Assembly (NCBI RefSeq): GCF_000002075.1 | Contig: NW_004798595.1 | Coordinates: 18,822-82,821 of the forward strand | Reading direction: 5' to 3' | DNA length: 64,000 nt | Source: Aplysia californica | Lineage: Eukaryota | In this document: piece by piece, positions 1 to 64,000 of the stretch | Numbering within the stretch: position 1 is the stretch's first letter | Layout: every line of letters begins with the position of its first letter | Notes under the pieces: generated by a model | Databases searched by the model: none | Seen by the model: only the letters and a program-made list of their open reading frames with translations | Told to the model about the DNA's origin: nothing | Position numbers and translations under genes: made by a program

Positions 1-18
1 CTCTCTCTCTCTATGCAT

Positions 19-59
<41 letters not shown>

Positions 60-849
60 CCTACGCGAATTGAACACACGACAACAACAGCACAATTTTT
101 TTTTTATAATTCGAAATTTTAAATTGAGGAAAACCACAGTAGACTGCACAATAATAAACGTCTTATTAGGCCTAACAAAGTTGAAAGTGTAGTATTGAGT
201 AGGCCAAGTCAGGTCTTACAATGCAAGTCCATTTTCTTTTTTTTATGTGTTAGATTCTATCCAGATCTAGATCTATAGGGCCTATGCTTGTACCTGGGCG
301 ACGCGCCCTTGACTACGTTACACCGTGCAATTTTATTCATTTCCGACTAGATCTAGATCTAGATCTAGGCTATCTGTCAAAGGCTAATAAATTATAATTT
401 GGGCTTTGAAGTCTAAGTGAGAGGTAAAGCAAATATTTTTCACTAGATCTACTAGAATCTAGATAACAATCTTAGGGTAAAGTACCTTTGAGTCAGTCGC
501 GCTCTTCACAACTAGAATCCAGATCTATTCAAGATAGACCACAGAATGTGATAGAGACATAAATAGGCCTACTGTATACATGTAAATAGCAGAAGTATCA
601 CACCTTGCTTTAACTTTAACAGGTTTATATTTAACAGAAAACTTACGTTCTCAAGATGACGGAATGGTCGGGTCAGTCCAACTTTGTCTGGGAAGCCACT
701 CAAACTGAAAATCAAAGATATAAGTACTGAACTTGTGTAACATTTATTGACTCATCCTGTCGATTTAATTCAATTCTCCTGTCATTGATCAGATGTCATT
801 ATTCAAACTCAGCTGACAGCCTGACAACGGGAAAACCCGATCTATAAAA

Positions 850-1300
850 AGAAGTCGACTCATTGAATATTAAAGCCAAGTAGGACGTTTTGTTTCCGAG
901 GTCATAGGCCTAATACACCGATCGATGTTTCGATAATTCAATGAGCTATGCAATATATTTCATTTCGTCAGGGACATTTTAAAAACCCACATTTCATCAA
1001 GTTTCAAGGAGAAATAAAAATGATGCTACTTACATGTTCTTATAACTCTTATAAAAATGATTATTATAAAATCTGCATCTTTGGCGGGTGCAAAGAGCTA
1101 GTCTTTAGTCTTTGGGCGGGTGGTAGAAAAATCAACGGAAGTAGAACAAAATCTGGGTATTGTCACGTAGCTTGAAAATTGAGAAAACGAAAGTAGGCCT
1201 ACAACTTCTCAATCACAGTCCTTCGCCATGCATTTTGTTTAGTTAATAGTTAAGTGTCAGTAATCAAGATCAAGTGCTTTTCCTTGCCTTGTTCTGTCCA
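850..1300. promoter_or_regulatory. CCDC167 promoter region, possibly bidirectional
   Basis: Lies upstream of the CCDC167 ATG exon. E2F/GC-like TTTGGCGGG at ~1080 and TTTGGGCGGG at ~1111. A minus-strand donor GTAAGT at 641-646 suggests a divergent transcript. Confidence 0.4.
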
Positions 1301-1338
1301 GATTCTATTTCAAGACAGGAAGAGAAAAGCGTCCCGAC

Positions 1339-4300
1339 ATGAAGACAATTGTCACTGAGGTACTGTCTAATTGTCTAATTGCTTCACTGAGGAAAAGTTT
1401 TATTGGGTACTGAGGAGAGGACGAGTGTGTTTTGTTGTCAGTTGGTGTTGTGTCTGCTTTGCTTTGACTTCTGACTGTCAACTTTGACTAGATCTAGATC
1501 TAGATCTAGATCTATACTTTGTGACAAAAGTTCTAGATCATTGCCTTTTTATCAACTAGCCTCTGATGAGACAACATTAGTTAGCCTACATGCGACTTGT
1601 AAAGTTAACTGGCGGTCCTATTGAGTCTTGGTCTTTCAGGGGGCCCCCGTCCAGGATCGATGTTGTCGTTCTCTCGTCCTGTGCTTGACTGACTCTCCTT
1701 GTGTGTCTCTCAGAAGACGTCGGCCTCATTCCCGCTTTTCAATGTCACGTGATCCAAAGGGCGCGCTACTCCCTTAACTAAACTATACATGATTCTGTCC
1801 CATAATAATAATAATCATGTCCCCTGACCTCACAGCGACTAAATTATGTAGAACGACACAAACTATTTTTAGGTAAGGCGGCCATCTTGTATGACGTCAG
1901 ACCAGGATACCCCTCCGATCACGTGACACCATGATCTAAACATAGCGAACCACATGGCATGAAAGATTGTGTTTACCTACCATGGCACAATGTTTGGTGC
2001 GATGTTTTTCCAGGAGATGTACCAGGAAGCGGTCTTCCATCACCAGAGCGTGGCTGACATGCTGCAGTTAGCCGCAAGTGTGAAATTTTTTCTTGCGAAA
2101 CACATCAATACGGATTTATATATATATGTCAAGCCACTGACCCAACTTGTCGTTCCCTGCGATATCCCCAGAGATCGTGTAGTGTGTACATGTAGTGTAG
2201 TGTTTAGTAGAGAATCTTTGGTATTTCTGCGTTCTTTTAAAATAGCCTGTGGGTATCCCAGGATGTGATGACGTCACATTACTAAAATAAGCAACCAATA
2301 TGAGGCAGGTGCGTCGTTCTACGCTTAGCAGCATATAGTTAGCCTCTATACTTTAAATAGTTTGAAGTTCATCAATTGTTAATCTAGATCTCTATAAATA
2401 TAATTTGTACAATTATTGGAGCTTTTTCGATAGTTCCTACTACCCTTATTTTGGCATATTTTATTTGAAATTTTCAAAATTGAGCTCGATTTACTATTCG
2501 AGTAGTAGGTCTAGGTAAAAATATTTGAGGTAATCGATTTGTCAAAATTACATAATTAACACTTTGCAGTCACACAGCCAGCAGTGCAAAATACCCCGTT
2601 TTGTCACCTAGCCAGGAGAGCGACTGCAACAGACTTCTCGGACAGGAACAGATAATTTTCACCGGCGCTGTATTGCGCCAAGTGACTGCAGAGTGTTAAA
2701 AAAAAACACTACACCTACCTAGGCTTAGGTCTGGTGTTGTTAATTGCAATCATGAAGTGCGTCTGGGAAATTGACTGTCATCCAAACTTTCGCCATTGTT
2801 GTTTTGGTCAGAATTGGAAGGTACAATTTGGCCAACTATTCTTTAATAACATTATTGCCAATTTGGAAAGGGAATGAACCATTTTCTGTGCCATTAACTG
2901 TTACAAAGAAGCGTTTAAGTCAAGCAATTTTCATTCATGTATAGTATATATATATGGCTCTTTTCGTCTATTAGATGCAGACCGTCAATTTAGCTAAGCT
3001 TAAGATGGTCTCAAGGTTTTCTTCATGCAGCTTCTTTTATGGCTAATTCTTCCTATATGTTTGAAGCGCAGATTCTGTCGCATGTATAGTACTGAAGGAG
3101 ATTCATAAGTCGAAATCTCTTCAAATATTCGATCTAGGCCGATATCAGTAAATTTTTGACTCGACTATATTCCTAAAACAGGAAAATAGGCGCATAATAA
3201 TTGGGGGGTGGAACTACCGAAAAAGGGCCCCATTATTATAATATAATTATTACACAGCAGCTGTAATTGTCACAGTGAATGAAGCGCAGGTGGTTTGAGG
3301 GTGCTCTGGTGTGGTTTGACCGTTTTTCTTTTCAAAAGGTGCTTGAGGTGCTTGTTTATTGTTCATTGTATTCCAATTTCTCATCTGAAGGCCAAGAGTG
3401 AGGCAATCTTATGTGCTTTTGATCTATGTCCAGTCCAGACTAAAAAGTGGATATTCTTTGAAATTTAGTGCTTAGGCATGGGGCAATTGTGGTCTGCTTT
3501 GATAAATGAAGTGCTTATGACTTATGCAAGGCATACCTTGCCTTTGACATTTTACGCTTGTGAGTGTGGTAATGAAGATGACATTTATAATATCTCTGTG
3601 CAACAGACATTTACTGTTATATATTCTTGTCCTCAGATTGAACAACTTGAGACAGAGATTTCCAAGAGTGAGTCTCGCCTGGATGATATTGAGAGGTTGG
3701 GAAGACTTGCAGACATGACAGATGAAGAATGGTAAGTATGGTCAGTATAACACAGGTAGGTCGAACACAGCAGACTTGAACTCACACTTCCGTCAAACTG
3801 CTTGCGGTCCCGGTTTTTTCTTCTTCTTTATCTTTGTAAGAAAATTACGCGAAGCTTGAACTCAAACACGGAATGGCCAAACTAATTGCACCGCCGTATA
3901 GGTCTAGAGTCAATGTCCTTTTAGGGACACTTGAGACAAAATAATAATGATTAAAAAAATTTTAAAGCAGAAAAAAGCAACGAATGTCAGTAAAACACCA
4001 CCTTCCCCCCTCCACAGAAGCAGCTAGCTGTGTTACTTTTAGCGCGCTGGAGCCACGCTGCTTGACACGCGTGTCTAGGCCTAGCTAGGCTTGTGTGGAG
4101 AGGAGAAGGGTTGTGCATCACATGATCGGCCACCCACCCCTCTTCGCAAAGGACTGCAAGCTTGATGGGAGAGGAGGGGTAGGGCTGCATTGCTTTGTCA
4201 TCGCGTTAGTGATTACTGTTGCGATATGTCCAATCAAATTGTTTATATTTTGAAAATTTTGAAAACCCACTGTTTGATTTGTGTAGACTAAAGACTGTTC

Positions 4301-7300
4301 ACACCGATCTGCGCTATCAACCTGTCTTGGTACCTGTAGGCTCATTACCGATCGAACTCGAAAGCGTTGCTCATCATTGATTGCCCCTAAAGTAGCAATC
4401 TTTGTTGCTTCAAGTGCTTCCCTTGATTCTCTGACACAGCCAATGCCATAACACAGTTCATGTATCCCTCCAACTACGGATCCCTCAAACTACCGAGACC
4501 AGTCCTGATGAGTTCTAGCTATCTGAGTTATAGTTATACTGTATTTGAAAATGTAAAAATGGTTGTTATCCATGCATTTTCCGAGTTGCAATAGATGACA
4601 GGCAGACGGGGGTGGTCGCTTGGAAAACTGCGTGGATGAGCGCTCTTCCGCAAGGAAAATAAGGGATCTTGGCCGACGCACCAAGGGAAGAATCTACGGT
4701 GACCAATGTTAAGGCCCACAACCGGTAAAATGGTCTCACTTCACTCTGAAAGGAACTGACGTGACCATTAGGTGGGTTTATGACATATGGTGAGCAAAGA
4801 GTGGTCCACCTTTATTGCTAGTCACAGTGGCATGAGGCATACCATTTTCACCCATCATCCTTTCATGAGTCTCAAGATCAACACTTGTCCAGTTGCCCCT
4901 CCCCTTTACCTGTCCAAAATTTATAGCTTACCATCTATGACTGAGTTCCCCCCACCTTTGTCATTACGTATATTTTTACGTTGTGACCACACCACGAATT
5001 GAAATTCAGTCTGTCTCGCAAATTCGGGAGTAGAGACAGCAACTGCTGCCATCGTCAGGGAAGCGTTCACAGTTGGGTGTGATCCCACCAGGAGCGAACT
5101 TGTAGGCCTTTCCCGCCTAGTGAGTGATGTAAAAAATTTACGTGGAGAGCTCAGATGCGAGTGCTATGTGTGGGGAAAACTAATGTGTCGGTGAGTTCAC
5201 ACATCGGTGTGATCCCATCTGGGCAAACATTGTACTCTTTCATTGAGTTTTACAATCCTAATGTGATCACTTTCACAAGAGTGGCTGATCTTTGATTCGC
5301 CCGCCAGTTCAATGATCTCAACCTATACTATCACTCTTGGTTGATCCGCTGTGCCTGCCCGGGTTTTGTTCCATAAATTATTATCTGAAATGCGGGATCT
5401 TAACTGAATGTAGACCTTCAGAGTGGATCAGAGCGGGATCTGAGGGGTGACTGTTATAATAAATAAAAATTCTGTTTTCTTAAAACAAAGGGATCTTAAG
5501 GCTTAAGGGAAGCAGGATCGTAAGCGGTGGGATCTTTGGCGGAGACTACTGTATTTTTTTAAATTGAGGTTAGAGCATCTCGCACGAAAAGTGTCTATTT
5601 ACTGGTGAAGTAGCTTCTATTAGTTCTATGGCTGTGGCGACCAGCCATGGTGCGTGTAATTGAATTAATTGTGCACTTTACTTATTTGTTTATGCCTTGT
5701 GTGTGTGTTTAATTGCCAAATTTACTAAAAAGGAGGTCTTTTTTTTTTCAGGAGCAGACTAAAAGTGGAAAAGACCCAGCTTGAACACCAGTTAGTTACA
5801 AATCGTAAGTAATTTCTGTCAGCTAAATCTGTTCTGAACTTGAAACAGAAAAGGTTAAATTATCACACAAATTGTTCCACAAGCGGACTCTGCACTTATT
5901 GGCCTCATTCTTCCAGCATGCCTTTGATTATATTAAAGCGATGGGGGAAAAACAATTTACAGTTGTTTTACATGTTGATGGGATAAATATTTTCCAATTT
6001 CCATTCCACAAAGATTTGTATGCAATGTGAAAGCATTGTCAAAAGTCAACTGCTACAGATACTGTTGAGTGGTTGATAAAAAGTCCTCAGGAATTTTTTT
6101 TCATATTTCTTAATGTGTGAGATAATGAAATGACGAATATCATCTTTTGGCATTACAACATATTCCTGCTGCTCTTCAATATGTGTTTCCCTTCATTTCA
6201 TGCAAATGTCCTCCCAAATAAGCCAGCTCAGCAAAAGTATTTACTTTCAGCTTAAGAAAATTGGCAGTGTAAGAAATTATTTAACTAAAGNNNNNNNNNN
6301 NNNNNNNNNNNNNNNNNNNNNNNNNNNNNNNNNNNNNNNNNNNNNNNNNNNNNNNNNNNNNNNNNNNNNNNNNNNNNNNNNNNNNNNNNNNNNNNNNNNN
6401 NNNNNNNNNNNNNNNNNNNNNNNNNNNNNNNNNNNNNNNNNNNNNNNNNNNNNNNNNNNNNNNNNNNNNNNNNNNNNNNNNNNNNNNNNNNNNNNNNNNN
6501 NNNNNNNNNNNNNNNNNNNNNNNNNNNNNNNNNNNNNNNNNNNNNNNNNNNNNNNNNNNNNNNNNNNNNNNNNNNNNNNNNNNNNNNNNNNNNNNNNNNN
6601 NNNNNNNNNNNNNNNNNNNNNNNNNNNNNNNNNNNNNNNNNNNNNNNNNNNNNNNNNNNNNNNNNNNNNNNNNNNNNNNNNNNNNNNNNNNNNNNNNNNN
6701 NNNNNNNNNNNNNNNNNNNNNNNNNNNNNNNNNNNNNNNNNNNNNNNNNNNNNNNNNNNNNNNNNNNNNNNNNNNNNNNNNNNNNNNNNNNNNNNNNNNN
6801 NNNNNNNNNNNNNNNNNNNNNNNNNNNNNNNNNNNNNNNNNNNNNNNNNNNNNNNNNNNNNNNNNNNNNNNNNNNNNNNNNNNNNNNNNNNNNNNNNNNN
6901 NNNNNNNNNNNNNNNNNNNNNNNNNNNNNNNNNNNNNNNNNNNNNNNNNNNNNNNNNNNNNNNNNNNNNNNNNNNNNNNNNNNNNNNNNNNNNNNNNNNN
7001 NNNNNNNNNNNNNNNNNNNNNNNNNNNNNNNNNNNNNNNNNNNNNNNNNNNNNNNNNNNNNNNNNNNNNNNNNNNNNNNNNNNNNNNNNNNNNNNNNNNN
7101 NNNNNNNNNNNNNNNNNNNNNNNNNNNNNNNNNNNNNNNNNNNNNNNNNATTGTAATACGCATTGAGCATCTTTTAGGAAATGGAAATGCGCAGTATAAA
7201 TGCTATTTATTATTATTATTATTATTTACTTCCTGAAGCCAGGTAAAATCACCTAACATGAAGTGGGCGAGCATACGACTGGTGAATCTCCCATAAGTAA

Positions 7301-7763
7301 TAAAACATGGTATGAAAGGCCTACAGTGTACGGGGAGTTGTATGATCGATACAATGAGAATGTTCTTGTTTTCTTCAGTGCTCTGACTGAATTTCAGATT
7401 GAGGCCATCTGTAGTCAGGAGCAAACACACGCTCCCTTTTACAAACCAAAACAAAGGGTGTTCTGTTTATGCCCGGATCTTGCAGTTCAGCCTAGTCAAA
7501 CCCCTTGTTTTGTGCTTCCTTTTCTCTTTTTTTTTGTGTCTGTCACTGTTTATATTACTTATTCTAAAAAAATTATTTTTCACACCTTACTACTACTGAG
7601 ATTTAATATGTTTTTTTCCCTATTCACAGGTAAGAAGTTGAAAAAACTCCGCTGGGAAAACTGGAAGACAATGATTGTGTCTGTGATTATCCTAGGAGCG
7701 GGCTATTTGACATTTACTTTGCTTTACAATACACCAAGTGCTGAGGTGGCTCAGGACAGGTAG
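1339..7763 (+). CDS. CCDC167: Coiled-coil domain-containing protein 167, 4 coding exons, about 100 aa
   Basis: Exons 1339-1359, 3637-3731, 5752-5804 and 7630-7763 have GT-AG boundaries and consistent phase. They translate to MKTIVTEIEQLETEISKSESRLDDIERLGRLADMTDEEWSRLKVEKTQLEHQLVTNRKKLKKLRWENWKTMIVSVIILGAGYLTFTLLYNTPSAEVAQDR: a coiled coil, an LRxENxKxM motif and a C-terminal TM helix, as in CCDC167. Confidence 0.88.
1846..2324. mobile_element. Non-autonomous DNA element, same family as 51204-52502
   Basis: Termini ATGTAGAACGACACA and TGCGTCGTTCTACGC. Shares blocks ACTATTTTTAGGTAAGG...TGACGTCAGACC and AAAATAG.CTGTGGGTATCCCA with the second copy. Confidence 0.75.
2560..2695. mobile_element. 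piggyBac-type MITE
   Basis: TTAA|CACTTTGCAGTCAC ... GTGACTGCAGAGTG|TTAA. Confidence 0.8.
6200..7230 (+). mobile_element. 5'-truncated CR1/L2-type LINE 3' end spanning an N gap
   Basis: ISQLSKSIYFQLKKIGSVRNYLTK (post-RT motif) before the gap. After the gap there is an L2-like tail TTGTAATACGCATTGAG...GCGCAGTATAAATGCTATT(TAT)n. Confidence 0.7.
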
Positions 7764-7899
7764 CATTTCATTTTAACAGAGAGTTACTTTATGATGTATG
7801 GCGCCATTGAATGTATGATTGGAAGTGTAGCTTTAGTTTGCAAGCAATGTATGTTGTCCATCTTGAAATATTATGTCAAATGTGTATGTATCAGAGTAT

Positions 7900-8135
7900 G
7901 GGGTGGCGTTGATGGCCAAATGGTTAGGCTTCCGGACCCGTAATCATGAGATTGTGGGTTGGGAGGTTCGAGCGTCAGCTCGGTCCGACGTTGTGTCCTT
8001 GGGAAAGGCACTTTATATGAATTTCCCATTTGGCTCAGTCCTTTCGGAGATGGACGGTAAACTCGGAGGTCCCACCTCTTAAATAACCGAACAGTGTTGA
8101 ATGGGGGTGTTAAACCATTACCATTTACCATTTAC
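7900..8135 (+). mobile_element. tRNA-derived SINE
   Basis: Pol III A box TGGCCAAATGG, B box GGTTCGAGC, conserved core GTTGTGTCCTTGGGAAAGGCACTT and a (TTTACCA)n tail. Confidence 0.8.
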
Positions 8136-11100
8136 AGTCATGAGAGATAGCCATTGTTCATTTTAGTCTTTTTGCACGGTTTAATGCAAATTTATTTGTA
8201 AACTAAAGCCCATACCTCATGGTACCAATTGTTACTGTACACATGGCCTCTTCCCCCCCCCCCCCCCCCCACCCACCCATTTTGTGTTTCTTTTGGTCCA
8301 AATTCTTAATATTATAATGAGAACCAAGGTTCATATTAGTACAGCAACAGAACTATTTGTCCAAATAGCATTTGAGTTTGAATGACACCTACCTATAAGT
8401 AAGATGTCTTTGAAGTCAAGTCCAAAATGCATTCCTTTGGTTCCTACCCATGCCTTGCTTGAGTGATAAAACACTATGGACAATATCAAGATGTCTGTGG
8501 CTCAGAGTCAAAGGCTTATATTATCAGCATCATTCCACAAGACATGGGAGGGGGGGGGGGGGGGGGGGTTCGGTTCAGTTTTGAGAGAATTAAAGAAAAA
8601 GAGAGGGCATAAATCAGAATCATGGCTTGGGCACTCATCTGTTAATGGTAAAAACTGGCTACCTCAGAATTACAAAGTTCTATCTACTTAATACCTAGTT
8701 TTGAGAATATTTGACGTTAAAAAATTTGAGTTTCACAATATATCAAGCTTTTTCTAATGAAATTCTTTGAATTTGAATATCTTGATAACGACTCTGAATA
8801 TTTTTACTATTTTGATAAAGCAGATAGAACATTTGGTTTCTGACCTCATATTCTTAGTAGTTCTAACTGAAAACGGCCAAAAATGCCAGATAGGACTTTT
8901 TAATTCTGAGGTGGCGAACAAGGAAAGAAATAGCGTTACAAAACAAAACTATTGCAAGATGTCCCTTACCTTGATCATGTCTTTGTTCAAATAATGACTT
9001 TATCTGGACACCCCAGAGATTGATTTGGGTGATTCTGTTATGATGCTGATGATACAATGCTTATAAAAAGAATCCTCATATGACCTCACGGTGAATCATC
9101 TCCTGTGATCGGAAGAAAACTTCATTACCCTTTTTTTAATGACTCAAATTCGTAGTGTTGAAATGCTCAACATCTCTTTGACCATCAGCAATGTCAAAAT
9201 GAAATTTGAACTGCTAAATTTATATGTTTTGTGACAGTGACACTTTGTTGATGATGATTAGATCTTGGGCTTGGGTTTTTATAATATTTTACTGTTTGAG
9301 ATGAATAAATGATATATGAAATAAAACAAAAGGTATTGTTTTGATATTTATACATATTATATTTATTACATTTCTTTTCACAGTTAAAGCAAAACAAGAT
9401 ATTTGCAAAAATTGACAAAAGCATGACAGTGTAGCATGGACAAAACCAGTCATCAGTTAATTATAACCCTGTCCGTACGTTGAGATGGAAAAGCCAGCTT
9501 CCTCTGGAAGCCAAATCTCAAAAAAGGACTCGAACTCAGGACCTCTGCTTCATCATAGGTACCCATATATATAAATCGAAATTCATTAATGACATACATT
9601 TACGCAAATGACCAAAGTAATTTCACACTATCATTCCTTTAAATTGGGGGGGAAGTCATTTCGTCTTTGAGAGATTAGAAATAACTTGCTTTCTATGACA
9701 AAGAGAAAGGCTAAACTAAAATACACAAGTGTTGTTGATGTGTGCAAGATGTTTGTTTAGGCTCAGCATGTGCCAGGGTCCAGAGAGAGCGGGTGGGTGG
9801 CCAGCACACGTATGATCATATGAGAGCACGCTGTCTGAGTTCGGGGGGGGGGCACGATTTTGTGATGAATACAGCAATGCATCCAGCTCTGACAATTACG
9901 AAGGCTGTGATAAGACTAAATATGAGCAGCTATGGACAAAGAAAAATGTGAACTGAAACCACAATGAACACCTTACATGCTGATGAAGTCCTTAAGTTCA
10001 GGTTCATATGGAAAAAACAACACAACGTGGAGCTTATGGAAAACTGATCAAGTTTGTGTTAATGTTAGTATTGTTCATGGGATTTGCCAAGGTTAGGGAA
10101 GCAACTGCTTTATATAAGCAAGCATTTTGAGGCACCGATGCTTCTATCCCTTTTTATTTAAGCCATGACACGATCAGAACAGATGTTCCTATTACCGTTA
10201 TAACCGTTAAATAATTCTCCTATTAGTAACACATTTTTTTATAAATGGGAGGTTTGGCCCAAAGACTTAACGATAACTGAGTTTTGCTGAATCAAAAGAA
10301 ACCACAACAGTGGTGATGAAACTTGTAGTACTGATGAGAATCTTATTGTGCTGTTTTAGACTAGAATGTGAAGCGTGCTGACAAAATGAGTTACTTCTTG
10401 GATTTGAGACCTATAGAAATAGATACATCACGCTTGTAGGTGATGTATTTACAATTTATAAGTATGAAATAATAAAAGGCATGTTGTACTTTAAGAATAT
10501 GGCATTAATAGAAAATCTACACTTAATTTGACCCTAGTGTCGATTTTTGGCCAATACATTGTATCTCCATTTCTGGATTACGAGAAGCAACTCATTCTGT
10601 CAGCACGCCTCACATATAGTGCTGGTGGCCACCGTCGCATATTCAGACAGTCGGACTACGAGGACAAAACGTAATACCTCGACCCAAACAAAACTGATCT
10701 ATAGCTCTACCGACATGGTCCCGTCACCCTCCTAGATGTATCTCTATAAAAGACTGTATTGGGTGTCATGGGATGAATAGCTCTCTTCCTCTGCACAACA
10801 AGTCTACCCATTTGACTACTTCTCAACACTTCTGTCGGAGTTATTCTTGGAACATGTTGCTGATGCAGAAAGTGAAAATCCCAAAAGACTGAGATGTCAG
10901 GCAGAGCTATGAAAACTTGATTTGGGTGTTTAAGGTGCAAAATCATCATGAGCTAAGTGAGCAAGTGCTTTCTGGAGCACCTTCAGTCATAAATGGCTGT
11001 CATTAATCATTAAAAGTGTTTATACATGGCAACTTTTTGTGACAGACATTGACTATTGACAATTCAATTCTGGCACATTGGCATTATGACAAAGAATTAC

Positions 11101-11922
11101 ATTACAGTTATTCAGTTAGCAAAATAATAAATATTGCTATTTGATGTTAAACTTTATTCATTTCTGTACACAGTGGAGTAATTCGTTTTAGCATAGGTGT
11201 CCTGGGATATTTTTACAGGGTGTCCAGCGAAGTCGGATTTTGGTCGGATATTTCAATCAAAGTCGGAAAAGTTGGATTTTGGTCGGAATCTTAAATGAAA
11301 GTTGGATTTTAGGGGAAAAGGAATCCCTATCAGCAGAAAATGTAAAAAAAAAAAAGACAAAAAAAGAAAGAAATCGAAGGGGAAAAGTCCAAAGTCCAGC
11401 TCAAAACGACTCAGGGCCTACACCAAGTTTTTCCCCAATAGTTTACAGTAGGTCTAGTATGATACTGTGTTGCTTGCAAGACTTTTGTTGTTGGCAGGGA
11501 GCGTTATAGATTGTGGACAAAAATCTTGCGAGTCTCGCAAGTGGCTTTTAGAAATTAGACCGCCCTGTTAGTTATTACTTGTCTGAACGCACCTCTCTAC
11601 CGAGATCTTGCGTGTGTTACGAGACAGGAAGCGAGAGAGAAGAGAAAGGAAGAAGAAAGAAGCAATGTTTGAGTGTCTTCATTCTCAATGCGATAGTTTG
11701 GTGGTGAATAGCACAGATTCTTCATGGAAAATAAGAATTTTCTACAATATTGATCAGTTATTTCAGTCAATGTTTCCCGATTCCAACATAGCACAGAGAT
11801 TTCAGTGTGAAAAAACAAAGGTGGGATACCTCTATCTACATTTGGAATTACACAGGCTATTAAGGAGAGCATCATGGCAGCAGTTAAGGATTGTCAGTAT
11901 TATGTACTGATGTTTGATGAAA

Positions 11923-13252
11923 GGGAGTGCTTATTTAGGCCACATATGGCCTAAATAAGGTAAAGGGGGGGGGGGGGGGTTTAGCTTATTTGGGCCACAG
12001 GTGGCCTAAATAAGGTAAAGGAGGGGGGTTTAGCTTATTTAGGCCACACATTCTCAAACTACCCTTTTCAGGCAACTGAGTTCGTTCCACTTTCGTAATA
12101 GTGCACCTTTCTCATTTAGTACAGTTTTGTCTCTAGTGTACAACTTAAAATCATAACATAATGAAAATTGTAAGAACAAAGCACAATTAATTTAATACGC
12201 AAAAATTTGCTTTATCCCAGTGGTTGGAATGAGGCCAGATTTTTTCCTCATGGAAGGGCAAAAGCTAGGCTACCATTTTGGCACACTTTGGTCAAGTGAA
12301 CAAATTAGCCTTATGGTCAAAACCTCGGAATGGACTTCCGGGTCAAATTTGGTGTGCAATATTATAAAAATCGTAGTACACAACGTGCCCGAGGGCACTC
12401 TCTCAAAACAATGCACTATGCACCCGCCGGCGATTGAGAGACTGGTCGAGGGTGCCGTATTCAGCACCTTTGCTGAATTCACAGAGTTGTTCGACAAATA
12501 TAAATCAGACACAAATAGTGTATTTGTTTCCAAGCATGCAACAAAAGTCTCTTCGGCAAACAAGAGGGTAATGACTGCCGAAAAAAAATATCGAGATGAA
12601 TGGGTGTACAGGAGCATCCAGTTCCAGTGCAAGCATTTTGGTGACTATGAATCCCAAAGCAAGGGTTCCAGACCTAATCAAGCGTAAGTTTGAATCAACT
12701 AGTTGTAGATCTAGATCTAGATCTAGCTCCTAGATCTACCATTTTTTCTACCTAGATCTAGAATCTAGATCTACCATTTTTTCATTAATTGATATGAAAG
12801 TGGCTATTCTCACGGGCCCGGAAGTTCTCGCAAGATCAACTCCTCCCCTCTTCTCTCTCTCTCTGTCTCTTTCTGAATACTGTCTATCAGTGTGGACGAT
12901 CAAATTGACCAAAACAAAGTTTAAAAATGATGTTAAAAAACAAAAGTAAATTAATTTGGTTGTCTACAAAGATGCTACGGCTATTTAACTTTTCGAATCG
13001 AGCCGAACTACGCGGGTCGCCATTTTGTTTTGCCTGGAAGTTCTCGCGCTACTCCTCTCTCTCTCTCTCTCTCTCCACACAGGTGTGGCCTAAATAAGGT
13101 AAAGGAGGGGGGGTTAGCTTATTTAGGCCACAGGTGTGGCCTAAATAAGGTAAAGGGGGGGGTTTTAGCTTATTTCGGCCATATGTGGCCCAAATAAGGT
13201 CACCCCCCCCTTTACCTTATTTAGGCCATATGTGGCCCAAATAAGGTCACCC
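11923..13252 (+). mobile_element. Internally deleted MULE/Mutator element
   Basis: 9-bp TSD TTGATGAAA (11914-11922, 13253-13261) and GGG...CCC termini built from hairpin repeats. The ORF at ~12418-12683 encodes a ZSWIM3/FAR1-like N-terminal domain (F..F..F...CKHFG...KGSRPNQ) and ends at a GTAAGT donor. Confidence 0.82.
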
Positions 13253-14017
13253 TTGATGAAAGACTCAACTCAAATCTTCAGTCCAAGCAGCTTGATGTCC
13301 ATCTTCGCTACCTAGATTTTTATCGATGGCCATTCACTCCTCCACATTGGATCTTGTGGCCTTCATACACTCTGCAGTCTCCATCTGCATCAGACTGTCA
13401 GCATCACAATGGACAATTGTAATGTAATGAGAGGTCAGGTAAATGGAGTCGAGGCCAAGCTGCGAAAAGAAAACCCTCATCTCCAGAATGTCAGTGGAGA
13501 TACCATACACATGGTGAACATTGCCACAAGAAAACAGTTTCAATTTATGGAAAGTGACTTCCTACCCCTTCAAACTCTGTGTAGTGATCTGTACATGGAT
13601 ATTGAGGAATCTCCAAAGGCAATAGCATTATTCAGCACAATCCAGGAAGCCCTTTAAGGGAAGACGAGGACGGTTTTGCGACCCATCCCAACAAGTTTCA
13701 ACCAGATGCTGGATGTGGTTGACAGATTGTTACTTCTATGGGACGGCCTCTTCATTTTCTAGACCCCATTTCTGGAAAAGAGTGAACAGGCAGCTGCAAA
13801 TAAGAGAGTTCACGGCATTTTGAGTGACAGAGAGATACTGGATGAGGGCAAAGAAAAAGTCAAGACTGCGCTTAACCAGATGAGAAAGCAGAACTAGACA
13901 GGGGGCCGGTAAGGAAAGAAAACAAAGTATATTGCTGTATTTGCACAAAAAGGAGCCTAAAACACTGCGGCAAAGGCAGGCAGTTGGAACATTAACTATT
14001 GGCTGTAGCATAATAAT

Positions 14018-14400
14018 ATGAACAAAATAAAAACACACATGGGATCTTCTTCAACTAAAAACCCTTCCCCAACTCCCAACTTTGTAAAAAAGTCTCGGCT
14101 CGCAGAAGCGGGTGCGGCTGCCGAGCCGAGCAAACCCAACCAAAATGGAAAAAGGACCTTTTCGGCTGCCACTGTCCTACCCCCTCTCAGGGAGCTTCCG
14201 CGGCAGCTGTACTTGACCATACGCAACGATGCGCATAAAAAGATCACAGATCTAAACCTTTTAAAAACAGGAGATGCACTACGACAAGTTCTGGGATACA
14301 TTCCTATGAATGTCCAGAAACTGTCCTCTGGTGCATTCCTCATCAAGTGCGCATCGGATAAAGAACTGGCCGGACTTGAGAAGACCACCCGCCATCGAGC
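14018..14400 (+). mobile_element. LINE ORF1 (gag-like, I/Jockey-group) N-terminal fragment
   Basis: LYLTIRND...LNLLKTGDALRQVLGYIPMNVQKLSSGAFLIKCASDKE resembles the RRM-like ORF1 pattern (VKKLRSGxLLIEC). Confidence 0.65.
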
Positions 14401-14429
14401 CCAACAAGGGGGCACATTGCTCGGATGAC

Positions 14430-14882
14430 CAGAGCTGTGCCAGGGCTACCCTGGAGCTATACTCTTCACGAGAGTGCACGAAACCCTCTGGTGCACGAAA
14501 CCCCACAAAACATGGCAAGAAACCTTATCAAACAGAGTAGAGGCTCTCAGGAATCGCCATAGGCGGATTGCTGAAAGACTGTCGGCTCACACCCATGTCT
14601 AAGTTACCCCCTCTAGCAGTCGGAGACTGTATTCGTATACAAAACCAAACTGGACCCCACCCAACCGAGTGGGACAAAACCCGACTTTTCCTTGAAGCTC
14701 GTCCATTCGACCAGTACAAGGTAAGAGTGGACAGATCAGGCAGAGTGACATTGCGCAACAGGAAATTCCTTCGTCGATATGTACCAGTGATTCCCAGATC
14801 CCCACTGGCCACATTACCCTCACCTACAGCCATGGTGACAAAGAGCATACCCACATGCCCTGAACCAGCCAATGTTCCCTAA
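14430..14882 (+). mobile_element. Gypsy LTR-retrotransposon pol fragment (integrase C-terminus)
   Basis: LPPLAVGDCIRIQNQTGPHPTEWDKT...FDQYKVRVDRSGRVTLRNRKFLRRY is a typical Gypsy integrase C-terminal SH3-like module. Confidence 0.8.
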
Positions 14883-15189
14883 AGTCAATGTCACAATCAT
14901 TCCATCCTCTTTCAATCCTCCTACTCCTCACTCGCACCCCCCCCCCCCCTTTCGCGGGGTCAAACACACACTTTTATTCGAGGCATACAAAAATCCTTTT
15001 TTAAATTGAACTCACATACTAATGGGGGGGGGGGGGGGTATCACCCCTACTAATGGGAGGAGGGGGGGGGGGGATTAACACCCCTACTAATAGGACAGAA
15101 ATATGGCTACAAAAAGATTTGGCTCCAAATTATCTCCCAAATTGTTGGTAGTCTGGCCCCACACTAAAAATATATCTGACAACCCTGTT

Positions 15190-16760
15190 CATTGTTCTCT
15201 TTCACTATTGAGTCGCTGAGATAACCCCAGCAGTCAGCAGCAATCAGATAAAGTAGAACGGAACCAGCCGAGCTTGATATCAGTGACCCTTCTGTCATGT
15301 CACAGTTTATTCGTGGCAGTATTGCCACATCTCCTGGTGAACTTTGTGGGGACGGGAGTGAAGATGAGTCGTTTCCAACAAGTACACCAAGTCAAGCGAA
15401 GGAAGATGAAGAGGGTGAAAGTACCGTTGAAACTGAAAAGTAAAGTAAGTATCACTGGAATGGGCCTTCTGCCACTTTCTGACATCCAAGAATACTGGTG
15501 CACTGATGCCATTTACAACTTCTCCTTCTTCGCTAGTGTGATGACAAGAGACAGATTTTTAAACCTTATTACTTGTTTACATTTAAACAACAACAAAAAC
15601 TTTGTAGCAAAAGAAGTCGACCACAACCCTTTGTTCTCTTTCACTATTGAGTCGCTGAGATAACCCAAGCAGTCAGCAGCGATCAGATAAAGTAGAACGG
15701 AACCAGCCGAGCTTGATATCAGTGACCCTTCTGTCATGTCACAGTTTATTCGTGGCAGTATTGCCACATCTCCTGGTGAACTTTGTGGGGACGGGAGTGA
15801 AGATGAGTCGTTTCCAACAAGTACACCAAGTCAAGCGAAGGAAGATGAAGAGGGTGAAAGTACCGTTGAAACTGAAAAGTAAAGTAAGTATCACTGGAAT
15901 GGGCCTTCTGCCACTTTCTGACATCCAAGAATACTGGTGCACTGATGCCATTTACAACTTCTCCTTCTTCGCTAGTGTGATGACAAGAGACAGATTTTTA
16001 AACCTTATTACTTGTTTACATTTAAACAACAACAAAAACTTTGTAGCAAAAGAAGTCGACCACAACCCTTTGTTCTCTTTCACTATTGAGTCGCTGAGAT
16101 AACCCAAGCAGTCAGCAGCGATCAGATAAAGTAGAACGGAACCAGCCGAGCTTGATATCAGTGACCCTTCTGTCATGTCACAGTTTATTCGTGGCAGTAT
16201 TGCCACATCTCCTGGTGAACTTTGTGGGGACGGGAGTGAAGATGAGTCGTTTCCAACAAGTACACCAAGTCAAGCGAAGGAAGATGAAGAGGGTGAAAGT
16301 ACCGTTGAAACTGAAAAGTAAAGTAAGTATCACTGGAATGGGCCTTCTGCCACTTTCTGACATCCAAGAATACTGGTGCACTGATGCCATTTACAACTTC
16401 TCCTTCTTCGCTAGTGTGATGACAAGAGACAGATTTTTAAACCTTATTACTTGTTTACATTTAAACAACAACAAAAACTTTGTAGCAAAAGAAGAAGTCG
16501 ACCACAACCCTTTGTTCTCTTTCACTATTGAGTCGCTGAGATAACCCAAGCAGTCAGCAGCGATCAGATAAAGTAGAATGGAACCAGCCGAGCTTGATAT
16601 CAGTGACCCTTCTGTCATGTCACAGTTTATTCATGGCAGTATCACGACATCTCTTGGTGAACTTTGTGGGGACGGGAGTGAAGATGAGTCGTTTCCAACA
16701 AGTACACCAAGTCAAGCGAAGGAAGATGAAGAGGGTGAAAGTACCGTTGAAACTGAAACA
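15190..16760 (+). repeat. Tandem repeat, unit 439-442 bp, about 3.5 copies, derived from piggyBac transposase
   Basis: Near-identical units. ORF starts at 15274, 15713, 16152 and 16594 give spacings of 439, 439 and 442. Confidence 0.95.
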
Positions 16761-19700
16761 ACCAATAGCGGCGCAGGGGAGTAGAGAGAGGGAGATGCTG
16801 ACCTTAGTCCCCCATCCTTCGAGCCTGTCAAGCAGCCTGGCCGACAAGTTGAGATGTGAGACGGAGCGACACCACTTGACTTCCTCAAGCTCTTCGTGTC
16901 TGTGGGTATGATGACACATATTACTACAGAAACAAACCGCTACACCGCACAGTGCCTCCAGTCAACTGGACCATCAAGGGGCCACCTTGCGACCAGGACT
17001 GATACCAACGAAAAGGAGATGTGGGCCTTTTTTGGCCTATTATCACTGGAATGGGCCTTCTGCCACTTTCTGACATCCAAGAATACTGGTGCACTGATGC
17101 CATTTACAACTTGCCCTTCTTCGCAAGTGGGATGACAAGAGACAGATTTTTAAACCTTCTTACTTGTTTACATTTAAACAACAACAAAAACTTTGTTGCA
17201 AGAGAAGTCGACCACGACCCTTTGTTCAAAATTAGCCCCTACCTGAACAGCCTGGCAGAGACCTTCACCGAAAATTACTATCCAACGGCCAACGTTGCTA
17301 TCAACGAAGCCATGGTCGCATGGAGAGGCAATCTCAGCTTCCATGTGTACAACTGTGGCCTTTATGATAGCACATGGCCTTACACACTGCACCACGCCGA
17401 CAAGTGACGTCATCAGGCTGCGGCTGACGGGTGACATGCCGCAGGATTTCTTAGCGTGTAGTGTGTCGGCCACAAAGTGCAGTGCCTTTGATCCTAAAAA
17501 TTATGACAGTAGTGTGACCAATGAACGTGTATCAGTGATTACATTTCCATCAGACCCAGATTGGAGAAGGCTTTGGCAACAATACCAAGGAAAGATTTTA
17601 TTCCTACTAAGCAGTCTGTTGTCTGTGCAAAACATTTCACCGAGGAATGTATCTTGCGTGTTGATTCTTTCACCTGAGCAGGTAAGTAAAGAAAAATAGA
17701 GATCTCAACCTTAGTATTTCAAACTGGAGTCCAATTCAAATACATGTACCTTGACTAACATCTGGAGAGCTGCTGGTGCCCTAGATTTTTAAGTTTAAAT
17801 ATCCATCTAGATATCTAGATGTATATAATAAGCAACTCTGTGGCTTCAGCTATCATGTTTCAATCCAGTAATTGCTTGAGAGTGAGAAGAAATTAAAATT
17901 ATTGTCTGTCCTCAAGCCAAGCTGGTTTCTGCATCACAGGATACCATCCAGCTGAAGGAAGTCACGGAACCCCATGAAGACAGAAGGTTTTCTTTAATAA
18001 CTGCTGCAGAGGACGAATACAAGAGCTTTTATCCCTTTTCTGAGTGATTGTGAAACGATGCAAGTGACAGAGGAGCAGACAAAAGCTTTAGTCTTTGTGT
18101 CGGGATATTCAACAGCAACGGTGTTGCGACACACTACATGCGATGGGTGTTGATTTGAATTTAGCCTTGATAAAACACTGAGAGCTGAGGGTGCAGAGGG
18201 CAGCTGCACATACATCTCTGTGTCGGACAAGGGTGGCTTCACTTGGCCTTGTGACCGCTACATTGACATTGCAACGGAAATTTTCAAAGTTTTTCAAGTG
18301 CTCGTGAGAGACACCCAATGTGAACAACAGTTTCTTGCTTGTAAAAACCACAGAAAGACCATCATGAACTTGGCAATGCAACGACTGTATGATCTTGGAC
18401 TTGATTCCGGAGTATGCAATGAATGCAATACATCTTTTAAAGATCCAGTGTTGAAGTGCAGAAAGCCATTGGTTAACATTTTCCAGAACAATTACTCAGG
18501 AAACTTCAGTGACAAAACGTCTGCGACAAACTCGTCAAGAAAAATAAAAACCCTCAGGAAAAGATTATCACTGTACAAGAGATTCTGAAACACATTAAGG
18601 TAGGATTTTTGTGTATGTGCCTCGTTCCCTCTTCATTTTGGTGTTGTTGTTGTTTGGGGGGGGGGGGGGGGTGAGACATTGTTTTATTCTGTATGCCCTA
18701 CTTCCACGTCCCGTCTCTTGGTTGCTGTCGTTGTTATTAGAATAATAATTGTTTTTGTTGTAATTGTCATTGCTTATGTTGCAATTCTTATCCCTGTCAA
18801 ACACCATCGTCCACGGTACAACTCATACAAGCCGGACAAATTTTGAGTTACCATCTTCCAGCTGTGCGACTCTAGGAACGTTTACTGCTGCAGGTTTGAG
18901 GTCTGCACTGGAAAGAAGAAAGCCTCTTCCAAGGGAACAGTTGACGACGTCATGATGAGTGTGCCATCTCCCTACCTGGGGTGTGGACATCGACTATACA
19001 TCGACAATTTCTACACTGCCCCAGTCCTCCTGATAGACCTACTTCCCCACAAGACAACAGCGAGCGTGCGGGACGGTCAGGCTCAACAGGAAGGGACTGT
19101 CGAAGGAGATGGCGGGGAAGAAGGTGTTGAAGAAGAAGGGAAAAGTAAAGCTAATGACAACGGGAACGATGAATCATATCAAGTTCATGGATCGACGCGA
19201 GGTCAACATCTTGACATCCATCCACTCTGGTGGCAGGATGAGCGACACGGGACGGGCAGACAGAGCCATTGGGGAGCAGATCATCAAGTTCGATGCGGGG
19301 AAGGACTAGGACAGGTTTATGGGAGCTGTCGACTGGTCGGAACAGATGGTCTTATATACAACTCTTCGAAGCGGAAGACACTGAAGTGGTGGAAGAAGGG
19401 TTTTTTTTTCCCACTTCGTTATGATAGCAGAGCTCAACGCCTGCTGTAAAAGGAGTCGACTGAAAAGCCCATCAGTCACCGTATGTTGAGACGTGAGCTG
19501 GCCAAGGAGATGGCGAGACAGTTTATCCCTCAAAAGCCTTCAAGACGCACCAGCCTCCGGCTGGGAGATTTTTCACTGCATGGACTTACAGCCAGGCACT
19601 TCTCCAGTGGAGTCCCTCGTCGTGCTGGCACCGTGGAACAACCAGGGAAAAAGGTCAGACCTGCCACTCAACTCTGCGGTGTTTGCACTACCAACACTGG

Positions 19701-19983
19701 AAAGAGGAAAACTCCGAGTGACGGTCGGAAGAGGAAGGAATTGACAGCTGAGTGCATCCACTGCAATGTAGGCCTCTGCCTCGTGCCATGCGTGGAGCTG
19801 TACCACTCACAGAAGGACTACAAGAAGGCCTACTGCAGACTCCAGGGCACTGACGGCTCAGCTGAAACCTCCCCACCCAGTTCCTCTTCAGACTAAGCCA
19901 ACTGTTCCGGACAATGAACTGTCCTTTTTACGACAACCCCCCCAAGGAAGTCGGAAGAACTTGGCCTCATCGTTGCTTAGGGA
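16578..19983 (+). mobile_element. Decayed piggyBac (PGBD4-like) transposon, interrupted by a P element
   Basis: Acidic N-terminus, MTRDRF, VAINEAMVAWRGNLSF (first catalytic D is N), LYIDNFYT, MGAVD, KRKTLKWWKK, and a C-terminal Cys-rich domain CGVC...CIHCNVGLCLVPCVELYH. The end is ...CTTAGGGA|TTAA (19984-19987). Frameshifts and stops are present. Confidence 0.9.
17354..18815 (+). mobile_element. Internally deleted P-element/THAP9-like transposon
   Basis: Direct repeat GTACAAC(T) at 17347 and 18816 (7-8-bp TSD), after which the piggyBac frame resumes (YNSYKPDKF). THAP finger CSAF...FPSDPDWRRLW...VCAKHF and P-type C-terminus LVFVSGY...CDGC, DKGGFTWP...NIFQNNY. Confidence 0.8.
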
Positions 19984-20732
19984 TTAACATTCACATCTGA
20001 AATGCACGGATGGCCAACCACAGTACTACGTTTTTTTAAAAAGTTATACTTTTTTGCTACTGAAATGAATGAAGACTGTTATTTCAGATTCTTTGGATGA
20101 AAGTTAAGCTTTGGTAATTATTTAGTGCAGTTACAAGTTTAAAAAGAAGGAGAAAGAAAGAAGAAAAGAGGTGGGTTTTACTGTTAGTACTGTAATTTCT
20201 TTTTTTAAAGCAAAAAAACAGAAAAAAAAGAGGTGAGAACTTTGAGAGCTTTCCCTTTCTTTTTTTTTTTTTAAGTAGTACTGTGGTTAACGCTCTTTCG
20301 GTGAACTCCGCAAGACCAGAGTTGAATGGAGAAAAGCTGCATATTTCAACCACAAGGACAATTTTAAGTTGAAGATTAAGTCTTTATCATTATGTGGTTG
20401 TTGTTTTTGTAATGTTTTGTGTCAAATTTTATGTGCAGGGTAGTGGTAGGATTTTTTTTTGATAAAGTAGGATTTTTTTAATTTGGGAAATTGCTGGACA
20501 CCCTGTTTTTAGAAGTGCACACTACTACGTGAAAAAAAAAAACCCTACTCATTTCCCTTTGCGTGGTCCTGAAGCAGTTTCACGGTAGAACCTGTAGTAC
20601 TGAGTGAGTTTTAAAAAAATCCACCATTTTGTCCCTTTGAGGTCTAAAAATTTGGGACCCACAGAGGGCAGTTATTATACAAATTGAGTAGAATAAGAGT
20701 TATGGACTACTGGACTACAACTGCTACAAGGG

Positions 20733-23700
20733 TCAACTGCTCTGTTGTTGTAGCCTCATCTGTTGGCGAGTGTACTCCCAGACTATCAGGGCTCCGCAAA
20801 CATGGACATTGAGGGACCGGATGATGCCCAATTGTGGGATTTCCACGCACACATCTAGCAACTGGATTATGTCCACTGGGATGCCTTCCTTCTCATTTCT
20901 GCAAAGCAAAAGGACACATTAACAGTGTTTAAGTTACACAAAGTGTTGAATTGTGTGCCCATTCTATTTCCCACTTGTTCCTATTAATAATAGACTAGTA
21001 GTCAATCGCAGAGGCTAAAGATGCCAAAATGTGACATCAATTTGATCTTAAAACAATTTCCTGATCTTACAAAATTGGTTTAGGAAACAATGTTCTTTGA
21101 GCAAAAACTTACAAGGCTGACAGTTAATTTCCTCATCAGAGAAGTGGGGGTGGGGAAGTCAAGGAGGAAAATGAAAAAATGTCTGGTTTCAGTCCTGTTC
21201 TTCTGCCTCTTGAAATCATTGTTGAATCATAACATAAACCCTTCAAATAAATAATATCTCACGACCGTCCCTATGTTTGAAACAACAAACAGAAATAAAA
21301 TTATATGTGACCCGAATACCAAATGTCTATTATATTATCACACACATATATAAATATATTTCTCAGCTTGGGTTAACCCCAGATAAGCAGGGTCAAGGCA
21401 GCCTGCCTCCCAAAGTATCTAAATCATATCATATGGATTAACATCATCATTGCCTTTCTCAACTTGGACCAGGTTCTTAGTGTTAAGATGGAGGAATTGT
21501 AAAGTAAGTGCCTAGAGCTGTATTGTTTGGGCATGGGTGCTATAGAAATTACCTGCATTATTATTTATATTATTTTTTAAAATTATAGATCACTGACAAA
21601 CATTTTCCATTTAGGATAGCTTCTAAACATTATTCCATGAGTGGAAGAGAGCTGTTTCGTTTTGTTATGTGTTTTACCGCTCGCAACTGCATAAGTCTAT
21701 ATGAGAATGGGGGACACATTAAACATTTTCAGTTGGTAGGAAATTTTGAACTTTGCCCGGGAGGCGGCCGAAGCCTACTGGAAGAGTGTATTAAAAATAA
21801 TGTTTATTATTATTGCATTGAAAAAATAGCAATATGTTAGACATCAGGTCTAAACGAGTCAGAAGCACAAGAAAACATACCCGAGAAGTAGCAGAGTCTT
21901 CTTTGGGAACTGGTACTCCTCCAGGGAGACACTGTTGGCGGTTTGTTCAACACCGACCAGGGTGTACCCCGCAAGTCTCTTCTCTTCCAGAAACTCAATA
22001 AGGCGAGGACGCATCACCTGAAATTTGGCAGAAAATATTGTATTAACACATTACACCCTAACTCGCCCGGGATCGCCCGAGAATTCCCTTACGCGCTCCA
22101 CTCTGACTCGCCCGGAACCGCCCGCGCCGACCCAGCGTCTTTAGAAACGAAAGTCTCGCCTTGACGAGACTCTGGGGCCGGGATTTTGATTTGCATAGTA
22201 TAGCAAAAAGTTTCTTCTTTCGTTTGATACCGAAACGAAATTTAGTATTAGAGCTGATCGAAGTGCGATCGTGTTACCGACACTTCGAAAGTGTCTCGAC
22301 TTGTTGAAAAGCGACACAATTGAGTTCGAAAACGGAAATAACGATGGATTTGAGCAAAAACGAGCATGTGACAAATCAGATGGCTCAGATTTTGATGAAA
22401 ACGTTGTAGGAAGAGTTTGGGGCGATTCCGATTGATCAGACGGAGAAAATCTAGAATTTAGATCTAGGGCCCGACCGCGAGGCTGAGAGTGAGAGTGACT
22501 GGTCGGACACCCCGATTGAAATAAAGTTAGAACATTTCCAACAGTTTGTGCATACATAAAGTTATATTTTTCTGAAACTACATTCAGTTTTCTTTTTAAC
22601 TTTTATTTTTTCAGGATTTTTGGAATTTGTTTAGTATTTTTTTAATGTGTTTTTTAAAGGCTTGTATTCACGGGAGGTGGGTTCCTTCCCCTTGCTTAGG
22701 ATCTAACAATGGACTCCCCATCCAGGCCCTTAGGGTGTAATGTGTTAAGGAGGATATTTTTCACAGGCATTGTGCAGTCAAAAGACCATACATGAGACTA
22801 CACCAGTGTCCTTGCAGCAAGAAAGTCAGGTAAAAGTGAGGTATAGTCATAAATGTCGAACTGCTTGACCTAGTGAGGAACATCCAGAGTCACTATGGGG
22901 ATCAGTCAAGTTGCTTCTTCTATGGCTTACAGGAACAGGAAACACCCAGGTGTGACCTGTGTGATGTGAGAAGATAAGTAACAGAGTGGCCTCAAATAGG
23001 ATACTCCATAGAACAGAAGTTCTGGAAAAGTGGCACCTCTGTAAACTCAGTTGGGTCTGGGGTACTTTTTTTTAGAAATACATGCACTTGAGTCTGAACA
23101 TTTTAGGGGGCTTATAAAAATGTTTACAAGTCCAAACAGAACAGTAATAAAATAAACAGAAGAAATTCTTGATCTGAGGGTAATTGGAAAAAAAAAAACA
23201 ACTCAACTCACTTCACACTCTACAAGTTTTCAGAAACAGCCATGTAGTTACTTTTCGAGTGAAATAAAAAGCAGGGTTCATCAATGGACAGAGGAAAGTC
23301 GTAAGTCTTCTTTGTCCATTTTGTCTTCAGGCTGACTTACACAGACGTCTTGTGAGTAAGAAATAGACTGCCACATAAATCTACTAATACTCATACTTCC
23401 TGCTCTTGCACTATAAGATCAATATCTACAAGTCTTTTTTTCTCTATTTAATGCCACATGTCTATGAAACAGATTGCTGTGACATATCCTACAACTTGAT
23501 GAAGCATTAGCAGTTCTGTCTTTTTAATATATGCAACAAAGGGTGTCGGATTGGACATAGGCCCTCAGCCAGACTTCCCACAACAGATTCCAGAAAAAAA
23601 CTCATGTGAGGTTAACTATTTTTAATTTCAACTGTAGGCCTATGCTTTTTCTTTTCCAATCAGCACATGTTCTTACCTCAGTTATGTTAATCCACTTCTG

Positions 23701-26700
23701 TGCCGACACACTCAGGTTCTGGAACATTTTGTCTCCCAGGTGAGTGAGATTTCCTATGACAAACTCTGATACACCAAAGATTTCACTTGTCCTGCACAAT
23801 CCTGATGATGGACGAGAAAAAAATATTTTAACTTGTACAGTGAATCTCACATCCAATAAATTTCACGGCGTCTGACATGATTTTTTCTAGAGTTTGAGGA
23901 TTCAGTGAAAGCACCGTTCCTGAAACGTGAAGATTTGAAACAGATAATCAATATAAATAATTAATTCAATCCCATATAAGGTCATGTTCTGAAAATTATC
24001 CCCTCCCCAAAGAGATGAGGCATAACTCAGTACAAAATCATAGAATATTTTTCTTCTTATTGTTTACGACAACAACAAGACATGCTTAAAAATATCAAAT
24101 AAACCTCAAAACATAGATGTAAGTTTTAATTCAGATAGCAGTCATCCAAGTTTCTAGACGTATCTTTATTTTCTGATTGTTCAAAGATGGTCCACTGATC
24201 AGTTTTATTTTATCTTCTTTTTCTTGGTCCTCACAGTCCGACTTAACAACTACATGTAGACTGAGCGACTTACCAGACGTTAAATGAGGCAACTAACTTA
24301 AAATTTCTTTTTATTCTTTTAAAAATTCATATAACATCACAACCTCAACTAAAAAAATTCTTTAACACAAATAATACCTCCAAGATTTGGTATCTTGTCA
24401 ATGAGAGACGTCACAACAATGACTCCACCCTCCGCTTTTTTCCGTCTCTGAGACGCCAACTCTGCCTCTGTCTCTTGGTCAGGGGACATCTGACGCCACG
24501 GCATGATCTTCTTCTGGACATCTCCGTCCGCAGACTCGGATATGTCTTCCTCATTTTCCACTGCAATCAGAAATAGATAACGCACTCAGTGACATTCTCC
24601 AGTAAGGCTTCTGACAACACTATCTATCCATCTACACTAGCTCTTCTTAGTTTTAGTAAGAGTTTATACGGCACTTGCAACACAATAAGGTCATATAGAC
24701 GTTTGATAGGAAAGAAGGAGCAAACCACACCAGAGCACCCACCAACCACCCACTTTCTTCATCGAAATTTACACCGACTACTAATTGTCTATACTTACAC
24801 CAGCTATTTATCGCTCTACATAAATCCTCATCATCTTTCTGTTAACATTTATACCAGCCTAAAAATACTAGAGCTATCTGTCTAAATTTTCACAGGTTTC
24901 CTGTCTACATTCACACGGCCAATCTGTCTACACTTTATTTTCTGAGTGGAAGTGTCTACGTACTCCCCGATTGGGGTCTACGTAGTCATGGTGTTTAGGT
25001 GGACCCCAAAAATGTTGGATTGTGATTGGCTCGCTGAGCGAGCGGTAGTTTACATTGGTTACAATGCAAGGCTGCTTAGCCTACTTACTGATCATCTCGG
25101 GTAGTATGTCTATCTTGTGTTACTATAATTGATTTATTTTAGCCAAGAGAGAGAGAGAAAGAGAGAGTATTTAATGAATAAACGTATGTAGATCTAGATC
25201 TAGATTTTGTTGTGCACCCAGCCAAGAGGGTGCAGTTCGGTCTAGATTTAGATTCTGGATCTAGATAGATCTGGATCTAGACATCTAGATTATATCTAGA
25301 TACGTTTATTCATTAAATACTCTTTCTCTCTGGGCTAAAATAAATAAATTATAGTAACACTAGATCGACACACCGCCCGAGATGACCAGTAGCCTTGCAT
25401 TGTAACCAAAGATAGTACAGCCTACCGTAGGGTGTAGTATCTTTGTTGTAACCAATGTAAATTACCGCTCGCTCAGCGAGCCAATCACAATCCAACATTT
25501 TGGGGTCCACCTAGACACCATGACTATGTAGACCCCAATCGGGGAGTACGTCTACACTTTATTTTCTGAGTACATTTGCACTGGTCATTTGTCTATATTT
25601 TAACACCGGGTATCTATCTCTCTATATTCACCCTGGCTTATGGTCTTTACAATGTCTCCTTATTTCCACCAGATGACTGTCTGTCCACATTTACACCTGC
25701 GCTGTCTACAGGTACACAGATTATCTGTCCGTATATGGTCGCTTTTAAGCACAAGTAGGCTATCCCGAAAAATGCTGTTTTGAGAAAATCTAAAGTAAAG
25801 TTTTTGCCCCTTGTTCAGTTTTTTTAAAAGACAAGGAGATTTTTCTCTGTAACCAAACAAATATACACACCAATGAAACCAAACTTCTCCTATAGGTAGG
25901 GCAATGCCCACTTTTGGTGTAGGTCAAGATTTCTGGAAACCCCCGAAATCTGGGTTAGCCCGCCTGTCCTTAAAAGCGACCATATATTTACCATGAGCTT
26001 TCATCCTCCACGGTCCCTCCTTGCACTGGGCCAGTTCACCAGAGGAGTTGCCCAGAGGCAGGTGATGCTTCTCCACATCCTCCCAGGCCTTGTCCCACTG
26101 GACAAACTGCTGTGGCAACACCCACTCATCATCAGCCAAGCTGGCTAGTCGAGGTAGGGTGTGGAAAATTGTCTAGATTTTTTTAAAAAAAAAAAAACAA
26201 GAAAAAAAAACCCCCATCATTTAAAGTCACCAGCTGTGAAATGAGCTACAACAAAGGCGTACAATGTGAAATTTGATCACTTTAATTAAGGCAAAGGAAA
26301 GACCAAGAAAAAGATGGATCGACGGTGTCAAAAGAGACCCTTCATAGGCACACTATATGACAATCAAAAGGCAACACACCTAGCCCATCTCTTACAATTA
26401 CATCTCTCCTTGACAAAAAAAGGACAGATAAAGTAAAAAAGTAAGTACCACATTAGATCAGTCATTAATGACTTTGTTACACCTCGAGGTATGCTCATCA
26501 TGGCCCTAAAAACATGCCAGCACATGAGAAAAAGCAAAGTCAAAGACTGAGATGACAGGAGAGGGAACAAAGAATGATATGAGTTCAAATGAAAGAAAAA
26601 GCAAACCTACCTCCATACTGTAGTCTCTCAAAGGGTTAAGGCCACAGTACATGTAGTTCCTAATAAGTTTTACTGAAGTGTTGCTGGCATTTCTGTAAAA

Positions 26701-29700
26701 GAAAAGGAAACTTCAGAACACCTGATCAGGGGGTCTTGAATATTTCTCGTGGCAAACTGAAACATGGTAAAAATCATTTATTTCACGAGTCAATTATCAA
26801 TTGGCCATCTAGTTCTTCAGTACATGGGAACATTTCACAGTAGACAAGACAGTATTTAAGAATAACGCAAAAAATGATTTCTTTGCAATCATATTTTCAA
26901 ACTACAAATCGATGAACATTAGATGAGACAAAAACCAAAAAATTTTGTTATATATGGTTATGTCACAGCCACACAATAATTCTTGTAGTGAGACTTATCA
27001 AGTTTTGTTAAACATCAAAAAGCAAAGTACATTGAAATATTATGTCGGTTATATCCAAAACTGACAAGTACAATACCCATTGTTGCAGAGAAAATCCAGA
27101 GACGCCTGAACCACAGAAAATTTCTCTAGAACATCCGCCAGACCTAGTGTCTGGCACTGCTGCCACATACGCATCATGGTGGTTTGTGCAAATATCCGAG
27201 TGTTATAGTGGTGAGCCATTGTCCACGGGATGACGCAGGTGAAGGCTTGGATGTAATACTGAGCCTGGAAGTGGAAGGAAGAGTAGGCCCAAATTAGGAG
27301 GATAAAAGAGCTGAGAAGGTCGGACTCACAGCATGGCTAGATCTAGCATAGTTTGGATGGGAGGCACAAAGCAATTGAATTGTTTTTTTTATAGTGTGTG
27401 ATCATACCTCATTGCTGACATAAGACATGTCACACGTTGTCTTCTGAATTTACTTAGACTCTATTAGAAACTGTACAAAACAAAACAAACAAAAAAACAG
27501 CCAAAAAAACCTAGAAATGAGAAAGCATTGCTGTATTTAAAAATATGTTCCCAAACTGCTAACAAACAGCTGCATCATTGCTTTCAAAGATTCTCATCAT
27601 CATTGTTCAGTCTCCTTCAAACGCCATCATCGTCAAATTCATCTTGATAATTCTGGTCAAGTAGGCCTACTGCCATTTATCTTCAAGTGTTGCCATTGAA
27701 GCAACATCACAGTAAAGCTACTTATTTCATAATCTTGTTCCAGTATTTTATAGTACCTTTTGTGTATGAATTGCATTTTCCCTTAACTTTCATGTGATTT
27801 TCCGCTTTAACAATGTCTAACAATCATATCCAATATTAAGTAAACATGATATAGCATACTAAATTATCATCTGACACCCAAACAAAACCAACAGTACATA
27901 ATACAAAACTGTTTTTTAAAAATAACTTACGCCTCACTCTTTCAAAAACTAAACACGCCTTAATACATAAAGAAGAAAGAAAAAAAACCCTACAATTATG
28001 TGGTGGACTGTAGGGTCAAATTTTAAACAACCAGTAATGTGTCAAGCAATTCATGATTACAAAAACTATGCTGAAAAAGAAAATGCTAAGCATTGTTACC
28101 TGCACCGTCACTGGGAGAAAAACTCCTAAGTGAGACAGGACCAGAAACAGTGAGCACAGGCAGACGCTTCTCTTATTCTCATACTGAAACAAAAAAAAGA
28201 AGAAAAATAAATGCTTTTCTCCACATGAAATTTGAAAGGAGAATACAAGTCAAAAGGCAACAGCTTCAAAAGAAGAATCAATTACATAACCATGATATCA
28301 CTAAATCACTAGTGGTGATTACAATTACATAAAGCGATTGCCTCACCAAATCTCAACAGTAGGAGGCAATCACTTTTCGCACTTTACCGACAAAATGGGG
28401 TAAAATTTGAGCATGTATGTTTCAGTTTTACGATGAAACTGCAATCGAATGGTTTGAAGCTTCTCATTGCAAAACCCAGTTAGTACATATGACACCAAAT
28501 GACATTTCATTTGTCATGGAACCCCCACCCCCTTCCATGTGAAAAATATTGAGCAGCCAGAGTAGCCTACAATATTGATCCCCTCACTCCCTTGTAGTAG
28601 ACCTCCCTCACGCTGCTCCAGCATTACTGTTACAAAACTAGAAATATAATTTTGCCTTTTGTTTTTGGCACAACTATACTGATTTATTACAAACCACTAT
28701 ACAAAATTGGCATTATAGTAATCATGGTTATTGTTTCATTTAAATATCTACACTACAATGATGAAATAATAATTACTAAGTTTAATATTCCATTATCAAT
28801 ATACTACATAGATGACATTTCAATTAATATGGGTTATTTTGTCATAAATTATTACACTACATAGTTAATCTACTAATTAATATGTGAGGCATTGTGGTGA
28901 AATCAGGCCCTGGTCAAAATAATGACATCGAAGAAACTGGCACTTTTCCGCCTGTTTGGAAATTTTTTTCCAATTTTTGTTTTTAGGCTCGACACCTGTT
29001 AAGTCCACTTGAAAAGACACTTCTGTGGGAATTACGTAAAGGCACAAAAAATGTAAATTATAAGTTTCAAAGGACTCTTAAGTTATCGAAGTGACACAAC
29101 TTTGGCGGCCATTTTCTCGCTAATTTTCTGAAACCAGATGACTCCACTTCCTTCAACTGCAAATATCTGAACTTCTATTCAAGTTAGATGAGTATCTTAT
29201 TAACCAAATGCAAGACAAATGAACAGACTTTTAAGATGTTACCAATAACTCCATATGCCCAAAAATTGACCAGCGCCTGATTCCACTGTGTCGTGACACA
29301 TATGGTTACTGTTTTATTCTATGTACATTGTATGGATAATGTATCAATTACCATTGTTGCTGTCTTACCATGACTGCACTACACAGATGACACAATAACT
29401 TGTATGGTCACTGTTTTATCATTACAGGTAAGACATAATACCTAGTATAACTGTATAGTCACTGTTTTATAAACTCCACAGCCGACATAATACTATGATA
29501 TCTAGTTTGGTCACTGTTTTATTATAACTGCACTACTTAGAAATGACCAAATAACTAGTATGGTCACTGTTTTATTATAACTACACTACTTAGAGATGAC
29601 CAAATAACCAGTATGTTAACTGTTTTATTATTATTATTACACTGACCAAAACACAAATCATGAAATAACAACCACACCTGTTTGAAGACATCCCACACTG

Positions 29701-32700
29701 TGGACACACGTGATGGGAAGGCTATTATGATCCTCATGACCATCCACTCCAGGTTCTGCCGGACCGAAGGGTGGCACTCCAGCTCCAGGGCATGCCACAG
29801 GAGAGGCATGTACTGCTTGCTCGACTCCTGGCCAAGACAAAGTCATTTGAACAAATCATATTATTAGAACTCTGTGATTGCTTTAAATGTAGCCTCTCAT
29901 GTATGTATATTTGTGCATGTGTTTATTATGTATTTATGTATGTATGTATGTATGTATTTATAATAAGTATTTATGTATGTATGTATAACGTATGTATGTT
30001 TGCCATTGTAAACCAAATTGCCCCCTGGGATCAATAAAAGAGTAATTTATTAATTTTTTTAAATTACAAGGCTCAACACTTTCAAAGAGGTTGGACTACT
30101 AGCGTATCTCAGCAATTTTCAACAAAGCCAAACTATACCAAAACTGGCTACGGAACAGTAACAAAGGGATGCAACATTGCGATTAATTCAAAGCAGCTAA
30201 GGCAGTGGTATTGGCATAAACCCTGTGTATGAAGAGAAACATATTCAGCTCAAACGCATGCTCCAAGCATGGGTGCCGTCCATCTAGCAAACTCAGGAAA
30301 ATAGCTGAAAGACAAGTGCAATAGTCAGGGAAACACAAGCACTGACAGGTTCACAGTTCAATGCGATCTCATCTGACATGGTCTTGTAGACCCTACCCAC
30401 CCAGCATGTAATGTAAGTTCAGGTGGTGGGCTCAAATGTGAGTACGAAGTTTGTGGAAATCAAATGTGTCCATGAGTTCACACCTCAATGTGATCCCATT
30501 TCACCCTTTCCCAACACTAAATGGCCATTATGTTGATGAGCTTCTCTTTGCTCAAACTTAACTAACTTTTATTCAGTCAACTCAGTCTTCCAATTTTCAA
30601 TAAGAATTAGATTAAAAGAGAAACAAGGAAACTCCACAAAACATGATGACGTACTTCTGTGATGAAGTCTGCCAACAGCAGCAGCACAGAAACCATACGG
30701 TGCTTCTGCCTGTGGCTCAGCGAGTTGGAGAACTGTTTATACGTTGTCAAGGCTGCTAGCTCCAGGTACTGCGACCACAGTGTGTCTGTAAACTGGACCA
30801 CAAACATATGGTCAGCCGTGACGTTGGGACGAAGTGATGACAGCCAGTTCAAGATGATGACCCGTGTGAAGAGGTCATTCCTGGATACACTGACAAAACA
30901 AAAGGCGCCAAGAAAGAGAAGGTGTTAGTAACATACATGGTGCAGACTGATGAGTCAAAATTTACAATATTGGCATATATATATATATCCTTCTTCGAAC
31001 TTTGATGAGACATCTACGTTTGTACAGACAAGATAAAGTGTTCATTAAAGACAGATTCAAACAAAGCAGTTCAAAATGGGGGCTATACAGTCTAGCAAGC
31101 ATATATATATATAATATCATGTATAGCGAACAGATTTTCAGGTCCAGAAAGTATTCTTGCATATATACTGTTTGAATTTAAAACACGTACATAGCAAAAT
31201 TCGTATATAGTGAAAAGATTTCCATGTCACCATGATTTCATTATGAGCATACTAGACCGTACTTCATATCACAAAATTTACTGCAAGTCTGAACATAACT
31301 ACTACAAGTTGCCAGAAAGCAGAATAAGAGAAACATAGCACTAAATATACAGAAGAAGAAGGAAGACCACATCAGACCCCCTTGCAACCCACTGAGCCAA
31401 AGAGGTACTGTTCCAAAGTATCTAGTGGCTAAGGAGGAGAGGGTGAAGACTTTGAAGATTGGAAAAGGACATCATCAGTAATTTGAACTAAATGTATAAG
31501 ACACATGACTGTCTTGAGGAATTTTAAGTTCGCTTGTTTAAACTTCTCTATTTTCAAAAACAATGCCTAATCACAGGCAAAGCAATCAAAATCTTCAAAT
31601 GCCAGCAAAGACAGCCCAACAAATACGATTTAGCCTCCCTCTTGACACTCTTGCTCCCTCCCTTTCCCTCCCACTCTCTTTCCCCTCTCTTGATAAAAAG
31701 GTAAAAGTTAAGTCCAAAGCATTCTCAAGAAAAGATAACAAAATCACAACATAATCAGAAGCAAATTACAAGACATCAGCAGAACAGATATTTTGTATAC
31801 ATCATGTAGTAAAAAAATAAAATTCATGAGTAAAGGCTGGAATACCTTGATGTGATTTCATTGACTGCCAAGGCCGGACCCAAGCTCTCAATGTATGCAC
31901 AGACATCAAGCCAAAGTCTGAAGAGACAGAGTTGCATAGAAACATTATATATTTATGTAACATACTGAGTTGTTCTGTACAATGTACACAACTTAAGATT
32001 TTTAAACATGCATGCTCTTCACTTCAGTACAGTAGTCTCCGCCTAAACACACGCCGTACAAAAGCACACTCGTTTTTTACTATATAATTTAGACATACGA
32101 ACGCATGGTCACTTCTTCCAAACGCACGCTTCGATCCGCGAAACATGCCGACAGGTAAACTAAAGCTTGACAAAGGGAAATTTTCGCTACAACCTGCACA
32201 GCTTGCATAAGGCAAGCCTAGACAACCGGTGAGACTGGCCCTCGCGCACAACAAAGAGAGTAATGGACAGAGTTTTCACACCTAACTTTCCACGGGCACA
32301 TAGGTCTAGGATTGGCCTGGTGATATGTTGGGGGGTTGGGGGACTGAAATGTTTTTTGATTGGGTTTCTGACTGGTGTTTGGGTGACTGCATGTAATGTT
32401 TATTTAGACCTAGGTCTATGATGTACATTACGTGTGAATGCTGTAGAACACATAGATAGGCCTCAGTAGGATTAAAGATTAGTCAAGTAGGCCTAATCAG
32501 CTGAATTTGAAGAACTTATAACGTACTTGTTCAACGAATCACAAAAGAGAAGTCTCTCAGAATGTAGATCTCGTATGATTCAGATGTCATCCATGAATTT
32601 ACCGTCAAGGGCGGTCGTTTGGAAAGCCACATGGCTGAGTGGTCGTCCCAATATTGTGACTATCACCAACAGTTTCTTTTTATCTATTCCGTTCCTAACA

Positions 32701-35700
32701 TTTTATGGTGAATATCATTACATTGAGTCTGTCTTTTTGCCNNNNNNNNNNNNNNNNNNNNNNNNNNNNNNNNNNNNNNNNNNNNNNNNNNNNNNNNNNN
32801 NNNNNNNNNNNNNNNNNNNNNNNNNNNNNNNNNNNNNNNNNTATATATATATATTTATGTAACTTACTGAGCTGTTCTATAGAATATATACACAACTAAA
32901 GATTTTTAAACAAACATGCTCTTCCCTTCAATACTGTAGTCTCCACCTAAACACACACCATACAAAAGCACGCTCGTTTTTTTACTATATAATTTAGACA
33001 TACAAACACACGGTCACTTCTTCTAAACGCACGCTTCGATCCGCGAAACACGCCAACATGTAAACTAAAGCTTGACAAAGGGAAATTTCCGCTACAACCT
33101 GCACAGCTTGCATAAGGCAAGCCTAGACAACCGGTGAGACTGGCCCTCGTGCACAACAAAGAGAGTAATGGACAGAGTTTTCACACTTAACTTTCCACGG
33201 GCACATAGGTCTAGGATTGGCCGGGTGATATGTTGGGATGTTGGGGGACTGAAATGTTTTTTGATTGGTCACTCGAAATGTGTATTCGACTATCGAGAAA
33301 AAGTTTCTGATTGGCATTTGGGTGACTGCATGTAATATTTAGTTAGACCTAGGTCTATGACGCACAACATGTGTGAATGCTGTAGAAGTAGAACACCTAG
33401 ATAGGTCTCAATAGGATTAAAGACTAGTCAAGAAGGCCTAATCGCCTGAGTTCGAAGAACTTATAACGTACTTGCTCAACGAATCACAAAAGAGAAGTCT
33501 CTCAGAATGTAAATCTCGTATGATTCTGATGTCATCCATAAACGCACGCTCAGTATAAACACACGCCAAGGAGCCCTCCAGAGCATCGTGCATTTAGGTG
33601 GAGACTAGTGTAACTTTTTGATGACTTTTCCCTTGCTTTAAGCTTTTTGTCCTCTTTAAAAGGATCACAAGACAAACTTTGACAAAATGTAAGGTTCATG
33701 GGCAGTTGCACATAAATCATATGTAGCCTTTTCGAAAATAGGCTGTGGACATTCAAATACTGTTGGCTACAAGACAAATATTTACACCAATTCCACTTTT
33801 CTAGAATTTCTGAAACAGCAGCATCCCCTCCTTATTTTATGTACAGCCCACGACTCAATACAAACTTTTGTTTAGATAATATAAGAGAAAAACAGACTAA
33901 TAAGTCACACTAAAATGATATTTCTTTGAGGAGGAGCACCTCTGTTGCCGGTCTGCAGACGGTGGTATGTGCATGCAGGTGACTTTGTGTACGTTTATGA
34001 GTGTGCATGTGTGTGTGTACTCGCATGTCTGCACGCATGTACGCGTGTGGGTGGGAGGAAGGAAGTCAGATAAGCTGCAATAATAGAATAGAGACTTACC
34101 GTTCCCCCTTTTTGTGCACATTCCCAAAGGCGCAGGCGTCTAAGAGAAGAGATGTCCACTTAGTGGCAAGCCTTCTGTCTGGGTCATCTTTCAAGATGTG
34201 GCCACAGATGTGGTCAAACATGAGGAAAGTTATGCCCGTCTTTTCAGATCCCAAAGTCCATAGCTTTTGCATAAACTGTAAGAAAATATATTACAAATTT
34301 TAAGAAAATGATTGCTAAGAAATAAAAATTGTATATGTTCATAGTGTCTTGTTCTTAATAAAAGCCATCGTTTTCTATCACTCATCCACATGGATTATAG
34401 GCCAATTGATCACTTCTTAATTAAAACATCCATCATCAAAAAATAAGTTCCACGAAAAGGTGATGAATAGAATAAAGTAAGCAGAACTTACATCTGATGA
34501 AATTTGTGGCTTTTCAAATGTCATTGATACCAGATCATGGTAAATGTCTGATAATGACCAATGCTTCCGCAGAGGAGAATATTTCTCAAGTGAGATAAAA
34601 AAAAATAATAAAAGAGGGGAGNNNNNNNNNNNNNNNNNNNNNNNNNNNNNNNNNNNNNNNNNNNNNNNNNNNNNNNNNNNNNNNNNNNNNNNNNNNNNNN
34701 NNNNNNNNNNNNNNNNNNNNNNNNNNNNNNNNNNNNNNNNNNNNNNNNNNNNNNNNNNNNNNNNNNNNNNNNNNNNNNNNNNNNNNNNNNNNNNNNNNNN
34801 NNNNNNNNNNNNNNNNNNNNNNNNNNNNNNNNNNNNNNNNNNNNNNNNNNNNNNNNNNNNNNNNNNNNNNNNNNNNNNNNNNNNNNNNNNNNNNNNNNNN
34901 NNNNNNNNNNNNNNNNNNNNNNNNNNNNNNNNNNNNNNNNNNNNNNNNNNNNNNNNNNNNNNNNNNNNNNNNNNNNNNNNNNNNNNNNNNNNNNNNNNNN
35001 NNNNNNNNNNNNNNNNNNNNNNNNNNNNNNNNNNNNNNNNNNNNNNNNNNNNNNNNNNNNNNNNNNNNNNNNNNNNNNNNNNNNNNNNNNNNNNNNNNNN
35101 NNNNNNNNNNNNNNNNNNNNNNNNNNNNNNNNNNNNNNNNNNNNNNNNNNNNNNNNNNNNNNNNNNNNNNNNNNNNNNNNNNNNNNNNNNNNNNNNNNNN
35201 NNNNNNNNNNNNNNNNNNNNNNNNNNCCGGGGTTGTATTCTTCACATTTTAGAATACTTCTAGTACGAAGATCTCTTTGAAACTTTCAGTATTTCTCTAA
35301 AAATCATTTTGACAGACTGCTATGCAAAGCGTACGGATCGGACTAGCGAGTAAATTTCCTCTTTTGAAAGTGGTGGCACGATGGATACGATAGCAAAACA
35401 CGATGAACGGATAGGGTTAAAAGTATAATATTGTACGCTTTTTAATCACAAAAAGCTTTCATCACACACTCATATATATAATGCACACAAAGACATCCAA
35501 AATCAGCATTCTTCTAACCTGAGGGGCAATGACTAACAAAGCCTGAAAAATGGCGATGTCGGAGCTGCCTGAGCCGATGGTCATATCTTCCATGGCCTGC
35601 TCAAGGACAGAGGAAACACTGTCTCCATCTAGCCCGCTGTTGTTGTGTTGCAGCACATGGCCTTGACATTGCCATTTGCTGGAGATGAAGCGACTGATGA

Positions 35701-38700
35701 CACGTCCAACTTGAGCTCTGGAGCCGGAGTCATTGCTGAGGAGCAATACCTTTGTAATTAGAATCATCTTTGCCAAATTTACTCATTATTTCGGAAGACA
35801 GACAAAGCAAAACACCTCACCAGTAAACATAGTATTTATGAGCACACGATACAGTCAGAAAGAGCATCTTCATAAAGAAATTAATCTTTGTAGTTTTCAG
35901 GAATATTTTTCACGGGAAAATACTAAATCTAGGCTTTTTCCAATGATATCAAAAGTCCTTATGATGTGAGTATTGATAGCATATTTTGTTCAAGGACAAA
36001 ATAGAGGCAATGTTAAAGAAAGTTAATGTCAAAGAAAGTTGAGGTTGAAGATCGGTCATAGATCCAGCCTGCTGATCTGATTTCGCAGCACGACCACGAC
36101 ATTGCAACTTGCAGCGGCTGATGATGTGCTCAACCTGAACTCTGTAACCCGACTCATCACTAGGGAACGACACCATCCTAATTATAGTTGTTTGTAAAAC
36201 TGGTAAAAGTAAAGTGTAAACCTATCACCCCACCCCTCCCCTACATCCTGTACTAGCAGATAAAGGAAGAAAGACAGAAAGAAATGAAAAATAAAAGAGG
36301 AAAAAATTAAAGAAAAATATAACGGAAAAAAAAGAAAAGAGAGAAACGATGAAATGAAGTAGCACAACAAAAGTCTTTGATATCCGTTGTCTCTCACCTC
36401 ACACCTTTCCGGCTAAAAGGTAACGGCAGATCTGACAACGGCATGGAAACTTGCGCCACTATCTCAGATATAACTGCACTTCTCTCACTCTGAAGAACTT
36501 TACTCCGAGAGATGATCTTGAAGACAGTGGATAGAAGACGCACAGCACTACAACTCAGCACATCCAACTTTGCCAGATCCTATAAAAGGAAAAAAATACA
36601 ACAACAAAAAAAGTTCCCTAATATTTTCCAATGTATAAGATCATTAGGTGATTAAACTACATAATCCAAGGGATCAGTCATGAGTTTGAGAGGGGAGAAG
36701 CATATTGACACTCATTTAGTGTAGCAAAAGGGCTAGACAGATAGACAGAGACAGCACAGGGAAATGAAAGAAATAGGAGCAACCACTTATTCCCTCTAAC
36801 CTCCCACAATCACTTGTGACCCACTGATAAAAATCTAACAGCCTATGAAAACTTCCAAGCGATCACTTTGTTGGAGATAGTGCCAGTCTAGCCGTACTTA
36901 CAGCTAGCCTCTTCCAAGTAAGAAATACAGCACTTTGAAATATACACCCTGAATTCAAACTCATATGGCGCGGCGGCCCCAGGACGGGTCCAGAGCCTGT
37001 GGGGGTACGGCCAGGATAAAAAGAGTTAAAAACACAGCAACATAATTCCACATACCTGTGGGCTGTCTGCCCCTGACGCAGCTGAGTGGAGCACATTGTT
37101 CACAAAAGTGACCAACTCACGCAACGATGGCAGCACATCCCGGCAGTGAAGGCCCAGGGACAGGAGCACGTCCGTGTAAAACTTGATCTCATCCAAGTCT
37201 CCAGCCTAGAGTAGACAGCAGGAACAGAGTAAAACTTTTTTTTTTTTTTGGAAGAAACCATTTGTGAGGAAAAATGAGTGAACCTGATGGCAAAGGTTAA
37301 GTCTATAAGAGAAATATATACACGGAACTGAAGACCTAGGGGGTAACTTCACATGTCCACAGCATAAAAATAACTCTAAAATTTTTGTTTAAGACTTCAG
37401 CCTTATTAACTAACATTTCTATCACAGTGATATCTAAAACTTTATAGCCAAAAAATTCTAAAAAGACCACCCCCCCCAACAAAATGCAAACTCATCTGAT
37501 AAAAAATGAAGTGAACGATAATGATGTAATGGACATTCAATACTGTACTTTCAATAACTCAAAGCGCGCCGATAGAAAAAGCAAAGTTGGAAAAAGTGTT
37601 ACCTGAGTCAGGTGGGTCTGCAGCCTGTGCTGAGTGTAGTGTACAGTGTCTGTGAAACAGCTTCCCAAACTCTTGCTGAGCATTTTGTCTACTTCCCCAT
37701 CTCCTGAATCTGAACAGAATGTCACAGAACCAATATATCAAAAGTTAGATAAGCAGAGCATGCTTAACAGAGAACATTTGAGGCATCTTGATGAAACCAG
37801 GTGCTATCAAAATAATGAAATAGAAGAAATGCATTCTTCTGCAGGTCTGGCAATTCTTATCCAATTTTTGCTTTCCGGCTCAACAGCTTTTATGTCAGTT
37901 TAAAAACACATTTCTGTGTGGACTTTACTGAAAAATCTTTGATGAAAGGCACAAGAAATATAAATTTGCAGTTTCCAATGACTCTGAAGCTATTGAAGCC
38001 ACCAAAGTTTGGTGGCCATTTTCTCGCTTATTTTACCTATGGCACCTGGCAACCCTTACCCCCTTCAATTACAAATATCTCGACTTCTATTTAAGACAGA
38101 TAGGTAAAATTCATTAAAAGCATGGCATATTAAAAGGCTTTAACTCGCTGGCTACCTGTGCTGGATATGACATGGTCTTAGTACCGTACTATTTCCGCTG
38201 ACTACCTTTGTCGCAACCCACACGTTTCTTTAGTTCAGAGGTTATTTTTTGCCTTATTACCACAGCATATGCGCAATGGGTACTGCTTTTAAAAACTACA
38301 ACCACTTTCACACTGAAAGAGCAGGAGAAGGGTAGAAATACACTTTTGGTGCTCTGAGTGCCAAGTGCCATTGGGCATAGTATAGGAAAATGTCTCCATA
38401 ATCACGTGAAGGAGAGTTACTGACAGTAACAAACTGTGACAATTAGACAGACTGTTGCCATCGCTGGTCCTTTTTGTGTTCTCTACGGGTACGTGTCACA
38501 AACAATATAGGAAACAATCATTTTAGTTGCATACAATTCACATTTGATTTGTTTTCCAGAGTGTTTGAGGTCCAACCTGGTTGCTTTTTAAAAATGAAAT
38601 GAAAGAAGGAAATCGCATTCTGTTTGTTAACTTACAATCTTTATTATGTCCATTAAAAGTGTGCAAAGTTTCCCGACTTTATATCAATTACTTTTGTCAC

Positions 38701-41700
38701 AATGATCATTTGGAAAACACAATGAAATAGCAGGTACATAGAGTACATCAAAGACACACATGGCGGGTAGCCAGTGAGTTAAGATGATACCAATAACTCC
38801 ACATGCTCAAAAATTGACCAGCACCTGATTCTACTGCTTCATGACACATACATATATGCCTTGAAAAGTTGACACACCTCTTATATACCCTAATAGGTGA
38901 CTAGTTATTTACTGAAAATTGATATGATAAAGGTAATTTATCGCCACTGCCAGTCTTTCTCCCTCTGCAAAGATGTAACAATTTAATGCTACTCAGTCCT
39001 TAATTAATACAATTAGGATAAACGATGGAAGAAGAGGTAGTGTTCCATCACAAGAACATTTATCCTGGATTGGTCCACATTCTGAAAAGAAGACAAATTC
39101 ATTCTCAGCAACGCAAGCCTCATTTGACAAGGATCGGCTAAAAAGAAAATCCACATCTCACTCACCTCCAGCCTCCTTGCTGAGACTGTGTAGGAGGGCG
39201 AGACAGCGGCCCACCAGACCCGCACTGATGTATGGCCGGTTCCTCACACCCGAAATGGATTCAGAGATCTTAGCCAGTACACGTGCCAAGGGTGAGCTTT
39301 CCACTGCCTTAGCCGGTGAGAGCTCCTCCGATGAGTTCTCTGATTGTGACTTCTCCTCTGTTACAACAGCTGTCAGAATCAACATTCGAGCAATGCTGAT
39401 GACTTTGTACCCTTCAAAGACAACATTGTTGTCTTTTTCTGAAATAAAAGAATGTCCTTGTTTTATTATATATATGCAGCCGTGTAAACATTATAATAGA
39501 AAACTTCGAAGGAAGAGAGTTAAGCCGCATGTCAATTACAGTAGGTGGAATCTTCCAAAAATGAAATAAATAAGAAAGATCATTTAGCCATTCAGGCTTG
39601 GATCTACACGTTTTACAAGACAAGACCCAATAAACTACACGAAAGGGTTGGGCAGGGAATTTATGGATTAACATGCAGCATTTTACAGGTAGTGGGAACA
39701 GTAAATGAAACAGCTCCATATCTTTATGGACGTCAACAAAACAATGATTTAGTTTAGTACTCGTTTGTTAATGAAAAAGTAGCATCGGGTCTGAAAAGTT
39801 ATTATTAGTGAAAAAGGAAAGACATTTATTAAAATACACTATTCAGTTCACAAGGTATGCATACAATAATGCAGAGCACATTTACCATACATGACAAATT
39901 CCATTTTAAAGTTCATACCAAAGAATTATTTCGTAAGGTACAAGTCTTATTAGGATAGGACAACATGACCATTATTTATCACTTGGCTACTTAACTTACC
40001 TCACCAACACTTTTGAATCAAACGGAAATGAGATATTATATTTACTCCTCTTAGAGAGTTGCTTTTTTTTTCTTCGAAACTTCATTTCTGGACAGGCAAC
40101 CAAGTCTACTGTCTTCATTTACAATGACTTCACTGCGCCAAGAAGGGTTCCTATTTAGATAACTAAATTAAACTGAAAGGAGAAAAGATACATCTATAAA
40201 AAATGTTACTTGCTCACCTTCACCACTGCCTTGCAAAAAGTCCAATATCCATGACACAATGTCCTCTTTCTTCACAAACACAAGCATTTCATCAGTCTGG
40301 AGCCATCGCACCAAACTATCCCACAAGGATGTTCCCCTCTGCAAACTTTCTTCACGGTTCACAGAGGCAAATGTATCAAAAACCTCCCAAAGTGATGTAC
40401 TGTTCTGGGGGAAAAAATAGGCTTTTGAGAAAAAAAGAAATCTCACAGAACAATTCAGAATTACATTAATATGTGTCACGACGAGGTGGAATACACGGCG
40501 CTCGTCCTTTTTGGGGCATGTGGAGCCATTGGTATCATTTTAAAGTATGTTCATTTGTCTTGCTTTCGATGAAAAAATACTAATCTAACTTGAAAAGAAG
40601 TCGAGATATTTGCGATAGAAAGAGGCGGGGGTTGCCTGGTTTCGGAGGTAACTTTAGTAAGAAAATGGCCGCCAAAGTTTGGTGACTCCCAAAGCTTGAG
40701 AATCCTTGGAAACTGAAAATTTACCATTTTTGTGCCTTTTATCAATGTTTTTCAGTAAAATCCATAAAAAATGTATTTTGAAATGGACATGAAGGGTGTT
40801 GAGCAAAAAAAACAACCAGAAATTCTATACATATTCTAAACTGGCAGAAAAATGGAGTTTCTTCGATTTCTTCATTTTGATGAGCGCCTGTTTCACCACA
40901 ATGCCTCACATATATGAGCCATTCTCAAAAGGTGAGCACGCCTGGAGTGCCTTTTTTTTGTCTTGACATGACAAACAGCACAAAAGGATATTTTGTATGA
41001 AACCAAGCTTTTTCAATCCAAAATTGAACAAACTGATGCCTTTAAATAAACAGGAAAAAGCCTCATTTTACAAGTTTACCAAAAAGCAATGATTTTAGAA
41101 ACGGGTACTATATTTTATTTGCTTAAAAGGTGTTTGACATTCGTTTATGACTATAGATCTGACAAAATTCTCCATCTTCGCGTTGGTAAAGAACAACTAC
41201 ACCTTATAACGTGTCTGAACAAAAGAAATTAAGACATATATACATGATCTTGTGGCTAGGCTTCTGGACTCACAATCATAACGTCCAGGGTTCATACCTT
41301 GGATCAGATCTGACAATTTCTCCTTTAAAGACATTTTATGCAAGTTTTCCTCACTTTACAGAGGTGGGTGCTTGTTTAATTCATAGGTGACAGGCTATGT
41401 CTTTCGGTGCGACCAAAGTTATGGGTTGTACGGATATATATATATATATATCATGAAACAAAATCTTTAAAACAGCTGGTAGCTCTGTTTGCATTGTAAA
41501 TACCTGTACTAAAAAGCCCCTCATATATAATTGACATATTCATCTTTCCATTTGGCCTATTCAAGGGAGTTTCAATAAACAAATCATAGCTAAATATACA
41601 AAGCAACTTGATCTTTATCGTGGTGACTCTAGGCAGGGAGAGCCATACGATGTGTTTACTGCAGTCATGAATGAGTTGAGACAATCAAAGATCTCGTCAG

Positions 41701-44700
41701 ACAGTTAGAATCTTGAGACCTTGTAATAAGGCAGCCTGTAGCAATGCTTCCACAGAAGTTGAGAATGTCTCGGGACACTATTATTGGTATAGAGTCTGTC
41801 GCTATAGCAGTATACACTAAAGCATACAGAACTCTCTTTTTAGTTGGGTTGTGATTATGCCCTATAACAATGCAATTTATCATTAACTCCTCATCTCCAA
41901 CAAGCTGCGGTCGGAACCGCTGTGTTGGTAAGCTACTGGCAGTAGACTGTACACAATCTTTTACAGCAGCTTCAACGTTAAATTACTTTTTGGCAATTGC
42001 TGGTAACAGGTCTCTTCTACCAGGAGTTCTTTCATTAGGTGAAGAACTATCAAAATAGGTTCACTAACTTTGATTTAAAGACCAATTTATTGGCATATAT
42101 ACATAAATTTAGATTTCATATCAAAAGAGGGCCTCGGCATAGTGGGTATACCCCAACCCAACCCCCCCCCCCCCCCCCCCCTCTGAGATAAATAGATAAT
42201 AGATCAAAAGGCAAAAACAGACTGACCACATCCAACAAGTTCATGACCATCTGGCATATAAAGCACTGAATCGCTCCACGTGTCATAGTCTCCAGTGTGG
42301 TCAAGCAAGCTTGTAGAACGTTCCTGGAATAATAAGAGCCTTTTATCAAAATTCAGACTGTAAATGAAAAGTTGACACCCTCAACTATAACATGAAAGAA
42401 CCTGAAAGTTTCAAAAAAGAAACGGTAAAGATTTTTTCTTTACTTATACTTTACTTTTTAATTCTGTTGCCATTAAGCATTGAGGAAAGATGCAGTTTTC
42501 TAGGGAAGGCCAGCTCTGCAGCTCTTTTAATTGGGATATCCTTCAATCTATCTTTTACATGGACTACTTCCTTTATAACTTGAGTACTTGGTGTTACATT
42601 TTTTTCTTTAAACAACTAAAATTCAGAGCCTAAACTTTCAAACCAATTTCAGGGATACTGTCCAGTTCAAAATGAACATGTTCGTTGAGTTTAAAACTTT
42701 CCTGTACCCAGCAACCTCTCCCTCAAATGGAAGATGAAAGACCTGCCAATGATACTTTCTAAAAAACCAACCTGATCAGTTTCAAGTGACCTGAGTTGAT
42801 GACTGGTCCCTGAGAGATGTGACTTAGCCCTTCAAACAGAAACACCAAAGGTATAGAGCCCCAGCTGTTGTCACACACAATCTGTAGCACGTTGGTCAAG
42901 TATTCAACTGGAAGACAACAACAAAATTTACATTGGTATCTCAAGTTAAAAACATAATGAATATTAAGAATGTGAAAAAAAATGTTGGTTTTATTTTCTT
43001 TGCGAACTTCATCCCTATCTACATTAAGCTATAAATACTGGGAAAGAGAGAAGATTTTTTAGCAAGAGGAGCAGAATCTGTCTCTAGATGACTTAACAAA
43101 CTAGACTGTGTAAGTCCCACCACAGTATGTCACATACACCAAGCATGGGAGAGTGTGTCTTTGTCATGGGCCAGATATTGAATGATTCAACTATCTTGTG
43201 AGCCAAAGCAGCAGAAAATTGAGTGAAATCGGTTGAAATCTGTCAGAACATTGTTGTCACTATGAATATCAAACAATAGCTAGAACTGATACCACTCCAC
43301 ACCTTTCTGAGTCTTGTCCAGAGTTTTGAAAAGGTGATCAAAGAATCCCCTCAGAGCCTCTCCAACGGGTGAACTTTTCCCCAGTTCGGTACTTTCATAC
43401 CTGAGGAGATGTCAAGGTACAAGCTATTCAAATACATTCACTGAAGTTACCGAAACAATTAGCAAATTTTAAGCGCTGTACACCACTGAAATACTGCAAG
43501 GCATTGAGCTATAGAATCTGTGGAAAAAAAGCTTGTGACTTTAATAAAGAATTATCGGCCTACCATTACTTCCAGTGCAGGAAAAAAACACAATACTACG
43601 TTCAATTTGAATGTTTGAGTTGGACATGATTCAGGTCAATGATTCTTTGATAAGAAGTTAAATTGAAAAATTCGAACTACAATCAGTGCATCTTGAAGCA
43701 ATGAAATTCATTTGCACTCTTACCTAAAACGTCATGTTTGTTCTCACACTCCATTAAGTTACAGAGCATGTATGTTAAAATAATAGAATAATTTTTCCAT
43801 GACTCTCAACTCAAGACAATGCCAGACAGTATAAGAAAAGGTAACGTAACCAATCAACCAATAGCACATGTACAAGTGCACTTATAGCTCGTTCACTTTC
43901 GTCAGACCGTGGTTAAAATGGGACAAAAACAAATCACTCTGTTCTTTGTATGCAGATCTAAAAGTTAAGCAACAAACAGAATCTAAAAGCCTATTCATAA
44001 AAGTCACTGCAAACTAAGGTTCGGACACGTTTTCTTTGATGTAAGATTAAAGCAGGTAAAAAAAAATAGGGGATTTACAGCACACACCTAACACATTTAA
44101 AAGTTGACATATTTTCCTCAACACCCCACTTTAACCTTCACCTGAGAAACTTGATTAAAGAGACAGAGTGAGTATTTTTCGAGACTCATGTGGAGCACAT
44201 GGAGACGTCTGGACAGCCGGGGGATGAAATTTACAAACTTACACTGAAATGTTGGGGGGGTAGGTGGGGTGTGTGTCGCTGTCTCAAAATGAGCAATTTG
44301 TAGGTAAGGCATTTATTTTAGTGATCCTGTGTATGCATCCAAAGATGGTTTTTAATAAAGGGCCTAAACAGAAAAACTGTTTTATTACAGGGTCAAGATT
44401 TTTTAAATTATATTTTGTTTGGTCGCTGGCCTGCAAAAGTGCCATGCAAAGTTTCGTGGGCATAGATAAATTCCTCAATGAACTAGAATTTTATTAACGC
44501 GGTTCGACGAAAGTGAACAAACTATAACATGCACTTTACTGGAACATGATAAAATATGTGAGGCAGCGTGGTGGAATCAGGCTCTCGTCAAAATAATCAA
44601 AGTGAAGAAACTTGCATTTTTCCACAGGTTTGTGAATTTTTTTGAATTTTTTGTTTTTTGGCTCAACACCTTTCATGCCCATTAAAGAACTCATTTCTGT

Positions 44701-47700
44701 GTGGATTTTTCTGAAAAACGTTGATTAAATGCACAAAGATGGTAAATTTTCAGTCATCACGGACTCTTAAGCTAAAGAAATAACTAATCTTTGACGGCCA
44801 TTTTCTCACTAATTTTACCTCTGAAAACAGGTGACCCCCACCCCCTTCATTTGCAAATATCTCGACTTGTATTCAAGATAAATGGATTTTTTTTCATCCA
44901 AATAAAGATAAGTGAACAAGCTTGAAGATGATACCAATAACTCTACATGCCCCAAAATTGACGAGAGCCTGATTCCACCACGCTGCCTCACATATAGTCA
45001 AAAGCAGCTGTATAGTAAGCCTACCTGGTGTAAAGCTTGTTTTCTTGAAGGTAGACCAACAAGTCATGACTTAAAAACTGAAATAGAATTGGCATATAAT
45101 TAGAACCTTCTGTGGAAGTACAAATGAAAACAAGCAATTTACAACTACCACAAACATTTTACAAACTCAATTTTGACATTTCTGTGACAAATCATACTTC
45201 TTCAAAACAAAAGATGTAACCTTTATTTGTCACAATCAACTTTTGTTGATAGATAAACTTATAATTACCCAACAATACAAACACACACACAAAAAAACTT
45301 TTCCTTCTTCCACAACAAGAATGTCCTACTTATCCCCTTTATTGAACTCTACTTCATTTATCTCTCTCCATTGCCATTGCAAAAGTACATTTGCCTGAGA
45401 AACCACTTTTCTCCCTGTGTAGCTTTCTCTCTCTATGTACCTATTGTTATGTCTGTCTGTCTATTTGACTATCTGTCTCACTCTCTTCCCACCTCCCTCT
45501 CTTTCTTTCAAACTGTTCATATTGTCCTTTCACCAATTAGGTCCCAATCTCTTCTCTTCTCTGCCCCCCACCCCCCTTCCTTTTCCCACCAACCCAACAC
45601 ATCAAGGACAGCAGCAGAGAACACACCTTCAGTTGCCCATGAGCAATCAAGGGTACTTGCTGGAAGTCCAGGGTAAGCAGAGCCTGAGCTCCCCAACGAG
45701 ACATGTAGTGACTCTCATGCTGAAAACAACGGCTCACCACAGTCACCAACCAGGAAGAGTGAAATACTTTCAGACCTAATAGAGTAGTATACAGAAGAAA
45801 AATTGAATTCACATACTTGAAGTACAAAATGAAAATGTTCTCCAGCTAGCTACTCCTGCATTTGAGTTAAATTTAAATTGATAAAGCCGTCAGTTTACGT
45901 GGTCATGATGAAACAAACACACGAAATTTTGTTTCTTCTTTTTCTTTCTAAGTTTTCCATTAAGCCGTGCATAGATATGTACTTTTCTTTTAATTATCAT
46001 TAAATTGACACCAAACGAATGTACATTTGTCAAAACGTTGTGTTTGCAGTACCAGATTTACCAACATAACCCTTTATAAATGTAGCGGTTCCAGAAATTA
46101 AATTTGATGAAACATGACCATCAAATCAAAATGCAAAAAATTTTTAAGTCAGATAAGTTTGAATGAAGTTTAAAAATGACAAACAAGCACTTTCTTACCA
46201 CTAGCAGATTGACAGGAACTTGCTGAAATAAGCTTCTGCATCTTAGGAAGCAGAGGTTTGATAATGTGAACCTGAAACAAAAATAGTTACTTGAATGCGC
46301 TTACCATGAAACAATTATCATCATAATCTATATTTATATTTTCAGCACTTTTCAGGGCAACTTAATTTCACTTTGAAATTTGAAAGTCAACATTAAACTA
46401 TCACAATATCAATGCAGAATTCCACGAAGCACAAAATCCTGAGTGATCTCTACAACTCTGCAATTACTTTTACTTTTTGCATCAGTTGCTTCAAAATATT
46501 AGTACCATTTTCACAACAAGAAATGAACCACACATAGCCCAAAGGTTACAAAAATGCTAGTAGATTTTCATTTTTGAACACTCGATCTCTTCAATTTAAC
46601 AACACTGTTCATAAACAATTAAAACTTAATGGATCCTCAAAGTCTTCATGCCATACTGTGGTGGTTTTTATCTTACTATCTTACAATTATTTTCCTGAAT
46701 AACTTGTAACCTACACAAAGCTGCCCAGTATGTGAGAGTGCACTACAGCACAGCACTGAATAAGTAAGTAAAAATTCAAACCCATATATTAAGTTTAACA
46801 GAGTCATTAGTGTCCAGTACCTGTTTTTCCTCCAAAGTTTCAATAAGCAGAGTGAAGTCTTCCCAAACTGCACCCAAGGCTTTTGCTGATTTTGGGGACC
46901 ACCAAAATATAGGCTCTTCTTTCTGTTTCAGTGATGGTTCAGACTGTTCCTTTGTTTGTTCTGTATTGGCCACGTTGACATCACAGCCGTTCTCCCTGCA
47001 CGTGTCCACAAGCCTTTTGAATAGGTACATGGCTAGCTTCCTGTCAGCTGGCTCCATACTAAGCAGTCCAGACTGCACAATGAGCCAAAAATGATTGCTC
47101 ATTCTTTCAGATAATGCACCAGAATTCTTCTTGCCAAGGGGGAAAAGATAGTCCCTCAAACAGTAGAAAACATAGAGAGACTTCCATAAGGCTTCTTTAT
47201 GAGACGAGCCAAAAGCAAGTTGTTCCAGAGGTTGGCAATATGCTTCCCACAACATATTGACGTGCTGTTTTTGTAAAGTCTCAGGAAAAAAGGTGAGAAG
47301 CTTGCTCAACAAGATGAAGGCTTTGCAAAATGCAGTCTCACTGTGGCTTGCTTTAAACACAGTGTTAAATAGAGCAGTCAACACTGTATCTTTTGATGTG
47401 TTTGTTTTATCTTCTACATTCTCTAAGTATCTCGAGAAGACTTCCTGTGAACTCACAACAGAACTAACTAGCTCTAAACAGAAGAACAAAGTGACGGGTT
47501 CTTTGACAGCAGTAAAATAACTCGCATCTTTCTTGTCCACCAGAACTTTCTCATCTATTTCAAGTGCAGTTGCTGCTGGTATAAACATCTGAGTAACGGC
47601 AGTTCCCAGTGTTGGACCACGGAAATGATGAGTACATTTCATCATCAATCTGCTGATGACACTGAAAGCTTTGCTTTTTTCCGAACTTGGTTCTGTCTGA

Positions 47701-47978
47701 TCTGGGAAGACATGCAGGGAGAAAAGTATGGGAAAACAAATGTCTTTGAAGACATGAAGAAGCATTTCTTCCCACTGAGAATCAGTAGCTTTCTGTTCAT
47801 AGCTTTCAGCATCTGAGGCAGACAACATTTGCAGCACTGTGTCTAGACTCGCCAGGCTTTCCCTGAGGGTCTCGGTAGAAACATCTCCTCGCTTCAGCTG
47901 TTCCTGCACTGGTTTTGTCATAAAATCTATCACTAAGTGATACGGAAACTCTTCACTTTGACTTTTGGAGGTCGTCAT
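20733..47978 (-). CDS. TARBP1: TARBP1 / tRNA (guanosine-18 2'-O)-methyltransferase (SpoU/SPOUT family), >1550 aa
   Basis: Phase-consistent GT-AG coding exons, 5' to 3': 46821-47978, 46199-46271, 45627-45775, 45025-45077, 43303-43400, 42772-42907, 42227-42323, 40218-40404, 39166-39438, 37603-37709, 37056-37205, 36398-36579, 35519-35735, [probable exon in gap], 34100-34275, 31846-31917, 30655-30889, 29678-29827, 28100-28183, 27077-27264, 26611-26692, 25992-26172, 24378-24560, 23677-23801, 21881-22017, 20733-20898. C-terminal SpoU motifs are [30 protein letters not shown] and LLLLGNEKEGIP...[15 protein letters not shown]. Also present: [21 protein letters not shown] and DVQKKIMPW. Confidence 0.93.
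22047..22744. mobile_element. piggyBac-type MITE
   Basis: TTAA|CACATTACACCCTA ... TAGGGTGTAATGTG|TTAA (14-bp perfect TIR). Confidence 0.85.
24959..25550. mobile_element. Fold-back MITE, almost entirely palindromic
   Basis: Terminal inverted repeats of about 105 bp (CGTACTCCCCGATTGGGG...), further internal inverted blocks, a TAGATC centre, and TCTA on both flanks. Confidence 0.9.
25732..25986. mobile_element. TA-flanked MITE
   Basis: TATATGGTCGCTTTTAAG.ACA ... TGTCCTTAAAAGCGACCATATA. Confidence 0.8.
28880..29303. mobile_element. MITE, ATATGTG...CACATAT family, copy 1
   Basis: Inverted termini, and the body aligns by eye with 44554-44995. Confidence 0.8.
29301..29645. repeat. Degenerate ~52-54-bp minisatellite
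   Basis: Recurring TATGGTCACTGTTTTATTATAACT...ACTAC motif. Confidence 0.75.
31946..33540. repeat. Diverged ~670-bp direct duplication on either side of a 100-N gap, containing a Tc1/pogo-like end
   Basis: 31946-32615 aligns with 32842-33540. It contains TA|CAGTAGTCTCCGCC, whose complement also occurs at 5537-5552. Confidence 0.85.
37870..38852. mobile_element. MITE, ATATGTG family, truncated copy 2 (interrupted)
   Basis: Shared blocks GGCCATTTTCTCGCT, CAAATATCTCGACTT and GATACCAATAACTCCAC...CACATA. Confidence 0.7.
38144..38778. mobile_element. piggyBac-type MITE nested in an ATATGTG-family MITE
   Basis: TTAA|CTCGCTGGCTACC ... GGTAGCCAGTGAG|TTAA. The host sequence rejoins at TTAA and matches the uninterrupted copy at ~29230. 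Confidence 0.85.
40469..40913. mobile_element. MITE, ATATGTG family, copy 3 (opposite orientation)
   Basis: ATATGTGTCACG ... TTTCACCACAATGCCTCACATAT. Confidence 0.8.
41247..41430 (+). mobile_element. Diverged tRNA-SINE copy
   Basis: GTGGCTAGGCTTCTGGACTCACAATC...GGGTTCATACC resembles the head of the SINE at 7900. Confidence 0.5.
43879..44527. mobile_element. MITE with imperfect TIRs
   Basis: TTATAGCTCGTTCACTTTCGTC ... GACGAAAGTGAACAAACTATAA. Confidence 0.65.
44554..44995. mobile_element. MITE, ATATGTG family, copy 4 (perfect TIR of about 38 bp)
   Basis: ATATGTGAGGCAGCGTGGTGGAATCAGGCTCTCGTCAA ... TTGACGAGAGCCTGATTCCACCACGCTGCCTCACATAT. Confidence 0.9.
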
Positions 47979-48151
47979 TGTAATAGTGTATGACAGGTGA
48001 TGTCCTTTTCTTTTCAGTTAAATTAGGTCATTCAGTTCACTGTCAGCCTGCATAGGGAAAAAAACAAACAAACATGATCACTCTTAATCATTAAGTAGGT
48101 GCTTGAAAGCAAGAAGAACATATAAGAGACTTAGTGAGCACATATTTTTAA

Positions 48152-50051
48152 CGAAGTCACTATTTCTCCGAACGTTCGGAGAAATAGTTCCGATCTTTAT
48201 TTCTCCGAACGGTTTCCAGCTTCCGGTTCGTGATTTTTTGCCTATTTATTGTGAGAGTTCGGCGCCAACTTTCATTCTGCCTCTGGCTCTGATCTGGGAA
48301 GGAACACCACATGGCAAGCCTGCCTACATACAACCTTCAGTAACACCCACCACACACACACCACCATCCTGCACATGTACACACACAAACTTATACTTAT
48401 ACACACACTAACTAAACATGATCAGTGGGCAACTTTTGAACGTATGACGAGCTGAGTTGTGGATGGAGAGACAGTGTGAGTGACAGAGCGGGTGAAAGGA
48501 AGAATTAACGAGTGTATCCACAGGCGACAGCAACTACAAGACGACGACACCGACCCCCCTGGCCCGGTCCACAGCTCACGAACGAAAGGAATGTTGCTAA
48601 GGCAGTGTTTTACCTATATTATTGTCCATGGTTCGCAGGGAGCAAGGGAAAGAGTGAGATTTTCTTTGTGTGTGCCTGGAGGGAGGGGGTGGGGTGTGAA
48701 AGTCATGAGAACGGGGATGAGCCGCGGGAGAGAACACGGGAATTGAATGAATGAGTGAAACTGAAAGAGAGGAACGACTCATGAGCACTGGAGTGAATGT
48801 ATCCTGTTTTTTATCTTTGTATACTTTGAACTGTTACTGAATAAAGGCTGAAATAAAGCCCGAAAAACACACACACACTCACTCCTCACTCTCCACTTAC
48901 ACACTTACTACCACACACAGACACACTCACACACGCACATGCATAGACACACGCACACACACACACACAGGAGCAAAATTTGGGTCTATATCTATTTCAA
49001 TTTTCAAGAGCTAGTCTAGAGATTTTTAGATGAGTGTAAAAACGTGAAAAAGAAAGGTTTCACAACAGAATTAAATCAAAATTAGTCGAACAGCCCATAA
49101 ACAACCACAAAAATTAACAGATAAGGGTGTGTGTCAACCTAGAACCCATAAAAGTGCGTAATTTTTTTTTTTTTAAGTACAGGATATTACATGTAAATTA
49201 TGGAATCACACACATTAAGGGGCCTGCCAGTGTCAGTACATGTACGGTTTTGGTGGAACGTACGCTCTAACATAAAACATTTAAATCTATATATATACAT
49301 CATGTATATAATATATATATAGAGAGAGAATCTAATGAAGGTAGGTACTAGGAACATCAAATTAAATGACGTTACACTATGCAATGTTCCCCCCCCCCCC
49401 TTTCCCCAACAAAAAAAAATTGATAGAAAAACACCACATCAGAACAATAACAAGAAAAAAAGTTACACACTAACAAAATAAAACCCCGCAGAGAGTCAAA
49501 GAGGGAAAAATAAAAGTAACTAACGTATATTTCAAATCAACGTGGTGACAACAAGTGAGAAAGAGACTAAGTGAAGCTAAGGGAACTTTCTTTCAAAAGT
49601 AAAGAGGTTCGGTTTCTTTCTTTTTTTTTTTTTTTTTTTACTTTTATTCCCCGACCAAAAAATGCCAAAAAATCGAGCCACGATTGATTGGTCGCGGCAG
49701 CGACAAACGCTGAAGCTAGTTCTATGTGTCGTTATCAATAACCCTCCGTAGATCTAGATCTAGACAGCACTCGAGTGAACACAACACATTAAGTTTAAGA
49801 GCAGCACCCTTCAAAGGCAACACGTCATATCTGTAGCGAAAAACTGTTTGGAACTGTAGTATTTTTTTATATAAATATTTTTACTGCAGACATTTTTGGA
49901 CCGATTGAACCATATTGTGTACGAACAATCTTTGGTAGGTCTATACTCTATATAATATCCTAAATTTGGGGGAAAAGATGTGATTTCAGAGTGTTCGGAG
50001 AAATAGTGCCCAGCTTTATTTTCCCGAACGTTCGGAGAAATAGTGCCGGCC
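48152..50051. mobile_element. Non-autonomous MULE-like element in TARBP1 intron 1
   Basis: 9-bp TSD TATTTTTAA (48143-48151, 50052-50060) and inverted CACTATTTCTCCGAACGTTCGG terminal blocks. Confidence 0.8.
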
Positions 50052-51436
50052 TATTTTTAAAGTAAAGGAGGGGACAAGGACAGGGGCAGCTCAAAAGATA
50101 TGTATAAGGAGACTCCTAAGCCAATACTGAATGATTGGAAAACCTTGTGGAGAAGTCACAATGCACTCGCACAACAAAAGAGATGTCCTATGCAATGCAT
50201 TTTTAACAAATTTGTGTCTGTATGGTCACTATAAGAGATTGGACCTTTGTGAGTTATGATGAGAAAGAATACCATAGAGAAGTGACAGGGGAAGGGGACA
50301 GGAGTGTGAGGGTGAATGTCATGTCAAATTTTACAGAAACCTAAGTGTCTTGGAATAAGATGAAATTTACTGTACTGTGATTTAAAATTTAGAAATGTCA
50401 TAAACCCCTACACCTATTCCCATCCATTTGCTCCCCTGGTCAGTAAAATTTTCCGCTATTAAACATCAATTTGTTCCATTGTGATATGCTTCATTCAGTG
50501 TGGTAATTTTCTTTTCTTTGCCCATTTCTATCATTACTTTGAAGATTTATGTGTTAAATGAATGTAACAGTGTAACTTTTGATGTCGTGTGTTACAAGAA
50601 TTTGACCCCATTCTACAAGATTTACGGACTAGTTTCACAAAAACTATATTCTGTGTTATTTCCTACCATCCACTTAACACTTTCATAAAAAGCATTTGAT
50701 TATAAATAGCTCTTTTTTTTTAATTGTGGAACTTTCGTATTTTTATAGTAGTGTTTTTATGTCTGTTACAATGCAATGTCACGAGAGGTGGACATTCTGT
50801 CTAATGTTGTCATACACATGCATTTAACCAGGAATAGATGCATTCCAGCAAAGTACATGCTATGAGAGTACAAGCATATAAAGATAACTGGAATACTTTA
50901 TTCTATCATTGGAAGAATGGAAGAAAAAATTTCCTTACGAAATCAAATATTGGTATTTTTGTCTTTGAACTGTTCCATTTTTCTATCACTTTTCCCCACT
51001 GTTTTTTGTATGAAAGAGATGGTTTCAACCGTTTCTGAGTTCAGAACTACATCATTAAACCTTTTAGTCAATAATTAGTTTGTCAATTTTTGTGAACACC
51101 TGAAAGACCATTGATTTCATGTAATATTGTTTCGTGCGGTTCAGATGTAGAATCTAGTTTTTTTTTTATTTTGTAGCCTGCCCTGGGGAGGACATGCGAT
51201 TAAACGTAGAAGGACGCATACTATTTTTAGGTAAGGTGGCCAATTTGTGTGACGTCAGACCGGAACACCCCCCCAGATCATGTGACTATACTATATTTAG
51301 CCAACGGGATGGCACGACGCTTTGGAGCGATGTTTTTCCAGGAATACTGGTAATGTGATATGATGCGGTGCTCTGATGATGAATAGTCTCTTTTATACGG
51401 TAGATCTAGAGGAAACGTTCAAAGAATGAATTCAGT

Positions 51437-52408
51437 AGACGCAGAGTGAACCGGAAAATTAGGAAGCTCAAACCCGTCAGTGTCTCAATGAAGGAAATTG
51501 TTGACATTCTCGTATGGTGTCAATACTGGAACTGGAATTCCGAAATGTGATTAACATCAGAAACACATCATTCTATGCGGCTATAGATGCAGAGTGAACC
51601 GGAAAATTAGGAACCTAAACCCGTCAGTGTCTCAATGAAGGAAATTGTTGACATTCTCGTATGGTGTCAATACTGGAACTGGAATTCCGAAATGTGATTA
51701 ACATCAGAAACACATCATTCTATGCGGCTATAGATGCAGAGTGAACCGGAAAATTAGGAACCTAAACCCGTCAGTGTCTCAATGAAGGAAATTGTTGACA
51801 TTCTCGTATGGTGTCAATACTGGAAGGCCACCTCTATTCTCACCCGGAGTGAGAATAGTGCAGGCGAGTCTTGTGGCTATTCTCACCCGGTGCGCGTTCA
51901 CCAAATTTTACGTTCACCCTAAACCACAGAATTCTACACTGTGATAACAGAAAAATTGTAGAATTCTGTGCCGTGAACAAACGTTCCATTACAACTGTAG
52001 TGTCTGTAGCCTACTAAAAGTAGTAAAAGCGTACAATTTTGTCTGTGGGCAGTGGAGAGAGAGAGAGAAAGAGAGAGAGGAGTAGCGCTAGAATTTCCGG
52101 GCAAAACAAAATGGCGACCCGCGTAGTTCGGCTCGATTCGAAAAGTTAAATAGCCGTAGCATCTTTGTAGACAACCAAATGAATTTACTTTTGTGTTTTA
52201 ACATCATTTTTTAACTTTGTTATTGTTTTGGTCAATTTGATCGTCCACACCGATAGACAGTATTCAGAAAGAGACAGAGAGAGAGAGAAGAGGGGAGGAG
52301 TTGATCTTGCGAGAACTTCCGGCGGGTGAGAATGAGAATAGCCACTTTCATACTGGAACTGGAATTCCGAAATGTGATTAACATCAGAAACACATCATTC
52401 TATGCGGC
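51437..52408. repeat. 147-148-bp tandem repeat, 3 units, third unit split by an insertion
   Basis: Units start at 51437, 51585 and 51732. The third unit resumes at about 52359. Confidence 0.9.
51826..52349. mobile_element. Non-autonomous MULE-like element
   Basis: 9-bp TSD ATACTGGAA (51817-51825, 52350-52358). Termini GGCCACCTCTATTCTCAC and GAGAATAGCCACTTTC. The right part is also present, inverted, at 12794-13075. Confidence 0.8.
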
Positions 52409-52699
52409 ACCTCAACGGCCTTCTTAAAATAGTCTGTGGGTATCCCAAATGACACCACATTACTAAAATTAGCAGCCAATCAGAAAGATGCGTCTTCTAC
52501 GTTTAACGGCATGTTGTCTGAGGCCTCCTCTGACGCCTCTGTCCCTCTGCCTCTGCCTCTGGCAGTACTGTGGGTGTAGTGAGGGAGTGAAAGTTGAAAT
52601 TTACCAAAACTTGTAAAAAGATGAGCTGTCACTCTCACCCTATCAGCAACACAAAACAAAAATAATTTTTTAAAACCATTCTTTATGTCAACAACATAC

Positions 52700-52790
52700 A
52701 CGTGTGTCCATCTGGTGTCATCAGATCATTCAGTTTGCTCCAGCAACACGGGCACACGGTACACCAATGTGAAAGTGAAAACGGAAGTCT
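52700..52790 (-). other. TARBP1: Probable non-coding first exon of TARBP1 (second exon acceptor at 48047)
   Basis: Minus-strand donor CGT|GTATGT at 52699. An acceptor (cctatgcag) lies 69 nt upstream of the ATG at 47978, so an upstream exon is required. An ACTTCCG motif sits at the putative start. Confidence 0.6.
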
Positions 52791-53156
52791 GTAACATGAC
52801 AAAATACTTTCGTCTTATTTGAGGCCAGTTTTTTACTTTGGGGGTGGGGGGGATTCATTTGTTGACTTTTTAATTAATTAATTTTCTTAGAAAGAATAGA
52901 TAGATAGGTCTAGTAATAACTCAAATTTTTGTGAGAAAAAAAATATTCCAAAAATTCCAATTGTAATTAAAAGAGCTACAATTTGGCCAACTATTCGCAT
53001 TACACAAGCTACAAATTAGGAACATACCGTAATCAAGAGTTGGACCATAATATTTATGCCCTAGTTTATTATAATTCAGATCACAACACCCCCCAAACTT
53101 TGTGATCTTCTTTCACAAGTTTAGCATTGGCCTGGCTTCAGGATTTTTACTTCCGC
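52781..53156. promoter_or_regulatory. Putative bidirectional promoter TARBP1/GMF
   Basis: Divergent first exons about 370 bp apart, with mirror ETS-like ACTTCCG motifs at 52782-52788 (-) and 53149-53155 (+). Confidence 0.6.
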
Positions 53157-53273
53157 ATCGAGGGGGAGTGTCGCCGTGGTTCGTTGCTTCCTGGATATTA
53201 CAAATCGACGAAGACCCTCCAAACTAAACCCACCAACTTGTCTTTCCAGTGGTTCAAACTTGCTACAATAACA

Positions 53274-55819
53274 ATGGTCAGTACGCATTCTAATTTGTGT
53301 TTTAAGACTAAACTAAACGTAGGTTTGAAAATAGACTTACACGTTCCGTTTATCTTCACAGTAAATCATAGTTGCCACCAGTTTAATCTGTCAAGAGGAG
53401 ATCTAATCTAGATTTTCTAGATCTAGATCTAGATCTAGATCTAGATCTAGATCTAGATTCTATATCTAGATATATAGTATAGATCTAGTCTAGATCTATA
53501 TATCTAGATTAGATCTATAATCTAGATATATCTAGATCTAGATCTAGATGTAGATCCAGATTATAGATCTAGATCTAGATCTAGATTCTAGAATCTAGTC
53601 TGACTTAGAACTTAGGTTAGGAGTTGGCCTGTCATGATTTATTATAGAGAAAGATCTATAGATTCTATAGGCCTATTATAGGCTCCCCTATTATATCTAT
53701 GATTTCTATGTGTGTGTGTTTTATAAAAAAGAGTCTTGGCTAACGAGAAGCCTATAATAACGTAATAGATCTAGATCTAGAAATCTAGTAATTTCTAAGT
53801 TAAGATAAATGAGAAAGCCGTTTTTTTACATTCACGACAGATGACACATCATCATAGTCTGACATAGACTATCATAGTAGTCTTAGCCTTAGTTTTGATA
53901 TAATCAACTAGATCCAGGCCTTAAACTTGAATGACTTCAACAAACAAGTAGAATCTAGCCTAAAAGTCTTTATAGATCTAGATATTAGAGATAGACATTA
54001 TTATATTATAGTTAATTAGGCCACCTCTATTTCTCAGAACGCTCGGGAAAATAAACTTGAACTCTAGGGAAGATTGAAGAATACTGGACCACTCGTATAC
54101 ACATTATTGCGCGAGAATGTGGGGTGGGTGCGGCGGGTGAAGGAGGGGGTGGGGGGTTCAGTGGGGTCTCCCCCCTGACGAAATTTTTAATGATTAGATC
54201 TACCGGTCCGAGATTCTCCATTGAGAGATAAAAACTGGGGAAAATCATGAATTCCTAAGGTTGAGACATAGGCAAAGTCAGTCCGCTGGTCCGATATTCT
54301 TCAATCTTACCGAACTGTATTTCTCAATAATACGGTTTCTGTTCTCGAGATTTTTGGGTTATTTGCAAGTGGAGTGGCCTGTGTGTGTGTGTTTGTTTGT
54401 GTGTGTATAAGGTGTGAACGGGAGGAGGGTGTAGGGGCGTGGAGGTATTTTTTTTGTAGATCTAGAGTTTTTGCTTAGGGGTGACTAAATGCAAAAGGTT
54501 ACTGCCAAAGTCGAGCAGTCTTGTTTTCTCGCAGTACATTTTGAATTTGAAAGCATTTTCAAATGAAGTATAGTCCGGGAACGTTGCCCCAACCACAATT
54601 GAAGGATCTGAATATTCAGACATCTAAAAATCTCTAGCTCATGAAATTGAATTCGATGCAAAAAAAATTAAATGCTTCTTCCCAGTCCTCGCAGAATGAA
54701 AGATGACACCGAACTCTCGCAAATAACCAAAAAATTTCGAGAACTGAAACCGTTTGGAGAAATTCTGAAATAGAGGTCAAGTTTATTTGCCCGAGCGTTT
54801 GAAGAAATAGTCACTCTTTAGCCTACTCTAGAAATCTATTCTAGATCTAGAATCTAGATCCAGACACTCACACCCTGTCACTTTTGCACTGCTTGCACCC
54901 CTGTATTGTTGGCCCTATCATCCTATGATACTTGCCCTGCCTACACTATTTAATTAAATTTAAGGCCTCATAAATGTAATTCAAAGTCAGTAAAATCCTG
55001 TCTTCTATTGAAATTCTCTCTTTGTTGTTAAAGGAAGACAAAGTCAATGTTACAACTTAACAACTGTGAATGCCTTTTCAGAATACTTTGTGGTGTGGTA
55101 CTCAGATGGTACTGTGCAATTGTTTCTTTTCTTGCTTGCACATTGGACCCCTGACACTGACTGATAGAGTTTCTTTTCATCATCCTTCAAAAGATGATAT
55201 ATATGGGAATGGAAAATTGATAATATAATTTCAGTAAAGTAAGAAAGGATAGATTCAAAAACCTTTCCCCTGCTACGGTTGTCGAAGTAATTTTATGAAG
55301 AGATGGGAGGATGAAGTAGAAAAGAGGGAAGGACCATGGATGAATATAATATCTATATATAATTTGTTTTCTAACTTAAATGTCAAATGAGTTGTCTGGA
55401 CTTGAAACTGAGCTCCTGTTGATGAATGAGTGCTCTTCTACTGCATCAATCTCTTTTTTAAAGTAGATGGGTCATTACTTACTCCTCTATTGGATGAATA
55501 TAGCGGTATTCTTTTTTAAAAAAGTAAAAGTGTGTGTAAAAAGTTAGGTTTTTGTAAGGGAGACAAAACGGGACCGTAGGCACAGTTCGACGGATGCGTG
55601 ATTGCGAGTAATCTGTGTTCGACCTATCCAGGTTACTGTATGAAGTGCATTTTTATAAGCATTTGCTCTATTTTAACGCCTGCTTACGTTTACACAGAGT
55701 TCTAGGTGCTTTTTATTATCAATCAAAGTACAAAACTGTGAAAATAGCTCACACACTCACACACCCTTATTCACACACACACACTTATCCACTTAAATGC
55801 ACCACACAAGCGCATGCAG

Positions 55820-55858
<39 letters not shown>

Positions 55859-56312
55859 CACAGACATCTTTTCTCTCATCACACATGCACACATTGTAAT
55901 ACTTCATCATGAATGGGCCTTTCAAAAGCATTTGTAATATAATCAAACCTTTATCGCCACCCTTGGGATGAGAGAGAAGCTCACCGCTAGATGTGCACAT
56001 CCACATGGAAGTGAAGCTTTTAAAAGCTCAAAATGTGACTCTTCTCTGCCAAAATTTGTCTTATTATATATTGGCCATAGCAGAAGATTCAAGTTGTACC
56101 TAAAGCTTTATTTAATTTCTTTAAGAAATTATTCCCTGCAGATGCAGTGGTCATTGTTGGGCGCTGTCAGGCGAACGTTAAATTATTATCAATAATTACC
56201 ATTAATCATTTTTAATATATTTAACCCTGTTGCTATTATTATTGTTTGATCACTATATTAATTATCATAAATGTGTATTATTATAGTATTTTTATTAATA
56301 TTATCATTATGA

Positions 56313-56347
<35 letters not shown>

Positions 56348-59300
56348 AATGGTTATTATAAATTTTATGTCATTTTTTTTTGGTGTATAGATGGGTTATT
56401 TGTTGTAATTAATAGCCGTTTCTTTTGTGTTAAATAAACTAATATCTTTTTCAATTTATTTTGATTTCAGTCAAGCAATGTCACTATTTGTGAAACATCA
56501 GCTGATGTGTTAGCTTTAGTGAAAAAGTTCAGAATGCGGAAAGAGAAGAATATTGCTGCAATTGTTTGTAAGTAACACTTTTCTCTGATAGCGATTACAA
56601 GTTCTATTATTAATTATATTCTCTATATTTTGGGATCTGATTGTTTGCCCTGAAACCACTCTTTTTCAGGGAAATGGGATTTTTCATTGCTCTTAATAGG
56701 TCTTATCATAGCTCTTTCTCCTTCTACAGTTGTTTTGGGCTCTTCTTTTCTGTTTCTTTGGATCCACCAAATCACCCTTAAATGTAATCTATGCTTTTGC
56801 TTCAATATTAGAACGAGCAATTATGTTATTTTTGCTAAAATTAGTTTGTCAATTTTTGTGAACACCTGAAAGACCATAGAATTGGTGTAATATTGTTTCG
56901 TGGGGTTCAGATGTATTTTTTTTTTTTTTTTACTTAATCTTGATTTCTTTTCACAAATAGCTTGGTTTATATCTTTTCTTTTTCCTCTCACTTTGTTATC
57001 CACTAATTTCCTCTTTTGTTCCTTTTTTGTTTCTGACTGTTTTGTCAATACACATCCCCTTTTCTTTCTTTCCTTTCATAAATGTATAAACTCATACACA
57101 TAAAACATGCTGATNNNNNNNNNNNNNNNNNNNNNNNNNNNNNNNNNNNNNNNNNNNNNNNNNNNNNNNNNNNNNNNNNNNNNNNNNNNNNNNNNNNNNN
57201 NNNNNNNNNNNNNNNNNNNNNNNNNNNNNNNNNNNNNNNNNNNNNNNNNNNNNNNNNNNNNNNCTCACAAGTCTGTTTGAAGACTTTCTTGCATGCTATT
57301 TCAGACCATTATTGCTGCCTGCCATTGGCAATCAGAGATTTACAAAATGATTTGCTGATAATGTTCAATTGAATGCCCTCAGTGAAAATTGACAAGCCTA
57401 CTTTGACTATTGTCCTGGATGAGGAACATGAGGTAGAAGTTTTTTACTGAAAAGTGACAGGGTCATAATTTTGTTTAAGGGCTATTCCATGGTAACTGAC
57501 AGGACATTTTAACTATACTTTCTTACAATTCAATATCAGTTAATTTATTTCAACTTTCTATGATCAGAACATTGGAAGACATATTATTAAGATAAAATAC
57601 CTCATTTGGCTGGTCAGTTACCAAAACTAAACATGTTACAGAATTTGTATAAAGTACTTTTTTTCAAATGACTGAATTTAATACAGTTTTTAATCTGTCT
57701 TACAAATTTTCTGATCATTTAAAATCTAAATGATATAAAATTACAGTGTTATCATTGTAAGAAAATATAGTCCAAATGTTAATGTCCCGTCAGTTACCGT
57801 GGAATAGCCCCTAATAGCAAACATAATTAGACTAGCCTATGCTGAATGAATTTTTTTTTGAAAGGTCATTTAAAAATCTCTTTCACATTTTCACTCATGT
57901 TATATTCATTTCATGATTATGATATTTCAATATATTCCTACATCTTTTCTTAAAAACTGCTTTCATGAAAGTAAAGGTACTGTGTCTGATTTACTTTACA
58001 TTTGTACTGCATGTTGATTAGAGCATTATTTTCTGAGGGTGACCTTATTTGAGATATTTGTAGAGTGTTCTTTTATACTAAATTATAATAGTCTTTTAAT
58101 ATACTCTGGTAGTGGTGTGCTGTTGCCATTAAGCACATAGATAAAACTAAAATGAACGACATAGATGCTAAATGGGGGGAAGCGAAAATAACTCTGAAAT
58201 TCTGAGGATCAGTTACCGTAGCGAAAAAAGGGTAGTCCAATTAAGGTTTTGAGGGGGGGGGGGTTATCTTATTGGGCCTGTACAGTCAAAGTAAGCACTC
58301 CTGTACCACTGTTGAAGTCTTTCTTGCAAGATTATATTGGTAAATGTATTGACCTGTAAATTATCGAAATCTGCAAATATCCATCTACTTGCATTTGACA
58401 AAAGAAAACATTTTAAGGTGAATTTGTGTGTGTCACTTCGTGATTAGTGATTCATTGTTGTTATATTTATCTGCAGGATATCACAATTGAAGATCTTCAG
58501 GATGAGCTGCCCGCTCAACAGCCGAGGTACATCATCTTGAGCTATGTACAAAAACACGATGATGGACGGACGTCATTTCCTTTGATGTTCATCTATGTCA
58601 CTCCCCAAGGTCAGTAGGCCTACATGATAATGCCCTTTTTCAGTTCAGCAACAAGTGGTAGTTGTGTGCTTCTCCTGTTTTGCTTTTGGACAAGGATTAA
58701 AACTAAAAGTAGAAATATTCCTTGGAGAACAAAAAAAAAAACATTTTTAAAAAGAAAATTACATCTAGTGTGGGTTTTTTAACCCCCCCCCCCCCCTCAA
58801 CTTAAGCTTATTTAGGAGGAAGGCTTCTGACCCTGCCTGTCGGGGACAACCCGGGCTGAGAGGGATATATGTATGCAACACATCCAAGCAGAAAAACCGA
58901 GATATCGTATTCAATACTGAGGAATCGAAGTCAGGTCTCCTGCATGTGACAGCAAAGCACCTAACTGCCACACCACAGATGTCAGTTTAACTTCTGTGTA
59001 TTTATCATGTTTGTCATTTTGTTCCATGTGAGGTCTGAAAAAGTTTTGTTGATACTTTTTTTTGGCTTTGTTGTTGCACAGATGTGCTTGTCATTGAAAT
59101 GGTAATATTGAAGTTCCCAGGATCGAAACATTGTTTTAAAAGCAGATGAATTTTAGTTTTAAGGAAGCAATGTCACATATATGTGTTTGCCAGTTCAGGA
59201 TCCCAATCCCGGGACTTGTGATTCAACATTTTCCGTATATTTCTTCATTGTCAGCTATGAAAATTAACTCATTATGTAATATGATTATTGGTTTGTTGTT

Positions 59301-60416
59301 TTTTTCAGGATGCAATCCTGAGCAGCAAATGATGTATGCAGGTTCAAAATTAGAAGCTGTAAAAAATTTGGGACTNNNNNNNNNNNNNNNNNNNNNNNNN
59401 NNNNNNNNNNNNNNNNNNNNNNNNNNNNNNNNNNNNNNNNNNNNNNNNNNNNNNNNNNNNNNNNNNNNNNNNNNNNNNNNNNNNNNNNNNNNNNNNNNNN
59501 NNNNNNNNNNNNNNNNNNNNNNNNNNNNNNNNNNNNNNNNNNNNNNNNNNNNNNNNNNNNNNNNNNNNNNNNNNNTTCTACATTGTCCTGCACTCAGTAA
59601 CTTGCTCACTCATGACTTTTATACAAACCAGATTTAGGGGAAAGATATGATTTATTCTGGGGAGTAATGCTTTCTGTTTTAATGTTTTGTTTTACAATTG
59701 CATGTTTCACTCAACACACATGTTTCCACATTCATAAATAAGGTAAATAACAGAGTTCCCCCTCCTCCTGCCCCTCTGTTTGTTAGAACTATACCGCAAT
59801 TCTGTAGAAGATTTTTATTGTTTTGTTATCTGTAAACTGACCATTGTGTAGATGTAAAGTTTAACTTTAAGGTTGTAGTTCTGAGCTAAAACAAATCTCC
59901 ATCGTAAGGCAAGTGACATCTTTCTCAACAGTGCTTGAAATTTTTTTGTCGATCAGTATTGTTATTATGCTAAAGATATAACATGAAACAAGAGATGATG
60001 ATAATGTGTTAGATGTAGAATAATCTTGATCAGAAAAGTTTTATAACTACAGCAATGTTTTGCAATACTGTAGAAAGATGAGGAGAGGAGACATTGAATT
60101 GAATTAGGGGGGTGGGGGGGGGGGGGTGTTTGTTGTTTTTTGTAGTTTTGTTTGGGTTGTTTTTGGGGGTTTTCAGGGGGGGAGGGGGTTCAACTTAATA
60201 TTGTGTAAAGCAGATGGAGTGTTGGTAAACTGATGGGAATAGACTGTTGTTGAATAGTTCCATACATTCTACTGTGCAGATGTAATCATTCAGTGATTCT
60301 ATTCTGTTATCCTTTCATTTATATGGACCTCTTGTATCTGTCAGGTGATTGAACTGAGGAGTCTTGAAGATCTCACAGAAGAAACTGTTTTGGACAAGCT
60401 CAAACTTTTCAAATAG
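53274..60416 (+). CDS. GMF: Glia maturation factor (ADF-H family, Arp2/3 debranching factor), about 142 aa
   Basis: Exons 53274-53276 (ATG|gtcagt), 56471-56567, 57383-57432, 58477-58609, 59309-~59382 (end lies in the N gap) and 60345-60416. Translation: MSSNVTICETSADVLALVKKFRMRKEKNIAAIVLKIDK...DELPAQQPRYIILSY...[32 protein letters not shown]...EDLTEETVLDKLKLFK. Confidence 0.95.
53400..53600. repeat. (TAGATC)n self-complementary microsatellite
   Basis: Long AGATCT/TCTAGA array just downstream of GMF exon 1. Confidence 0.95.
54019..54817. mobile_element. Related MULE-like element in GMF intron 1 (no clear TSD)
   Basis: Starts GGCCACCTCTATTTCTCAGAACGCTCGGG, with an inverted CCCGAGCGTTTGAAGAAATAG end and internal inverted blocks. 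Confidence 0.6.
57478..57811. mobile_element. MITE with GGG(G)C termini and TWA flanks (PIF/Harbinger- or Zator-like)
   Basis: GGGCTATTCCATGGTAACTGACAGGACATT ... AATGTCCCGTCAGTTACCGTGGAATAGCCCC|TAA. Confidence 0.8.
58800..58978 (-). mobile_element. tRNA-SINE remnant; a related 3' piece is at 21363-21412
   Basis: The reverse strand reads CTGTGGTGTGGCAGTTAGG...GACTTCGATTCC (A and B boxes). The body is similar to 21363-21412 in inverted orientation. Confidence 0.55.
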
Positions 60417-62162
60417 TCATCATCTCTCAGGGCAAGTGTTCTGAGTGAATATCTTTCTATCATGTACAAAGACTATGTTTGTATATTGTAAACTATGTTC
60501 TATCTTTTAATTTTGATCATACAGTAATTTGTCTTGCATTCTGTTTGGGTCAGGCACATATTGCTGAAAATAATGCCAAATAGTCTTTGTTAAATTAAAA
60601 GTAAAATTACTGAGGTTATATTTGTTTTTTCCTGTCAATTCTTTCAATTGGGAAAAAAAATAATCCAATGTCCAAATCTGTTGATTTTAAAAAAAAAGAG
60701 GGAGGGGGGGACCCAAAAAACCCTGAAAATACTCTGTGTAATCCTCCATTCTACTACAGTTCTTACTTCAGGTTCCTTATTTTTGCTCCTTTTTCGACAG
60801 ACTCCAGGGGTCGTATGACATGGGAAAACATCATAATATTCTGCATAAAGACTACCCTCATTGATAACAACTTTTTGCCACACGATTGATATGTAGAAAA
60901 AAGATGTTTGTCAACAGAAATTATTTACTTTGCAATTTTTTGTAAATAAATGTAAGGATGCAAACAAGAATCTTTTGCCTTTCTATTTGTGTGATTGCTG
61001 CTAGTATAAATGGCCTTGTTTCTTACCCAAACTATCCTTGCAGACTTTTGTCAAGATCAAAGTTCTGTGAAATTCTGTCAGAAACATTGTTTCCGACCAG
61101 AAACTCTACTACTGAGTCAGTTTCTTAAACAAAGTAAAGCTCAAAGGCAATATATTTGTCTTTTATGAAGAAAGAGGTATTTTGAGGGATGCATAATTTT
61201 TGTTTTGTAATATGGAAAGAAATTTATTCATTTGTAACACACAATTTAAATGAATTCAGCTATGTTAAGATTGATAGTGTTCAATCTTTGAACATTTGCT
61301 GTGCCATGTTTGAAGTCGTGCTTTTTTTTTCCAAGTTAATACACATAGTGCATTGACAAATAAAAATATTACATCTGAAGTACTGATAATTTTTTTTTTT
61401 TTTTTTTTTCAATTCATGATCCAACCTTTATTAATGTCTCTAGGCCTTTGATTCCTAGCTCCCTTAGCCTACAAAATCCATGCATCTGAGTACTTTTGGA
61501 TCAACTGTCATATTTTCTCCGGTGCAGCTGAGAGATACCTGTTTAAGTTTACGGGAAAAGGCAAATTTTGCACTCACTCAGGCACGGGCTCTGGTCTATA
61601 TGGTAGAGGAACTAAAGTGTGTGTAGTGTGCAGTGTCTTTTTACTTTTCAAGTTTTTAAAAAGTCCTTACTCTACCAACATCTTCATCATGCATGCAAGA
61701 TATAAGAGGTCAATTGCCAAATGGGGAAAGCATTAGGATTATGTTTGGAAGTTTGTAACACAATTCTGATTAACCTTGATAGACAAGCTAACTGCATTCT
61801 TCATATGTGTGTGTGCTTGGTGAAAGGTCCCAGTTGTCAATAGTTGTGGATATTAACATAAGGAGACATTCTAGTAGCAAATTCAATTCTGAACATGCTG
61901 ATTTTAAAAAAAAAAAAATTTCAAAATATCCGGAGTGGTTTTAAAGATATGCCATATTTTGTAATACAGGGTGTCAAAAACAAAGTTTGGTGGAAAACCC
62001 AATTTCTAGCATATTTTTAGTGAAGTACATGATTCAAAAATAACTAATAAAAATATTTAGACTTTAAATATTATAAAATCCTTTCTATGTTTTTAAGAAA
62101 TGGTTAAACATGTATTTTCTGATGGAACTATAGCTTTGCCGATAACTGGGACCTCTCTCTAG

Positions 62163-62163
<1 letters not shown>

Positions 62164-62215
<52 letters not shown>
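62164..62215. repeat. (CA)n microsatellite
   Basis: Pure CA run. Others are at 22-58, ~48865-48969 and ~55820-55862. Confidence 0.95.
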
Positions 62216-62219
<4 letters not shown>

Positions 62220-64000
62220 ATAAATTGTCTGAACTGTCTTTAGAGGGTGTCAAACTTTCACATTATATTCAACAATTAAATGCTCCCTTACTTGAGGGTA
62301 TTTGTGTCTTGAATTTCTTTTGTATGTTAATTTTTATACTGTAAAGAGAAAACTGCCAACGATGTGCACTAATTTTTTAAAATCTTTGTATTTTATTGTT
62401 TCCACATATATTTCTTTCAATCCCTGTGGAGACAGTGTCTGTTCTAATTCCTTTCTTTCCCCATGAACATTGTCATGTGGCAGAGGCACCATGCAAATGA
62501 GTTTATAAAAAGCAATTTTTATATGATTCTGATCTACTTTCTTTGAGGGTTTTCCGGTAATGATCCGAAGAAGACATTTTTTTAAAGAGCTTGGCGTTTT
62601 GAGAGAAGCAGGCATTTTAATACGCCGCTTTTTTCCCCCATTTCTAGTTTGACCCAACAAAAGATGCTGCATGGTCCTTGTGACCTGATGTGGTTGATTT
62701 TTTTAATATTGAGGATTAGGTCAGTTCTTGGAGGGATTTATTTACACCCCAAATGATTTACAAATGCCAGTTGAATTAAACTTGCTTTCATGGCTTACTC
62801 AAGGTGAGTAGGATTATACAACATATTATGTGAAATTATGAATATATACTCATTGTATATGACACACAACACAATCAGTGAAGGGCAGAGACACTTCCAG
62901 TATGTTTCAATTATACATAGAAATTTATCACTATCTTTACAAAAATTTACCTGCAAATGAGTTTATTTTTTAGACAGGCATGTAGGAAGAAAATTTTATA
63001 TATATATAGATCTAGTACTTTTAGTAGCCATAAGCATAGCATATGGAAGGTACTTATTTTAATGCCTGTATGTTGCATCGTCATCAGTACCAGTGGCCTC
63101 TGTGATTCTGTACATGGGTAGTTCATATCTTGGCCACTATATAGATCTAGATGTATTTGTATTTGTAATGTTTCGGACAGAAAGTGCAGTTTACACGTTT
63201 AAAGCTAGTAAGTGATCAAACGTGGTTTATTAAGTGTACTCATGGCAACACTTTAAAAACAACTCTTGTATGCATTCTTATCAGAGAGTATTATTGCTGC
63301 TAGAGGTAGTTTATTTTGATTTTGTTTAATTTTTAAAACGAGTCAGTGCAACTTTAACCACATTTTGCATGGAAAGAGATAATATGATATGAGAAATATA
63401 TTCTGAAAGGAAATAATGGCTGTCTGCAGTGCAGTATCAACAGACCTCCTGTGAAGTATTACTAAATATAAGCTGTTTGTGTAATTTCTTACATTCCACT
63501 CGCTGCTTTGGCTTTTTCAGTGAGAGTCCTAGTCTATCACAATTGTATGTAAGAAAAAGAGTGTGTAAATAGGAGGTACAAGTTCTAAACATCTGGTCTT
63601 TCTCTGTGTTGTCTCTGATCCATTGATTCTGAGACGTTTGCAAGCTTGCTACATTTTGCTCAGGCTGCAGCCTCACTCTATGGAGCTGTTTCTGTCAGTG
63701 TAAATAAATGTTTAACCCATAGCCTACATTGAACATAGAACTCACTGTGTGAACTTTTCTGAAGTGGGTGTATAGTTGTACATTAAAGTTGCAACCCATC
63801 TCCGTTGAATGCACTTATTTCTTTGATGACAGAATGTACTGTAGTCTTAAAGAAACAAGTTACATTCCATGAATGCAATTTTTTTTTTACATCTCTGTTA
63901 TTTTTTATCTTGGGCCTTACTATGCATCAGTATTTAGTTGGCCCTCCCTTTATACTGTGCATTCTATTTGAAAATAAAGAGTGCCTCCTTGTTCTTTCAT

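What the first reader, a model, noticed from the sequence alone, without database searches (positions are those of the whole stretch)
11216..20505. Six TE superfamilies stacked in one orientation, antisense to TARBP1: possible 3'-UTR piRNA/TE-trap locus
Seen: the hAT, MULE, LINE ORF1, Gypsy integrase, piggyBac and P/THAP coding remnants are all on the + strand within 9.3 kb, starting 228 bp past the TARBP1 stop codon on the - strand. Known: uni-strand piRNA clusters (flamenco-type) and genic 3'-UTR piRNA sources consist of nested TE fragments antisense to the transcript. Inference: TARBP1 read-through would give one RNA antisense to six TE families. Six co-oriented pieces have about a 1/32 chance if independent, so this is suggestive only.
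Basis: partly seen in the sequence, partly recalled or inferred. Interest (0 to 1): 0.8.

Follow-up and report, generated by a model that had tools for sequence, protein, structure and literature searches.

The report
Dead transposon nest behind TARBP1
Just behind the TARBP1 gene lies one dead hAT-type transposon stuffed with broken pieces of five other mobile elements that all point the same way; it is transcribed weakly, but nothing yet shows that it makes piRNAs, so for now it is an ordinary transposon pile in a suggestive place.

Summary
TARBP1 ends at 20733-20735 on the minus strand. From 228 bp further on, 11216-20505 carries plus-strand coding remnants of hAT, MULE, a LINE gag-like ORF1, an LTR-retroelement integrase, piggyBac and a P/THAP element.

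It is not a stack of six separate hits. It is one hAT5/hAT6-type element with perfect 13-bp inverted ends, a TTTTTA duplication and paralogous empty sites. The other pieces are nested or spliced inside it. One short LINE 5'UTR piece lies on the minus strand.

The insertion moved the likely old AATAAA signal (11153-11158, minus) 9.3 kb away from the stop codon.

RNA evidence is thin. One RNA run that holds a spliced TARBP1 contig covers the nest at about exon depth. Three stranded poly(A) runs give only a handful of minus-strand reads in the nest. No small-RNA data could be examined.

Six of six co-oriented (about 1/32) is weak after so many windows. My genome-wide control was blocked.

Verdict: an ordinary nested transposon pile in a gene tail, with probable low-level run-on transcription. 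The piRNA-source reading is untested, at about 0.2. The scan has flagged similar gene-tail nests elsewhere in this genome.

The parts
20736..20898 (-). Last coding exon of TARBP1 (SpoU-type methyltransferase C-terminus). The stop codon TGA lies at 20733-20735.
   Evidence: ORF. PDB 2HA8 match, E 3.7e-21. Spliced contig joint 20898|21881 with GT..AG on the minus strand.
20506..20732 (-). 3'UTR stub between the stop codon and the nest. 20506-20511 TTTTTA is the right copy of the target-site duplication. 20517-20605 is a small piggyBac-like MITE remnant.
   Evidence: Sequence. Motif hits. Minus-strand poly(A) reads at depth about 1-1.6 and X5 depth 6.4.
11216..20505 (+). Outer hAT5/hAT6-type element, internally deleted and filled with other TEs. 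Perfect 13-bp TIRs at 11216-11228 (CAGGGTGTCCAGC) and 20493-20505. Flanked by TTTTTA at 11210-11215 and 20506-20511.
   Evidence: The same TIR and subterminal AAGTCGGA repeats occur in the C73 relative. Both flanks are contiguous, about 48 nt apart, in paralogous repeat copies on C146 and C410, which act as empty sites.
11746..11920 (+). hAT transposase remnant, 5' part (QYYVLMFDE...), interrupted by the MULE.
   Evidence: tblastx and blastn to the C73 relative. The relative carries zf-BED, E 1.1e-5.
11924..13252 (+). Non-autonomous MULE with long palindrome-rich TIRs. A clean insertion with the 10-bp TSD TTGATGAAAG at 11914-11923 and 13253-13262. Young: two other copies are 97-98% identical.
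   Evidence: a single copy of the TSD in the C73 hAT relative. ZSWIM3_N hit on plus at 12196-12684. More than 3000 first-look candidates in the genome.
13255..13372 (+). hAT transposase remnant continuing after the MULE. 13373-14025 is single-copy and is probably more hAT interior.
14026..14388 (+). 5' part of the gag-like ORF1 of a high-copy LINE-like family. It lacks the rest of the element.
   Evidence: 512 first-look candidates at 84-88% identity. Copies stay conserved for more than 1 kb and carry a 334-aa ORF with CCHC knuckles. The Atlas gives neighbours with zf-CCHC / PRE_C2HC gag-like features. tblastn.
14385..14488 (-). Piece of the same LINE's 5'UTR, inverted relative to its position in all other copies. 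It is the only piece on the minus strand.
14465..14879 (+). Internal fragment (C-terminal part) of an LTR-retroelement integrase, with no LTR. 14880-15187 beyond it is single-copy.
   Evidence: tblastn. DNA matches at 88-89% to C169, C66 and C866. The relative has Integrase_H2C2, a weak rve hit and 175-bp direct repeats..
15188..20286 (+). 5'-truncated, frameshifted piggyBac. The 3' TIR ...GTAGTACTGTGG is followed by TTAA at 20287-20290. About 950 bp of the 5' end is missing relative to the C139 copy.
   Evidence: DDE_Tnp_1_7 hits. Copies on C139 and C432 at 85-86% identity. TIR motif.
15192..16758 (+). Tandem array of 439 bp x 3.6 copies at 99% identity, built from a deleted piece of the piggyBac 5' coding region.
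   Evidence: The unit ORF hits DDE_Tnp_1_7.
17355..18815 (+). Internally deleted P-type (THAP) element inserted into the piggyBac ORF, with the 8-bp TSD GTACAACT at 17347-17354 and 18816-18823.
   Evidence: Absent from the C139 piggyBac copy, which has the site once. The longer relative on C314 has THAP (E 1.9e-15) and TNP-like_RNaseH_N (E 2.8e-12). tblastn.
20477..20482 (-). ATTAAA on the minus strand, 24 nt inside the nest. It is a possible substitute poly(A) signal.
   Evidence: Reads still cover 20462-20480 and the 20340-20516 bin.
11153..11158 (-). AATAAA on the minus strand, 58 nt beyond the nest's left end. It is the likely pre-insertion TARBP1 poly(A) signal, giving a UTR of about 300 nt without the nest.
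   Evidence: This is an inference; no 3'-end reads were laid here.

Best explanation
A single hAT5/hAT6-type DNA transposon landed in the old 3'UTR of TARBP1, between the stop codon and the original AATAAA. That UTR is itself an old repeat.

The element is dead. Its middle has been replaced or expanded by other mobile DNA:
- a young MULE, a clean insertion with a 10-bp duplication;
- a 5'-truncated piggyBac that carries a P-element insertion (8-bp duplication) and a 439-bp tandem array;
- short internal fragments of a LINE and of an LTR retroelement, joined at irregular junctions.

All coding remnants happen to face the same way, antisense to TARBP1.

Shown: the anatomy, the three empty sites, and the decay of every ORF. 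Inferred: TARBP1 transcripts now either stop at cryptic signals in the hAT end or run on at low level into the nest, giving weak minus-strand RNA. The locus has no demonstrated function. The co-orientation is within reach of chance, or reflects a shared history of the pieces.
For: - TIRs and the TTTTTA duplication.
- The flanks are contiguous in paralogues on C146 and C410.
- The hAT relative carries zf-BED and the same TIR, with a 5-bp TSD. hAT families with 5- and 6-bp TSDs are described in the literature (PMC12730594).
- MULE and P empty sites are seen in relatives.
- piggyBac Pfam hits lie in several frames.
- The mosaic junctions are unique in the genome. Every other LINE copy has the 5'UTR piece the other way round, and no second copy of the hAT ends or of 13373-14025 or 14880-15187 was found.
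- The minus strand of the nest holds 10 AATAAA/ATTAAA signals against 3 on the plus strand, so it is not shaped for long read-through.
- In three poly(A) RNA runs the nest has a depth of 0-0.8, against about 1-1.6 in the UTR stub.
- In two other loci a neighbouring RT-like ORF, judged by eye, faces away from the piggyBac or P copy.
Against: - Six recognisable TE coding remnants sit in 9.3 kb, while the 32 longest other ORFs of the window gave no TE domain and my TE proteins hit nowhere else in it. This clustering is not expected from uniform insertion and needs either a pre-assembled composite or preferential retention.
- RNA run X5 covers the nest at a mean depth of about 5, similar to the exons (3.9-8.2), while the intron reads 0.
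- About a dozen runs with transcriptome-sized contig sets, from at least 5 studies, hold 18-60% of the words of 16800-20950.
- Other notes of this scan report many same-strand nests behind genes in this genome.
Confidence: 0.55

Rival explanations
1. Read-through or long-3'UTR piRNA source. RNA polymerase runs on from TARBP1 through the nest. The resulting minus-strand RNA, antisense to six TE families, is processed into piRNAs. New insertions that add antisense TE sequence are retained, so the locus acts as a trap.
For: - The TE coding remnants are antisense to the upstream gene, 6 of 6.
- The insertion lies between the stop codon and the old poly(A) signal.
- X5, which is RNA because it holds a spliced contig, covers the nest at about exon depth.
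- The few stranded reads in the nest are mostly on the minus strand.
- TE coding remnants cluster strongly in the nest compared with the rest of the window.
- Read-through-driven clusters behind conserved genes are documented in mosquitoes (bioRxiv 10.1101/2022.08.22.504762).
- Molluscs express PIWI proteins and piRNAs ubiquitously (PMC6128900).
- Similar nests have been noted elsewhere in this genome.
Against: - No small-RNA data were seen.
- At 9.3 kb the locus is small for a cluster.
- There are many minus-strand poly(A) signals inside it.
- The poly(A) RNA signal in the nest is only a few reads.
- Contigs cannot give the strand or show continuity with TARBP1.
- The pieces may have arrived together, in which case only one orientation event relates to TARBP1.
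Confidence: 0.22
2. Pre-assembled composite. The hAT picked up its load elsewhere, by nested insertions in a TE-rich region or by template switching during gap repair after excision. It then transposed once, as a 9.3-kb unit, into the TARBP1 tail. Its orientation relative to TARBP1 is then a single coin flip.
For: - The TIRs are intact and the TSD is perfect.
- All TE coding remnants of the 64-kb window lie inside this one unit.
- The LINE and integrase pieces are internal fragments without their own ends. The piggyBac lacks its 5' end and the hAT middle is missing. Irregular junctions of this kind are typical of repair filler.
- A closely related hAT family with the same terminal 60 nt is young, with copies 97-99% alike, so transposase may have been available.
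Against: - No second copy of any composite junction or of the hAT ends was found in the genome.
- The MULE is much younger than the rest (97-98% identical to its kin, against 85-88% for the others), so at least that event may be in situ.
- This reading does not by itself explain why the five inner pieces agree with the hAT.
Confidence: 0.13
3. Orientation filtering by selection. Insertions in the gene tail survive only if they are antisense, because sense-oriented TEs bring poly(A) or splice signals that damage TARBP1 3'-end formation.
For: An antisense bias of TEs inside transcription units is well known in animals (general knowledge). The nest lies inside the old 3'UTR.
Against: - The minus strand of the nest carries more poly(A) hexamers than the plus strand, 10 against 3.
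- DNA-transposon fragments with dead ORFs carry few directional signals.
- The nested pieces sit inside already dead TE sequence.
Confidence: 0.1

Closest known systems
Read-through-driven core piRNA clusters of mosquitoes (Qu et al., bioRxiv 10.1101/2022.08.22.504762)
   Same: A block of antisense mobile or viral fragments lies directly downstream of a conserved, expressed gene and has no obvious promoter of its own. The proposed precursor is made by transcriptional read-through.
   Different: In mosquitoes, small RNAs, chromatin state and biogenesis factors were measured. Here none were. This block is 9.3 kb, sits inside one transposon, and is made mostly of DNA transposons.
Uni-strand piRNA clusters of the flamenco type, and genic 3'UTR piRNA sources (general knowledge)
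   Same: Nested, dead TE fragments with a strong strand bias, antisense to the presumed direction of transcription. The position is in a gene tail.
   Different: flamenco spans hundreds of kb and has its own promoter. 3'UTR piRNAs are defined by small RNAs, which are not available here.
hAT5 / hAT6 groups of hAT transposons (Kapitonov and Jurka 2007, as cited in PMC12730594), and internally deleted, filler-bearing non-autonomous hAT elements such as Ds
   Same: The TIR begins CAGGG, there are subterminal short repeats, the relative carries a BED finger, and the target duplication is 5-6 bp. The middle is deleted and replaced by foreign DNA.
   Different: No hAT dimerisation domain was detected, the family is essentially single-copy here, and the 'filler' is unusually large at about 7 kb.
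Ordinary nested TE piles ('graveyards') in animal genomes
   Same: TEs are inserted into TEs with clean target duplications, plus truncations and tandem duplication. All ORFs are broken.
   Different: The position lies exactly between a stop codon and its poly(A) signal, and all six coding remnants share one strand.

Membership tests
uni-strand / read-through piRNA cluster | Dense, nested, decayed TE fragments | tested here: met
   Six superfamily remnants in 9.3 kb, all with broken frames.
uni-strand / read-through piRNA cluster | TE fragments predominantly antisense to the direction of transcription | tested here: met
   6 of 6 coding remnants are on the plus strand and TARBP1 is on the minus strand. 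One non-coding LINE piece is on the minus strand. The statistics are weak (1/32).
uni-strand / read-through piRNA cluster | One long single-strand precursor transcript across the locus, continuous with the upstream gene | tested here: inconclusive
   X5 contigs cover 16800-20162 at a mean depth of about 5, the intron reads 0, and a spliced TARBP1 contig is present. Stranded poly(A) runs give only a few minus-strand reads in the nest.
uni-strand / read-through piRNA cluster | Abundant, uniquely mapping 24-31-nt small RNAs with 1U bias, and PIWI dependence | not testable with these tools
hAT superfamily | Short TIRs beginning YARNG, with subterminal repeats | tested here: met
   CAGGGTGTCCAGC matches 13/13 at the two ends, with AAGTCGGA-type repeats.
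hAT superfamily | 8-bp target-site duplication | tested here: not met
   TTTTTA (6 bp, or 5 bp plus one extra T) here, and TTGAG (5 bp) in the C73 relative. hAT5 and hAT6 groups with 5- and 6-bp TSDs are recognised within hAT (PMC12730594).
hAT superfamily | BED finger plus DDE transposase with a hAT dimerisation domain | tested here: inconclusive
   zf-BED, E 1.1e-5, in the relative. No Pfam hit for the core or the dimerisation domain in the window or the relative.
piggyBac | DDE_Tnp_1_7 transposase and TTAA target | tested here: met
   E 3.4e-20 and further hits. The 3' TIR is followed by TTAA at 20287-20290. The 5' end is absent.
P element (THAP9-like) | THAP domain plus RNase-H-like transposase, with a 7-8-bp TSD | tested here: met
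   Pfam hits in the C314 relative. The window pieces align at 74-89%. The 8-bp TSD is GTACAACT.
MULE / Mutator | 9-10-bp TSD, long TIRs, Mutator-type transposase | tested here: met
   10-bp TSD TTGATGAAAG and TIRs of 52 nt or more starting GG. The only coding evidence is a ZSWIM3_N hit, E 1.1e-8. No MULE DDE domain was seen.
LINE (non-LTR) ORF1 | Gag-like ORF1 with CCHC knuckles upstream of an endonuclease/RT ORF2 | tested here: inconclusive
   High copy number, a 334-aa ORF with CCHC knuckles, and Atlas neighbours that are 'Gag-like' with PRE_C2HC. ORF2 was not reached in the loci held, and Pfam gave no hit.
Ty3/Gypsy LTR retrotransposon | Integrase with H2C2 and rve inside an LTR-bounded element with Gypsy-type RT | tested here: inconclusive
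   H2C2 E 2.3e-11; rve E 1.5e-4, below the Pfam cut-off; 175-bp direct repeats in the C169 relative. No RT was seen, so the superfamily is not fixed.

The most novel reading that the evidence does not exclude
The TARBP1 tail nest is one of many co-oriented transposon traps that sit directly behind housekeeping genes in the sea hare. These traps are transcribed by read-through and processed into antisense piRNAs. That would mean the mosquito-type 'read-through cluster' mechanism also operates in molluscs, here seeded by a single hAT insertion between a stop codon and its poly(A) signal.
Probability: 0.15. Interest if true: 0.6.

Novelty: already known. Interest (0 to 1): 0.3.

Why it matters
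As it stands, this is a well-resolved example of how one transposon insertion can push a gene's poly(A) signal 9 kb away and then fill up with other elements.

It would matter more if small-RNA data showed minus-strand piRNAs. Together with the other gene-tail nests noted in this genome, that would extend read-through-driven piRNA clusters from mosquitoes to molluscs. Those animals have abundant somatic and neuronal piRNAs, and the origin of their clusters is poorly described.

Tried and rejected
1. Genome-wide control for co-orientation. I planned to take 10 kb upstream of 35 5'-intact LINE copies and count same-strand against opposite-strand TE ORFs. This was not tried by any other route.

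2. In-window control. The 32 longest ORFs outside the nest gave no TE domain, and my TE proteins hit only the nest. No orientation count is therefore possible in the TARBP1 introns.

3. The look-up of encoding contigs with a nest ORF found nothing on record.

4. The Aplysia neuronal piRNA paper (Rajasethupathy et al. 2012) is not held. The mollusc piRNA paper PMC6128900 says nothing about this locus.

5. High RNA depth at 21579-22100 and 20163-20339 was rejected as TARBP1 signal. Almost all those reads fit only in part. They come from a short repeat and from A/T runs.

6. I tested whether the minus strand is cleared of poly(A) signals. It is not: 10 signals against 3 on the plus strand.

7. 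Extra copies of the composite were not found.

Full report
**Setting.** The window belongs to a 927-Mb assembly in 4332 contigs. Earlier notes of this scan name it as the sea hare Aplysia californica; I did not verify the species independently. TARBP1 runs on the minus strand. Its last exon is 20736-20898. The best solved relative is human TARBP1, PDB 2HA8, at E 3.7e-21. An RNA contig joins 21881 to 20898 across a GT..AG intron. The stop codon TGA is at 20733-20735.

**The outer element.**
- Positions 11216-11228 (CAGGGTGTCCAGC) and 20493-20505 are a perfect 13-bp inverted repeat. Each is flanked by TTTTTA.
- A 70%-identical relative on contig C73 has the same terminus and the same AAGTCGGA-type subterminal repeats. 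It has a 5-bp duplication (TTGAG) and a plus-strand ORF set that begins with a BED zinc finger.
- The two flanks of the nest belong to one older repeat. In its copies on C146 and C410 the sequences homologous to 10913-11213 and 20551-20610 lie about 48 nt apart, as in the window once the nest is removed. These copies serve as empty sites.
- The whole 9,290 bp therefore entered, or grew from, one insertion. A 5-6-bp duplication is not the hAT norm of 8 bp. However, hAT5 and hAT6 groups with exactly these lengths are recognised (PMC12730594).

**What is inside, left to right.**
- hAT coding remnants lie at 11746-11920 and 13255-13372 (plus strand).
- They are split by a 1,329-bp non-autonomous MULE at 11924-13252. 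It has long TIRs and the 10-bp duplication TTGATGAAAG, which the C73 relative has only once. Its plus-strand ORF hits ZSWIM3_N at E 1.1e-8. The family has thousands of short copies and two long copies at 97-98% identity, so this insertion is young.
- 13373-14025 is single-copy.
- 14026-14388 is the start of the gag-like ORF1 of a family with more than 500 copies. It is directly followed by 104 bp of the same family's 5'UTR in inverted orientation (14385-14488). This is the one minus-strand piece.
- About 14465-14879 is the C-terminal part of a retroviral-type integrase. Its relatives are small LTR-bounded elements with Integrase_H2C2 and a weak rve hit.
- 14880-15187 is single-copy.
- 15188-20286 is a piggyBac. 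It has a 3' TIR followed by TTAA at 20287-20290, several frameshifts and no 5' end.
- The first part of the piggyBac is blown up into a 439-bp x 3.6 tandem array.
- The piggyBac ORF is split by a 1,461-bp internally deleted P-type element at 17355-18815, with the 8-bp duplication GTACAACT. A longer relative of this element carries THAP and TNP-like_RNaseH_N.
- 20291-20505 is the hAT 3' end.

**Is the co-orientation more than chance?**
- All six coding remnants are on the plus strand. With the inverted LINE piece the count is 6 of 7.
- The probabilities are 1/32 and 0.125. These are unremarkable for a pattern picked out of a very large scan.
- The events are not clearly independent with respect to TARBP1. 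Only three are clean insertions with their own duplications: hAT, MULE and P. The LINE, integrase and piggyBac parts are fragments at irregular junctions. They could be repair filler or leftovers of deletions, and they may have been on board before the hAT reached this site.
- What stands out more is clustering. The 32 longest ORFs elsewhere in the window have no TE domain, and my TE proteins hit only the nest. Either the unit was assembled elsewhere, or insertions are kept preferentially inside it.
- No second copy of any junction exists in the assembly.
- As anecdotes, in two other loci a neighbouring RT-like ORF (judged by eye, not scanned against Pfam) faces away from the piggyBac or P copy.

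**Transcription.**
- Without the nest, an AATAAA on the minus strand at 11153-11158 would lie about 290 nt behind the stop codon. It is the likely original signal. The nest now separates the two.
- The first signal met by the polymerase is ATTAAA at 20477-20482, 24 nt inside the hAT end. The minus strand of the nest holds ten such hexamers against three on the plus strand.
- Three stranded poly(A) runs of organism A give about 1-1.6-fold depth on the minus strand over 20340-20870. They give only a few reads, mostly minus, at 18570-19454, and nothing elsewhere in 16800-20160. TARBP1 itself is barely expressed in these runs, so power is low.
- Run X5 (organism B) holds a spliced TARBP1 contig, so it contains RNA. 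It covers 16800-20162 with contigs 97-100% identical to the window, at a mean depth of about 5. The exon and UTR stub read 3.9-8.2 and intron bins 21048-21578 read 0. Family copies elsewhere are only 85-90% identical, so this signal is local.
- About a dozen runs from at least five studies have contig totals of transcriptome size, yet hold 18-60% of the stretch's words. This is more than a random 5-15% sample of the genome would hold.
- Together this suggests low-level transcription of the nest, probably on the minus strand. Strand, continuity with TARBP1 and the left half of the nest (11.2-16.8 kb) remain unshown.

**Interpretation.** The best-supported reading is an ordinary, dead, nested transposon pile that happens to sit in a gene tail and is weakly transcribed, most simply by run-on from TARBP1. 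Its defining feature, small RNAs, could not be examined. I put it at about 0.2. The same kind of nest has been flagged several times elsewhere in this genome by this scan. One follow-up there reached the same 'real but unproven' verdict, and another claimed a genome-wide rule. Neither claim was checked here.

Noticed in passing
window 15192-16758: A 439-bp tandem array (3.6 copies, 99% alike) is built from an internally deleted piece of the piggyBac 5' coding region. The native, undeleted version follows at 16512-17227. The duplication is very recent compared with the 85% identity between piggyBac copies.
   Followed up: partly
window 20018-20286; L041 (C139) 4485-4714; L044 (C432) 6336-6572: The last roughly 240 bp of the piggyBac lie between inverted 12-mers CCACAGTACTAC. 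They are flipped in the window relative to two other copies, which looks like an inversion by recombination between the inverted repeats.
   Followed up: partly
window 10913-11213 and 20551-20610; L049 (C146), L050 (C410): The TARBP1 3'UTR is itself an old repeat, 68-78% identical to two other loci, including the region of the presumed poly(A) signal. A piggyBac-like TIR pair at 20517-20528 and 20594-20605 suggests a MITE remnant.
   Followed up: partly
window 21711-21779 and 22044-22100 (TARBP1 intron/exon border): Short stretches are matched by hundreds of poly(A) RNA reads, almost all on one strand, that run on into unrelated sequence on both sides. This points to a highly expressed short repeat or a fragment of another gene, not TARBP1 expression.
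   Followed up: no
L008, L009, L010 (C406, C236, C31), position 1501 onward: A hAT-like family with the same 13-bp terminus as the outer element has copies 97-99% identical to one another over at least 1.5 kb. It was probably active recently.
   Followed up: no
window 11959-11975, 14937-14950, 15024-15038, 15062-15074, 18656-18671: G or C homopolymer runs of 12-16 nt recur at or near element borders inside the nest. Two of them form a weak inverted pair (14928-14948 and 18656-18676). Their meaning is unknown.
   Followed up: no
L045 (C169) 3883-6555: A small 2.7-kb LTR-bounded element carries only a gag-like ORF and an integrase, with no protease or RT seen. The internal deletion is shared by copies on C66 and C866, so this is a propagating non-autonomous LTR element.
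   Followed up: no
window 46779-48017 (minus): A 413-aa open frame on the TARBP1 strand has no Pfam hit. It is probably a large TARBP1 exon from the HEAT-like part, but this was not checked.
   Followed up: no
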